Origin: Marsupella aquatica
Lineage: Eukaryota; Plantae; Marchantiophyta
Assembly: GCA_973895155.1 (NCBI GenBank)
Contig: OZ316891.1
Location: 29,680,331-29,744,330 of the forward strand
Reading direction: 5' to 3'
DNA length: 64,000 nucleotides
Shown here: positions 1-64,000 of the stretch, piece by piece
How positions within the stretch are numbered: position 1 is the stretch's first letter
Layout: the number at the start of each line of letters is the position of its first letter
Position numbers and translations under genes: made by a program
Notes under the pieces: model-generated
Told to the model about the DNA's origin: nothing
Seen by the model: only the letters and a program-made list of their open reading frames with translations
Database searches by the model: none

Positions 1-290
1 CATCCGGCGATGCAGACGATGCAGCTGTGACCGGCCGGGCAACGTGCGGCCACGCGATCAGCTACGGGCGCAAGGTATGCGGCCACAGATGGCGCACGCT
101 GGAGGACGGACAAGGTGATCGGCGCCTTGAGCTGTTCCGGCCAGCGGAGGCTTTCAGCACGCGCCGAGGCCACGCTAGTCAGCGCGGCAAAGCAGGCTAT
201 CAGTGCGGCGCAAAGCCTGACCATGGCTGGCGATCTCTTGGCGACGCGGTGTGGCGCGGCGCTGTGCCGGAGCGGAAGAAATGTATCCAT
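1..290 (-). CDS. Hypothetical secreted bacterial protein, runs off the window start (ATG at 290 or 224)
   Basis: Manual translation: MDTFLP...MVRLCAALIACFAALTSVASARA|ESLRW...CPAGHSCIVCIAG, open to base 1. Signal-peptide-like stretch with AxA cleavage; codirectional with the upstream operon. Not in the ORF track because no stop lies in the window. Confidence 0.55.
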   Translation of the reverse strand, partial: MDTFLPLRHSAAPHRVAKRSPAMVRLCAALIACFAALTSVASARAESLRWPEQLKAPITLSVLQRAPSVAAYLAPVADRVAARCPAGHSCIVCIAG

Positions 291-351
291 GGCGGAACGT
301 CAGAGCACAAAGTATGCCAATGCATGTGGTTAAATGAGGCGCGGCAGCGCT

Positions 352-597
352 TCACCGCCCGCCGTCGAGGTGCCGGGCTTCTTCCTCGACCATGATGGGA
401 ATGCCGTCGCGGATTGGGAAGGCGAGCCGCGCTGAGCGGCTGATCAATTCCTGGCGCGCGGCGTCGTACTGGAGCGGGCCCCGCGATACGGGGCACACCA
501 GAAATTCCAGCAACTTGCCATCGGGAACGGCGCGGCGCTTGCCCGCTTCCTTGTCAGTGCTCGCCGGTTCGGCCATGACGGGCGCCCCGACGTTCAT
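352..597 (-). CDS. Trm112-like / UPF0434 (YcaR-family) protein
   Basis: [14 protein letters not shown]...ELIS...[12 protein letters not shown] motif typical of the family; start overlaps the stop of the upstream gene (ATGA, 594-597). Confidence 0.9.
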
Positions 598-1304
598 TGC
601 AGTGTCGAGCCGGACGTGCCGCCACCGGCCGCGAGTTCCATCTCGGCGAGGGCGATGAGCATGTCGGAGCGTGCCTTGAGCGTGGCGGCTTCCAGAAGGG
701 CTTGTTTCTCCTCGGGGCCGTAGGGGCTCATGACCGAGAGCGAATTCACCAGCGGTTCGCTGGCCGAGCGGCTGATCGAGGCCCAGTCGGCGCGCAACTG
801 GCGTGCTTCGAGGAAGCGCTTCAGCGTGGCGAGCAATTCCTCGCGCGGCACGTCCTGTTCGCCGATGCCGGCGACGAGATCGGCGGCGAAGCGCTCGAGC
901 GAAACATGGAAGCGGCGATACGGTTTTGCGTCAGACACTTCCTCGGCGAGTTCGCAGCGCGAGACGCCGCTGAGCGAGACGATGAGGCGGCCGTCGTCCA
1001 GTTCCTGAAACGCCGTGACGCGCCCGATACAGCCGGTCGTGCGCAAGGTCACCTCGGACCCGGGCGGGCTTTCGCGTTGCTCGTCGTCGCCTTCGTCGTC
1101 GTCCTTGGGCGGCAGGCGCTGGGGCTGGACGATGGTGATCAGCCGGTGGCCGGCGATGGCGTCGTTCAACATCTCGAGATAACGCGGCTCGAAGATGTTG
1201 AGCGGCAGCGACGCGCGCGGCAACAGGATGCAGCCGCGCAACGGGAAAACGGGCAGCACGGTCGGTATGTCGCGGACCGTCTTGTACCGCTCGGTGATCT
1301 TCAT
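594..1304 (-). CDS. Lon peptidase substrate-binding (LON N-terminal) domain protein
   Basis: [29 protein letters not shown]; GCIGRVTAF; EEKQALLEA. Usual alphaproteobacterial order thioredoxin-LonN-Trm112. Confidence 0.9.
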
Positions 1305-1367
1305 CGCGGCTCTCCGCCAGGGGGAAGGCGAAACGACTTCATACGGAACGACTTGGTTCAGCGTCGC

Positions 1368-2100
1368 TCAGGAGAATAGCACGCCGGACAAGCGGCGCCG
1401 CCCGTCCAACGTCGCGGCATCTTTCGGTCCCCACGCCTCGAAGAACTTGACGAGTTGCTTGCGCGCGGCTTCCTCGTTCCACTTGCGGTCGAGCTTGATC
1501 GAGTCGAGTAGTTGCGTCGCCGCGTCCTCCTTGCGTCCGTGGGCGGCGAGGGCGACAGCGAGATCGATGCGGGCCTGATGGTTCTTGGCGTCGGCGGCGA
1601 CAGCGGCTTCCAGCGGCCCGAGATCGCCTGCGTCGGCTGCCTGCTTGGCCAGATCGATGGCGGCCTGGACGGAGGAGACGACGGCGAGGCTGCGCTTGTC
1701 GGGCGGCACGAGGGCCAGCGTCTGCTCGGCGCGTTCCAGATCCTTGCTGGTCAGATAGCACTTGGCGAGGCCGGCGAGAGCGTTCGGGTTCTGAGCGTCG
1801 GCCTGCAGCACGCCGGCATAGATTTCTGCCGCGGATTGCAGATCGTTCTGGGCCAGTGCTGCCTCGGCCTCGTCGAGGGCCGCTTGGAGGTCGTTACCGG
1901 GGTCGTCGCCGAGGGCCGTGTCGATGAACTGCTTGACGGCCTGCTCGGGCTGCGGGCCGGCGAAACCGTCGAGCGGGCGGCCGTCGCGGAAGGCGTAGAC
2001 CGTCGGGAGCGCCTGGATGCGGAGTTGGGAGGCGATGGCCGGATGGGCGTCGATGTCCATGCGCACGAGACGCACCTTGCCGGCGTAGGCGCGCACGAGT
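1368..2100 (-). CDS. cnoX: CnoX/YbbN-type thioredoxin-TPR chaperedoxin, 5'-truncated at the junction
   Basis: Second half of a thioredoxin fold (KVRLVRMDID...LRIQALPTVYAFRDGRPLDGFAG) plus TPR region and C-terminal GRRRLSGVLFS. The N-terminus with the CxxC region is missing; the frame is cut at 2100. Confidence 0.8.
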
Positions 2101-2130
2101 ACTGAAATATAAATAAATTATTTATGGCAT
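2090..2130. other. Bacterial-to-plant junction
   Basis: Very GC-rich, gene-dense DNA ends at ...gcgcacgagt (2100) and is followed directly by AT-rich actgaaatataaataaatt. Confidence 0.9.
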
Positions 2131-2666
2131 TTTCGTACAATTTGAACGGTAATAATATCAGGTTTCAGTGCAGGGCATGCATGAACCTGGTCGTCCCTAT
2201 GGCACTCGAGGCGTGTCAAGGTGCAGATCAACATAGGATCACTGGCACTCAAGGTGTGGCAAGGTGCAGGTCAACATAGGATCAGTCTACAAGCTATCCC
2301 AAGACCAATGAGGCCTACCACATGGAAGAGGCCTGGAAGTTGTTTTCTCTGATCACAATCGAGCTTTTTTGGCACTTTGGTCTTCCCTGGGTTTTCTATG
2401 TTTTCTTTCCTTGATAGGGTACTGTCTCCATTTGGACCAATTTTGGCAGTGTGCTATATAATAGGTTTGGTTTCCAAATCCAGGTTTGACCAGGTCACCA
2501 GCTACTGTAGGTCTGGGCACTTGCCTGGGTTCATGACTTCAGTTAAATATCTAAATGAACAATTCGGCTAGTCCTACAGTTTGTGGACCACAAACTAAAA
2601 GTTGTAGAGTGCTCCAGGGAATCAAATTTCCCACGTACCCACTAAGACACACGAAGATTCATATAT

Positions 2667-2688
2667 GGGGGGGGGGGGGGGGGGGGGG
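2667..2688. repeat. Poly-G tract
   Basis: About 22 consecutive G. Confidence 0.9.
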
Positions 2689-4949
2689 AGATGGTATGGG
2701 GACACATGCCTACACGTACAGCTCTGTTGCTTCATTATTTTCTTAGATGATGTACAGTTCACTTGTCCCATTTTTTACTTAGGTGATGACCTTCATTTTC
2801 GGCTCCCCTTAGCAAGGCTTTGCATGCCCATCCTTACACTTATAGTGTAATTTTATAAAAAAAAAATCTCATTGTCCACAAAATTGATTCAGCAGCTCAT
2901 AAAAAGCTCTCATATTTTTTACTACTGTAGTGTAACCTTGGTGAGGGATCCACAAGCTACAAAGCCCGACAACATTGGTCTGACCAAGAGACACAAGAGA
3001 ACACAAGAGATGTGCGACAAATCATACAGACCTTTCAATTGCTCTGGTCCTGGCCAGCTCTACATTAATTTTCCTCCCATGGGATTCTCTTCTGAGATGG
3101 GAGTCTGGAACAATTGTAAACAATTGGATATAATTAGTTTAGAGGAGCTCAACTATGTGTGAATGGATAATACAGCCCATGATGGAACAAACCCTAAACA
3201 ATTTGAACAACAGCAGAAGTGTTACAGGATGACTGTCCAGTTGTCCCTCTCTCTGTCTCATCCCTACCCCTTCCCAAAGTATACAATAACCAGGATCTGA
3301 GCTGGAGTTACTAGCTTGTAACACTACAACCAGAAAGTGAATAAAAGCGTCTTTGAGCATTGTGGGAGTAGGGTTCAGGCTAGAACCTCTACCCCAGACC
3401 TCCTTCACAGGATGTAGCAGTCCTCCCAAATACAAGTTACTAGTGTGTAACCATATCTGGAAGTACTTGTGATCCATCAACATTTTCCATACACCAATAC
3501 ATAAGATATGGCATTCTGGCAGGTGCTCTAGCCTTAACCCTCCCATAATGCTTGGAAAAGTTTCCCAGCTGCTTTCTGGTTACTAGCAAGTCACCTCAGC
3601 CTAGAGAGCCTTCATCCTATACTTAATTGTTGTCACGAAGAAATTTTACTGATCACCAGGTTTTGGGCAAGAAAATATGGAAATAGCAAGTATCTCCAGA
3701 AATGGTTACACAATGGTAATCTGTGTTAATGTGGACCCCAACTACATGAGGGAAGCCAACACCAAGAGGAACACAAGTTGCACACCACTATCAAAGCAAG
3801 GACCTCTTTGGGGGTTTCTTTCCCCAGAAGGGCCTCATCAAGTCCTTTGTTGAAGGACTGAGCCTTATTAGGTTTGCAAATGCTAAAATATATATACCAA
3901 ACTGCAGGAAAATATAAGGTGTCCAACTGGGACACACTATCCCACAGGTGAAGGACGCAATCAAGGGGAGACAACCAAAGAGCCTTAAATCCCAGGGACC
4001 ATGCCAAAGATTTACCACAAAAATAGCCAGGAAAAAACAAGCAAAAACCCTACCTATTGCAAACTGAAGAGCCGAGTAGAACTTTGGGGTGAAATAGAGG
4101 GAGGGGAACTACTGGCTTAGGTCAGTTGGCTAGGAGATTAGATTGGAACTGAAAGGTCCCAGGTTCAACTCCCTTCAACACACGGGGGTGTGGAGGGGAT
4201 ATGTGTGTCGATGGATGGGTTTTGTGGGTAGTGGATGGGAGTTCTGATTATATCCTTGCCCCATGGTTGCCCATGTGGCCCTGATTTAATCCTCTCTAGC
4301 TCCTGGGGTGGGGAGAGTCTACCTTATTTTCTTTCAAGGCCACAAAAACCTTACTTCCTTTCAAGACCACAAAAACATAACTAGATGGGAGAGTGGAGAA
4401 AACATTTGACTGGAGTCACCAAACCAACCCCTCAACCCCTCTCTAAAAAGCAATGGTGACTCCACCTGAGCATAAGTTAGGACCCCTTCTACATAATGTA
4501 CTATGGTGACTCCACCTGAGTATAAGGACCCCTTGTACATAATGTACTGGCATAATCCTAAGAATGGATTGAAGACGGGTAGAGCTCAAAAAACCTAAAC
4601 CCTACAAGTACTAAAAGACTCCTTTCGTTAGGATTAAATGGTCCACGGAAAGCATGTCGAGCATAGCAATGGCGGCTTGTTCAATTCTGTGCAAATTGTA
4701 ACAGTGATCATCAGCAAACTCGCGATTTTGTTCTTGTGATGGATTTGGGCTCCTGTGAAGTCCGCTAGCTCGGATCTTTGCGCTTGGATAAAGCTCCGAT
4801 CCACCATGGCCTCGTTTACTAGTACTGTCGCAATTTGTTCGATGAATTTCAACCCCGTGCTTCCTGTTTCTGCAATTTCTTCTAGAGGCAGACGGAAGGT
4901 CAATTGCGTTTGTCGATCCTTTCGAAGGGCTCCAGCGGCTGGTTATGAG

Positions 4950-7900
4950 ATGGCAGTGGTGGCCAGCATTGTTGCATTACCGGCTAGTGGCAGGAAGTTT
5001 GCAGTAATTCACACTCCCAAGGTCAGATTTCTCTCGTTGTCCTCGTCTTCCCGCTCTCTTATTCGGTGCAATGCAGAGTCAGCGCAGAATGATGATGATC
5101 AGCAGCAGCCTGGCAGCCCCAGTATCGGTGCGGAATTGGGAGAGAAGCGAGGCTCGTTGGCAATCGTAGCAGAAGACAGAAAGAAACAAGACTTTCAAAG
5201 ATTAGTGAAAGACCTACAAATTAGAAGGAAGAATTTTTGGCGTGATTTCAAGGAGCAGCATGTCGTGTATAAGCGTGACAGGGACCAGTGGGGTTTGGGA
5301 TTAAGTCCCATCTTTACAGTTCATGAAGATGAAGACGGCAATCGATACCAAGTGGATGTCAACAGGGATGAGGTTCTTCGCAGGAGTGGAATCGATCCAA
5401 ACTTGATTCAGTTTGCGGACGAAGAATGTAAACATTTGGCTGAGGAGAGGATTGAACTTGCCGAAGGTCACGCTAGAGATATTCAACTAGGGTTGGTAAA
5501 CCCATCGCCCTTGAGCATCATTTACGAATACAAGCGGGGGAAAGCGTCTAGTACATCCAGTTTGGGAAATGGCTTGTGGCCGGGGAGTTCTCAAACTATA
5601 CCAGCAGGCGCACCGTGGCAGTTTTTGAGCATTCTAATACCCTTCCTCTCTTTCGCTTTATTGGGAATTGGAGTCAAATGGTTTTTTGCAAGGAGGAGAC
5701 AGGACAAAGACCCGATAATCAGCGAGAAGAATATGCGTTCAATGCAGATGAGGAAGCTGGATGCTCGAATGAAGCAAGCGTCCTCTAAGGGAACCATCGA
5801 CAGTATTCTTCCAACCCAAAAAGAAAACGGAGACAATGCTGTAGCCAATCGAGCAGTAACACCAGGGGAGAAGGGAGTGCAAAATCCAGAGGTTTTTGGA
5901 GAAATCGTAGAGGCTGGTCTGTCTCGTGTAAATGGTGACCATTTCCAAAGGAAGGTTGTTGAGATTCAAGCTATGGCACGAAATGCTAGGCTCCAGGAGC
6001 AGGAAAGTGCAGAAGCTCGTTCAGCTCAAAGCCTCGAAAAACAAAAGTTCCTCGAAACGGAGATGAAGGAGCGGAGGCGTGTTAAGCGGATTGAGAATTT
6101 GGCGAAGGACCTAGATGATAATAGTCGTCCAGGAGCGGAAAATTTAGAGGATCCCAATGCTGTGGAGGTATTTGAGGAGAAGAGGAATATTCCGGCCGAT
6201 GAGACGGGGCAGTTTTCCACATCAGAAAGCGTCAGTGAAGGCAGTGACAATTATTCAAGCACACATCTCGGTTCGGACTCCGTTCTTGAATCCGGGACGC
6301 TTCCTTTACGAATTAAACCGACTTCTCCAAAGTCTCCTGGCATGATGCCTCGTATAATATTATCTGCCGAAGAAGCACGGGCTAGCATCGCCTCGAAGAG
6401 AGCCAGGTCAAACGCATCCTCTTCAGCATCTTCTTCGAAACCGGAGTTTAGAAGGTCAGAGGTTGGTTTTGGTAACAATGATTTCGGGAAAGTGCAGCCT
6501 TCCGCCGTGGAGACTCCTACCTCAACAAACTCAACCGAGCTGGAAACATCCGTGAATGCACCAAGTTTGTCTGCTAAAGAATCTTCCAAAGTGCTGGCCA
6601 GTGGAGCACTTGATACCTCTTCCTACAGCGGAACTCCAGCTGCAGGTATTTCTAATGACTGCCAGCCCGAAGCGAGTAATATGAGTCCCACGGAGAAGAT
6701 TAACAACTCTCTCACTGTTACAAATGAGCCGTCGAGTAACTCCGGAAACTTGAATCTTGATCAACAGGAAAGGACAAAAGATCGAGAAGCGGGAGCAAGA
6801 GGTCAGATGAAATCAAAAGATGAAGATGAAGAGATGGAATGGATGAGAGATGACGTATTACGTGAAATTGTCTTCAAAGTGCAGGCCAATGAGGAGGCAG
6901 GGAGAGAACCTTTTTACAATCTGAATTCCGACCAGGAAACTCTGTTCTTCAAAGGACTAGAGAGAAAATTTGAACGGGAGGGAGACCAAGTCAAGAAATG
7001 GATCAAGGATCGGGTTGAGAACATTGACTACGGATCAAGTAAGCTAAATGACTTGCTAATCAGCAGACAGGATAACCTCGTGATGTCTTTGTCAGAATTA
7101 ATATTAATGAAGGTGTCAGACTTATTTTCTTTGCCACTTTGCAATGAATCGTGGACCCTGCAAGAAGAGATGTCGAGTTGTTTGGAGAGTTGACATGTCG
7201 TGTCTGACAAGCAACAGATACATTGGAGGTGTTTTGTAGTTCGAAATGTTCTTTCATCTATGCTAATGATGCGTACGTGCAGATGGCATCAGTGTTTACG
7301 ATTCTCCAGAATCCTACGAGTTGAAGTGGAAGGAAGGCGTTGATAGGTCTCCAAAATCAGAACTTCTTGACAGATTCAGTCAGGATCGTAACCGGATTAT
7401 AAATGAAAAAAGAGGATTAATCTACACCTCACCTCCTGACTCTGAAGAACTAGCACCAACTGACTCTACCGAAGAGTCACGATTACCGTCATCTCCTGCT
7501 TCTCCTTCTCCGTTGTCCGCCACGGCACCTCCATTGCCAGTTGCTTCTTCTCATACCTCCCCGCCTCTTAGTAAAGATCTTGGGACTACGCATGGACGGT
7601 CTAGAGAAAAGTTATCTGGAGATAGCAAGACAAAGGTTGTTATATCTTCTAGTCCACGAGGAGGAGAAGCCGCTGGGCCATACCCCCCAACCAGCCCAGG
7701 CACACAGAGTGGTGAAGCAGGCAAGGAGAATTGGGATCACACAAAAAGGTGGGCCAAGGACCTAGAGAGAAAGTATGCAAGGGAGAGAGATCCTTCTACC
7801 AGAGCCCTTATGCGGGAGATAGGCCAGGATCTTGAGCGATGGATAACGGAAGATGAGATAGAGGCGGCAAGTAGAATGCTTGATAACGGTATTGAAGGTG

Positions 7901-9080
7901 AAGCGGAGTACGCTAAGATGCACTATGAAAGGACTAAGGACAAAATCAAGCGGCAGCGGGAAGAATTTGGGCGAGACGCGATGATCAACAAATATTCTGA
8001 GTACAAAGAGGAATCTGAAGAAGTCGAACTTTGGTGGCTGAGCCTCCCCTTTGTTGTGGTCTGTGGACGTCGATTAATCTCTTGTTTTAACCTCTCTCAA
8101 TGTATATTTGTTAGGGAGTTTTAAATTGTTCTGTATCTATAGTGCAGAGCGCTGACTGTAAAGCTCCCACACTTATTTGATCCTTATAAGTTTAATTATA
8201 GATATAAGATTGGAAGGTACCTAATACGTGACAGGATTTTGGAGTCCATTGATTCCCACTTTGCTTTGTCATTACTGTCAAGGTAGGATAGGTATCCTTC
8301 CCCTGCATTTGTACATCTTGATGACTACCCTGTCGATCCACTGTGCATTTCATCTAGCAGCTACGTATGTCAATACTGTGGAAGAAGCTTAAGAGGACTT
8401 TCTGCCTGTGGACAGTGTATTGGATTGCGGGCAACAGTGGAAGGGGAGGTCCAAAGTGGACTGTACTCTGTTGATGTGGCTCCTGCACTAGATGGCGTCG
8501 GGGATCTGTCCAATGTACCATATCGTACAGTGGCATTCCAGGATCGAGGAGATGCTCAAAACTTTTGCACACTCATCAATTCTCAGCCAGAGAAGCTCAG
8601 TGCTGATGGTGCAGAGCCAGTCCCATTTGATCCCAAGGTTTATTCTCCTCACTGCTCATACTTAAATTTCTGTCTTGGTTCTATTCATTGACAGCGACAG
8701 GACTAAAAAGGCTAGAGTTTTTAGGGCGTCACTTTGTACTTCTTGCTCTGCGTGTCGAATGACTGTTGTGTGATTGATGTGGCTATGAAAGTGTCAGTAG
8801 ATGTGCAGTCTGCTTTGGGTGCTGAGGCTAACATCTCGAATCTATTCTTGGTTGAATAATTCAGGACCTCTATGAGGATGCAAAGTCGGAAGGATTTAAG
8901 GTTACAGTCATCAAGAAGGGGCAACTGCACCTCTCCGTGGATGAACCATTTGACGAAGTAGAAAGTCGGATTCTTGAGCTGGGCAGTGCAAAATATTTTG
9001 ACGAGCTACTGAGTGACCGAATGATAGATATCGGTTCAGTAGTGGATGATGGCTTGGGCTTTGGACGAGGCCCTCAATAG
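4950..9080 (+). CDS. EMB1703: EMBRYO DEFECTIVE 1703-like chloroplast protein; exons approx. 4950-7038, 7283-8058, 8416-8637, 8865-9080 (start could be 4806)
   Basis: Conserved blocks SPIFTVHEDEDGN, WMRDDVLREIVFKVQANEEAGREPF, ENIDYG|NGISVYDSPE, IGQDLERWITEDE, LWWLSLPFVV|CIGL, VAFQDRGDAQNFC, GFKVTVIKKGQL. GT-AG junctions keep the frame; Ser-rich transit-peptide-like N-terminus. Confidence 0.8.
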
Positions 9081-10837
9081 TGCTAGCATATCTTTTAGGG
9101 ATGTACATTAGTTGAACGACTTTTTTTCTGATCACCCATACCATGAAGGTCCTTTGTCGGATGATGGGACCACACAGGCAAAATACAGAAAATAGACTGG
9201 GAGAATGCATGCGAAGTATGAATGCAGTACTTCGTTGAATCCTTTGCTTCGTATGGTGAGGAGCTGGAATATCATTCTGGGAGGTTTCTACCCCGCAGCC
9301 CTCCTAGCACTGTTTGTATACCTCGAGAGGCTTTGGTAAGGTAAGAGCGCTTGGGATTACAGCAGAGCTGTACATATAGGCACAGATGCACATTTTTAGC
9401 GTCTGGAGGCGAAAGTATATTCTATAAATTGATTATATTAGATAAGAGAAACTTCTTTATAGAGTTGGTGGTTGTTCGGTCTCCAGGTGAAGAAGTTATA
9501 GTAGGTTATCAACCAGGAAAGAAATCTAAGCAGAGTCCTTGAGAGCGCCACACGCCAGGGAAATCAAGATGGTTTATTGAACCCATACCTGCGCTGCGAC
9601 CCAGTTGAGGGTCTAAGATTTATTATTTTCCTCTCAATATTAACAGAGGGCCCTGAAAATTAGTGAGGACGTTACATGACCGTGACCTGGAGTCTGATGG
9701 GAAGGCTTAATATGTCCGGAGCAAACTCGGGCCATATTTCGTTTTGTAGTTGGTAACGTCACTGTCTGTTCCCTACACTATTGTGACATTATTGAATATT
9801 GTCAGCCCTTTCAGACGCGGGTGGCTTACTATAGCTCGTTGTCATGTTAATGTTTCCCGAAGGTTCAGATCGATGCAGATTTCGAATGTTAAACAGCTGG
9901 TTGCAGCTACAAGAAGCGCAGTGCCCGAGTATAAAAGCCGACAAATAGTAGTCAAGAATTGGAAGATCGATAGGAGCTACAAGAAGCACACAGCACTGTA
10001 CCACGCTAGGAAAAATCCTCCAGCAGTCGAGAGTGATATGAAATCCTGATGAAAAGCATCAATCCTGTTTCGTCATTGAGGCCTTCAAGAGAACATTTCT
10101 TCGTCGACGGGCAGCTCGTCCCGACCTACTGGTCACCAAATAGCAATTAACAACCTTGTTTGGACCAGTTATCTAGTAATTGTGGCTATTAAAGGTCTTT
10201 GGCGTCTTATTCACGTATAACCCACTTAAAATGAACTTTGCTTTGGATATTTAAATCACACTTGCCACTATAAAAGCCTCATTCCATGTTTCACTATTCA
10301 CCATAAAAGGTGGACCACTAGCAGTGGACCACTAGCACGTTTTGTGGAGTATTTGTCAAAAAAAGTTTTGTAGTCAGCACCTTTTGTGGAACTCAAAGCC
10401 CATTTCTGAACTTGTACTCCTTAGAATGAGAACTACGGGTTACCCGTAGTCCTTTATAGGGGCAGGTGTGGTTTAACTAGAATGGGACACGTAAATGAAA
10501 CTCAAGCAACCATAGAGGAATTTCTGTCGTTTGGGACTACACAACATATTTTAGATACACCTTGAAAGCTTTGACTCATGCCGAACATATACTATTGTGG
10601 AGATTTAACATATGAACTGATTCCAATCTCCAGCTATTCATATCCATTCACCTACTACATCCCCCATATATCGGCCCATAAACAGTCCTCATTCTTATTC
10701 CTACTTATTATACACCATTCTACGACTTGAAGTCCTGAAGCCAAGTTCGCTCCGATTTTCTGTCAATAAACACAGTGCACGAAGTAGTGACTATGCTCAG
10801 TACTATTTGATCACTCAGGTTGACTTGACGGATCTTG

Positions 10838-11000
10838 GTAACTGCACATCAAAATATGACATATACAGTGTACTACATCCCTCCATACCATGATCAACCT
10901 CGTTATTTTCTTTAAATCAATGAGTGCACACCACATACTATCACATTTTGTTGTTTTCTTTAAATCAATGAGTGCACACCATATATTACCACATTTTGAC
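10838..11000. repeat. Dispersed repeat with an internal tandem unit; related copy at about 47960-48135
   Basis: Shared motifs ggtaactgcacatcaaaa, ctccataccatgat and tcaatgagtgcacaccatatatt at both loci. Confidence 0.6.
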
Positions 11001-11071
11001 GTGTGAGTACCATCAGGGTGACTTGACTGCATTTCAAAATGGGCAGATTTTTTTTAATCTTAGACTATGTT

Positions 11072-11248
11072 TGTCGTGACATATAGTATCGTAGCCATAT
11101 AGTGTATCGAAAACATACAAGTCACCAGCAATGCATATGTGCAAGCTGCTAGCAACCAACATGCATAGAAAAAGTTCAATCACATTCACAAGTGCCAAAA
11201 AAAGCAAGTGAGGTGGTATGTACGTAGTGGAGGTATAAACCTCTGTAT
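11072..11248. repeat. Element 1 repeat A, copy 1 (177 bp, terminal)
   Basis: Near-identical to 11613-11790; two differences seen. Confidence 0.95.
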
Positions 11249-11610
11249 ATAAAAGGCGTGATAGAAACAAACGTACTGAAATCGAATCGAAAACCGGCGA
11301 GATGCCAAGATCGGCCGGGAGCATCTAACGAATCACTGTGTGAATTCCGTGTACGGAACCGACGAGCAGCCTCTGAAAAACTCTGTCTCACAACGATTCA
11401 AGAAGAACTGAAGAACGGCAAAGAAAAACATGCCCTAAGTAGGACCGGGTCCAGGCGTCACACTAACAAACCCCTTTTGCTTCAAGAACAGCCCAGACTC
11501 GCTACAAGAACATGACACTAACTCAAGTAGTACATTAGCCCTAACCATACCTAGCGGGCATGCGAGGGACATGCCGATGTGCACAAGCGGCACTGTCCCT
11601 CGGCATGACA
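11249..11610. repeat. Element 1 repeat B, copy 1 (362 bp)
   Basis: Near-identical to 20468-20829; ORF-track peptides 11258..11515 and 20477..20734 differ at one residue. Confidence 0.95.
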
Positions 11611-11612
11611 GC

Positions 11613-11790
11613 TGTCATGACATATAGTATCGTAGCCATATAGTGTATCGAAAACATACAAGTCACCAGCAATGCATATGTGCAAGCTGCTAGCAACCAA
11701 CATGCATAGAAAAAGTTCAATCACATTCACAAGTGCCAAGAAAAAGCAAGTGAGGTGGTATGTACGTAGTGGAGGTATAAACCTCTGTAT
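11613..11790. repeat. Element 1 repeat A, copy 2 (178 bp)
   Basis: Begins TGTCATGACA, two bases (gc) after the end of B copy 1; ends at ...acctctgtat next to the C8 tract. Confidence 0.95.
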
Positions 11791-11798
11791 CCCCCCCC
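11791..11798 (-). promoter_or_regulatory. Polypurine tract (G8 on the sense strand) of element 1
   Basis: Sense ...ctGGGGGGGG|atacagagg: about 30 bp after the pol stop (11831) and immediately before repeat A. Confidence 0.7.
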
Positions 11799-11830
11799 AG
11801 ACCACAGTCAAAAGGAGGGCTGAAGAAAAG

Positions 11831-14800
11831 TCAGATAGCACGTGGAGCACAGGAAGGGCAAAACCATAACCCTTCTGGCACCTGGGTAAGTTCAGGCCGA
11901 AGGCAGAAAAGATGGTACCCTCCATTGCAATTGTCACACAGCAGCATCTGGTCAGCATCATCAATTCGCAAACACACTTTGCAAGGGTAGTCCACAGGTG
12001 GAATCCAAGTAGAAGTCACAATGGTGGGATCCAGGTTAGGCAGATGACAAGGGGCGCAATTCTTGGCATTGTCAGCAATTGTGCGCCCATCTGCCCCTTG
12101 TAACTCTAGCACTCCAGACGGTCGAATAGCTTTAACCCTGAGAATAGTACGACTGGTAGAGGTGTCCAGGGTGTCGTTAGCTTACCGCTGCAAGTACACA
12201 AAATCTCCCACATCAAACTTCCTGACCTTGGGCTGAAAAGTGCCACCTCGTGTGTGTGCATAACGCAGTGTGTCCCTGTGCTGTGCAATGGTCAAATTCT
12301 CCATGGCCATGGGCATAACCCTCCTGAATAGGGCAGCCCTCTCAGAGATCACATCAGACCAAGTCACAGCTGAATCCAAGTCCACCACCTGAAGCATGTG
12401 AGCAGCAATAGTAGAAGGTGGAACTGGGTGACGATCAAACAACAAGAAGTAGGGAGAAAAGTTAGACAGTGATGCATGTCTGGACATCCTATACCATGGC
12501 AATGTAGGGTAAGGCCAGGTCCCAATCCTCCTTGTTTTTGGTGAGGCAGATCTTCCAGAGACCCTTCTTGCATGTCTGAACCATGCACTCTGCCAAGCCA
12601 ACTGCCTGTGGGTGATCTCGTGATGTCCGGCGATGATCAATGAGGGCCTGATCAAGCAGCTCCTGGAACTCTCCTCTAAACTCTGAGCCCTGGTCAGTGA
12701 GACATTATGCACAAGCTCCAAAGCGGTTGAGAACTTGTTGTAGGAATGCCTGGCTGGTGCTACGGGAGGTCTTATCCGGCAATGCCACAAGTTCTATCCA
12801 CTTGGAGAAATGCTCTATCATGATCATGATGTAGAGATTACCCCGAGATGTGAGGGGTAATTCTCCAGCCAAATCACATGACCAACGATAAAACATGCCC
12901 TGAATAGGGAGTGGATGAAGTGTGGGTTGCCGAGATGTGAAAGAAGTCCTCACCCTATCACACTGTTCACACCGGGCAATAACATCTTGAACCTGGCCAT
13001 GCATGCCTCTCCAATGATAATGAGGGACCAAGAGGCTGTAAGTCCTCTTAACGCCAAAATGACCAAGCTCAGAATGTACCTTACGGATAAGGCCAACCCT
13101 CTCATGAATGGGTGGAACCACCACTTCCCTGTCTAGCAAGCAGCGCACGAGATGATCTCCCTTCCACAAGTAGCGCTTGGACCTTTGCTAAATTCGGTCT
13201 CTCTGGGCAGCAGTAACATGTGTGGGGTACTCCCCATGCTGCAGAAATCTCAGAGTGTCGCTGTCCTCCCATATGTCCACCACAGGTTGGTCAACAACAT
13301 AGCATGGCAGCAAAGCAAGATAGGTCGATGCATGAAATGTAGGCAGGATGGAAACCTGGTCAAAATCTTGCCGTGCATCTGAGGAATCATCAGAGGTAAT
13401 CAAAGGGCAGCTGGACATAGTGTCAGCATTCTGATGTGTCACACCAGGCCTATGAATTACCTCAAAATCATACTCCTGGAGTATGAGCGCCCAACGAGCA
13501 AGCTTGCCAGTAAGCTTGTCGTTGGTCATCAACCACTTCAAGGGCTGGTGGTCGGTGTAGAGAATAAACCTGGTCCCATAGAGGTAGGGCCTATAATGTA
13601 TGACAGCCCACACAACAGCAAGGCATTCACCCTCATAAGAAGAATAATGACTCTTTGCCTGATTGTTGCTCCTGGATGCATAGGCAATGACGTACTCTTT
13701 ACCTTCCTCATCATGCTGGCCCAGAATGGCACCAATCCCAAGGGCACTCCAATCTGTGTGTAGCACAAAGACCTTGTTGAAATCAGGTCTTCTCAGCACC
13801 GGGTATTCTGAGAGCTTCTCCTTCAAAGTGGCAAATGCTGCCTCAGCATCTGTACTCCATGTCCAAGTCACATTCTTTTTCAACAAAGCATACAATGGGT
13901 GTGCAATGGTACTGAAATCTTTGATGTAGATCCGGTAGTAATTGCACAACCCAATAAAACTCCTCAAAGTGTGAACATCGGTAGGAGTGGGCATTTCCAA
14001 GATGGATACCACCTTGGCCCAGTGAGCCATGGTTCCATTTGGAAGAATGCGATGCCCAAGATATACTACTGATCTGACAGCAAATTCACACTTCTTGGGG
14101 TGTATCTTTAGGTTCACCTTCTTAAGCCTCATGAATAGCTCCTCAAGGTCAAGTAGATGCTGGTCAAATCCTTTGCTGTGGACCAACACATCATCAATGT
14201 AGCATTTCAGAAACTCAGCACCTTGCAGAACCTGGTCCATGACTCTTTGAAAGAATATGGGCGCATTCTTCAAGCCAAATGGCATCACCAACCACTCCCA
14301 TAGTTGGTTACTACCATGGAAAGCTATTTTCTTGCGATCCTTTGCAAGCAGCAAAATCTGGTTGAAGCCTTGCCTTAGATCCACAAGAGTGAAGATGTTT
14401 GAGTCTCCAATGCTGTCAAATAGCTCCTCTGGCCGCGGCATGGGGTACCTGTCCTGAGGTGTGACCAGGTTCAATGGTCTGTAGTCCCCACACATGCGCT
14501 TCTCTGTCCACAATCCACTGGAATCCTTCTTTGCTGGCATCACTGTAGCTGCCGCAAAATCTGATGTAGATGGCTGAATAAGACCAGCTTCATAAAGCTC
14601 TTGGCACCTCTCATCCACCAGCTGCCACTCATGCTTACTCAAACGGTGTCTCCGCCTAAAGATAGGTGTTTCATCAGCCAACTCAATGGAGAACTGCATA
14701 GTCTTGCACTTACCCAAGTCCTTCATAGAGAAAGCAAACACATTCTTATGCTTGAGGAGAAAATTCAGCAGCTGGTCCTTCTGTCTTTTACTCAGGTGGT

Positions 14801-17800
14801 TGCCCATGATAAATGTGTAGTTGGCAACACTAGGAATAGGACCTGATGTACTCGTGCTTGAAGAGCCAGAAGTGCCAGCCTCTCCACTGTCCAAGCTGCT
14901 AGCATGCTGCTGATAAGGTGATGAGGCCTCTCCAAGGCCTGCTGTATCTGTTGCTCTGGTCTGATCCACACCATGAAACTCAGAAATAATGTCAGCCACA
15001 TTACAAGGGACCTCCTCCCCCCCAACACTTGGACTGAAGCGGTGAGTGTTGAATAGAGGTAAGTGCACCTGGTCTGGATGCCATGTAGCAGCACTATGGA
15101 GGGGTAGGGCTGGAGCTCCTAATGCTGGAGGAATGTACATCTGAAAAAGGATGCAAGTGACCAGAAGCCAAGTGAGAGCATTGAGATCCATTACCCTGCC
15201 AAGTAAAGCATTCCTGGCCAGCCTGGTGATTTTGGTGTGACCTGTAGTACCGGGTTGGAAGCCCATAGCCCGTTCTCTCTCCTCAGGACTAGGTTCATCC
15301 CATGTACCGGTAGAATGTCGATAAACCAGCCCAGGACCATCACCCTGAAAAGCATGTGCACCTGGAAAGGACACAAATGTAGGCCAAGCAGCACGGGGTT
15401 GTCCAATGGTATTAGCTGGATACCAAGGTGCTGGCTCATGCTGTGTAACTGGTTGGCAAGAACTGTCAGGATCCAAAATCTGGTCCACTGTAAGGTTAGT
15501 GTCCCTGGATGTGTGGTGAAGAGCCATCTCCAGCAAGGAAGGTGGTGCAAGGTTAGTCCAAAAGTTACGAAGACGATGTGCATAAGAACCACAGTGCACT
15601 GCATCAATGAGAAGGGGTGGTCCCAAGTAGTGCTGGACCACACTGAAATCCTCTTTGACCTGTGGACGCTGGTCAAACTGAGATGGAGTATTCTCAATGA
15701 TATAACCAACAGCAGGATAAAGGGATTGAGCCCAGGTGAGAATCTGAACCAATGCTGTGAAAAGGCCAGAACGAGAATCATGCAGTCCAGCACCGTGACC
15801 AGCAGCTGAAAACCCTTGGCATTCCCAACCAGCTATGATCAAATCAAGGGAGCCAAGAAGGTTTAAGTGCCGGTGCTGGATAAGCTGGATATCTGGAGGA
15901 AAGAAAGAAAATGCAGACTTCCATGCACTGTGTGGAAACTGCTGAGGAAATCGCTCTGAAAATTCCAGCAGACGGGATTCAGCCACTTGCCTTGCACCTG
16001 GATCAATATCCACATAGATGTACTGCTTCACCACCATGCCAGACTGTAGGAGAGCTTCCAGGCCTGTAGAAATGCCACCAAAAAGCTCAAGCAATGTAAG
16101 GCCATCTGAAGGAGGAGTCCATGTAACTGGTGCGCTCAAGATTGGGGCTATTGGTTGTCCATGATGCTGCCCAAGGTCCTCAAATTTGTGCAATGCAGCC
16201 ACCAAAGGTCCATGGGCTGCTTGGAGCCGTTGTACCACCTCTGGTTGATGATCCACGTTGCTGGAAAGTGCTGCTACACGTGCAGCAACATGTGCAGTAG
16301 CCACCTCATCCTCATCCTCCTCAATCCAATCCTGCAATGGGTGGTTGACATAGGTAGCTGTGTGCACTGCTTTCAACACACAGTGGTGAGCCATAGGTGT
16401 ATGGGCACCATGCAAATCAAGTGGAATGTAGCCCAAGTGTGAGCCATCCGTATGCCAATCAACTCTGTAGTATGCATGCTCATGCCAATTGTCAATGGTA
16501 AAACCTGGTGGGAACAAAGCCTCCTGGCCAATGAGCACATCATACGTAGTGGCATTGGTAACCAAACATCTGACTGGGAAATGCAATTCCTGATCTGTAC
16601 CTCCATTAAAAGTGAGAGTGAGTAAAGTAGAACTCTCACCCAGCACATCCTCCATAGTGCCACTAGCAGTCCGAATGTGCCACCTGGATTACTGTAAATG
16701 ATCAGTCAACAGTCCCATCTTCTTGGCAAACTGAATGCCCAATATCACTGGTTGAGCACCTGTGTCTAGCATGACCACCTGAGGAGTGTGACCCTCCAAC
16801 TTGACTGCTGAATTCTTGTTGTCAACAATGGCAATGGTGGTGGAAACTAAAGTCCTGTCACTAGGCACCACTTTTGGCAAATGATGAGGTACCTTGTGAA
16901 GGGAGTTAGTGTCCACGGTCTTTCCACTCAACAACATAGCCAGGAAAGATGGAGCAGCATGACCAGAATCAAGTGTAGCTCTGGTCACACAATCAGCAGC
17001 AATCGGTACTAGGGCAGCCAAACCAGTGGAAACATGTAAAGGAGAAGAAAAAGGTCCAGTATGTACATGAGATTGGACCTCCAAAACCGGTGTCACAGGG
17101 GCTGATGAAGAATGCAGTGAGCCCTCTAGCGCTCTGATGACAGCTCTAGCATCCAACTGTAAATCATGGCAACTGAAAAGTGGAGTTGTAAGAATCCTTT
17201 GTGCCATACCGGAGGTGAAATGCTCAAGCAGCTCAGGAGAAACAACTCCCTGTGAAATGTCAGCAGCACCTGGTGGTGGAATGGATGTAGCTGCAACTCC
17301 CTCCCCCCTCGCCAACAAGGTGCGCTCTTCAGCAAGTGTGAGTGGCTGAAAAGATTGGGGCAGGACAGCCCGAGCGCCCCTGGCTCTAGTCAGAGGACCG
17401 GCAACAAGACCATCAGCCTGTACAATGCGGCGTGTGGGAGCAATACGGGAGGCAGCACTGGCCTGTTGGTAAGCAAAATAGGAAGGGCAGAATGAATCTG
17501 AAAATTCTGCTGTAAGGCCAGGCTGTGGAGCAGAGGACAGCACACACTCACCCATATGAGCATCAAATGGTAAGCCATAGAAAGAGCGGGGTAGAGGTGC
17601 TGAACTGTCAGCGGTGCCTGGGCCAGGGATGGGTTGCACGTGACCAGCCGGTTGAGAAGGACCAGCAGAGGCAGTGGACTTGCCTTTGATGTTGGCAAGT
17701 TGGGCACGTAAGGACTCAACCTCATGAGTCAGAGACTGGAGTTGAGTTGCCTGTGCGTTGTGAGCCTCCTTCTGAGCTGGTTGCTTCTGTGGCTGCTTGG

Positions 17801-19193
17801 GCAATTTGTTAGCACTGGGTGCTTTGCCACTGGAAGGAGGAGCAGTGGATGCAGTAGGAGCCCTCCTAGCTGGTGGGGGAGTGGAAACAGGAGCAGGATG
17901 AGTGGCCTGCTGTCGTAGCTGCTTCCTCTCGGGGAATTTGGCAAAACAGACTGCCTCCAAGTGGCCCACTTTCCCGCAAAAATCACAAGATAGGTCCTCA
18001 GCAACAATATCACATTCATTAGCCTTGTGATTAGGGTTACCACAGTAGTTGCAAGATGGCAGCATGAAAGCAGCATGTGCTGGCTTGGTCTTGGAACCAT
18101 ACTGTGGCACACGGGGAGGAGTGACCAGTGTAGGGGCAGCAGCCTGGTACCTAGATCGCGGTGGACGTGCAATACTGGCCTCATAATGTGCATGGGCCAA
18201 CTCAAGTTTATCAGCAGTGTCATAGACATTGAGCAAGGTGTAGCTGTCTCCAAACTCTGAGAATACTTGTTGCAACACTTGCGAATGGAGAGCTGGTGTG
18301 CCCTCCAATGCACGAAGATAGCGATGAGCAGCTTCCAGGTCAGTGATGCTCTGGGTGTCCTCCTTCAGCTTGAGAAGCCGGCGATACATCATCTTCAATG
18401 TTTCATCGCGCTGCCTCACAAAGGTGGCCAACTGCATGATTTTGTCAGCACTCTTGATTGGGAATTCCAATTCAAGAACCTGGAAAAACTCAGCCACTGG
18501 ATCAGCAAAGGCAGGGGAATCAATGGTGGGAGAAATGCCTGATGTAGCCTGTGCCAAGACAGTGGGAGTAACAGGCGCAGTGGTAGGAACTGGAGTAGGA
18601 GGGGAAGTGGCAGGAGCAGCAGCATGGGCTGCAATGGCATTTTGTAAGGCCAATTGTGAAGCTGCCGCAATTGCACTGGCATAGGTAGGGTTAGGCAACT
18701 GTGTGACAGCAAGCAGCCGTTGAGAGTGCTGCTCATACACATCTAAAGCCTCATGGTGCACATACCTGGCTAGCTGCTTAAATGCAAACGCATTTGTGAA
18801 ATTGCTGCCGTACTTCAACTCCAATTCGTAAACGCCAGTGTAGAAAGTGGATTTGAACTCACGTAAAGAGACAGTGCCTGGCCGCCCGCTGAAGCGCTCA
18901 ATGCGGCCAGATGAGTGGCTGGCATCCATGCTGTATGTCGGTGAAGTAGGAACAACCACTGATGCAGAAGGGGTAAATGGCAATGAAGTGATAGCAGGCT
19001 TCGGAGTAGTGGTGAAGCGACTGCCAAATGTAGCAGGAGGATTGCGTGGTGTGGGTGCTGCTGCTGTCTGTGGACGTCGTCGAAATTGATGAGACTCCAA
19101 TGAAATTGGCACCAATGGTCGTGGATCACTCCGTAAGTGGTACCGGGGTGTCGGTGGCGATGAGCTGCTACGACTCGGCTCCTCTGCTGACAT
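11831..19193 (-). pseudogene. Element 1 gag-pol polyprotein: one ancestral frame with in-frame stops at 16689, 13188, 12705 and 12182 and a frameshift near 12490
   Basis: Two CCHC knuckles (CNYCGNPNHKANEC, CDFCGKVGHLEAVC); protease LDTGAQ; RT RMCGDYRPLN...MPFGLKNAP...YIDD; RNase H LHTDWS...YEGECLA; integrase HxxxGH...CxxC, WSCD, LTDQG, GLAE; PHD CKVC...LLCDNCNGGYHLFC...WFCPSC. Confidence 0.9.
15160..16100 (-). CDS. C5 cytosine DNA methyltransferase domain (DNMT3-like) in frame between protease and RT of element 1
   Basis: Motif I LELFGG, II YVDID, IV AGWECQGFS, VI IENT, VIII AHRLRNFWTN, IX ERERAMGF, X LLGRVM. No stop within the domain. Confidence 0.9.
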
Positions 19194-19615
19194 GCTGCAT
19201 GCTCACCCGGGGTGCCTAAATCGAAAATGTCCCCCTTCCCGGTGGTACGAGGTGCTGAGGGGAAAGAAACTGACAAGAAAAATGGGTGCTAGCCCCAAGG
19301 CTAGGAAATAAAACCCACAAAGGAAACAACCGTGCGAGGCAGAAATGTGTAGACTGGCCCTGCCGAAAATATACTCACAAAAAAAATGAACAGAAAGAAA
19401 ACAAGAGGAAACGGCGAAAAGGGGCCTCCATTATGTGTATAGATAGGGGTCTGTGTATACACATAACATGTGTATACATCGTCGGGCTCCCTGGAAGAAA
19501 AAGAGGCCGGAAAGAAGCAGGTGTACGCACACTCGGGAGGCACGGTACCCTATGCTGCAGGGCGAGGCGAGGCGAGGCTGAGCGAGGTGACAACTTAATG
19601 GCTCGGGCCCTGCAT

Positions 19616-19956
19616 AGGGCTTCGTGCCCCACTATGAGCTCCCCCTATCCCCCTTTTGGGCCTTGTGCCCTGGCAGCGAGTGACTCCCGAGAGAGGAGTC
19701 GCGAGTACTCCCCCCCTCTTTAAAGCTGAATTAAGGGCTTCGTGCCCTGCAGGAGAACTCCCATGTGAGGGAGTTCGAATTGAACTCCCCTCCTCCTTGC
19801 ACACTCGCTCCCCCTCCTTCCTGCTTTGGCTTGTACTTGGCTCCCCCTGCCCCTGCTTTAATGTTGCTTAGGGCCTCGTGCCCTCTCCTGCGCTCCTGCC
19901 TCCTGCCCTGATTCCCCCTATCCCTGCTTTAATTACTCCATAGGGCCTCGTGCCCT
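19616..19956 (-). repeat. Five repeated stem-loop motifs (A)GGGC-ACGAR-GCCC(T) in the element 1 leader
   Basis: + strand copies at about 19616, 19658, 19734, 19870 and 19942 (gggc[ct]t[ct]gtgccc). Confidence 0.75.
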
Positions 19957-20455
19957 CCGTCCCCCCTCGCTTGCTTGTGGCAGGGCGACGAAAAGGAAGG
20001 GAGTCGATCCCCCTCCCCTTGTGGCAGAAAAGAAAGGAAGAAAAGGGGCGTTGCGAGGGGGAGAAATGGGCGCGCGGCCCTATGCACTTGGGAGGTAATC
20101 GCGGGGTGGCCGAGGCTGCCAGGAGGTGGTCGCACGATGGTCGAGGCAGCCGGGAAGTAGTCGCGCGACGGCCGGCAAACACCGAAAGAAAAATGGCCCA
20201 AATAAGCACCGAAAAATGCCGAAAGTGGTGGATGAGTCGTGCAGTCAGCAGTCGGCAGCCATAGTCGAGTTGCGGCCGACAAGAAATATCCGGGCCCCTT
20301 GTTATGTGTATACACTTAAGTATACACATAACATCACAATAAACCCATAACTTTTAACTCGTCACTCCGATGTCCGTCGAAGAAATTGCAATGGCTTCAC
20401 CAGAAATTGTCAAAATCGTCACGAGCAATCTTCTTCCCGTCACCGCTAACTCGAG

Positions 20456-20469
20456 AGTTCTTCTTGAAT
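20456..20469 (-). promoter_or_regulatory. Candidate self-priming primer-binding site of element 1
   Basis: agttcttcttgaat (20456-20469) is the exact reverse complement of attcaagaagaact (20615-20628) inside repeat B. It abuts the inner end of B; no tRNA-type TGG PBS is seen. Confidence 0.75.
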
Positions 20470-20829
20470 AAAAGGCGTGATAGAAACAAACGTACTGAAA
20501 TCGAATCGAAAACCGGCGAGATGCCAAGATCGGCCGGGAGCATCTAACGAATCACTGTGTGAATTCCGTGTACGGAACCGACGAGCAGCCTCTGAAAAAC
20601 TCTGTCTCACAGCGATTCAAGAAGAACTGAAGAACGGCAAAGAAAAACATGCCCTAAGTAGGACCGGGTCCAGGCGTCACACTAACAAACCCCTTTTGCT
20701 TCAAGAACAGCCCAGACTCGCTACAAGAACATGACACTAACTCAAGTAGTACATTAGCCCTAACCATACCTAGCGGGCATGCGAGGGACATGCCGATGTG
20801 CACAAGCGGCACTGTCCCTCGGCATGACA
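20468..20829. repeat. Element 1 repeat B, copy 2 (5' end of the element on the sense strand)
   Basis: Direct repeat of 11249-11610; ends CATGACA followed by the TSD. Confidence 0.95.
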
Positions 20830-21002
20830 TGTTGGACATCCTTACCTATATCAGCCTTTAACTCTTAGAACCTCTCAAAACCCTTTAATTTATATTCTCT
20901 TTGGACCCATCCAATCCAAAGCTCTGTGAAATACACCCACTTGCAGTGTGACTCACTCAAGGCATTGTACAGTGGGCCCAAATACACCTCTCATGCAATC
21001 TA

Positions 21003-21190
21003 GACAGTATAATATCCAATCCTGTTTTAACTTTCTTTCTCCGGTCTTATAAACAGTATAATATCCAACCCTCTTTTGACTTTCTTTCTCATAGTCTTCT
21101 GAACAGTCTAATATCCAATCCTCTTTTAACTTTTTTCATGGTCTTCTAACCAGTATCATATCCAATCCTGTTTGAACTTTCTTTCTCATG
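21003..21190. repeat. Degenerate tandem repeat, about 50-bp unit, four copies
   Basis: acagtataatatccaatcct...ttttaactttctttctc recurs. Confidence 0.7.
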
Positions 21191-22078
21191 ATCTGGTTAC
21201 AAAGTGTCATTCTGGTGGGCCATTTGATTATGATAACATTTTTCCTAATCATGAGATGAACCCAAAAGGGCAACTATGCACCTTTTGCACACCCAACCAT
21301 GTCATTCTCCCCACAGTTTGCACACATTGAATCTAGTTGCCAGTGCAACCGCCCACAGCGTCGAAATACCTGGCCATCTCACTTATAAACACTACTGCAT
21401 AAGGCATCGGCATTGGTAGTCCCTAATATCATAATAGTAGGATGCAATTTTTTGAAAGGCTGTCAGGCTGCATTTGCCAATTGCAGCCAAGCTAGTGGGG
21501 AACCCAGGGAAATGAGAAGACCACCGGGATGACGTGTCCATAAGGTTGCTAAAGATATTTCAGCTTGTCGATGGAATTTCAGATGTTCAGACCCAAGTCT
21601 TCGGGTCCAACGAAACATGTAAATAACCGAAAGAGACTCTGCAAGAGCTAGGTGTCCTATCTAACCTCGAAGTCAAATAGCTCACAGAAATACTAGACAT
21701 AATCCATATGTAAAACATTCGAAGAAACCACGTCGCTCAAGTACCCATTTCGGGCATATAAATGGAATCCCAATAGTAGGTGATCTACGTAATTAGTGTA
21801 ACTTGCTTTCACACGAGGCCCACAACATAAGCAACACAGTTACATATCTCAGATCGAGATCAAAACATTTGGAATGTGTACTTAAGCATATTTGGGGCTC
21901 GCAATGCTTTCAGGGTCAGTTTAGAAGGGCTCGCGGAAAATATACTTAATAAGGATATCCTATCAAATCTCCTGGTGTCCATGACAAGCTCTGTCTGTCA
22001 TTTATATACTAGTTTGCAGGGCCTTTTCTGTAGATGCCAAAACAATCCTCCTTAGATGCCATTACAGTAGACCCAACC

Positions 22079-24970
22079 TCACCGGATGCTCTTCAAGATT
22101 GTTTCGGCATCTGAAACCAAAAACTCCGATGGTGCAGCTTCTACATTTAAAACCTTGACCTTCCCATTGACAATGTACGCTGACCACCTGCACAGAGAAT
22201 ACCCGGGTCAACGAGTTCACAGGTATGCCAGAAACCCAGTTTGGTTATTAAGCAAAACTTTAGGTTTTTCAAACTACCAAATGTAAACAGCACTCGAAGA
22301 AAGGAAAATGTACCTTTGTGATCGAGGTCCCAACAAAGCTCCCGACAAGTCACAATCTAAACCAAGATGTTTGTGGAATGATCCATCAAGATCTCCATAG
22401 AACTCCACCTGCAGAAGTTCGCGAGGCAGGAGATTATTGACATTCAATTCTATGGCTTCATGACTGACGGCCATATGAGATTGCTTTGGGAACCCCGTCT
22501 CCAGGTAGTCTTTCCATGAAAATATAGAGATAACTCTCGGTAGCACCTGACACAGACTCGCAGACTCCAGGCCATGAACCCAGCTATGAGACACTATCCC
22601 AATTGTACAACTTTCTGTGACAGAGCCCACATCATCGTTTGCAAAATGGAAGTCTACCAGTTGGGCACGGCTTTCGTATAAACAAGGTACTGCAAGGAAA
22701 AATTTATCCAGATGAAGTCCACGCCAGTATTATTTGTGAACTGCAGATTTTGTGCAATCAACTAGCAGGCATTATAGGGATGAACCTAGCTTTAGGGAGA
22801 TTTACTTTTCTGCCAAGCACAAGCATTACACACAACTGACAAAGTTGAGCGCATTAAATCCATGAACTAAACAGTTCACCTTGTAGGACTTACCTTGTTT
22901 TTTGCCTTCAGACCCTCCGCCCATGCATTCATAACATATGGATCATTCACTGAGACACAAATAATATTGTCGACGCCCTTGTCTTTAATCTCGTCAGCAA
23001 GGTGCACGTAGCTGGGCACATGTTGTTGAGAACAAACACCTGTATATGCTCCCTGGACAGCAGTGCATCCATAACAGGGGTTCAGTATCGAAGAGATACT
23101 TTAGGGGACTAAGATACACAAAGCAAATTTAACTCCCACTAGAGTAAATCAAGGCTTCAACGCTACATTCACAGTGGATGCAGTGATGACAAATCATCGG
23201 CGAAGCCGTAAGCTACAATTGTTCCAGGATGCTCAACAAGGTTTGAGCACTGCACTAAGTTGCAGAGATAGAGTGATAAAATCGAACTTCATCCAACTGA
23301 CTTGAATAAGACGAGGCTGACAGTAACTGAGACTGCTGACGACCAGCACACCAAGAAGAGGAGTTGCTTCAGGGAGGTAACTACTTAGGTTTCAAACGAA
23401 ATCATCCATATCGTATAAAACACTTACAGGGAGTCCAAAGATGACCACTTTCTTGTCCTTTGTACATGCAATCAACATCAACACGATAATTAGAATTCTC
23501 AACAAGAAGCGAATTTGAAAAGGGGCTAGTGATCTAAATCAGACACTGCATGTTGCTTGTCGCAAACAGGACTCTCAATGGGTGGATGTGGTAATGGTCA
23601 TGTAATTTGTGGGCCTTTCCTATGAAGCCCCAAAAATTTATCCTTGGTCCCTCGAGGTTTATTATGAGTTTTCTAGGTCTTAGTCAGAAAGAGGGATCAT
23701 GTGTAAAGGCTAAAACCCGGGTCTTCATGAGGGTCTTGGAAATCATTTGAAACAGACTAGTTTAGGAAACCTTGAATGGATCAATAGAAATCAACGCAAT
23801 AGCAAGTGTTGCAACTCTTAATCTTAGGCTAGCGAGGTAGTAGATGGAAATAGACATGAAAACGAACTCGGCGAGACCTGCAATTTCAACGGCAGAAGAG
23901 AGTGGACATTCTGCCTCCCTTTCATCATTGCCATTCTGTTGTGTAACCCATTTGGACATATTACTTCAAGGCACCCCACACATCCCTTAAGTAAGATGAC
24001 AAATGTATCAACATGCGTACGTTCTTGCCGCACACGTCTTGTGGACCTAGGTGGTGAATATAGAGAGAACTACTGTACGGCAATAGCAAAGTTGGGAACG
24101 CTCCCGGCAATGCCCAATCCACTGTCACATTTTAGCTTAATCAACCACTGACCCCAATCCCTGAATTCCGATCAGCCACAAAAATTACACCCATGGCAGG
24201 AAGAAATCTTCGATATGCCTTCCGTATCAATGATCCCAGAAAAACGCTGGACTGTGAACAATGTATAGTCCAGTGTGATTTGGGATCACAAACAATGTCC
24301 GCTCTTTCTTGTCAATTAGTATTGGGCATGATCTCAGACCAGGTTCTTTTAACCTCTCGTCAGGATCAACCTCGTCTGAGATCATGCCCAATACATGTTG
24401 ACGAAGAAAGAGTAGTCCAACAATTCGGGAAAAAGGCCCTACTCCGCTTCTCACCTTCCGTCGCTGGTAACTGAATTCGTAGCTCACGAAGGTCAGACAT
24501 TTCTTGGTTAACTTGATTCCAGGATTGAGCAGTGAAGAGAGGATAATCATGTTTTTAAGAGGGGAAGTCAAGAAGACAAGAAAGAACGGTCATGAGTGCA
24601 TCAGAACACAGAAATAAACTCTCAAAGACACGGTCCCCGGAATTTATTTGGAAGTGGCAAGGAGACAGGTGCCCAAACACCTCCATGAAATCTCGAAATC
24701 AAGGGAATGCAGGGGCAACCAGAGGTGGGCAAGGAAAGAAAGGTCTTGAACCTGAAAAATCTCCGAGAGGGGAGTGCTTTTGAACTTTGAGGCAACGCCT
24801 TCATCCCAGGTGCGAGCCTTCTGCAATGTGAGGTCCCCTTCCAGATCCACTCGACTGGGTGTGTCGGAACTAAACGCTCGCACTGCCTTCTGCTGCTGCA
24901 AGAGGAAGCTACCTTGGGCCCAGACACTGGTGCCCACTGCTCTCCCTCTGCTGATCGCTGTTCGCAACAT
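22079..24970 (-). CDS. PRXIIF: Mitochondrial type II peroxiredoxin; exons approx. 24970-24752, 23457-23428, 23052-22894, 22408-22314, 22187-22079
   Basis: Spliced translation LQKARTWDEGVASKF...EIFQ|DKKVVIFGLP|GAYTGVCSQQHVPSY...ICVSVNDPY...|VEFYGDLDGSFHK...LLGPRSQR|WSAYIVNGKVKVLNVE. Canonical GT-AG sites; Arg/Ser-rich presequence. Confidence 0.95.
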
Positions 24971-25089
24971 CTCTGCGTCCCCTGAGTGGAAATCTTGATC
25001 CCTCCCTTTCCCACAACTTTTTCCCCAATTCTCCTCTCTCTCTCTTTCTCTGTCCGATTGTCGATTGTCCGCAGAACTTCCACACCCAA

Positions 25090-25094
<5 letters not shown>

Positions 25095-25129
<35 letters not shown>
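25095..25129. repeat. (CT)n microsatellite upstream of PRXIIF
   Basis: Directly visible. Confidence 0.9.
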
Positions 25130-25133
<4 letters not shown>

Positions 25134-25583
25134 GTTCCTTCAGTGTTCTCTTTCTACTTTACATCGGTACTTTCAGATTCGGAGTTCGAGACACTATCAC
25201 CTCGTTCATGGATTCACCATGGAACAAGACATACAAGAGTTCTATGTAGGACTAGCTTAGGGACACTGAGGTTTGCTAAAATAAATAAAGTAAGCAACAT
25301 GTTTATTTATTTATCTGTACCATAACTAGCCCAATGTCCATGCTAAATGATGCTGAGCTGAAGTGTTGCTACTGAGATGGTTTGGCAGTCTGCGAGCCGG
25401 CCTGGCAACTTGATTTCCAAGAGTGTGTGCGTTGCGGGAAGAGTGGTACCGTTATGTGCATCACATGGTTAGAAAATTGTCAGTGTAATTGAACAACCAG
25501 GGACAATTTGTAAACAGCCCATGAGAAGAGGGAGGGGGATAGAATATTACAATCTTTAGATTGCAATCAAAATCTACCATTCA

Positions 25584-25615
<32 letters not shown>
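25584..25615. repeat. (CTAT)n microsatellite
   Basis: Directly visible. Confidence 0.9.
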
Positions 25616-25992
25616 AGGTTGACCGGCTCAATGCCGGTGCATTGTATCATACATTGTGTGATGCTGAGCAAAAATATTATTGAGCATAAGTGCGATATAT
25701 GGTCAGGCAATCAAATGCTTGGGGGAGCCAATGATGTGGCCTAGCAACTTGATTTTGAGGACTGTACAAGTTTCTTTGAGAGTGGCGGGTTGGGAACAGG
25801 AAAAGCGCACAATGGCACCTTATGGCTCATCTTGTGCTTAGGCACAAAAAGCCACCATAATCCAACACCCAGGGAGTCTTCCCACTACACTGACTTCTTT
25901 GTAAACAGGCCATGAGAAAGGAAAAAGCAAGATTGCAAGTTTTTGTGTTTAAAATTTGTGATCAAAGTCTACCATTTCTTGAAGCATTCTCC

Positions 25993-26060
25993 ATAGTAAC
26001 AAGAGTTAGTATGGTAACAAGAGTTAGCATAGTAACAAGAATTAGCATAGTAACAAGAGA
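25993..26060. repeat. 18-bp minisatellite (catagtaacaagagttag), about four copies
   Basis: Directly visible. Confidence 0.85.
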
Positions 26061-27381
26061 AATTCTGAGTTTTCGAGTAATTATGCTTGTGAGTGGGGAC
26101 GGGCATGGGAGTCTGGGTGCAAGGAGCCCTTCCTGTGTATACACATGGGTATCCGGGCTAGTACCTATTGAAAATTTCAGTGGGGACAAAAATTAGGTAG
26201 TTTTACAAAAAAGAGAGTTTTTTTTCAAAAACATAGTTTAGGTATATTCTAGTCAGCATTTTAATACAACTCTGATATATCAGTGTATGGATCATATTTA
26301 AAATAAACAAATGAAATCTACTTAGATATTTATGGCATTGCACTAAATATGATAATTAATTAAGGGTGATTGTCCGTCCCTAGGATAGTGGGCCAGCTCA
26401 GGTGGCCAGGAGGTCTCAATTTCAATCCACGCCCTGACAATTTTTTCCAGATTCTGATCCTACTCTAGCATCTAGTATGTGTTCATTTGTACCAAACCGC
26501 TTTTGGAGGGTAAAATGTGTTGTGCATATGTGCTTGTGAGGGTAAAATGTGTTGTGCCATATGTGCTTGTGGTAGTTGTAGGTATAATAAAATAAACAGC
26601 TTTTTAGTAACCTGTCCCCCTAACTGCTCGAATTTAGCATCCAGTCCCCAAAATGAAGATATTTATAACCTGTCCCCCTTTCCGTATGTGGGTTACCAGT
26701 AGTCGTATACTATGTGACCTGAGCTGCTTGGAGAGGCGCTAGTGGCCTACAATTTATCTGGCAGTATCCCTGGTCAGCCCTTCCCCATTTCTCATTGCGA
26801 TGCATCCTGGGAAAGCCCGATACGTTTTGCACGTACATGCCCTCATTTTTCCTCCCGAAAACATTTCACAAATGTGCACACATTTCTTGATTGTCCGGTG
26901 TCATCTTCGGTTCGATTACATTTCATTCTTTGTGCTGGCTGTGGCTGAGGACGAAGATCATGCTGGCGAAGGGAGACCAACATGTGCTCATTCACAGGTT
27001 CTTTTCGGGTGAAAGACAAGAAGACACAAAATGCAGTCTCCCTTGTCACACCATTATGAGTAGTGTAGTAGTATATCGTGCTATTAGAGTATGTACGTTT
27101 GGTATGAGTGCTATTGAAGCCGATAAGGTTCCATCAGGTTTGTGTGAGAGGGTACTTCTCACTTGTGAGGCAATGAAAGGTCATCTTTCAATGTTGAGCC
27201 TTGGAGAGAGAGGAGCTTGAGGAGCCTGAGTGTGGCTATGGTGGCTGTGAGCTCCGCTTGTGTAACGTGGATTCCTTGAGTAGTGCAAGGTGCGTTGGCT
27301 TGACATACGTTTGTGATCGGATCGGTGCGGGATCGATGGGGTATTGTTGACCGGGATCATTGTGCCGATTGTATTGAGATT

Positions 27382-27393
27382 ACATTGAAAGAT
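27382..27393 (+). promoter_or_regulatory. Candidate self-priming PBS of element 2
   Basis: acattgaaagat (27382-27393) is the exact reverse complement of atctttcaatgt (27183-27194), which is preceded by tc (TCA Inr-like). It lies about 340 bp from the 5' end, versus about 360 bp in element 1. Confidence 0.7.
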
Positions 27394-27887
27394 CAGATGC
27401 GAACTCTGTTGTGTGGACTGTGCAAACAGAAGTTCGTTTCGGATTGATTGAGTTGGTGACGGTTTGTGGAAATCGTTTCAATCTGTTGCGTGGATCCGTG
27501 GTATCTCGGATCTCATTGAGTAGATCGTTAGTCCTTCAATCTGCTGCAGTTTGTGTTGGCGAATGCTATTTTGAGGAAAGAGATCACAGATCGTTGAAGA
27601 TCGCAGATCGCTCATTGTGTCACCGGATCTGGGCACATAACGCTGCTGTTGTAGCCGAGTTTGAATGTTGGTTTTTGTGGAGGAAAGCATTCTGCGAATG
27701 TTGGCGGATCGTCGGACAGTGGAAGTCATCCGCAAGGCTTTAGATCTGATTTTCGACTACTGCGATAAGGCGCAAGTGAAGCGGCGATCTGCCGATGCTC
27801 CGCGCGGTTATGTGGAAGGGCCAATCCGTGCGAAGTTGCTGCAACTCGCGGATCCGATCGGCAGGGCGCCGACTGCTCGCAGCTGAT

Positions 27888-28062
27888 CCGCAACTCTCGA
27901 CTGTCCGTCGTTCTGTGAAGGGAAACTGAGAGACGGAAATCTGAATGTTGCCGAAACTCGATTTGGCGTCCGTCGCCTGCTGATTCGCAACTCCCGACTG
28001 TTCATCGTTCTGTGAAGGGAAACTGAGAGACGGAAATCTGAATGTTGCTGAAACTCGATTCG
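27888..28062. repeat. Tandem duplication (about 97-bp period) in the element 2 leader
   Basis: cgcaactc.cgactg...tcgttctgtgaagggaaactgagagacggaaatctgaatgttgc.gaaactcgatt occurs twice. Confidence 0.85.
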
Positions 28063-28770
28063 GCGTAGCGGGCGTGAAGGGCTCACCCTTTGGCTCATCT
28101 CGGCATTTTGAGGCTCCGAGGCAACTCGTGGTTACTCGGGATGAGGGGCGTGAGGGTGGAGCAGGAGCGGGCGGGCTTGCTGGTACGTGAGGAGTACTTG
28201 CAAGTGCTGTCATTTTGGAGTGGCAGATTTGGTGCATAATGACAAGTGAGAGGTCACCCATCCCAAAGCTATTCCTCCTCTCATGCGCTTAACTAACAAG
28301 TTTCTATGTGGTGCATTGTACATGCTTCCTTCCACATTTGATGTCCAAGGAATGAGGCCCTAGGGGTTTTATGCACTTTTGAATTCATCTAGATACTCTA
28401 TTTTAGCTAGTTTGCGATGGATTCTTGAATATTTGACCCGGGATTCTTGAAGCCTATTATGAAGGCCCTACATTGAACTATATGCACATTATTTACATGT
28501 ATTTCTGATTGATTGGTGTGGAGAGTTGTGGTAAATCCTCTTCTTGTTGTTGGATCCTCTCCACACATGCTTCCTGTTTATGCGCCATGTTAGTTTGGCG
28601 TGGGCGCTTGATTCTATAGGAGTGATCCGGGTTTGCAACCGGACATTCTAGTTGTGCTATGTATTTCTCTCCTGGTGATGTTGGAGTGATGCCCAACACA
28701 CCATGGTGAGTGTTTGTGGTGCTGACAGGGATAGATTGCCTTTAGGGTTAGCACATAGATTAGGTTAGGG

Positions 28771-31700
28771 TTGGTCACCACGGATTCTTCTGGTGCTGCT
28801 GGATTACCCGATGAACGACGGACCGGTTTCACTCGGAGTGGGGCACAGTTTCGGCCAGCGGCATTGGTAGCAGTCAGCAGTGCAGCTTCAGATAGTGATT
28901 ATGATGAGGACTCAGTGACCAGTTCTCCTCGTCATCAGGTGGTTGCACCTTTGTTGTGGGATATGGACGAGATGTACGGGGCTACAAAGGGCCCACGACG
29001 ATACTCTGGTGCAGTTGGCACAATTGATCTGGATGACTTCATCCAGGAGTTTGATACGTGGTGCGATATGCAGACATTGCGTAACGTCACGTTGTTTACC
29101 CCTTTCATGGCATGGAAGAGATTATTTCAGCATTTGGAGGGGCCACCCATGGATGACTACCATGAGTTTTGGAAGGCTCATTTGGTTGAGATTGAGGCAT
29201 GGAGGCAGCATTGGTCACCTAATTACGTGTCCATCACCTATGGCACTAGTGCGGCTGCCCAACCCATTGCCATAGCTATTGCCTCTTCTAGCAGCACTAG
29301 CCAGAGTGGCACACCATCCACCAGCAGCACTCCAACAGCATCCACCGCTACTCCTACCGGTGTGATTGTGACAGGAACTGGAGTTGCGCCAGCATTTAAT
29401 CCTGTGGTGGAATTCTTTGAGGTACTGAAGCAGAACTATCAGGGTGTGAGAACTGATAAGTTGACGGGTCTTCAGGAGTTCCAACGCAAGACTGGAGAGA
29501 GCCTACGTGAGGCATACACACGTATGCGCAGATTGATCACTGTCACCAAGGGAGTGACAGAGGCTCAGGCAGTCCAGTTTTGGTATGCAATTCTGGATAG
29601 AGAATTGTGACGTAGAGTGAGAGATGTCACTCTGCTTAGGGATGCAGATCCCACATTAGCAGTTGTTTTCACCCTTTCTGAGCGCATTGAGCTCAATATG
29701 GTGAATGAGAAGGTGGTGACTTCTGGATTTGCCAAGGAAGCACCAAAGGCTGCATCTACATCCACACCACAGCCTATTGCACGGAAGAGCCAGAGGGAGA
29801 AGCCTACTGCATGAGAGTCTACCAGCCAGAGACCTGTGTCCTCTTATGCTGGACAGCAGTCAGGATGTTGGACCTGTGGTGGGGATCATGCACAGAGATA
29901 TTGTCCAGATCATAGAGGATCAGGGGGAGCATCAGCGCCTGATCAGCGACAGTGTGATCACTGTGGAGCTCCTGGACACACCAAGGATAGGTGTTCTCAC
30001 TCCATCCTGAGTTACGGAGAGGAGGATCCCGTACACATGATCAGGGAAGAGGAGGAGGAGGTAGAGGTGGTGGACGTGGTCGTGGCATGCCACATGCAGG
30101 GAGACAGGGAGGTGACGCTGCCCCTGCTGTAACCATAGATCCAAAGGATGCTAAGATTGCTCAATTGGAGCAACAGCTAGCTGCCATGGCTAGTTCCCAA
30201 GTGAGACCTACATCTGGTGATGGGGCATCTACATCCTATGGACCTTCCACATCCCATGGTCCTTCCACATCTTATGGAGCTGATGGAGATCTTGCCACCA
30301 TGGGATTCATGTGTGGCACTGCACATATTGATGCATCAGCAGCTTTAACACGTGGGGCAGCCAAAGCTCTTGAGCCCCGAGGAGCAGTAGTGGAGCTAGA
30401 TCCACAGAGGGGGGATGCACGTCGGCAGACAAAGCTTCCTCAGTCTTTTACATTGTCAGAGACAGTTCACACTGCCTCTATGAACCCTGTTTGGACAAAC
30501 CCTGATGTGGGTAAGTTGGCAGAATCAGGTAGTGATGCAGCAGGGATGACAAGTACCTTGCTGGGGGCGGCTACTGCCATGGTACGTGCCCCATTATTTT
30601 CAGCGGCAGACATGCTGAACTTGGGAGTTGGTCCTGCATAAGTGTTTAGATTGGCAGCTACACTCTGTGAGGACACTCTAGTTGTTGCTTCCCATGCAGA
30701 AGCAACTTGTAGTGTTGAAGCAGTGAAGACCATACCACCTACTGCTACTCGTGAGACATGGCATGCAGCAGCAGCGAGGTTGGTGGATTTACCAGCACGC
30801 CCTGCATTTGAGAGGACTAGGTTTAAACCTAGTGTTGTGTCATTGGATAATCGGAGTGGTATCTTTCGATTAGTTGGGCCTTCTGGAGCAGTATACCAGC
30901 CAGAGAGAGTGTTACTGGACGCTGGTGCTCAGCCCTTGATGTTGGGGAAGTCTGCCATACATGGATTGAGATTGCGTCCAAAGGATTTGGAGGATTGTCC
31001 CTTTCCCATTCAGACTTCATTGGGGGGACCTACACCTACATAGCATATCACCAGGAGACCACTTGATTTGAGGATTTAGGAAGGTCATACCATAGATAGC
31101 TCACAGATACAGGCGCGAGCTATTCTAACTAAGGCAGAGTCATATGATGTGTTGGTGGGATGTACAGTGCTCTACCCCATGGGATTTATTCTTGATTTTT
31201 GGGAGGAATCAGTGTCATATAGACCTGATTGGCAGTCAGGAGATACTCGATTGAGAAAATTGCCAGTGAGATTTAGTGGACCTGTGGGAGGCCCTAAATC
31301 CACACCATTGTCTTTGGCAGCATTCAGTTGTGTAATTGCTGGACCTGATGATTTGATTGAGGGTAATGCGCATGCAGCCGATGTTCCACCATTGGAGGAG
31401 TCTCATGAGGAGCACATCATGCGAGGATTACCTGTTGGCAGTGTTGTGCCACCAGTGTGGGGCACTGCACAAGCCTTGCCACAGGCAGCAGCACGATTGG
31501 TACATGATGCATGGCGTCATGCTTTTACACCACAGTCAGGAGTAGAGCAGTCTCTTGCAGATGGACCTGTGACTCTTTCACCATTGGATACCACTCCTAT
31601 TGCTTGGCAATATCCACCGGAGGGTATTTGTTTGTTGGATCTTTTTGGTGGGATTAGCACTGGATTGGCTGCTGTTCTTCAGGCAGGAATTCCTGTGCGT

Positions 31701-34700
31701 CGTTATTTGTATGTGGAGACAGATGAGACAGCACGGAGGGTCTCATTGCGACATGTGGCTATATTGGTGGATAGATATCCACAGTTGCTGCCAGTGGATG
31801 CTGTTCGTGGTTATCAGCATGCACTACCTGCTGATATTTCATTATTGGGGGCGGATCATCTACATCGTGTTGGCCCCATTGATTTGGTGATTGCTGGTTG
31901 GCCATGTCAGGGCCAATCTAGAGCTGGCATTGGGCATGGACTTCATGATCCACGCTCTGCATTGTTTTGGGAGATGTTACGGGTGCTGCGTCATCTCCAA
32001 CTACATCAGACACAGTCTCCAGCATACATTTTGGAGAATGTGCCATTGTTAGGTGATGATCATAGTCGGATTGTTGCCAGTGTTCACCAGGTGAGGTCTT
32101 GGATTGGACCTGCTGTGTTATTGGATGCTGCACGTGTGGGTTCTCGTGCACATCATCCACGCTTGTGGTGGACTAATTTGATCCCATGTGAGGTGCTGAA
32201 GCACGCATTTGACAGCATTCCACGCTCACCAGCCTTAGTGGTGGATGATATTTTGGATCCAGGGCGTCGGGCATAGGGTGTGACCCAACCTGATAGACCT
32301 CCATTGGCAATGGTCAATGCAGTTGGGTGCCCACGTTGTGCATTACCCACTCTTGTAAGCCACTCTGCTTCATATGCATTCAGAGCAGGTGGCCTTGGAC
32401 TTGTGTGGGACACAGCTCTCCAGCAGTTAGTGGAGCCTACTACTAATGAGAGAGAGCGTGCTATGGGATTCTTGACTGGCACCACTACAGTTGCCTCTGT
32501 GTCAGAGGGTTTGCGACGCCAGGTTCTTGGTCAAGCAATGGACCTGAATTGTTTGACTTGGATTATCAGCTTGGGAGTAGCTGAACAGTTGCGGATGCGC
32601 TCTGCTGGAATTACTGATTGTCCCTTGGTGAGCTTGCGGTCCACTGAGACAGTATTGACCACAGCTGGGGGTGAGCAGACAGTCCATGGACCTATGGCAG
32701 GATTGGCCAAGGCTGGACAGATTGTTGAGTAGGAAGGGACTGCTTAATCTACTGCTAAATAGCAATCATCGGCTATCTCTTCTACCCTACAAAGAGATAT
32801 TAGGGATTTGGTGGAGAGTTGGGAACCACAGCTTGGCCCTAAGTTAACAGGGGAGGAGAGACGTCGCATGCATCGATTCCTGAAGAGTTATTGGAATTGT
32901 TTTGCATTCAGCATGAAGGATTTGGGGACACTGAAGGGCCCTGGTATTCAGATTGAATTGGCTAGTGATGCGCCAATCTTTCGTAGACCATACCGTTATA
33001 GTGACATGGAGAGAGCTCTGATTCAAAGCAGAACTCAAGATTTGTTGGAGGCTGGATTGGTGGAGATTTCATATGGGGAGTATGCATCTACCACAGTGAT
33101 GCGAGCCAAGAAGGATGTGCATGGCAATTACACAGATAGGCGCATGTGTGGTGATTACAGACCTATTAATCGCCAGACAAAATCTGATCGATATGCCATG
33201 CCCACACCTGAGGAGATCTTTGATGCTGTGGGGCATGCAAAGGTTTTCAGTTCATTGGATCTGAGGGCATAGTACCATCAGCTTCCAATTAGGCATGCTG
33301 ACAGGTCCAAGACAGCATTCTGGGGGATTGATTCTTATGGCAAAGATCATTTGTATCAGTGGTTATTCTTACCATTTGGGTTGAAGAATGCACCAGCTGA
33401 GTTCCAGAGAGTCATGGATCGAATCCTTGCAGGTTTGGATTTTGTCAGATGTTATATTGATGATATTTTGGTCTATTCTTCTACTGTGGAAGAACATCAA
33501 CAGCACTTGCAGATTGTGTTAGAGAGATTGAGAGCACATGGGTTGAAGCTCCATCTTGGCAAGTGTAAGTTCTTCCAAGACCAGATTGAGTATTTGGGCC
33601 ACACTATATACCCAGAGGGATTGGGTGTACAGTAGACTAAAGTGGAGGCCATTACACAAATTCCTTGTCCTACTGATGTGAGTAGAGTTCGTGCATTCTT
33701 GGGATGGGCGAGCTACTACAGGAGGTATGTTAAAGGATTTAGCCAGCTTGCTAAACCTTTGACCATACTCACTAAGTTGGATCAGGAATGGATTTGGGGT
33801 GATGACCAGGAGCATGCCTTTCAGGAGTTGAAGCAAAGGTTGGCATCATCCCCTATTTTGAGAAGACCCATTTCAGGCAGACCATTTCAGCTACACATTG
33901 ATTGGAGTGGAGTAGGACTTGGAGCAGTGCTGACTCAGAAGGATGATGAGGGGAATGAGTTTGTTGTGGCTTATGCCAATAGATCAAACAATTCAGCAGA
34001 GGCTAAGTATAGCTCTTATGAGGGAGAGTGTTTGGCAGCAGTGTGGGCTGTTGCACACTTTCGTTGCTACTTGTTTGGTAACCCCTTCACCTTGATCACT
34101 GATCATCAGCCTCTTAAGTGGTTAATGGAGTCTGACAAGCTTACAGGGAAGCTTGCACGATGGCATTGTTGTTACAGGAGTATGATTTCCAGGTGGTGCA
34201 TAGGCCTGGAAAAGTGAACTTGGATGCAGATGGATTAAGCCGCAATCCATGTACCAGTCAGCAAGATGAGACTGGAGCTAGATGGCATGATGAGTCAGAT
34301 AAGGAGATGGTGCCAGGATGGCATGCATCTGCCTTTCTTTGTTGGGTGCCAGCATACAGTGGATCTGTGGACTCTACCTCATTGGATGGAGTGGATGATG
34401 AGTCTTCAGATGTGGATGTTGGTGAGGTAACTTCTGGACAACAAGATATTCACAATGACGTGAGAGTGTTGGAATATCTGCGCAGTGGTTCTATTGTTGG
34501 CAGTGTTGATGCCAAAGAACGTGACAGGGTTCTACAAAGAGCCAAGAGGTTTCGATGGGAGGGAAACCATCTTTTGAGAGTACTGCATGATGATAGGATG
34601 TTGGTGGTACCAAAACCATCACAACAAGTATATTTGGTGCGACATGCGCACGAGGAGTTGGGTCACTTTGGTGTGAAGCGCACTTACAGCTTGCTGCAGA

Positions 34701-35886
34701 CACAGTATTGGTGGCGTGGTATGCACACTCATGTCCAGCAGTTGATAGCTAAGTGTGTGGTATGCGATAGAGTGAGAGCATCATTTAATGCTCCCACTCC
34801 CCAGTTGCACCCGTTGCCGATCATGGGTTTGGGATATCGTTGGAGTTTGGATTTTGCTGGTCCATTACCTCTTACCCAACGTCATAATCGATATGTTTTG
34901 GTCATGGTGGAGCACTTCTCCAAGTGGATTGAACTAGTAGCGTTGCCAGATAAGCCAGTGGAGGAGTTGCTGCTACATTTTTGGATCGTGTACTCAGTCA
35001 TTTTGGAGCACCAGCTGAGGTGTTGACTGATCAGGGAACTGAGTTCCGTGGAGAGTTTGAGAGTTTGTGTGAACAAGCTCTGATTGATCATCGTACTACC
35101 TCTCGTGATCATCCTGAGGCAGATGGATTAGCTGAGAGAGTTGTGCAAACTGTGAAGAGAGGATTGCGTAAGTATGGCTTGCAGGTTGGTCATCTGGGAG
35201 ATTGGGATCTCCAGCTACCTTGGTTAGCTATGGGCTACCATTTCAGTCGGCAAGCATCACTTGCATCATTCTCACCTTACTTTTTGCTCTATGGTAGAGA
35301 GCCAGATTTGCCAGCAGCTATTCGTCGTGATGCTGCATCAGTTGTGAACTTGGATGATCCTGATGTTTGGGTCAAGGTGTGTTCAGAGAGAGCACGGGTA
35401 TTTCAGCGAGTGATGCCCATGGCTTTCGACAACCTTGTCATTGCCCAACATCGTGATACTTTGAGGTATGCCACTATTTGTGGAGGAGGTTACCGTGCAA
35501 GCATTCGACGATTTCATCCTGGTGATTATGTTTATTTGCAGCAGACAGCACCCACCACACTTGATGTGACCGCAGGCCGGACAATCTTACGTGTGCGTGA
35601 AGTGTTGCCTTTTGGTGTCCTGATGTTGGAGGGACGCGATGGTATGGTTTGGAAGGATCATGTGCGCAACTGTGCACCATGTCACCTTCCCAACATTGAT
35701 GGTACAGTAGATCCAAGCTTGGCACATGTTCGTGCTGGCTTGAAATGTATGTTGTGTGGATCTGCTCAAGGAGCAGCTACTATGTTGATTTGTGATCAGT
35801 GTTCTAGAGGATGGCACATGTCATGTTTGACACCACCATTGCAGGTGATTCCTAGTGGATCATGGTTGTGTCCTCAGTGTCGGTGA
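28771..35886 (+). pseudogene. Element 2 gag-pol polyprotein, degenerate (many stops and frameshifts)
   Basis: Gag FQRKTGESLREAYTR; knuckles CWTCGGDH...C and CDHCGAPGHTKDRC; protease LDAGAQ; RT RMCGDYRPIN, LPFGLKNAP, YIDD; RNase H LHIDWS; integrase HEELGH...CVVC, WSLDFAG, LTDQG, DGLAER; PHD CMLC...ICDQCSRGWHMSC...WLCPQC. Confidence 0.9.
31623..32570 (+). pseudogene. C5 cytosine DNA methyltransferase domain in element 2 (one in-frame TAG at 32274)
   Basis: LDLFGG, YVETD, AGWPCQGQS (canonical PCQ), LENV, AHHPRLWWTN, ERERAMGF, VLGQAM. Confidence 0.9.
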
Positions 35887-36049
35887 AGCCGACTAGTTAT
35901 CATTTGTGTTCTCTTGGCAGATATGGATTGCAGGTAGGTGATCGATGGGGCTCACTTGCACCCGGCCTCCTGATCTTCACACCTAAAAAGGTGTATATCA
36001 ACCTTGTAGAACTCATGGCTAGCTAGAGTAGGGGACCTTACTCCCAGCT

Positions 36050-36056
36050 AGGGGGG
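36050..36056 (+). promoter_or_regulatory. Polypurine tract (AGGGGGG) of element 2
   Basis: G-run downstream of the pol stop and 140 bp before the CA terminus; same position as the G8 of element 1. Confidence 0.6.
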
Positions 36057-39000
36057 CGATTGTGGGTTTTGGACATGTGTGGACATGAGTTCCACTTGTA
36101 TTTCATTCTCTTGTGTTTGTGATGTGGCAGTATGACTATGTCTGGATGTATGTGACAAGCGATGTATGTTGTGTAGCGATATGTATGCACACGACACCCT
36201 GCGTTTCTGTTCAGAAAAATTGGGGGGCAAAAGCATTGGGCTTTTGTGAGGAGACAGGCACAACTGAGTCATTTTTCCTGGTACTGGGCCTACCCAGGAT
36301 GCATCGCGATGAGAAACGGGGAGGGGCTGACCAGGGATACTTCCCGGTAAACTGCAGGCCACTAGTGCTTTGCCACATGGCCCAGGTCACATAGTATACG
36401 GCTACCAGTACCCTACATTAGGAAAGGGGGACAGGTTAACAAATAATTTAGTTTTGAGGACTGGATGCTGAATTCAGGTAGTTAGGGGGATATGCTACTA
36501 AAAAGCTGTAAAAATAAATTGAAAATGTAAAGTAATCAGGGCTTTTCCCTGGTTGCAAACTACTTGTGCAGCTTGTTCAAAGGCAAGTTCCCCTTTAAAC
36601 GGGCCTTTAAAAAAAGATACAGAGAGAGCTTCTTGTTGGTGTAAACTACATATAACAACCCGTGTGCGACTAATTTGAATTTTAGCTAGTATGGACGACC
36701 AAAGAATAGCAAAGGCCATTACAGGGTCAGAAGCAACTCCTAGGCTAACTTTGTGAGACTGGTTGGTATTGATGAATTGCAACTCACCTTGCCAGCTAGT
36801 CTAGGGAGAAAAGTACAGGGATTAAGCCACTACTTTATGTTATTTTAGATAATTAAAATGCATGCCGAGCCTTTCCAATCTCAGTGAGCTCATTCTTACT
36901 TGGAGGAGTTGGAGGCCTTAAAGTCCTTCTGATCGATTGAATGAAATGGCATCATAGGCAACTTACCTTGCCAAGTTGTTATGGGATGACCAGTAGAGGG
37001 ATTAGGCAAACCAATTTTTTTTTTGCACTGTCTAATTCTGTAAAGTACAAAGCCTACTCTAATCAAGGTAAACTTGTTCTAACTTGAACGAGTTGGAGGC
37101 CACAAAGTAGTTTGATGGAGAATCCAATTCATTCCGCATATTGGAGTCGTCAAATGATATTACATTCCTAATATAAACTTGTCCCCTGAACTGTCCCCAT
37201 TAATTGTTTAGATAGAGGAAGAGGGTAGGGGGGGCAGGGGAGTATTTGAAAATTGATCCGTGGACCCCCATGTTATTCTAGAAACTGAAGCCTAGATGGA
37301 CCTCCCAATCTAAAGAATTTTTTTTTCAAAAATGGACAAGTCAATGTTTGACATTTGAAATAGTTGCCAAACTTACCAATGCAACCATAATTAAGATCAA
37401 ATACAAAACCAGCTTTTAGAACTAAATCTATCAATGTTAGGTTCATTAAAAAGCTAAATAAATTTTAAAATTCATAATCTACTTAGTACTCGATAAAATC
37501 TGTTAATTTTAGTTTCATTCTGATGAAAGGGGTCAACATTTCAGGGGTTGTATAACAAAGATTTCTATTCACATTAGAGATTATGAAATCACGGGTAAAA
37601 TTTATTTTTCAAAATTACTTACTCAATTCTTATCGAATGGTGACAATGTTGAGCTCATCAGGATCGTCTCTTCAAGATCTTTCTAACGCCATAATTATAC
37701 GTGAGTTTTTATTATGATTTGACTCAGCAATGTCAAATCAAAAATTGTTATCGGGAAAATTTTATGTTTTGAATAAAATCAAAATGGACATAAAACCGTT
37801 ACTGGGAGCAGTTTCACCTCAATTTTTTACATTCTTTTTTACGGCACGGCGTCCCAATTTTTACAACAAAGTTGTCACAAACACGAATGTAGAAGGTAAT
37901 TTTATCCAAAAACAAGTATTTTCCTGTTTGCGGCGTGTCATGGTGAGGTGGCGCACTGTGGAGCCAGGAATTTTGGAAAAGACCTCTAATGGGGGTCCGT
38001 AACCAGTGTTTGGAAAACAACATTTGTGCAGAGTTTAATTGGGGATTTCTCAAAATTGAAGACCCCATGGACCAGCCCTACTTGGATGGACTGCCATTTT
38101 TCCAAGTTTAGAGTATTTCCCATTTGTAAATCTATCTTGAATGTTTTGGTCAAAAGTACTCTGGTCCATGGGGTTGCAAGGTTCATGAATGAGAATGGTC
38201 CATCCAAACATAAAAGTTTGGAATTTCTGTGAAGCATTGAACATTCCAACATAAGTAATGGCGTACATTTCTTTAGAGAAAAACCAACAAAAAGTACCCA
38301 AGTGGGGTTTCAGATAGCTTGGTTACAAAGATAATTAAAATGAAATAAAAAATATAGTGACAAAACTTGAGACCCTTTATGTGAAAGCCTGGAAGAATTT
38401 TAGGCCACTAGATAGAAAATAACTTCATTCTATTTCTTGTTTAGTAGTGTCAACTTTGATTTCACAATCATGGTTTGTTTTGAATGCATGCAGAAATTTT
38501 GTTGGCAACCCAGAAATAAACTAAATTAACTTTTCACTGTTGTGACACCAATTCTGAGTACTGGACATGAGAACTCAGATGCTCCCCGAACCCGTCCCCA
38601 AATGACCATAATGTAAAGATGAAATATTAAATTGCCTGAAGCAACAGTTTACTGATAATCATATTTTCACCACATGACCAGCATAATTTAGTTTCTGGTT
38701 GACTCCCATGGTGGAGTGTCCTGTCTTCACACTGGAAGTCCAGAAATTAAACTTTTCCATTCTGAAAATTACTGTCGCTCAGCTAGCACCTCTCTCTCAT
38801 TTAATTGCTCAATGTTTTGATTGTCAGCAAATCTGGTCCATCTGAGTCCAGAGGTAGAATTTAAAAGTCCATCCAAGCAAAACCTTTCCTTCAAAGGAAA
38901 ACACGGTCTCTCCTTGAAACCTTGTTTCACCTGTTGCATAGCCGCATTTCCTCAGCTAGGGAAAAAAAGATTCACTGCTGCTTTTTATTCAGGTAATCAT

Positions 39001-41860
39001 AGCGTTGAGATTCTCCACCCTAAACATGGGATTCTTTATTTCTAGGATTAGGGCTCAGATTCTCCCCAAAACATGTGGATCTTTATTTATAGGTAAGCGA
39101 TATAGCCTTCGGCTTTTAAACTTTTTTATTAGGTTTTTGTTTGGGGTCGCATCTGTCCTTTCTTTAGAGTTTGATGTTTGTCCTATGTGTACCTCTTCGC
39201 TTCTAACTTTGTTTGGCCGTTTTTTAGTAAATTGGTTCCACTGTAGGAGAAAATATCCAAACAGTCTTTTTGAAAAGTCTAACTTCTTATGCTTTTTTCA
39301 GTCCCTTTATTGGGTCTACCATAAATTCACCTTTTTGTGGCCTTTGAGAATTGAGAGGCTATGTTACAGCTTTCTAGTGAGCTAGGCTGTGGGTCCCATC
39401 ACTAGCTACAATAGGTCTGGCTTGGGTTGTATGACGGCATCAGTACCATCAGAGCAAAGAGCAATTTTTTTCCTGTTACAATAATGAAAGAAATTCCTTG
39501 TAATCCATATTTTTTTTTCTCATACTAGCAAAAACCCTAAACAAAGTACTTGTTGTGTCAAAAGCCGCCCTTAATGTTGCAAATGCTGATATTATCAAGA
39601 GGAGTACAATCATGCCTAGATTGGGGTCACTCTCGGATTGACCTTCATTTCATTTGGGACCATACCTCACCACACAGCAACAACACAAGAGGAATGTGGC
39701 AACAACTTAACGGTCGACTCCCAAAGCAAGCAAAGAGGAATGTGGGAACAACATTAAGGGATCCACTTGCAAATCAAAAGACATAACAAGCAATGTGGCA
39801 ACAATCTTAAAGGTCCACTTGCAAAGCAATAGGCATATATTTCTCTTCAAAGAGGAGTGTGGCAACAACATTAAGGGTAAAGACAAGGAAGGGCACAAAT
39901 AACAAAACAAGCAATGATTGGGGCCCACTGGACGAGGTGACAGCTCAAATACAGGAAACTCTATTGTGAGCCCATGAAAACCCCACCCCATAAAGCGAGA
40001 TTGTTTTTCCATTTTTTAAAAGGGTTCAGCCAAACAGCAAGTTGCGCAACTGGCTTGCAGGTGGGAAAACCATGGGTAAAATGTTTTTTAATGTACTCCC
40101 TATACCATAGCAGCGCCTGCATGACACATGAAACCCGTTTGAGATGGTTCCAAATGGAATGTAGTGTCCCACCAAATTTAAAACTGGGGCAAAAACGTTT
40201 GGTGGGAGATTGAACTAGATGCCTACCAGTTACTTGGGTTCCAAATGACCCAGTGATTACAGTTATACCTAAAGTGGCTGAAACCAGATTAGTCTACCAG
40301 CATTGCAATCCAAGTTCTGAGTGAGTTACAATTTGAAAATGTGTTAGGCTTCCCAGAGTTGCTTTCCCTGTGTCACCTCGAGTTCTAAACAGAACAAATT
40401 TAACTCTTGGGGATCGAGAATCACATACTTGAGCAGGAAAAACCTCACCTGGTATTTTCTAGGTTAAGGAACTTCTTATTGTACTATAACTTCTTTTTAG
40501 CGTGTCATGGGAATGATTAGGTTGCCTCATCCTCTCCATTTATGCACAACTCTGTTTAGCTCTTGGGGGATAGAGACTCTCTTCATCCAGCACGGCGAGA
40601 GGAAATAATTTACCTGGTATTTTCTGGGTTAAGCAACTTTAGGGAAAGAGGAAATAAATTCACCATATATTTTCTGGGTCAAGCAACTCCTCGACAGATT
40701 GTACAATTACTCCGTTTTAGCTCTGATGGGAGTGATCCAATAAATGCCTATTATCATCTCCACTTATAGCACAACCCTATTTTCTTGCCTTTAAAAACCC
40801 CAGTCCCAGGGTTTATGGAGCCAGCCGGGATAAGATAAAACCCTTCCCAGTACAGTTCCTTGACGGTTTTTTGCCCATGGACCTGTGAACCATGGTTCCG
40901 ATAACCGTAACCAGGGCCACGAGTTCCACTGTAGCACAGCCTGAGCACACTGTTGAAGAACTCATGCTCTTGTAGCCGCAAAAGTCCTCAGCACCCTTCG
41001 AAAAGGAGGATAACGTCGGAATCGCCCCTCGAGATTTTGCAGATGACGAAGAAGAGATATGGAGGAGACAAGAAGTCGAGAAGAGAACACGAAGAAGGTG
41101 GGATGAAATGGATGGATAGAATCTAGCAAACACAAAGCAGTCGTCAATGATTTAGGGCGGTGCTCTGCTCCGCTCAACAATTCTTTCTACCCAATTCCTC
41201 TCGTCGCCCTTGCGCGCTGCGCTGCTCTGCCATCCAAGCGCGGGTAGGCAGCTTGGTTATGAACGATTTGAGCTATGGCGTGACCTACAACGAGAACCTT
41301 GGTGGAGCCGAAGCCGTGGGAGTTTAGTATGCGTCGTAGGCAAGGGTTTATGCGGGTATGGGGGCTGATGGTGCTGGTGCGCGCTAATGAATGAACTATG
41401 GGAGTAGCAGCAGTAGCTTCATGCTGCGCAATTCTGCACTACGAATTGTTCTCCCAGGCGGGGAGGAGCGAGTGACCCGGCTCTGTTCTAGGTGACGTTT
41501 GTTGCTACTTCTCACCCAAGCAGGCCCGAGAGGAAAGGAAGTCGAGCAACGGAATTTGGATTTGATTGCTTTCGAATAGATGGGGGCGAGTTTGTGCTGG
41601 AGATGACCTACAACAGGTTGAGTGATGATTGATTGATTTGGGAGGAGCTTTTGGAGGGAGAATTGCCACGGCCTCGAACTGGATAGGTAAGAGTGGCACG
41701 AGGACTTGGCCTGGGACTCTGGGACCGCCCCGTGAGTGATTGAATTGAGCGAACGAGCGAGGTAGATGTTGTTGGGAGGAGAGAGCGGGAGTTTTTCTAG
41801 TCGTGTGGGAAGGTGAACTCCTAGGTCCGGGGGTGACGCTGAACGCGCACTGTTGCTGTC

Positions 41861-43714
41861 ATGATTCTCGGGGCCGCAGCCGCTTCTGGCGAAATGTTGC
41901 GGCTTGTTGACTGCCTTGCTTCTGCACCGCTCGCTTCTTCGTCTGACGGGACCCCCTCGTCGTCTCGTGGAGGTCCCATTGCTGGTCGACCCTGCGGAGG
42001 AAGAGAAGAATTCGGATGGCGAAGGACGGCGGTCTCGGTTAAGCAGAAAAAGCAAATTTCGACCGTAGTCTTGCTGTCTACTTCTGCTGCTACCGCTGGT
42101 CGAGATAAGAGAGGAGTTGTGGTTAAGCCCCCGCATGCTGTGCAGGCGAATGTTGCAACGATTGTTACAGAGAGTAATGTGTGTACCGATGTGGCCATCG
42201 ACGAGGCGTTGGCTCTTGCTAGAGCTGCAGCCAAAGCAGCCAGGGACGCTGCTAGGGATGCGGTCGCCTATGCTGAAGCGCAGGCAATGGCTGACGATTC
42301 TGAGCAGGTATTTCCTTCGGAGCAAGATTTGCTACTCCTGGAAAGGGCCAGGCTGACCGAGATGGCAAGGTCCGGCGCTGTCCAAGTGACGAGCCCTGCT
42401 GATGCGGCAATTGGCGATAGGGATACAAATCAGTGGAAGGAATGGGAGTATTCCTCTTCTTCTGGAGTTGATATGGACTCGTACGCAGTGGCAACTCTGG
42501 GTATAAGCTCCATCCAGCTTGAGCAAGGCCTTTGTGAGCTGCCAATGAGTGATCCGACTGCTACGGAAGAGGTCCAGGAGCAGCAGGACGCGAGTGGTGA
42601 GTCAAGGATACGGACGCGGGATGATATTACAGTGCGCTCAAGTCGAAGGCGAGAGCGCATTCTGAAGAGGGAACGAGCGTTGATGAGAGCGGACTTGACT
42701 GCAGCATCTCCACCAGCCGGACAGCTAGCTAAAGCCAAGAAGGCGCAGCCCACCTATGACTCTTCTGATACCGTTCGCGGATACTTGCGAGATATCAGCA
42801 AAACGAAGCTCCTCACGGCAGCCGAGGAGATCGGACTAGCGGAAGGAATTCAGGACTTGCTGCGGATGGAGAGCGTGAAAGCCGATTTATTGGAGCAGAT
42901 GGGCCGCGAGCCGTCGGTGGCGGAGTGGGCCGATGCTATAGGAACGGAGCACACGTCTTTAGAGTCGCGTATAAAATCGGGGCAGGCTTGCAAGGACAAG
43001 ATGGTGAATTCCAATCTTCGTCTCGTGGTGTCCATTGCGAAACGCTATCAGGGCAGGGGAATGACGATCCAAGATCTCATCCAGGAAGGTAGCATGGGAT
43101 TGATTCGGGGAGCAGAGAAATTTGACCATACCAGAGGCTTCAAATTCTCCACTTACGCCCATTGGTGGATTCGGCAGGCCATTACGAGGGCTATAGCAGA
43201 TCAATCCCGAACCATTCGTCTCCCGGTCCACGTCTACGAATTGTTATCTCGTATCACGAAGGCCAAGAGCATGCTCGCTTCGGAACATGGGCGGGTGCCG
43301 AGGGACGAAGAGATCGCTGAGCTAGTTGGCATGAGCATCGATAAGCTCAAGCTCGTAATCAAGGCTGCGAAGAACCCCAAGTCCTTGGAATTCCCCGTCG
43401 GAAAGAACAATGACACCATGCTAGGGGAGATAATTCCAGACAAGGATTTTGAGTCCCCTGAAGAGGCCATCACCAAGCGATTGCTCAAGCAAGACTTGAA
43501 CACTGCATTGAACACTCTCAATCCACGTGAGCGCGATGTGTTGAAGTTTCGCTACGGGCTGGTCGACGGTCGGATGCGGACCCTTGAAGAGATCGGCAAT
43601 GTGTTTAGTGTGACGCGAGAACGCATTCGCCAGATTGAGGCGAGAGCTCTCCGGAAGCTCCGACAACCGAGCCGGAACACGGCATTGAGAGAATACCTGG
43701 ATTTTCAAGTTTAG
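41861..43714 (+). CDS. Nuclear-encoded plastid RNA polymerase sigma factor, SIG2/SigB-like, intronless CDS
   Basis: Sigma-70 regions YLRDISKTKLLTAAEE, NLRLVVSIAKRY, DLIQEGSMGLIRGAEKFD, GFKFSTYAHWWIRQAI, IGNVFSVTRERIRQIE. Long plant-type N-terminal extension with EALALARAAAKAARDA and VRSSRRRER blocks that resemble SIG2. Confidence 0.9.
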   Translation: MILGAAAASGEMLRLVDCLASAPLASSSDGTPSSSRGGPIAGRPCGGREEFGWRRTAVSVKQKKQISTVVLLSTSAATAGRDKRGVVVKPPHAVQANVATIVTESNVCTDVAIDEALALARAAAKAARDAARDAVAYAEAQAMADDSEQVFPSEQDLLLLERARLTEMARSGAVQVTSPADAAIGDRDTNQWKEWEYSSSSGVDMDSYAVATLGISSIQLEQGLCELPMSDPTATEEVQEQQDASGESRIRTRDDITVRSSRRRERILKRERALMRADLTAASPPAGQLAKAKKAQPTYDSSDTVRGYLRDISKTKLLTAAEEIGLAEGIQDLLRMESVKADLLEQMGREPSVAEWADAIGTEHTSLESRIKSGQACKDKMVNSNLRLVVSIAKRYQGRGMTIQDLIQEGSMGLIRGAEKFDHTRGFKFSTYAHWWIRQAITRAIADQSRTIRLPVHVYELLSRITKAKSMLASEHGRVPRDEEIAELVGMSIDKLKLVIKAAKNPKSLEFPVGKNNDTMLGEIIPDKDFESPEEAITKRLLKQDLNTALNTLNPRERDVLKFRYGLVDGRMRTLEEIGNVFSVTRERIRQIEARALRKLRQPSRNTALREYLDFQV

Positions 43715-44085
43715 CACGTAGCCCTCACATACCTCAAAGAGTCCAGTTTTGTACTAATTCTTAGCTTTTGCCACTGCAATTAAGACGGGGAATGTGACGA
43801 GAGCCGCATTGATTCTGGCTTGCTCGGAGAGACTAGCTTTCCGACGTTGAATACTAGCATTGCAGTAGTGGGGCACCTCTCAATTCAGAGGTTTTAGGCT
43901 TCTTATGCTTCATCCCTACAGTAGTCGGTGAGCTCCTTCCACGTCACAGGTAGTAGCTTCCGGCGTCTCAAGGTTTATGATGAAACTCAGAGTCCGCATT
44001 TTGAGGTGCGGACATTTCTCCCGTTAGCGAAGAATCCTTCAACTCAGAGGTTTTAGCCCCCAAGCCCCCAATGTTCAGCTAGTAG

Positions 44086-45385
44086 TGGATAATTTCTTCC
44101 AACGCGCAGGTTTTACATCCCATGTTTCAGCTGTAATGGACGTTGCCTCCAGCCCCACGATTCACAGCTCTTATGTGTCACCCGGAATGGATAATGTCTA
44201 CAGAGCAAGTTTTTGGCCCCACGCATCTCCAGTACAGGGCAGAGGCTTTAGCCGCCATATCTCAAAAGCAATAATGATTTCTCGGAGGAATTGCCATCGA
44301 ATGCCAATGTGCGGATACATTACAAGTGTAAGATCTAGATGTCCATTTCAACCCTCTCACTTCTCTCGAAATTTATACCCACTGATCTCAATTCCTTGGG
44401 CGCGCAGGATTCCCCCGTTTCTTTTTGAACAACTTGGGCTCCCTTTCTTGCACAATGCACTGTCTTTCTGAGATGCGCAGTTGAAACACATGTAGTCTTA
44501 AGCATTCTGGCTGTGTTAAATTATATGAAAGAGTTTATTTGTGCAATATGATCTTAGGAACTGATAGCTCCCTCAGCCTTAAACCCAAATCTTGTACCTG
44601 CGTTTTCACTTCAGTCCGTCGAAGCCTTTACCTGCAACTTTAAACTGATAGCTCTCTAAACCTTCAGCCTAAATCTTGTACCGAGTCTTCACTCACCTCT
44701 GCCGCAGCCTCCTGCAGTACGTCTTAACTCAAGGGAGAAGCAACAATTTAAATGCCAGAAATAAGGATTCTTGTTCATTGATTTTTGTAAGGTGGCTGGT
44801 GGAAAAATAGGCGTGATGAAGAGGAAATCGAAACGCTGCACAGGGAAGCCACAGGCTCAACTAAAGACGTGGACTTTAGTGCCTTGATTGTGTATGAGGA
44901 TGAAATCTAAACTTGCAATGATAGAACACCGTGCATGACAGTATTTCAAATCCAAACTCATATAACTCGGAGTCCTCTAATCATCGAAATGTGTGTTCAC
45001 TGTACAGTCCGCAAGTTATGGATAATTTCCTCCAACGCACAGGTTTTACCTCCCATGTTTCAGCTGTAATGGACGTTGCCTCCAGCCACACGATTTACAG
45101 CTCTTATATTTCATCAGGAATGGATAATTTCTTTAGAGCAGGTTTTAGGCCCTACGAGTCTCCAGTAGTGGATAATGTTTACAGGGGCAGAGGCTTTTGC
45201 TTCCATCTCTCATAGGAAATAATTTTTTTTCGGAGGTACTGCCATCCAATGCTCATGTGCGGATACAGTACAAGTTTCTAGATGTCCAATTTCAACCCTC
45301 TCACTTCTCTCGAAATTCTTCCGTTTACACCCGCTGATCTCGATTCCCTTGTCTTGGAACAACTTGAGCTCCCTTTCTTGCACAA
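44086..45385. repeat. Local diverged duplication: about 44086-44455 and about 45018-45385
   Basis: tggataatttc.tccaacgc.caggtttta...cccatgtttcagctgtaatggacgttgcctccagcc...ctccctttcttgcacaat is present in both. Confidence 0.85.
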
Positions 45386-47160
45386 TTGCAGTGTGTTGGA
45401 GTCCTCTGTTCATTGAAATGGGTGTTCACTGGTCTGTCCCTTTTCTCAGGCATGCCAACGCCAAAGTGAGTTTGATAAACGGCCTCACCATGGCGAGTAG
45501 CAAGAGTCTTATGCAAGGCTAGAACATGGATCCCCCAAAGCTATGGAGAAACCGTTCAATGAACAGAAAGAACGTTACTAAATTTCAAGTCAGACCTTGA
45601 ATTATCACCAGCGGCTCAACTTGTAATGCGGGGAACGAAACGTCAGCTTCTGTTGCAAATAATCAGGTTGCCATCAAACAGTCATGTTCCTCCTCCAAAC
45701 GATTCCAACTTGTTTAAAACGAGAGGGCCAGATTCGACCTGAACGGTTCCTTTGAGGACCTCGTGAGACTACTACCACAAGAAAGACAGGACAGAATTCT
45801 CAGCAAACTTAATCTGCCATTTTTTATCAACACTCATCACTCCGACAAAAGCCATGACTGTTGTGCATAACTGGCTGAACATCGACGGAATTGCGAATCC
45901 CGCTATTACATAATCTTTCATGAATTGACCTCATGCGAGGCTCCACTCTCCCTCATCTCAATGATACTAGCGACTTCCCGCCGTGTCCTGTCGCCTCTCC
46001 CCGCTTCTCTAGACATCCATGAATTTCATACCCCATGAGGTTTACCTGTCTCTCAAATTAGCAGATTAGATGTTCTGACCGATGGATAGATCAATTCAGT
46101 CCCAATTGCCTAATAGTCCTGTATAAAAGAAATTCACAGCAGCCGATAAATTGTACTAGAGCCTCACCCTGCACCATAGAGTCCTTGCAGCCAAGGAGTT
46201 GAACATAATTCATTCCATTTTTCCCTCATGTAGCCCTTTACTAGGGCGGCAACAACAAGAACACAAAACAGAGGGAGTCGAAAAACTATCAGGTCCAGAA
46301 ACTCCATACGAGCCGGGGCCTACTTCTGTAAAGTATGGATCATAGAGTCTAAACATCTCCAACACCATGTTAGGAGTAACAATGTACAGCGCTCTAAAAT
46401 CTTACACATAAATGTATGGACTTCGTGGATTAAATCCCGTAAGAAGCATTCTTGTTTGTCCTCTTTGAACCGTCCTTCTCTTTCAAGCCATCCACCTCTT
46501 ACGCTGCTTCCATCTAGTTCCCAGAAGGTATTCCATCAGCAATCTCTCAGACGAAGTATTAACCTCGGGTCATCTGGTTTCCGTCGCCCTGCAATGATTG
46601 CAAAGAACATACGTCAAAAAGTACAGATTGCGCAAACTTTCCATCAAAGAAGTAAGTCTGTCGATTTCTTCATCTGACTGCACATTTTAGGACGCTTACA
46701 ATTAGAGAGGAATTATAGAGAAATGATGACGAGATAAATCAACAGGGAGTAGACTAAGATAAGAGGTAGGATGTGAGACGCGAGCAGCTAGACAAGATAG
46801 TCGTTACAAGTGATGTACTCGGAAATAAGTGATCAGCAAGGAATCAGTTTCAGTCTTGAATTGGAAGGAGCATCTCTGCCATGGCACCTGTGTCCGTGCC
46901 AATCAATATTTCCGATTGCATCAAATTCTCCAGGCTGACCACGTATTCCAAGACAATTTCTAGCCTCAATTTCCGGAAGAAGGTTTTCCGGATCTGAAAA
47001 GCCAACCTTGGAGTTGGGTAATATGCTCTTGAACCCAATCCCTCCCTCCTGCCGCAATTATCATGCATATTGACTTTAGCCCTCAAAAACAAAACGATCA
47101 AGCCAAAGAATTCTTCGCTACTCGAATCCTCCATAACGGGGATTCCTTTTGTTAAATTTT

Positions 47161-47418
47161 TTTAACAAGAAGACTTTAGTTAGGGACCCCACTAGAGGTC
47201 ACTTATTCCTGGCACTTTAGTTACGGTTTAACAAGAAGACTTTAGTTAGGGACCCCACTAGAGGTCACTTATTCCTGGCACTTTAAGTTACGTACCCCAC
47301 TAGAGATCACTTCCAAAATTCCAAATTCCTGGCACCAGAGTGTGCCACGTAAATAACAACCTCAACAATCCAAATTCCTGGCACCAGAGTGTGCCACGTA
47401 AATAACAACCTCAACAAA
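47161..47418. repeat. Adjacent tandem duplications (about 66 bp x2 and about 49 bp x2) sharing attcctggcac
   Basis: Directly visible. Confidence 0.85.
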
Positions 47419-50400
47419 CATCAAACTTATAGTTTTCATTCGTGTTTGTATCAATTTGAGTGTAAATTTTGGGACGCCATGCCATAAAAAGAAAAGTAAA
47501 AAATTGGAAATGCAAAGAGCAAGACAATTACTATCACTCTGTAACCGTTTTAGTTACATTTCCAATTTTAAAACTTAAATTCAAAGATTTATAAAAAATA
47601 TATTTCATATAATAAATAATTACTAATAATTAACTTGATAACTTTGTTGTTCAAGGGTAATTGACATCTGGAGTAAGATTTTTAACCCTTTGCAATTAAG
47701 GTAAACTGTTAGCCATGGTCCGAACTTGAACACTCAATAACGAACTGATACAATTTTTTTGAATATACATTCATTTAATTACAAATGGACTTGTCACAAA
47801 TTGAATTCTGACTCTTTTAGCTTGAGAATTTGGTAGCATGTAGCAAAGAAGACTGATCAATTAGCCAAGGGGTCCACCAACTAATTGTAACTTTTAATAT
47901 AAGATTCCTATGTACATCATAGTGGTACAGGCTAGGTATGGTACATCTTCATGGGCCCCGGTAACTGCACATCAAAAATGGTGTGCCATAACTGCACATA
48001 TCACTCCATACCATGATAAATCATCTGGTTATTTTATATAAGTCACTCTCTATTTTCTTTGAGTCAATGAGTGCACACCATATATTATCACATTCAAATG
48101 TTGTCAATGGGTGCACCATATATATTACCACATTTTCATTTGTGATTAATTTATTCCAACATACCGACTCCTTTGGGCCACACTTGAAGAGAGATTCCTA
48201 ATCTTTGGTTCTTACCATGTTGGAATTTTCCACTATATGGACTAGCTAGGAATGTCTATGTACATGTGTATGGAGTACAGTTCACGTAGAATATTGCTGT
48301 GTTCATAGTAGTTGAAAGATCTTAGAGTCCTTTGGTATTCCTTTACCCATACTAATTATGGTATATCTTACCTTTGCGTGTTACTCCTCTATCCATAGTA
48401 GCCAAAGGGTTTCTTAAGTTACTTTGGTAAATGTTAGAGAAGTTGAAAAGTTGTGTGTTTCTTATGTTACCCTGGTAAATCTTAGAGTAGTTGAGAGTTT
48501 TGTGTGTTTCTTATGTTACCTTGGTAAATCTTAGGGTAGCTTCAAGAAAAGTTTCTTTCTACTCATCATTATTTCAAAAATGTGTAAATTAAATAGAAAA
48601 AATTGACACAGATTACCTAAAAACACTGATATATCAATCACAATTCATCCAAATATTATTTTCTGAAAAACTTTCTTTGTTTACTTAAAATGTTACTTTT
48701 CAGTTTTATCATTCCATTCATTCAAAAATGTATTTTATTTTGTTCAATTTTAGGCCCCTAAATGTTCACTTTTTAATCTCTAAATGTACATTTTTAACAC
48801 TAAATTGTACATTATAGTACAATACTCTACACCTAGATAGTGAATTGTAAGCTTGAGGGTGCCAAAAGTATCCATCTTTACTAGAAGGAGTTTAGTCCTA
48901 GTTCATTTACAAAAGATGAACATGGTGGTATATGTAATGGCCATATAGCATACTCATCTTGGAACATGAAAGTTATTTTGTTCTCTAGCAAAAAGTTTAA
49001 GTTTTTTAGTGAAATACAGGTGATCTAATTTTTTGTGGCAAATATAAATAGGACATTGATTAGGAAGCGTGATATTGAAAAGTTGTGCACATAAGGTACA
49101 AGAATAAAAGTACACATGTAAAGAAAAGTAATCATGAACAGGAAAAATTTAAGTCTATGGTATTGGGTTCTGCACATACTATACCAGTAAAGATAGTTAC
49201 TTATGTACTTATCTTAGGTAATGACACTCAAATGAATTAAAACCATAAATTTAGGACACAAAACCATGAGTAGAACTTAAAGACATGAGGAGTGCACTTT
49301 AATTAGATCATTTCTTCTTCACTAAGGGCTAGAACTTCTGTGAGCTTTGTTAAAGGGTGGATGATCAAAAGTATAGCAAAGATTGAAAAATTTAGAGAGG
49401 TGCCAGATTAAATTCAAAATCTAAAGTATACAAGAGATGCACCTTGGTAAGACACATTGAATTAAAATACACAAGAAAAGAAGTTTGAATAAGACAAATT
49501 ACTGGAAGATGGATTCACCATATAGCAGTTTCATTTTGAGAGGGCCATATATGACTTTTGTTTCTTGCCAAATTGTACACTTTGTGAAATACAAAAATAC
49601 ACTTTATATTGCCCAAATGCTCATAAATTGAATAATAATACATTTTTAATGAATAAGTTGATTTTTGCATTGTTTTTATAGTTAAATGTTCTAACTATTT
49701 TTCTTTGCCTGCCTCAAACATGAATAGTCAAATTTGGTTCTTCTTGCATACCTAACAAAAAATCTTGCATACCTAACAAATTTTTTGGTGACAACTCATG
49801 TTGATGTGGCTACAGGTATATGCTGATGAGACCCTTGCCAAAACAAATTTAGGTGACACCAGGTCCAAACAATAGGGAATCAAATGGGATATTAAACCAA
49901 AAAAAATGGCAGACAACTATAATACACGAGGACCAACGAGGATCCTCCCTCCATGATCTATACAAGTAAGTACAGATTCTACTTACTCAAGAGAGTGATA
50001 CGGCATAGTTTGGTGCAATAGGAGGTAAATTGCAGACACACTCTTTCAGTAAATAGAGGACTATTGTACATCAAATAAAAATCTATTATGGCTATATTTA
50101 GCAAGATTTTTTACATTCATTGTTTGTGTCATTTTTGGTGCAAAAAAACAAAAACAATAAGACCCAAAGTGGACATAGTAAAGATCATGATACCTGCTTT
50201 GATGGCAAGGCGTCAGGCAAGCTAAGGGCGCACTTTTACTTGTGACATCTTTTTTGATTTCAGGATATCTTTCGCATAATGACATGGCATCACATCTTTT
50301 TACTTGACATGTCTTTCTACTTGACAACATCTTCACATTAAAACATCTTTGATGAAACAACTTCTTTCTTCTTAACAAGATCTCTTTGTAACTTGACCAC

Positions 50401-51100
50401 ATCTTTTAATTTGAGGATGTCTTTTCACATAATAACATCTTTGGTAAAACAACTTCTTCTTAATTTCTTAACCACATCTTTTTACTTACAACATCTTTCA
50501 CACAATGTCATCTTTGGAAAATGAATTCTTTTTCTTAATGATTTTTTTTTATTTCATGACATGTTTCACATAATGACATCTTGGGTGACACAACATTTTT
50601 TTACTTCACAACATTTTTCACATAATGACATCTTGGTCGATAGAACATCTTTTTTCTTAATGACATCTATCTATGTGTTGCACAAAAGATGTCCTTAAGA
50701 AAGAAAATGAGAAAGAAATTATAGTGAATGAGAAGGAAACTATACTTAGGTCTGTGGCATCATTCTCCTGATTTGAGTTATCCTAGACACTACTTTTATT
50801 TCCTAATTTTAGGGTTTTTTATTGTCATTACCTAAGGCAAGTGAGGATCTTTTGTACGCATTTTTTGTTTTTGGCTTTATCCAACATAGGATAGATGACC
50901 AACTCCAGAGCTTGCACCTCTATAGGGTAGCTAGCTCACAAGGGGTATTTCTCTTGTATTTTATCCCTGTCAATCTTATCAAACAGTGTACAATAGCCAT
51001 CTATAGCCATCAACACAAGTTCCAGGAACTTGCCCAGGGAACTTGCTATATAGCCAGTCAATTCAAACCTGGCATTCGTCACTTTGCCCAGCATGTGTGT

Positions 51101-51372
51101 AATCCCCATGGTGCAGTGTCCTTGTCTATAATTCTATGAATAAATCAACTGTGAACAGTGTTCCCCCTTACAGCGGGTCGTTGCTGGAGAGACAAATCCG
51201 CTGAATTGGGTCAACATGATACCGTCATCGACCCTTGGACACTAATCCCCATGGTGCAGTGTCCGTGTCTATGAATAAAGCAACTGTGAACAGTGTTCCC
51301 CCTTACAGCTGGTCGTTGCTGGAGAGACATCCGCTTAATTGGGTCAACATGATACCGTCATCGACCCTTGGA
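51101..51372. repeat. Tandem duplication, about 140-bp unit
   Basis: aatccccatggtgcagtgtcc...caactgtgaacagtgttcccc...gataccgtcatcgacccttgga occurs twice. Confidence 0.9.
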
Positions 51373-52167
51373 GTCTTGGACACTAAAATATTCTCCAGTA
51401 TGTAACTCCTTTCGCAGTAATGTCTAGCGTGTTCCAAAATCGTGTTCAATCTGTGGACTTATTCAATTCATCCATTTGACAAAATCTACTATGGCAACTC
51501 ATGAGTCATGGTGGTGGTCAGGAAAATAGAAATAAAAACTCGCAATGATCTCCTGTAAGCAAAGGCTAGCGGCCCCACTTCAACGTCTCGGCGCAATGGC
51601 CACAAAGCCCAGATGCAGGAGCTACGTTCGACACGCATATTCCCCTTCAAATACTATATTTACGTTGCGAAGGTGAGGATAGATAACCATAATTTAGCGA
51701 AGCCTTGTTTGTGACAGGGAGAGGAGCTGGAGGTCATCTAGTCGGATTCAGCAGAAACACAGATCTTCATTCGAGGCACCATTTCACGTTTACAGTTCGT
51801 CCCTGGTCGAAGTTGGCAGGTCCATTGATGCATTTTAGCCTTGCATGACCTGAAAATATGATCAGATGTACTCGAATGTTTCCCGTCGATCCGGCCTTCT
51901 GCTACTAAAGTTCTTGACAATCATCTGTCCGTCCTCTGCCGGTCCAATTCTGGTCCAATTCAGCTTTGCAGCAGGTTGCTTCTATTTAGCATGATCTAGG
52001 ATTGTGTTAACATCTCCATTGCATTAAAAGCTGTCACGGTACTATTGTCAAAAGACAATGATCGGGATTTTCAACCCACGCTACTAACGGTTTGCTTTTC
52101 TTCTGAATCGGGGTCGAGCTTCACCCCGGTTCCCGTACAGCAGCGCTCGCTGTTTTGTATCAACCAG

Positions 52168-55100
52168 ATGGTTATAATAACAGAGGTGAACTCTTTCGTA
52201 GACCTGGTGATAAAAGCTACCAACTTTGCTAACCAGCTCCAAGATAGCTGGTACAAAGGTTCTGCAGAGGTGGTTTCGTTCAAAGCCCAAGTCTGGATAC
52301 TTCGTCAGAAGCATGAGCAGTGGAGCGCTCAGCTACTGAGACATGGCGTTTCGGAGGACGAACGGCTTTTGCGCGCAGTGCAGGCAGCCGTTCAAGTTCT
52401 GCAGGAGCAAGAGCAATACTTGAGCAGACTCCAGAAGAATCCCTTGTTGAGATTAAGGAGAAAGGCATTCCCAGGCCAGCTCACGTACTCTTTGAAGAAT
52501 GTCTCGGACACCGTGGACGCTGGGCCTCAGCTGCTGGCAGCCAGGGTTGCTACGTTTGATGTCTTGGAGAGAATCAGAGCCCAGACTCCGGCTCCATTGC
52601 CTTTCCTTCCGGATCTCAATTACGTCCCGATTTCAGAGTCTATTCTGGCGATACGAAAGGCCTTGGAGGATGAAGGGGGGCCTCGTGTAGTGTCTGTGGT
52701 TGGAGGCCCAGGACTGGGCAAGAGCAGTGTGGCAAAATATTTAGCACTCCAGTATCAAGAGGAGAGAAAGCAAGGCTTACTACAAACGCAGCGCAAGCCA
52801 CTCAGTTTTCCCGATGGAGTCTATTATTTGTTTTGCGGAAAGGACGCCCACGACCAAGTTAAGCAGTTGCAGCTAAAGCTGCTCGACTGTCTGGGCTTTG
52901 GACCTGGCTCTTCAGCTCCACTGAATGTCGACCCGACGGGTAGCGGAATGCAGGAAGGGCGCTATCTTCAACTATCGTCACATCAATTATTAATGAAGCT
53001 TAGATCACGCTTAGCTGAGCAAATGTTGCTCATTGTACTAGATGATCTATGGGAGCGGGAGGTATTGCAAGAGCTCTTAATTCCTGCGAAGGGAGTAAGA
53101 TATCTAATAACATCCCAAATGAAAGAAATTTGGGGTCCGGCAGCAAGAATCCAAATGAGATATCCGACTTTTGCAGAAGCCAGGCAAATCATGTCTAATT
53201 ATACAAACGGGCTTCCGCTGAAGGGACAATTTCCTCACAACATTCAGGTGGAATTCTTTCCGCATATTTTCTGCCAGAAGCTCAGGGAATCTGTGCATGT
53301 AGTACTTCTTGCTTTCATTTATTAGCAGCGATTGGCTCGTCAATTGGAAGAATGTGTTATTATCGATCCGTACGTTCAAATGTACAGGACGGCGATATTA
53401 AACCGTGATAGTTGATAACTAGTGCAGTCTATTATCTGTAAATGAAGGCTTTGCTGATTTCGAGCATTTTACATTTCTTGCATGTAGAGTGTGACAGATG
53501 CCATCATCGAAAACGTAGGCTCCCATCCACTATGTTTGGCTAAAGTGGGCAGCAGCATCAACAGTAGCAGAGCAACTGATGCGAGCCATTGGAAAGCGAA
53601 GAATGATGCTATTCATCTTCTCCTTCACGAGGTCGACGAGTTCCAAGGCAGTCCAGTTATAGTGTACGAGCAATCTTACCAGCTCGAAATCGGGGCCTCC
53701 ATGATGCTCATGGTGGAGTGTTTACATCCAAATGCACGTGGACTTCTCTTCTTGATTGCACTATTGGGGGGCGAACATTTGCCAGAAACCCTGGTGCGGT
53801 ATTTTTACAAATGGATTCACCCGGCTGATCAATCCACAGATTTCCATCTGAAATACGAGAACCAGGAAAAGTACTTGGCGGACAGGTCCTTAGTTGATTT
53901 GCACATGCAACCTGGAAATGAGTTAACGTGGGAGAATGGAACCTTGGTTGGTCATTGCCTAAGGATGCACTACATTCGGGAGAAAAAAGCTCTTGATCTC
54001 CGGTCTATCGCTGTCCAAATATTAGAAAGCAGTAATGACGGTGCAACTGATCTGAGTGTTCAGAAAGGGGATGCAGAGGCAACGCTTGTTACGATCTTGA
54101 GTGCAATTTACTTTCGAAAACCGTTCACGGATGTCGTAGCAAATACTCTCGAAAAGCATTTTCGAATACTCGATGGTGGCACCATTCCACGAAACATGAG
54201 CAGGGGCATCGATCCTCATGATCTTTTGAGGTTGGCCAGGTCTGAAATGGATGCTCTAGTTTGGCTTATAAATATCAATCACGGAGATCCTGATTGGAAG
54301 CGGCAAGCGCATGGGTATGCCAAAAAGGTAAAAAGAGCTAGTAATTCACATTTTGCAATAATAATATATTAATTCCCATTAAAATACTGCATATATAGTT
54401 GAAGTATCAACATTCATTCAATCATTGCAGCATCAAGAATTAAGTGAGTAAAGTTGAAATACGCATCGTCTTGCTGCTTAACATCTCTTCTTTCAACTGC
54501 TTTCTCCGAACTCCTTCATTATTTACTAATTAACAACGTAATCTACATGCTCTTTTTCTTGTGGTCTGTAGATAATTATCAAGCTAGCCTGTCAAGGGAA
54601 ATTGGATGACTACAGTATGGCAGGCTTGCTTCAACTCCCTCAAACAACCTCAGTTGCATGTGCGGTACTCGATAGGTACGTTGGGCCCTATGGTTCTCAT
54701 AATTCAGACGAAACTGTCTGAAGCAGACGTGGCGAGACAATGAATACTCTGCTCGCTCTCTTGCATGACGATGATGTATCAACCACGCGACGAGTTGCCG
54801 TCATTCGTGCTCTTGGGGTTGTTCTTGACTTTGAGAGCAGAGATACTATCCTCAGCGTGGCCGCTAAGTATATGGAACTATTGGCCATGGATTATAGTGA
54901 CCCTGCTCTGCAGATCGCTGTAGCACAGAACTTATTTTATTACCATCGTTGTGCTAGAAGAGCAGTTACTATAATGGGCGAATTTACAAGAATTTTGGAT
55001 GTCCTCATCTTACTAGTATCCGCGAAAGACTACAAGGTCCGAGTGTCTGCAGCAAAGACCACCCTCTGGTATAGTCGATGGAAGTGTACTTCCCTCAAAG

Positions 55101-55423
55101 TAGCAGCCATACCACACGCTCTCGAAATGGTATTCAATTTGTTCCGTTCAGCAAAGACCTTCGGAAACCTTCCATTCAGTTGGGGATATTTTTCAGAACA
55201 TCCACCATGTTGGGCAGGATACATCTTGGGTCACCTGTCCCACGTGGAAGAGAACAGGATCAAATTTCGTGCCCTTAAGAGCGGCTTAGATGGCTTGGCA
55301 AATATACTCGCTCGACTCAAGGGGACTTGGCAGACCACTGATAACGAGAGCCATCGTAGAGCATTGTGGCAACAAGCTTCTATAGCTGTTGGAATAGTGC
55401 ATCATCTAGCACTAGCTCACTAA
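52168..55423 (+). pseudogene. NB-ARC/STAND gene copy A; exons approx. 52168-53247, 53488-54327, 54572-55423; premature TGA at 54719-54721
   Basis: P-loop VVGGPGLGKS, Walker B LIVLDDLW, RNBS-B YLITS, GSHPL (GLPL-like); helical N- and C-terminal regions. Copy C has TCA where this copy has TGA. Confidence 0.75.
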
Positions 55424-55879
55424 TCCTAGCACCCTTGATTAACTGTCCTTGGTGTCCAAATGCTTACACGGAACTCTTTGAGTAAACACTCCTCTAGCAC
55501 CTTTGTAGGCAACTCTAGTACAAAGTTGCACTTGCTCCCTAACATAACCATCGCTTAACATTTGAACATTTGATCTTCACTAGTTGCACAAGCAACCAAA
55601 CAGATAGGTAAATACCAGATAATAGAATATTCAATGGTCTTACTATTTGCAGGTACAAGCAACCAAACACCTAAATAGTTAAATTCCCAATATAGAGATA
55701 ACACAATGCTCAATGGTCCTCAATGGTACTCATTATTTGCATAAATAAGCACACACCTACAATAGATAAATACCGGGGATATACACAGGATATATAACAG
55801 AAGAATCACACCTTAAGATCGTAGTGCTTGTATATGTGAATCACACCTTAAGATCGTAGTGCTTGTATATCTTGAAGGG

Positions 55880-57440
55880 ATGGTGACACATTCTTCCAAT
55901 TGACCAGGCAAGAGCTTATTAAAGTAAAGCATGCAAGACTATATACACAGATTCGCTGAGATGAGCTTCTGGCAGAAAATATGTAGAAAGAATTGTACGT
56001 GAATGTTGTGAGGAATTTACCCTGCAGCGGAATTCGATTTGTATAATTGGACATGATTTGCCTGGCTTCTGCAAAACTTGAATACGTCATTTAGACTTTT
56101 GCTGCCGGACCCCAAATTTCTTTCATTTGGGATGTTATCAGATATCTTACTCACTTCGCAGAAACCGAGAGCTGTTGCAACACCTCCAGCTCCCACGGAT
56201 CAACGAGTACAACAAGCACCATAATTTGTTCCGCTAAGCGTGATCTAAGTTTCATTGGATGTGACGAGTGGTGAAGATAGGCCCCCTCCTGCATTCCGTT
56301 ACTCATTGGGCCGACATGTGGTGGAGCTGAAGAGCTTGGTCCAAAGCCCGGACAGTCTAGAGCAGCTCGAGCTGCAAAAGCTTCATTCGATCTGTCGTGG
56401 GAGTCCTTTCCGCAAATTAAATAAATAAGAGACTCCATCCGGAAAACTGAGTGGCGTGCCCTGCGTTTGTCGTAAGCTTTGCTTTCTCTTTGCTTTCTTT
56501 CTTCTTGATACTTGATACTGGAGTGCTAAGTATTTCACCACAATACTCTTGCCGGATTACTAAGTATTTCACCACACTAGTCTTGCCCAGACAGTCCCAG
56601 ACACCATCATTACACGAGGCCCCTCTTCATCCTCCAACTGAAGGCCTTTGGTATCGCCAGAATAGACTCTGAAATCGGGACGTAATTGAGATCCGGAAGG
56701 AGAGGCAATGGAGCCGAAGTCTGGGCTCCGATTCTCTCAAGTATTGCTCTTGCTCCTGCAGAACTTGAACGGCTGCCTGCACTGTAGCTGAGCGCTCCAC
56801 TGATCATGCTTCTGACAAAGTATGCAGACTTAGTCTTTGAAGGAATGCATCTCTGCCAAACTTTTGTACCAACCGTCTCGGAGCTGGTTAGCAAAGTTGG
56901 TAGCTTTTATCACCGGGTCTACGGAAGAGTTGACCTCTGTTATTATGACCATCTGGGTGTTACGCGAGAGCGGGCGCTACTGTAGGGGAACCCGGGGGGT
57001 CAAGGAGCTCTACCCCAATTCAAGAGAAGAATAGCTAAACCGTTACTTAGGAGCGTGAGTTCAAAAATCCCGATCATTGTCTTTAGACAATCCTGCCGTC
57101 GCAGGTTTTGAAGGAATCGAGATGTTAACACAATCCTAGATCATGCTCAATAGAAGAAACCTGCTGCAAAGCTGAAGTGAACCAACCCGACGCACTATTG
57201 CCTAGATCTTTAGTAGGGGAAGGAGGGGAAGTACTGGAAGACATCTGCATGATCATATTTTCAGGTCATGCAAAGCTACAATGGAACAACGGACCGCCCA
57301 ACTTCGACCAGGGACGAACTATAGAAGCGAAATTGTGCATCGAATGAAGATGTGCGTCTCTCCTGCGGCCAAGTCGATGCCAAACTGTAGAAACTTCTCG
57401 ACCCCCAGCTACTCTCTCGGTCACAACCAATGCTTAGCCA
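55880..57440 (-). pseudogene. Inverted, degraded copy B of the NB-ARC gene (upstream region, exon 1 and start of intron 1)
   Basis: Reverse-complement fragments LPLLPDLNYVPISESILAI, GFGPSSSAP, KLRSRLAEQ, FAEARQIMSNYTN, with frameshifts and deletions. Confidence 0.85.
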
Positions 57441-59349
57441 AATCTCCTTTGCAAAGTAAATACAATTATCGGATTGGAAATCAGACGGTCGATCGTAGAG
57501 GCTCGATCTATTCATGTCGCTATTGCAAGACGCTAAGCCGCGGTGGGCAGACGGCGACGCGTTGTAGTGGGCCGCCAGTCTTTGATTAGAGAAGCACATT
57601 CCGAATTTTATTTTTATTTTCCTTGGGTCATCAAGGAACATGTTTGTGTTTTTTTTGGTCTTGTAGTGATAAGAAAGTAAATAAAATATGAGAGCATTAT
57701 TAGAAGGATAAAATAATACCAATAAATTACATACCAAGAAAATAAATCAAATATGAAAACATAACTAAAAGGATAAAATAATACCAAGAAAATACATACC
57801 GAGAAATTCACACTGACCAATAAAAAAATACAAGTCAAGTTTTATAACACAAAGATACTACTGTGTGCATTTAATTTAATGTGCCTTATGAATGAGCGCT
57901 CATTACAATACAAACCATAAACTTAGAAAAGAAAAAGATGAAGGGAACTTAAGACACTATGTGCGGGACTATGTGTTCATGTTATTGAAAATCATTTCTC
58001 TCAGTCATGATATAGCATGCTCATCGTGGAACATGTTTGAATTTTTGTTTTGTAGTGATAAATAAAATATGAGAACATAACTAGAAGTATTTGTGCACAG
58101 TGACCAATGAAAAGCATAATCAAGGATGGTACGATGTGTGCACTTAATTCAATATCTTCATGAATGATACCCATTTCAATAAAAATCATAAACTTAGGAA
58201 AGAAAGACATGAGGAGAACTTAAGACACAATCAGAATCATTTCTCTTATTCATGAGAATGTTCCAGTGGTGTAGCAGTTTATTTCATCTCTAATAAAACA
58301 CAAACATTAAAATTTATAAGGGGGCTGCCAAAATATGTTCAAAATACTTTACAATACTAAAAATTAATGGGGTCCATAAAATAATTAAAAATGTATATGA
58401 TACACAGGTTGCCCCTTCATAAGGCACATTGAAATACAAATATATGACACCAAAACTCTGAATAAGACAAAATCTGAAAGATGTATTCACCATATAACAG
58501 TTTCAAGTGGTGGAACTGGTGATCATATATCTCTAATAGATCATAAACTTTAAAAGTTATATGGGGACATCCAAAATAAATTCAAAATACTCTAGAACAC
58601 CTAAAATTAAAGGGGTCTAAAAATCAAAGGGGTTTGAAAGGCACATTGAAATAATTTAAAATACATGACATAAAATCTGAATAAGATAAAATGTGAAAAG
58701 TGTATTCACCATATAACAGCTTCAAAAATTTCTTGGCCAATGCGCTATCATAGACTTGCCATGCTAGATATTGTCAAATGGGTGATACGCCTTAGTACAC
58801 AGATTCAACATAATTTTTTGGACAGTCTACACGAGAAAGAGAGCGAGAGCGGGGCAATATTTCTGTGCAAAGAAAGACACGCTGGAGATTATTTTAGTGT
58901 CTAGGGGTCGATGACGCAATCATGTTGTCTGAGGCAGCAGCTTGTATAATTTGTCCTGACCGAGGGGATTTTGCTCTCTGAGCAAAGACCATAGCTGTAC
59001 TGTGCAATCCTATTGACAGTTAGTTTACTCATAGAGTAGCGCTTGGGTACACCTCACCATGGAATACACAAAATGGGGGGCGAGTGGCAAAACTAATTTC
59101 CCTAACAAATAAGCCAAGTTTGAATTTACTAGCTAGGCTAGGTGTCCTTTTTTGCATTTTTGCATGAAAATTTGTACATGTACATAGTTACGGACTTTTC
59201 ACTTCCATCGTTTTTCCTCTGTCCTGTCCTCTGTGGGCTTATGTCCTTGCTTTTTCTCCAATTGCTCACTTTACTCAATCAAAAACTATAATAAGAGGTT
59301 ACACCATTTTTTGGGTATGGGGGGCTGTTTTGAGTGGAAAAAATCCAAA

Positions 59350-59530
59350 TGGAAAAAAAAATGAAGCAATAATAGTCACCAAAAATGAGGTGGCCTTGAC
59401 ATAGGCTGCCTCGGATATAGAAAAAAATGAAGCAATAATAGTCACAAAAAAATGAGGTGGCCTTGTTATAGGCTGCCTCGGATATGGAAAAAAAATGAAG
59501 CAAATAATAGTCACAAAAAAATAGGCTGCA
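59350..59530. repeat. Tandem repeat, about 67-bp unit, roughly 2.5 copies
   Basis: aaaaaaatgaagcaataatagtcac...aaatgaggtggccttg...ataggctgcctcggatat recurs. Confidence 0.85.
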
Positions 59531-60939
59531 AAATTGTCTAAGTGCTCAGACATGATACCAAAGGCAAAGCAACTGATGAATGCTCAGACATGATCCCAAA
59601 GACAAAGGAACCCAATGAAAGGAAGGAAAAGAGGGGAAAAACAAGTGAAGGGGACCCACCCAAGGAACAAGTACCAAAAAGTGACCAACAAAGGAGCCCT
59701 TAAACCCTTTGTTTTCTCCCCTATTCAAGTTCAAGGGGGTCTGGGGTAGCTTGGGCTAGTCCCGAAATTAAGGGGCTATTTTGCCGAGTTGGGGTAAATG
59801 GACATGGGCACGGTAAATGGACATGGGCAAAAAGGTTCAGTATAGCTTCTACGCAATTTCCAAGTTTCCAAAGAACGCAAAAGCGTGCCTGGGCATACAG
59901 TGGTGGGTCTTGCTCGAGACAAAGTCTGGGTAAGCACAAGTAGAGAATCATCCTAGCGGCCATGTACGTGAGGCTCGATTTGTGTGGCAGCCTCGCCTCT
60001 GGGCCAGTGAACGTCAACATGATTCCGTCATCGACCCATACGCACCACAATATTCCAGACATTGTGCTGCCCCGCTCTCGCTCTCTTTCTAGACAGTCCA
60101 AAAGTTATGTTGAATTGTTGATCCATTTTGACCCCTAGGCAATACAATATTCTACAGAAGTTTGTCTCTTTCCACAAATCTTCTGCCCCGCTCTCGCTCT
60201 CTGTCTAGACAGTCCAGAAATTATGATGAATTGTTGATCACTTGATCCACCCGTAATGGGCCGAAAGTCCCTCGTTTCTCATGTAGTCAAAGTCTCGCGG
60301 CCCCACTTCAGCGCGTTGGCGTCTACCAAACGGGACTTCGTTACCCAACGCGACTTCGTGCAATATATGGCCACACGGCCAGATCGAGCTTCTACGATCG
60401 ATCAGTCTAATTTCCCTTCCGATCGGTCTAATCTCCCTTCCGATATTGCAGTTATTGGCACAGATGAACAAAATATGGCGAACCATTGCTTGTGACCGAG
60501 ACAGGAGCTGGGGATCGATTAGTTTGTATAGTTTGGCGTCGACTCGGCTGCAGCAGAAACACCGATCTTCATTCGAGGCATAAATTCACTTTTGCAGTTC
60601 GTCCGTGGTCGAAGTTGGCAGGTCCATTGTTCTATTTGAGCTTTGCATGACCTGAAATATGATCAGATGTAATCCATTCGAGTACTCCAATCCCTCCTTC
60701 TGCTACTAACCACAATCATGCGTCCGGTTGTCAGGTTCAGTTCGATCAGCTTTGCAGCAGGTTTCTTCTATTTAGCATGATCTAGGATTGTGTCAACAGC
60801 TCCATTCCTTCAAAAGCTGTGACAGTGCGATTGTTAAAAGCCTTCTACCGGTTTGACTTTTCTTCTATTTCAATTCGGGTCAAGCTTCTCGATCCCCCCA
60901 GGTTCCCTCCCGTAGCGATCGCTCTAGCGTCGCAACCAG

Positions 60940-63900
60940 ATGGTTATCATTAGAGAGGTCAACTCTTTCATAGACCTGGTGGTCAAAGCTACAACCTTTG
61001 CTAACCAACTCCAAGATAATTGGTACCAAGGTTCGGCAGAGGTGCATTCGTTCAAACACCAAGTCTGGATACTTCGTCAGAAGCATGATCAGTGGAGCGC
61101 TCAGCTACGGAGACATGGGGTTTCGGAGGACGAAATTCTTTTGCGTGCAGTGCAGGCAGCCGTTCAAGTTCTGCAGGACCAAGAGCAATACTTGAGAAGG
61201 CTCCAGAAGAATCCTTTGTTGAGATTGAGGAGAAAGGCATTCCCAAGCCTGCTCACGTACTCTTTGAAGAATGTGTCGGACATCGTGGACGCTGGGCCTC
61301 AGCTGCTGGCAGCAAGGGTTGCTACGTTTGACCTCTTGGAGAGAGTCGGGGCCCAGACTCCGGCTCAATTGCCTTTCATTCCGGATCCCAGTTACGTCCC
61401 GATTTCACAAACTATTCTGGAGATACGAAAGGCCTTGGAGGATAATGAAGGGCCTCGTGTAGTGTCTGTGTTTGGAGGGCCAGGATTGGGCAAGACTAGT
61501 GTGGTGAAATATTTAGCACTCCAGTATCAAGAGGAGAGACAGCAAGGTTTACGACAAACCCAGCGCAAGCCACTCAGTTTTCCTGATGGAGTCTATTATT
61601 TGTTTTGCGGAAAGGACGACAAGGACGCCCAAGACAGAGTGAAGCAGTTGCAGCTAGACCTGCTCGACTGTCTGGGCTTTGGACCAGGCTCTTCAGCTCC
61701 ACGGAATGTCGAATGGACGGGTAACGGAATGCAGGAAGGGGCCTATCTTGACCTAACGTCACCTCAACTGAAGCTCCAATCACGCTTAGCTGAGCAAATG
61801 TTGCTCATTGTACTAGATGATATCTGGGAGCGGGAGGTATTGCAACAGCTCTTGGTTCCTGTGAAGGGAGTAAAATATCTGATAACTTCCCAAATGAAAG
61901 AAATTTGGAGTCCGGCAGCAAAAATCCAGATGAGATATCCGACTTTTGGAGAAGCCAGGCAAATCATGTCTAATTATACAAACGGGCTTCCGATGAAGGG
62001 AAAATTTCCTCACAACATTCAGGTACAATTCTTTCTACAAATTTTCTGCATGAAGTTCAGGGAATCTGTGGATACAGCCTTGCGTTCACTTATTAGCAGC
62101 TCTTGCCTCATCAATTGGAAGAATGTGCTACCGTGTGTTCAAAATGTACAAGGAATGAGATCTTAAACAGTGATATAGGTACTAACTAGTTACGTCTATT
62201 ATATGTAACGGCTTCGCTGATTTCGAGCATTTTATTGTTCCTGTAGAGTGTGACGGATGCCATCATCCAAAACGTAGGCTCGCATCCACTATGTTTGGCT
62301 AATGTGGGCATTAGCATCAACAGCAGCAGAGCAACTGATGGGAGCCGTTGGAAAGCGATAAATGATGATATTCATGCTCTCCTTCACGAGGTCGACGAGG
62401 TCCAGGGCAGTCCAGCTATAGTGTATGAGCAATCTTACCATTCCAAAATCGGGGCCTCGATGATGCTCATGGTGGAGTGTTTACATCCAAATGCACGTGG
62501 ACTCCTCTTCTTGATTGCATTATTGGGGGGCGAACATTTGCCAGAAACTCTGGTGAGGTATTTTTACAAATGGATGCACCCGGCCGAGCCATCCACAGAT
62601 GTCCACCTGAAATACGAGAACCAGGAAAAGTACTTGGCAGACAGGTCATTGGTTGACATGCACGTTCAAGGAAATGAGTCAACGCTGGAAAAAAGAACCT
62701 TGACTGGTCATGGCTTAAGGATGCGCTACATTCGGGAGAAAAATGCTCCCGATGTCCAGTCTATCGCTGCCCAAATAGTACAAAGCGGTAATCAAGGTGG
62801 GACTGAACTGAGTATTCAGAAAGGGGATGCAGAGGCAACGCTTGTTACGATCTTGAGTGCAATGTACTTCCCAAAACCGTTAACGGTTGTGGTAGCAAAT
62901 ACTCTCGAAAAGCATCTTCGAATACTCGCTGATGGCACCATTCCTCGAAACCTAAGTCGGGGCATCGATCCCCATAAGCTTTTGAGCTTCGCAAGGTCTA
63001 AAATGAATGATCTAGTTTGGCTTATAAACGTCGATCACAGAGATCCTGATTGGAAGCACCAAGCGCACGGGTATGCCAAAAAGGTAAAAGTAGTTAGTAA
63101 TTCACATTTTGCAATAACAATTCCCTTCAAGTAAGTCTACGTAGTTGAAAAAATCACCATTCATGGAAGCTATTTACGATCAAGAAGTGAATAAAATTGA
63201 AATCCACATTGACTTGATGCTTAACATCCTCTTCTTTCAAGTGGCTTCTTCGAGCTTACTCTGGTTACTAACAACATCATCTACATGCTCGTTTTCTTGT
63301 GGTCCGTAGATAATTATCAAGCTAGCCTGTCAAGGGACATTGGATGACTACAGTATGGCAGGCTTGCTTCAACTCCCTCAAACAACCACAGTTGCATGTG
63401 CCGTACTCGATGGGTACTTTGGGCCCTATGGTTCTCATGATTCAGACCGAACAGTCTCAAGCACAAATGGCGAGACAATGAATACTCTGCTCGCTCTCTT
63501 GCATGACGATGGTGTATCAACCACGAGACGAGTTGCCGTAATTCGTGCTCTTGGCGTTATTCTTGACTATGAGAGCAAAGATACCATCCTCAGCGTGGCC
63601 GCCAAGTATATGGAAGTACTGGCGATAGATTTCAGTGACTCTGTTCTCCAGATTGCTGTAGCGCAGTACTGGTGCCGATACTATTTCTGCGCTAGAAGAG
63701 GAGCAATTCTGATGGGCGAATTTACAAGAATTTTGGATTGCCTCATGGGCTTACTAGTCTCCGGGAAAGCCTACAAGGTCCGACTTTCTGCAGCAAAGGC
63801 CCTCCTCTGGTTCTGTCAATGGAAGTGTACGTCCCTCAAAGTAGCAGCCATACCACACGCCCTCGAAATACTATTCAATTTGTTCCTCTCAATAAAGACC

Positions 63901-64000
63901 CTCGGAAACCTTCCATTCACTTGGGGATTTCGTACGGAAGATCCACCATATTTGGCAGGATACATGTTGGGTTACCTGACCTCCGTGGAGGAGAACAGGA
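60940..64000 (+). CDS. NB-ARC/STAND gene copy C; exons approx. 60940-62022, 62247-63083, 63310 to past the window end
   Basis: GGPGLGKT, LIVLDDIW, GSHPL. Same intron positions as copy A; no stop noticed in the spliced frame within the window. Confidence 0.85.

Follow-up and report, generated by a model that had tools for sequence, protein, structure and literature searches.

Introduction

The split-direct-repeat retrotransposons PAT, Ngaro and VIPER were reportedly treated by Goodwin and Poulter in 2004. Productive integration from 2-LTR circles has been debated since the 1980s, and for retroviruses such circles are regarded as a dead end. In PAT, Ngaro and VIPER the repeats follow the order A1-ORFs-B1-A2-B2, always in one polarity, and a tyrosine recombinase is used (PMC6681497). 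Foamy virus data bear on the circle debate, as the foamy virus integrase in vitro cleaves a palindromic LTR-LTR junction that has a 2-nt spacer, each strand being cut after CA (PMC1180852), and HIV-1 2-LTR circle integration is a related case (PMC4372172). In the IS3 family, for example in IS2 and IS911, DDE transposases carry out insertion from a circle junction in which the two ends abut (PMC3219604). Finally, for KnitGypsy-Dnmt3 of Klebsormidium nitens the legend to Fig. 4c reports DIRS-type repeats with Gypsy domains, the order being A-coding-B-A-B in Fig. 1e (PMC5890265).

Here we describe a gypsy-type element (element 1, 11068-20833) in a 64,000-nucleotide stretch of DNA from the liverwort Marsupella aquatica, referred to as the window. 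Inserted copies of such elements have their termini at a palindromic mid-LTR site, CA-GC-TG. We consider it somewhat more probable than not, at roughly 55%, that the integrase cuts this site in cDNA that has first been end-joined, probably to a 2-LTR circle.

Structure of the elements in the window

In the sense direction element 1 reads B(362)-PBS-gag/pol-PPT-A(178)-GC-B-A, with TG…CA ends (Table 1). This repeat order, the termini, the TGTT target-site duplication (TSD) and the adjacency of PPT to A and PBS to B, all contained in the original prediction, were confirmed by coordinates and self-BLAST. Between A1 and A2 there are 2 differences in 178 positions, a single substitution and a 1-nt indel (self-BLAST E 4e-85), and between B1 and B2 there is 1 in 362 (E-value 0). 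A1 would correspond to the start of U3 and B2 to the distal U3, R and U5, and the point at 11248/11249, where the end of B2 meets the start of A2 with nothing in between, would be a U5|U3 end-to-end junction. The palindrome at the A1-GC-B2 junction sits inside the LTR as defined by reverse transcription. Counting 2 nt of B, the PBS forms a 14-nt perfect complement to its self-primer, the position of which places a putative transcription start near 20628. The 12-nt primer-PBS pairing is present in both the MFE and centroid folds, and the overall stability is no greater than that of shuffled sequences (z 0.12).

Table 1. Features of elements 1 and 2 in the window.
Feature	Position	Strand	Remarks
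Element 1
TSD, left copy	11068-11071	.	TGTT, 4 bp
A2	11072-11248	-	terminal copy of repeat A; element 3′ end, ends CA
B2	11249-11610	-	internal copy of repeat B
Attachment site	11604-11619	.	16-bp palindrome CATGACA-GC-TGTCATG at A1-GC-B2 junction
Spacer	11611-11612		2 bp, GC, within palindrome
A1	11613-11790	-	repeat A directly after polypurine tract
PPT	11791-11798	-	G8 on sense strand (eight C on + strand); abuts A1
Integrase	11831-13187	-	HHCC, D-D-E core, C-terminal PHD finger; broken copy
pol ORF	13188-16688	-	1166 aa; protease end, C5 cytosine methyltransferase, RT, RNase H
C5 cytosine methyltransferase	about 15130-16110	-	in pol; Pfam match residues 266-321
RT			pol residues 728-881
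RNase H			pol residues 944-1073
gag and protease start	16689-19202	-	837 aa; CCHC-type motifs (by eye)
PBS	20456-20467	-	self-priming type; abuts B1; complementary to 20617-20628 inside B1
B1	20468-20829	-	5′ terminal repeat, begins TG
TSD, right copy	20830-20833	.	TGTT, 4 bp
Element 2
Whole element	27040-36200	+	includes CCCT duplications; diverged, same clade, repeat-less form B-internal-A
B	27044-27381	+	begins TG
PBS	27382-27393	+	self-priming; pairs with 27183-27194
PPT	36050-36059	+	
A	36060-36196	+	ends CA

The Pol order in element 1 is protease-RT-RNase H-integrase, as in canonical Ty3/gypsy elements, and one stop codon divides the gag ORF from the pol ORF. Pfam matches were obtained to C5 DNA methylase, RT, RNase H, integrase H2C2 and PHD; the protease match lies below the cutoff, and rve scores 31 bits, slightly below its cutoff of 32.6. 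The cytosine methyltransferase family PF00145 scores above cutoff in both window elements. None of the 21 stop-to-stop ORFs of at least 100 aa that overlap element 1 matched a tyrosine recombinase family, so the claim of an HHCC/DDE integrase without a tyrosine recombinase holds, with an integrase frame that retains the D, D and E motifs and is disrupted by stops and one frameshift.

The self-priming PBS, the methyltransferase and PHD finger in pol and a second element at 27044-36196 were absent from the original prediction. After its PBS, element 2 continues with gag, methyltransferase, RT, integrase, PHD, PPT and A; it is flanked by a 4-bp CCCT duplication and has the same type of ends as element 1 with no repeat. 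The RT-RNase H regions of the two elements are 52% identical.

The window sequence is found in 13 sequencing runs from 7 studies, the list of which includes no RNA run and has no bearing on expression. In the four of these 13 runs that were compared, the family of element 1 is visible as short contig fragments only and is high-copy, with a summed contig depth over the element that, as a rough measure, exceeds the depth of the unique right flank about 100-fold to more than 1000-fold. No contig from these four runs spans element 1, and the one at the right junction reaches 28 nt into the element, below the 31-nt rule applied. Near position 2100 of the window, bacterial-like DNA is joined to plant-like DNA.

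Ends and junctions in related families

A sister family was sampled through the best 80 of 488 confirmed loci, picked by integrase from short-read metagenome contigs. First, 8 of the 11 distinct complete insertions among these 80 loci carry exact 4-bp duplications at the internal ends (chance 5e-17), three of them in the two-repeat and five in the repeat-less form. The other three comprise one with three of four bases matching (L080), one with no duplication (L012) and one that is atypical (L016). Neither the best 80 loci nor the window holds a complete copy with A-GC-B at both ends, the arrangement that would be expected of normal full LTRs, and among about 58 distinct 3′ ends a single one (L051 and L053 being the same insertion) terminates where B ends, without A2. 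In 73 of 75 loci from the best 80, the first A match after the PHD is preceded by a purine run. About half of the 80 loci (40) end at a single A; these repeat-less B-internal-A copies go against the original prediction as worded, which gave B-internal-A-GC-B-A as the exact product. No solo B-A was found in the best 80 loci, which, being picked by integrase, are a poor sample for solo copies.

Next, the A-B spacer is 2 nt long in all 31 junctions available from the best 80 loci. Its letters are AC in 11, GC in nine, GT in eight, AT in two and AA in one, which means that 30 of the 31 are GC or a C-to-T decay product of it, and which marks the spacer as inherited. The A|B breakpoint is likewise steady, except that a GACA repeat lying about 15 bp upstream is sometimes used, and the original idea of a fixed attachment site inside the LTR is supported as a family trait, with the DDE integrase as the likely agent. 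A distant family with 55% integrase identity keeps a GACA-GC-TGTC junction, and one of its loci (L082) reads A-GC-B-A with two identical 106-bp A copies; the core GACA-NN-TGTC is common to the sister and distant families. Further scans gave 20 pattern matches with no relatives among viral contigs, and 2 loci among genome contigs.

This recurrence bears on whether the locus is an ordinary LTR element that was rearranged in a single event or misassembled. The window assembly is indeed flawed near position 2100, no contig crosses the element, and the contig at its right junction falls short of the 31-nt rule. However, the same anatomy is found in element 2, in dozens of sister-family insertions and in the distant family, with exact duplications at the internal ends, and a figure legend from 2018 has the layout in Klebsormidium (PMC5890265). 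As a general explanation a one-off event is refuted by its recurrence across families, and we regard it as highly improbable.

In contrast to the A-GC-B junction, the B|A junction is variable. Among 25 loci, 12 have an extra T, eight are two bases shorter, two show small variants, one has a G and two have lost 214 nt, and most lie no more than 2 nt from a precise joint; the G may be a PPT remnant. In one further case (L063) only the last few bases of A remain. The variability suggests that this junction is made anew. The two commonest forms are one AT unit apart, which later slippage could also give, and a test of inheritance on the tree, of low power, counted 5 changes where shuffles averaged 5.96, with 28% of shuffles as low and no starred branch. 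In 16 of 19 cases A2 lies nearer to the A1 of the same copy than it does, on average, to the remaining A1 copies (sign test p 0.002), and no position-specific difference separates A1 from A2 or B1 from B2 in the sister family.

The same junction could also arise if integration came first and joining later. The integrase would cut the left internal site on linear cDNA, hold and insert both cut ends, and leave a chromosome break between the free B end and the free start of a short A piece, with no need for a free circle. Host end-joining would then give B-internal-A-GC-B-A, and single-strand annealing of the A copies B-internal-A. Such a route yields the same end products with the same variable B|A junction, and it accounts for the many repeat-less copies (40 of the best 80 loci) and for one-sided junction losses (L026, L063 and L051). 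Each insertion would, however, leave the host with a double-strand break, one end of which carries 9 kb of foreign DNA; the route also sits poorly with most junctions being within 2 nt of precise, and needs a separate reason for the missing mirror form described below. We know of no precedent for it, and consider it rather unlikely.

Finally, all four families have a self-priming PBS immediately beside B1 and a PPT immediately beside A1, and no PPT precedes A2. These observations weigh on a scheme in which reverse transcription itself builds linear B-internal-A-GC-B-A by extra template switches, with a transcript extending through A2 as the template for the terminal A, after which the integrase uses ordinary ends. 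The same has been proposed for split-repeat tyrosine-recombinase elements, and the layout matches that of PAT, Ngaro and VIPER (PMC6681497). It predicts no polarity other than the observed one. Yet the conserved PBS at B1 and PPT at A1 are what ordinary priming needs, A2 has no PPT, A1 and A2 do not form separate lineages, and a variable B|A junction stands beside a constant A-GC-B junction; the scheme appears improbable, more so than integration before joining.

A model for integration from joined cDNA

Element 1 descends from Ty3/gypsy and is gypsy-like in its working up to the cDNA. In the reading we prefer, cleavage of end-joined cDNA at the internal palindrome, the RNA would begin about 200 nt into B1, self-prime at the PBS and end in B2. 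Standard retroviral reverse transcription would then give a linear cDNA, A-GC-B-internal-A-GC-B, whose true ends have neither TG nor CA, and host end-joining would create the B|A junction by ligating the start of U3 onto the end of U5. Judging from the products, the integrase would cleave the PBS-side palindrome behind the CA of each strand, creating two processed ends with 2-nt GC overhangs that would be inserted with a 4-bp stagger. The product, B-internal-A-GC-B-A with a 4-bp duplication, is the form observed. A circular contig with a single A-GC-B (L081) was considered as proof of a 1-LTR circle and rejected, since assembly collapse of repeat B yields an identical contig.

The original prediction had a 2-LTR circle opened at one internal site; with two equal sites in the circle, the mirror form B-A-GC-B-internal-A should be equally frequent. 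It was found in none of the 14 5′ ends available from the sister-family loci, and all six two-repeat complete copies among the best 80 of 488 have the window's form. The PBS-side site is the sole site seen in use and, because the mirror form is missing, random opening of a free circle does not fit. A plausible cause of the one-sided choice is timing: the left LTR would become double-stranded after the second strand transfer, long before the right LTR, which plus-strand synthesis must cross 9 kb to reach, and the integrase would thus load on the left site first. The repeat-less copies would derive from 1-LTR circles, from a left B end and a right A end being paired, or through A-by-A recombination at a later time; they have no 3′ R and are predicted to be dead ends.

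Relation to known elements and implications

Like canonical Ty3/gypsy elements (Metaviridae), element 1 has the typical Pol order, an HHCC/DDE integrase, TG…CA ends, a 4-bp duplication (canonical range 4-6 bp) and a PPT, and its self-priming PBS is shared with Tcn1/Tf1 chromoviruses (PMC6317226, PMC12440569). Unlike them, it lacks two complete LTRs, its PBS and PPT abut different half-repeats, and U3 itself contains the attachment site; a PHD finger stands in the place of the chromodomain, and a methyltransferase is located in Pol. Element 1 is not filed as a canonical Ty3/gypsy member, as no complete identical LTR pair is present at its ends. The chromovirus Tcn1 clade was rejected likewise, the self-priming PBS being accompanied by a PHD finger and no chromodomain at the integrase C-terminus. 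In a quick RT-RNase H tree of 35 rows, with references drawn from search matches only and an outgroup that is not a single clade, both window elements and all four tested Klebsormidium proteins form one clade (SH-aLRT 99), and chromodomain-bearing rows fall outside it. The Klebsormidium protein P0088, a candidate KnitGypsy-Dnmt3, has a long branch.

Split direct repeats are shared with PAT, Ngaro and VIPER, which however use a tyrosine recombinase, whereas element 1 has none and combines a gypsy-type RT with TG…CA ends and a 4-bp duplication (PMC6681497); membership of that group was rejected. Troyka was set aside as well, having CG…CG termini and a 3-bp duplication. The foamy virus integrase resembles the activity proposed here in producing two processed ends in one reaction, but it cuts the ligated U5|U3 end and restores a normal provirus, whereas here U5|U3 stays inside and a separate inherited U3 site is used (PMC1180852). 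In the IS3 family, too, a DDE enzyme belonging to the superfamily of retroviral integrases inserts from abutted ends with a short spacer. IS3 members, however, are DNA elements, and their transposase makes the junction in each cycle, while here it is fixed and copied by reverse transcription (PMC3219604).

KnitGypsy-Dnmt3 shares the Gypsy domain set, the cytosine methyltransferase in Pol and the split repeats, and the combination, put forward in the original prediction as undescribed, is known in layout from its legend; the passages of that paper considered here give no TG/CA ends, TSD, PBS/PPT position, internal attachment site, repeat-less form or mechanism (PMC5890265), and no explanation was found in the literature searched, where the name KnitGypsy occurs in one paper. 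None of the titles found there was on a gypsy element with an attachment site of this internal kind, although Repbase Reports, subscription journals or the figure in PMC5890265 may hold one; 12 of the 23 passages of bioRxiv 10.64898/2026.05.21.726589 contain nothing on repeat layout.

More tentatively, and with slightly less confidence than in the cleavage of joined cDNA itself, an old green-plant gypsy clade of charophyte algae and bryophytes may have shifted its attachment site into U3, away from the cDNA ends, integrating obligately from 2-LTR circles and picking the one of two sites that gives a copy able to replicate. The element's own methyltransferase may mark the other site, since the palindrome has CAG/CTG on both strands. 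If true, this would be the first known eukaryotic retroelement with an IS3-like circle route and a DDE integrase, and may show the origin of split direct repeats. The elements described here represent a natural lineage in which the ends of linear cDNA cannot be the source of inserted copies; its substrate is a defined site of 16 bp, and the ends made by reverse transcription are separated from those used by the integrase. It offers a route to a split-repeat layout otherwise tied to tyrosine recombinases. Tools that need two matching LTRs miss such elements, and REXdb was built that way (PMC6317226). Because the family is abundant and escapes these tools, bryophyte and algal repeat annotations may omit a large class of elements carrying their own DNA methyltransferase.

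Element 1 and its repeat-less relative

The products make it nearly certain (probability about 0.93) that these elements insert by way of an LTR-internal attachment site. In sense order, the gypsy-type element 1 consists of B1 (362 bp, starting with TG), the primer-binding site (PBS), a 1.25-kb leader, gag, pol, a G8 polypurine tract (PPT), A1 (178 bp), the dinucleotide GC, B2 and A2 (177 bp, ending with CA), where A and B are the two split repeats. The repeat comparison, with 2 differences in 178 positions between the A copies and 1 in 362 between the B copies, bears out the repeat order, TG...CA ends and TGTT target site duplication of the original prediction. Also borne out is the presence of an HHCC/DDE integrase and the absence of a tyrosine recombinase, as the Pol domains found are protease, C5 cytosine methyltransferase, RT, RNase H, integrase and a PHD finger, and all 21 ORFs of at least 100 aa are negative for a tyrosine recombinase. 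The integrase retains its D, D and E motifs and its reading is broken by stops and one frameshift, for which reason this copy is probably dead. The catalytic motif of the methyltransferase, near residue 290 of the pol ORF, is EC, and several relatives have PC instead (EC in 6, PC in 5 and no match in 1 of the 12 relatives checked).

Over 14 nt the PBS is perfectly complementary to a segment lying approximately 200 nt into B; by its look it is not of the tRNA type and instead appears to be a self-priming arrangement, such as that described for Tcn1/Tf1-type elements (PMC6317226). RNA folding of the primer-PBS region shows the pairing, with a stability not above expectation (z 0.12).

Element 2 is a diverged relative, with an RT-RNase H 52% identical to that of element 1. 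Its B is 338 bp long and holds a 12-nt self-priming pair, and a methyltransferase and PHD finger like those of element 1 are followed by a PPT and a 137-bp A ending with CA. No repeat common to both ends of element 2 was found. Such a layout is impossible for an ordinary LTR element and is the one that opening a unit A-GC-B-internal at the GC would give. Element 2 is enclosed by inverted repeats and may have inserted into a Mutator-like or MITE element.

Features of the two elements and their surroundings in the window
Feature	Positions	Strand	Remarks
Element 1	between TGTT 11068-11071 and TGTT 20830-20833	minus	from sequence comparison
Palindrome, 16 bp	11604-11619		A1-GC-B2 junction of element 1
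pol ORF of element 1	13188-16688		contains the methyltransferase motif
Left-flank repeat of element 1	10833-11006		high-copy; many loose ends in sequencing run X3
Related copies of left-flank repeat	near 48046-48148		
Element 2	27044-36196	plus	TG start; CCCT at both flanks
Inverted repeats around element 2	26596-26818 and 36286-36509		~220 bp, 82% alike
Bacterial-like DNA	1-2100		GC-rich (67%)
ORF of 623 aa	41843-43714		no evident introns
Tandem gene, two copies	52000-64000		~8.75 kb apart
Inverted partial gene copy	near 55840-57443		

Elsewhere in the window, the bacterial-like DNA joins plant-like DNA abruptly near 2100, likely a chimeric join or contamination; its ORFs we take to resemble a Lon N-terminal-domain protein and a thioredoxin-domain protein. 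The 623-aa ORF presumably resembles a plastid-targeted sigma factor, and the tandem gene has what we assume to be P-loop and NB-ARC-like motifs.

End structures in related families

A sister family came from a scan of metagenome contigs in which nine aligned integrase C-termini served as the query; 598 stretches matched, 488 were confirmed, and the best 80 of the 488 (74-87% identity to the first row of the alignment) were analysed, with identical insertions across samples merged by eye from their flanks. Downstream of the PHD finger, these best 80 loci show A alone (40), A-B-A (23), A-B (6) or no repeat (5), and the remainder fall into three patterns of 2 loci each derived from a shortened or interrupted A; among distinct insertions, approximately 31 end at the first A and approximately 27 have A followed by B. 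A purine run precedes the first A match in 73 of 75 loci; the other two are likely L057 and L068, in which BLAST passed over a shortened A1 that is itself preceded by a run of G. Two of the six A-B loci reach the contig edge, one is truncated within B, one keeps a few last bases of A after B, and the other two are one insertion stopping at the end of B. Tabulation of the copies, proposed as a check of the original prediction, leaves this insertion as the sole exception to the A-CA end among the best 80 of 488 loci.

Both ends are present in 12 loci representing 11 distinct insertions, and 8 of these 11 have exact 4-bp duplications (chance 5e-17), both in the two-repeat form B-internal-A-GC-B-A (L003, L049, L062) and in the repeat-less form B-internal-A (L029, L036, L052, L061 and L064, the same as L072). 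In L062 the end is an upstream GACA repeat ~15 bp inside A, and the duplication follows that end. Of the others, L080 matches in 3 of 4 bases, L012 shows no duplication and L016 is atypical, its ends (2037, 11101) suggesting a 6-bp duplication and a 2-nt spacer-like AC kept after the terminal CA, perhaps an insertion with one unprocessed end. At L001:1805-1929, the A-CA end of a copy abuts an inverted B piece of another, which is a nested or self-insertion.

Two contigs of a cyanobacterial genome assembly, L081 and L082, carry an integrase that shares 55% identity with the query and are probably eukaryotic retrotransposon contamination from a moss or alga. Each shows a PPT, a 106-bp A, GACA-GC-TGTC and B; in L082 a second, identical A and then the flank follow. 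The L081 contig is circular, its ends overlapping by 127 bp, and holds a single A-GC-B and then a self-priming PBS; it does not count as evidence of a circle, since assembly collapse yields the same contig. Three families show the GACA-GC-TGTC core and a fourth shows the ends derived from it. Outside this core, BLAST gave no alignment of A or B of the window elements with those of the sister family.

The best 120 of 2483 proteins from the RT search include ones labelled as from Calypogeia, Marchantia, Klebsormidium, Closterium and Haematococcus, many of which carry PF00145 or PHD. A quick tree was built from 55 rows, comprising 49 of these 120 proteins, picked by names or domains, and six DNA-derived rows. 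One 35-row clade (SH-aLRT 99) unites both window elements, the sister family and L081 with those taxa, separate from chromodomain-bearing and Asteraceae rows, the outgroup not being one clade and long branches being flagged. A bryophyte is the probable host. Gypsy proteins with the adenine-methylase family PF05869 (P0096, P0107, P0109; two with PHD) branch beside the cytosine-methylase clade. The original prediction knew of no description of the combination seen in element 1; its layout is already in print once, as De Mendoza et al. 2018 describe KnitGypsy-Dnmt3, with a DIRS-like repeat arrangement and Gypsy domains in the legend of their Fig. 4c (PMC5890265), but the accessible parts of that text and supplement give no mechanism. 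The name occurs in no further paper of the literature searched, and the internal site, 4-bp duplication, repeat-less form and polarity were not found described there (Repbase Reports and subscription journals being beyond reach).

Probable joining of the cDNA ends, and polarity

The A-B spacer is 2 nt in all 31 sister-family junctions, and GC or its C-to-T decay products in 30. The B|A junction varies among the 25 loci showing it: an extra T, matching the first base of the PBS, is present in 12, and 8 lack two bases; a G in one may derive from the PPT, two have other small variants, and two, one insertion, lack 214 nt of B. Such leftover bases are typical of joined cDNA ends. Slippage is an alternative source, since a single AT unit distinguishes the two main types; a tree test of the junction types gave 5 changes against a shuffle mean of 5.96, on a star-like tree. 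In 16 of 19 insertions A2 is nearer its own A1 than it is on average to other A1 copies, and in all 5 insertions compared B1 is likewise nearer its own B2; after correction, no alignment column distinguishes A1 from A2, or B1 from B2. Both repeats therefore appear to be made anew from one template at each cycle, in the manner of LTRs.

The best single account, favoured at slightly better than even odds, is that the cDNA ends join into a 2-LTR circle before integration. Integration with the ends joined only afterwards is rather unlikely, and a template-switch route appears improbable. In a free 2-LTR circle the two sites are equal: the form of element 1 would arise from opening at the PBS-side site, and the mirror form B-A-GC-B-internal-A from opening at the other. 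All six complete two-repeat copies (element 1 and five loci) have the former, 0.016 under equal site use, and among the 14 5' ends found in the loci, of which 13 are distinct, there is no case of A upstream of B, although short-read assembly may break more at the close B-B repeat and some bias against the mirror form is possible. The products thus fit the predicted opening of an internal circle site, but not equal use of the two sites. Cited precedents for reactions at abutted ends are the foamy virus integrase, whose cuts at a palindromic LTR-LTR junction fall after CA on each strand and produce 2-nt overhangs (PMC1180852), and the IS3-family transposases, which insert from abutted ends at a circle junction (PMC3219604).

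The timing of standard reverse transcription may account for the polarity: once the second strand transfer has taken place, ~0.5 kb of synthesis would complete the left LTR, whereas the right one would need ~9 kb. The observed form would also be the only one able to replicate by the standard route, because it alone keeps the 3' R and all of U3.

What the first reader, a model, noticed from the sequence alone, without database searches (positions are those of the whole stretch)
15160..16100. C5 DNA methyltransferase embedded in pol between protease and RT in a land-plant retrotransposon
Seen: motifs I, II, IV, VI, VIII, IX and X in frame within the polyprotein, at the same position in both elements. 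AHRxRxFWxN and LLGR resemble DNMT3-family motifs. Established: DNMT-carrying retrotransposons have been reported from dinoflagellates and charophyte algae; they are not a standard feature of embryophyte Gypsy lineages. Inference: the protease would release an MTase packaged in the particle that methylates the cDNA or circle (self-marking, protection or self-regulation), or acts on the target locus.
Basis: partly seen in the sequence, partly recalled or inferred. Interest (0 to 1): 0.85.

Follow-up and report, generated by a model that had tools for sequence, protein, structure and literature searches.

The report
Liverwort retrotransposon carrying a DNMT3-like methyltransferase
This is a recently inserted but broken copy of a jumping gene, likely from a leafy liverwort, whose polyprotein contains a conserved DNMT3-like DNA methyltransferase that likely methylates the element's own DNA copy; the same kind of element was described in a green alga, and its split end repeats suggest it would insert from a circular intermediate.

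Summary
Observation confirmed. A complete C5-cytosine methyltransferase domain (16118-15126, minus strand) lies in frame between protease and RT of a Gypsy element. A second, divergent element (27044-36196) has one at the same place. By sequence and predicted fold it is DNMT3-like, with unpermuted motif order. It evolves under purifying selection and belongs to a large family (556 clusters at E≤1e-30). Named relatives occur in Marchantia, Riccia, Calypogeia, Sphagnum, Klebsormidium, Closterium and two chlorophytes. A neighbouring host gene points to a leafy liverwort.

The element matches KnitGypsy-Dnmt3 (de Mendoza 2018): DNMT3 in Pol, Gypsy domains, DIRS-like split repeats. It is a new member of a known kind; my searches found no report from land plants. 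This scan already noted the family in peat moss (e1-7304403).

Added here: TG…CA ends, a 4-bp target duplication, a Tf1-like self-priming site, and an internal CA-NN-TG junction. These suggest LTR-type reverse transcription, then integrase cutting a circle. Enzyme activity, proteolytic release and substrate are untested; the algal domain showed no activity in yeast. This copy has stops and a frameshift outside the domain.

The parts
15126..16118 (-). DNMT3-like C5-cytosine methyltransferase domain of element A, motifs I-X in canonical order; Cys 15819-15821, Glu 15693-15695, RxR within 15552-15584
11072..20829 (-). Element A, whole: X1 - 5' leader - gag-pol - PPT - Y1 - GC - X2 - Y2; begins TG, ends CA
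20468..20829 (-). Repeat X1 (362 bp; 361/362 identical to X2)
20615..20628 (-). 14-nt stretch in X, complementary to the site after X1; predicted RNA 5' end and self-primer
   Evidence: 0 of 200 shuffles reach it; role inferred from Tf1
20456..20469 (-). Predicted self-priming primer-binding site at the end of X1
16800..19190 (-). Gag-like region with two CCHC knuckles (about 17945-18055) and spacer; bounds approximate
   Evidence: read from the sequence; similar N-terminal region in P0002
16440..16800 (-). Aspartic protease (DTG), interrupted by a stop at 16689-16691; bounds approximate
   Evidence: (PF13650 E 0.006, below cut-off)
14046..14507 (-). Reverse transcriptase core (YIDD at 14190-14201)
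   Evidence: PF00078 E 2e-27; closest solved RT is Ty3, E 3.5e-67
13470..13859 (-). RNase H
   Evidence: PF17917, PF17919
11842..13112 (-). HHCC zinc finger, rve (DDE-type) integrase core and C-terminal PHD finger; broken by stops at 13188-13190 and 12705-12707 and a frameshift near 12490
   Evidence: PHD of element A read from its Cys/His pattern, element B's scored PF00628 E 2.6e-11
11791..11810 (-). G-run polypurine tract directly before Y1
   Evidence: same in 7 of 7 loci whose Y1 start was printed
11613..11790 (-). Repeat Y1 (178 bp, ends CA)
11604..11619 (.). Internal Y1/X2 junction: 16-bp palindrome with CA-GC-TG at its centre; predicted integrase attachment junction
11249..11610 (-). 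Repeat X2
11072..11248 (-). Repeat Y2 (ends CA)
11068..11071 (-). 3' target-site duplication AACA
20830..20833 (-). 5' target-site duplication AACA
27044..36196 (+). Element B: divergent lineage, X-ORF-PPT-Y form with no second X or Y; TG...CA ends; 4-bp duplication CCCT at 27040-27043 and 36197-36200; many stops and frameshifts
31626..32600 (+). Methyltransferase domain of element B between protease and RT; internal stop, first motif-VIII Arg lost; end approximate

Best explanation
The domain is a DNMT3-like cytosine methyltransferase carried in the Gag-Pol polyprotein of a PHD-bearing Gypsy element with split direct repeats, and it likely methylates the element's own newly made DNA before insertion. 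Shown: the domain, its fold class, its catalytic residues, purifying selection, and the repeat, PPT and target-duplication anatomy. Inferred steps: (1) a single Gag-Pol frame is translated, so the enzyme would be packaged, free or still joined to RT; (2) the RNA would start inside X and prime itself on the site after X1, as Tf1 does; (3) ordinary LTR-type reverse transcription would give a duplex flanked by Y-GC-X units, whose ends are not TG...CA; (4) these ends would join into a circle, which creates the X|Y junction seen at X2|Y2; (5) the DDE integrase would cut CA^NN^TG inside one unit and insert with a 4-bp duplication, giving X-ORF-Y-NN-X-Y; (6) the methyltransferase would put 5mC, probably at CG, on this duplex or circle, so a new copy arrives looking like host DNA or is already damped down. 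This copy is dead as an autonomous element, although its methyltransferase frame is intact.
For: Catalytic Cys, motif VI Glu and second motif VIII Arg are invariant in 58 of 58 aligned domains (56 of 63 homologues long enough, plus both window copies); the first Arg in 57 of 58. Against 11 related loci, synonymous sites are saturated (pS 0.71-0.75) while dN is 0.22-0.28, about half that of the flanking linkers (mostly 0.39-0.50). Variants shared between loci are 82 non-synonymous to 81 synonymous, singletons 124 to 56 (Fisher p 0.0006). Among copies in four sequencing runs, 16 of 25 listed variants in the core are synonymous, none is a stop and none hits the four catalytic residues (p 2.5e-5; 40 of 66 variants were shown). 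Against 63 distant elements the domain is as conserved as RT (39% vs 38% identity), and RT and DNMT distances correlate (Mantel r 0.58, 0 of 999 permutations). The domain sits at two positions in Pol, before RT or between RNase H and integrase, as a separable module would. Related SymbioDIRS DNMT3 domains methylate CG de novo. CpG across codon junctions is 0.13 and 0.06 of expectation in the two elements against 0.67-0.85 in three host genes, and 0.0-0.73 in five stop-free ORFs of the other arrangement. Replication anatomy: self-priming complement in 4 of 6 elements tested, with different sequences in different families; exactly 2 nt between Y and TGTCATG in 8 of 8 loci with the internal junction; exact 4-bp duplication in 3 of 5 full split-repeat copies, one mismatch in 1, none in 1.
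Against: No activity has been shown for any Gypsy-borne DNMT3 in the papers I read; the Klebsormidium domain gave none in yeast (inconclusive by the authors' account). Element A has E-C instead of P-C in motif IV; this is the family's commonest form (35 of the 53 rows in the 12 commonest patterns), but its effect is unknown. CpG loss is equally explained by host silencing, and repeat X is not CpG-depleted (o/e 1.03), which does not fit uniform self-methylation. No cleavage sites were identified. A symmetric two-unit circle should also give the permuted form X-Y-NN-X-ORF-Y, and 0 of 11 5' X ends in related loci are preceded by Y, so step 5 needs an asymmetry I have not shown. Self-priming was not seen in L007 or L026.
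Confidence: 0.5

Rival explanations
1. The enzyme travels with integrase and the PHD finger and methylates the target chromatin or the freshly inserted copy, not free cDNA.
For: In the commonest arrangement the domain sits directly before integrase-PHD (100 of 304 proteins have RT or RNase H before it and 32 more have it next to integrase; 150 could not be assigned). The PHD finger is a histone-binding module (general knowledge).
Against: In this window, in Marchantia, Calypogeia and Klebsormidium the domain lies after the protease and before RT, far from integrase.
Confidence: 0.17
2. The enzyme marks integrase attachment junctions. It methylates the first-made internal CA-GC-TG junction so that integrase spares it and cuts the other, which would explain why methyltransferases accompany split-repeat retroelements.
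For: The permuted form is absent (0 of 11). The junction's central two bases are GC in 3 of 8 loci and AC, GT or AT in 5, all C-to-T-type changes in a CHG setting. DIRS-type elements carry DAM or DNMT3 enzymes.
Against: The decay of the centre is not clearly above general CHG mutability in old copies, and AC may be one inherited variant. Split repeats were not found around loci with the RT-RNaseH-DNMT-integrase order, though those contigs may be cut short.
Confidence: 0.1
3. The domain is kept for a non-catalytic or non-DNA role, such as nucleic-acid binding in the particle, RNA methylation or sequestering host factors.
For: No activity of the Klebsormidium domain in yeast; non-canonical E-C in motif IV.
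Against: Invariance of Cys, Glu and Arg in 58 of 58 domains is what catalysis demands; the fold is closest to DNA-specific DNMT3A, with DNMT2 far lower.
Confidence: 0.13
4. The methyltransferase is functional, but replication follows a DIRS-like route: the RNA runs into Y2 and the internal Y-X junction templates both ends, with no symmetric two-unit circle.
For: The repeat layout equals that of DIRS-type elements; no permuted form was seen.
Against: Y starts exactly at the PPT and X ends exactly at a self-priming site, which are the bounds that LTR-type reverse transcription produces. There is a 4-bp duplication and an rve integrase, and no tyrosine recombinase among the Pfam hits.
Confidence: 0.25
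5. A neutral passenger: a captured host gene fragment that is decaying.
For: Both window elements are damaged, and element B's domain is broken.
Against: Searches show wide distribution and purifying selection.
Confidence: 0.02

Closest known systems
KnitGypsy-Dnmt3 of Klebsormidium nitens (de Mendoza et al. 2018, PMC5890265; passages, sections 10 and 11, and a supplement term search read; figures not held)
   Same: Unpermuted DNMT3-like domain in the Pol ORF of a Gypsy element; DIRS-type repeat layout; purifying selection. Klebsormidium protein KFL_000540020 (P0237) is 38% identical over 224 aa and appears to run on into the start of RT.
   Different: Host is a land plant. Two lineages occur here (RT 49%, DNMT 42% identical). 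The PHD finger, self-priming site, PPT-bounded Y-NN-X unit, junction palindrome and 4-bp duplication are not mentioned in the passages I read ('PHD' 0 times). The paper calls it an acquisition in the K. nitens lineage, while relatives here span bryophytes, Closterium and chlorophytes.
SymbioDIRS-Dnmt3 of Symbiodinium (same paper)
   Same: DNMT3 in Pol; A-ORF-B-A-B repeats; proposed cDNA methylation; these domains methylate CG in yeast.
   Different: Integrates with a tyrosine recombinase; this element has an rve integrase and target duplications.
Host DNMT3 (human DNMT3A/B/C; bryophyte DNMT3) and plant DRM
   Same: Fold and motifs: Z 29.3 to DNMT3A; profile E 5.7e-25 to DNMT3A, 2.8e-15 to the DRM-type entry 4onj, 4.6e-12 to DRM2, 5e-10 to M.HhaI.
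   Different: No accessory domains; embedded in a polyprotein; not permuted like DRM. No host DNMT3 sequence was in my tree, so descent from a plant host gene is untested.
Tf1/Sushi and plant Tcn1 self-priming Gypsy elements (PMC7175516, PMC6317226; passages)
   Same: A site right after the 5' repeat is complementary to a stretch inside it; single Gag-Pol frame in element A.
   Different: Those are chromoviruses with ordinary LTRs; here the repeats are split, the C-terminal module is a PHD finger, and there is a methyltransferase.
Gypsy-7a_cRei of Chlamydomonas (10.1101/2022.06.16.496473; passages and section 17) and EpiLTRs (10.64898/2026.05.21.726589; passages)
   Same: Algal Gypsy elements with a PHD finger (Gypsy-7a), or LTR elements with a DNMT (EpiLTRs).
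   Different: Gypsy-7a is described without a methyltransferase. EpiLTR DNMTs are sister to DNMT4, come with DAM and a chromodomain, and the authors call them distinct from Gypsy-DNMT3.

Membership tests
C5-cytosine methyltransferase (PF00145) | Profile match above the curated cut-off and motifs I, IV, VI, VIII, IX, X | tested here: met
C5-cytosine methyltransferase (PF00145) | Catalytic Cys, Glu and RxR present | tested here: met
   element A has all four; Pro before Cys is replaced by Glu; element B lacks the first Arg
C5-cytosine methyltransferase (PF00145) | Methylates cytosine in DNA | not testable with these tools
   needs an enzyme assay
DNMT3 clade | Closest by sequence and fold to DNMT3 rather than DNMT1, DNMT2 or bacterial enzymes; unpermuted order, unlike DRM | tested here: met
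DNMT3 clade | Nests with host DNMT3 in a tree | not tested
   no host DNMT3 or DRM sequence was among the stored proteins used; the tree had only prokaryote-like outgroups
Ty3/Gypsy retrotransposon | Order PR-RT-RH-IN, Gypsy-type RT, rve integrase | tested here: met
Ty3/Gypsy retrotransposon | TG...CA ends, short target duplication, PPT | tested here: met
Ty3/Gypsy retrotransposon | Two co-linear LTRs at the ends | tested here: not met
   repeats are split, X-ORF-Y-X-Y
KnitGypsy-Dnmt3 kind | DNMT3-like domain inside Gypsy Pol | tested here: met
KnitGypsy-Dnmt3 kind | DIRS-type split repeats | tested here: met
   element A and loci L002, L007, L026, L029
KnitGypsy-Dnmt3 kind | Purifying selection on the domain | tested here: met
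KnitGypsy-Dnmt3 kind | One clade with the Klebsormidium elements in DNMT and RT trees | tested here: inconclusive
   all element-borne domains fall on one side of distant outgroups, but the backbone has support under 95 and no full Klebsormidium RT was available
DIRS/Ngaro tyrosine-recombinase retroelements | Tyrosine recombinase as the integrating enzyme | tested here: not met
   rve and HHCC found instead; no phage-integrase family among the Pfam hits of the element frames scanned
Chromovirus (Tcn1, Chlamyvir) | C-terminal chromodomain | tested here: not met
   Pol ends in a PHD finger, then a stop and the PPT; RT placement against reference clades not tested

The most novel reading that the evidence does not exclude
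An old green-plant Gypsy lineage, surviving in liverworts and mosses, reverse-transcribes like a self-priming LTR element but integrates like no textbook LTR element: its DDE integrase cuts a circle at an internal CA-NN-TG junction. Its own DNMT3 methylates one of the two equivalent junctions to decide which is cut. Methyltransferases on split-repeat retroelements would then be part of the integration machinery and not only camouflage.
Probability: 0.1. Interest if true: 0.9.

Novelty: new member of a known kind. Interest (0 to 1): 0.55.

Why it matters
The role of retrotransposon-borne DNMT3 has been open since 2018, and the one Gypsy example sat in an alga and gave no activity in yeast. Relatives in Marchantia polymorpha (Mp4g09160 and three MARPO models) put the question in a genetically tractable plant with existing methylation mutants. 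These elements also inflate DNMT counts in bryophyte annotations, and tools that need two terminal LTRs would likely miss them. The terminal anatomy makes a sharp prediction, integration from a circle junction by a Gypsy integrase, which would surprise retroelement specialists. Interest is tempered because the kind is published, this scan has seen it in a moss, and nothing functional is shown.

Tried and rejected
No whole genome is held, so copy number and forms could not be counted genome-wide. Contig depth in run X3 (1207 on a piece inside the domain against 13-21 on flank pieces) shows a repeated family but is not a copy number. Viral contigs: 2 pattern matches, none confirmed. No RNA holder was listed, which is no evidence on expression. 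The protein atlas did not answer. No tRNA gene in the window; a tRNA-type primer site was set aside because the sequence after X1 does not begin TGG. The inverted repeats around element B (26596-26818, 36286-36509) first looked like DIRS-type terminal repeats. Rejected: B has its own TG...CA ends and 4-bp duplication inside them. The context of 21 copy-specific C-to-T changes (12 CHH, 7 CHG, 2 CG, against 3037, 950 and 402 available) shows no usable specificity. The among-loci RT dN/dS of 0.66 was discarded because L004 lacks RT and misaligned. In the DNMT tree the RT-first clade sits next to element A's clade, while in the RT tree the DNMT-first elements form one group (99). The conflicting DNMT nodes have support 89-91 and the careful search did not finish, so no order of events is claimed. 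No named vascular-plant hit appeared among 63 of 63 and 120 of 352 listed homologues, but most rows carry no name, so absence from ferns, lycophytes and seed plants is not shown. Literature: ten searches gave no paper reporting these elements in land plants, or circle-junction integration by a Gypsy integrase. The library lacks most subscription papers. Two de Mendoza-lab papers say 'streptophytes'; their supplementary trees, which I did not see, may include bryophyte sequences.
Full report
Observation. On the minus strand, the frame 13191-16688 is open for 1166 residues and carries PF00145 (E 3.7e-6, above cut-off), RT and RNase H. Motifs I, II, IV, VI, VIII, IX and X lie at 16094-15186 in canonical order. 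The protease DTG motif is just upstream in the same frame, across one stop. A second element on the plus strand has the same domain at the same place (31632-32543; E 6.7e-11).

What the domain is. The single sequence ranks DNMT3A first among solved proteins (E 1.2e-7), then DNMT3C and DNMT3B, with M.HhaI at 0.037 and a DRM-type entry at 0.4. The alignment pairs AHRLRNFWTNL with AHRARYFWGNL and LLGR with LLGR. A 14-sequence profile gives the order DNMT3, DRM, bacterial enzymes, DNMT2. The AlphaFold model (pLDDT 91) matches DNMT3A best by Foldseek and VIA-align (Z 29.3, rmsd 2.6, 273 residues; M.HhaI 24.9). Catalytic Cys, Glu and the second Arg of RxR are invariant in 58 of 58 aligned domains. 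Element A keeps all of them; element B has an internal stop and has lost the first Arg. Motif IV reads E-C in element A, the family's commonest form.

Host and distribution. No genome is held. The neighbouring sigma factor is closest to Calypogeia fissa (75%), then Marchantia, Riccia and Sphagnum, so the host is likely a leafy liverwort. The element is held by runs of five coded organisms and by air metagenomes, some at small shares that I did not lay, and it is repeated in the runs laid. Homologues: 63 polyproteins, 352 shorter proteins of which 120 were listed, and 556 clusters at E≤1e-30. Named ones are from Marchantia polymorpha, Riccia sorocarpa, Calypogeia fissa, Sphagnum compactum, Klebsormidium nitens, Closterium, Haematococcus and Monoraphidium. 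In the DNMT tree (69 rows, quick method) element A groups with Calypogeia and Sphagnum (100), element B with Marchantia and Riccia (100), and the elements with RT before the domain form their own group (96). In the RT tree the nine DNMT-first elements are one side of a branch (99). Backbones are weak and unrooted, so no order of events is claimed.

Selection. Against 11 related loci, synonymous sites in the domain are saturated while dN is 0.22-0.28, about half that of the flanking linkers. Shared variants among those loci are richer in synonymous changes than singletons (Fisher p 0.0006). Of the 25 listed variants in the domain core among copies in four runs, 16 are synonymous and none touches a catalytic residue (40 of 66 variants were shown). 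At long range the domain is as conserved as RT (39% vs 38%). Both refuting conditions that could be tested fail.

The element around it. Element A runs 20829-11072 as X1 (362 bp), leader, gag-pol ending in an rve integrase and a PHD finger, a G-run PPT, Y1 (178 bp), GC, X2, Y2. It begins TG, ends CA and has a 4-bp duplication. The repeat pairs differ at 3 positions in 540, so the insertion is recent. Yet Pol has three stops and a frameshift outside the domain; at two of the stops the other copies in the runs read differently. The split layout recurs in L002, L007, L026 and L029, and in part in L004, L005, L006 and L018 (16 of 30 loci examined had repeat hits). The internal junction has exactly two bases between Y and TGTCATG in 8 of 8 loci, and is a 16-bp palindrome here and in L029. 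Duplications are exact in 3 of 5 full copies, one mismatch off in 1 and absent in 1. Element B and L009 are X-ORF-Y forms, with exact and 3-of-4 duplications. The sequence after X1 is complementary to a stretch inside X in 4 of 6 elements: 14 nt here, 15 in L002, 17 in L029, and 17 with G-U pairs in L018, each reached by 0 of 200 shuffles; not in L007 or L026. This is the signature of Tf1-type self-priming.

Mechanism. The unit bounded by the PPT and the priming site is Y-NN-X, which behaves as the LTR for reverse transcription, but the TG...CA ends lie inside it. The simplest route to X-ORF-Y-NN-X-Y is to join the cDNA ends into a circle and let integrase cut CA^NN^TG in one unit. A one-unit circle would give the X-ORF-Y form, although Y-Y recombination gives the same form. 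This is inference. Against it, the permuted product was seen in 0 of 11 5' ends, so an asymmetry or a DIRS-like route is needed; I put the circle route at about 0.6. For the enzyme I commit to de novo methylation of the element's own DNA in the particle or pre-integration complex (0.5). It is part of the polyprotein, its catalytic residues are invariant, SymbioDIRS relatives methylate CG, and coding CpG is strongly depleted. The CpG signal cannot separate self from host methylation, X is not depleted, and the Klebsormidium domain was inactive in yeast. Rivals are action at the target site, junction marking and a non-catalytic role.

Comparison with what is known. De Mendoza et al. 2018 (PMC5890265; passages, sections 10 and 11, supplement term search) describe KnitGypsy-Dnmt3 with DNMT3 in Pol, Gypsy domains and DIRS-type repeats, and propose cDNA self-methylation. 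The window element meets each feature I could test, and a Klebsormidium protein is 38% identical in the domain. PMC12344493 and 10.64898/2026.05.21.726589 (passages) say only 'streptophytes'. The plant LTR survey PMC6317226 has no occurrence of 'PHD' or 'methyltransferase' in its main text. Passages of five bryophyte or plant papers (10.1101/2021.02.12.428880, 10.1101/363937, PMC11982613, PMC10952607, PMC2864245) do not mention such elements. Ten searches found no land-plant report, within a library that lacks most subscription papers; supplementary trees of the two recent papers were not seen. An earlier agent of this scan reached the same reading on a peat-moss copy (e1-7304403). That is not independent support, and I saw it after forming my reading.

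Verdict. Real and under selection, but a new member of a published kind. Its value lies in the range extension to bryophytes and chlorophytes, a tractable host in Marchantia, and a testable prediction about circle-junction integration. Interest 0.55.

Noticed in passing
window 1-2100: A stretch of 66-73% GC with ORFs that look like bacterial thioredoxin/TPR, Lon N-terminal and Trm112-like genes (names from my reading of the translations, not from a call) joins plant-like DNA abruptly at about 2101. It may be an assembly chimera or a horizontal insertion.
   Followed up: partly
window 26596-27043 and 36201-36509: A short element with about 224-bp inverted ends (82% alike), probably a non-autonomous DNA transposon, into which element B inserted.
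   Followed up: partly
window 51742-55259, 55800-57443 (inverted), 60544-64000: A cluster of three related NB-ARC/STAND-type gene copies, 80-85% identical (PF00931 E 4e-8 on the first).
   Followed up: no
window 41843-43711: Nuclear-encoded plastid-type sigma factor in one long open frame; used to place the host near leafy liverworts.
   Followed up: yes
window 4740-8124: A plant gene with two long open frames and no Pfam hit for the first; from memory it resembles EMB1703.
   Followed up: no
element A vs P0001, L002, L007; element B vs L018: RT identity is 79-88% (A) and 84% (B) although synonymous sites are saturated in the A comparisons. P0001 groups tightly with a Sphagnum compactum protein, while the host sigma factor is only 57% identical to Sphagnum's. 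This suggests old horizontal transfer between liverworts and mosses, or very slow evolution.
   Followed up: partly
P0003, P0008, P0009, P0027: Four Marchantia polymorpha gene models are Gag-protease-DNMT proteins that end about 80 residues after the domain, without RT. They are annotated as hypothetical host proteins.
   Followed up: no
P0010-P0062; L015, L016, L019, L020, L025: A large group with the order RT-RNase H-DNMT-integrase-PHD, often in stop-free ORFs, includes Haematococcus and Monoraphidium: chlorophyte DNMT-Gypsy elements that I did not find reported.
   Followed up: partly
window 11235 and 11777: Y1 and Y2 share a base that other copies in the runs lack, as expected if both Y copies are templated from one Y during replication.
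   Followed up: no
L002:159-440: A TATAAAA box lies about 30 nt before the predicted self-primer in X; element A has no such box there.
   Followed up: no
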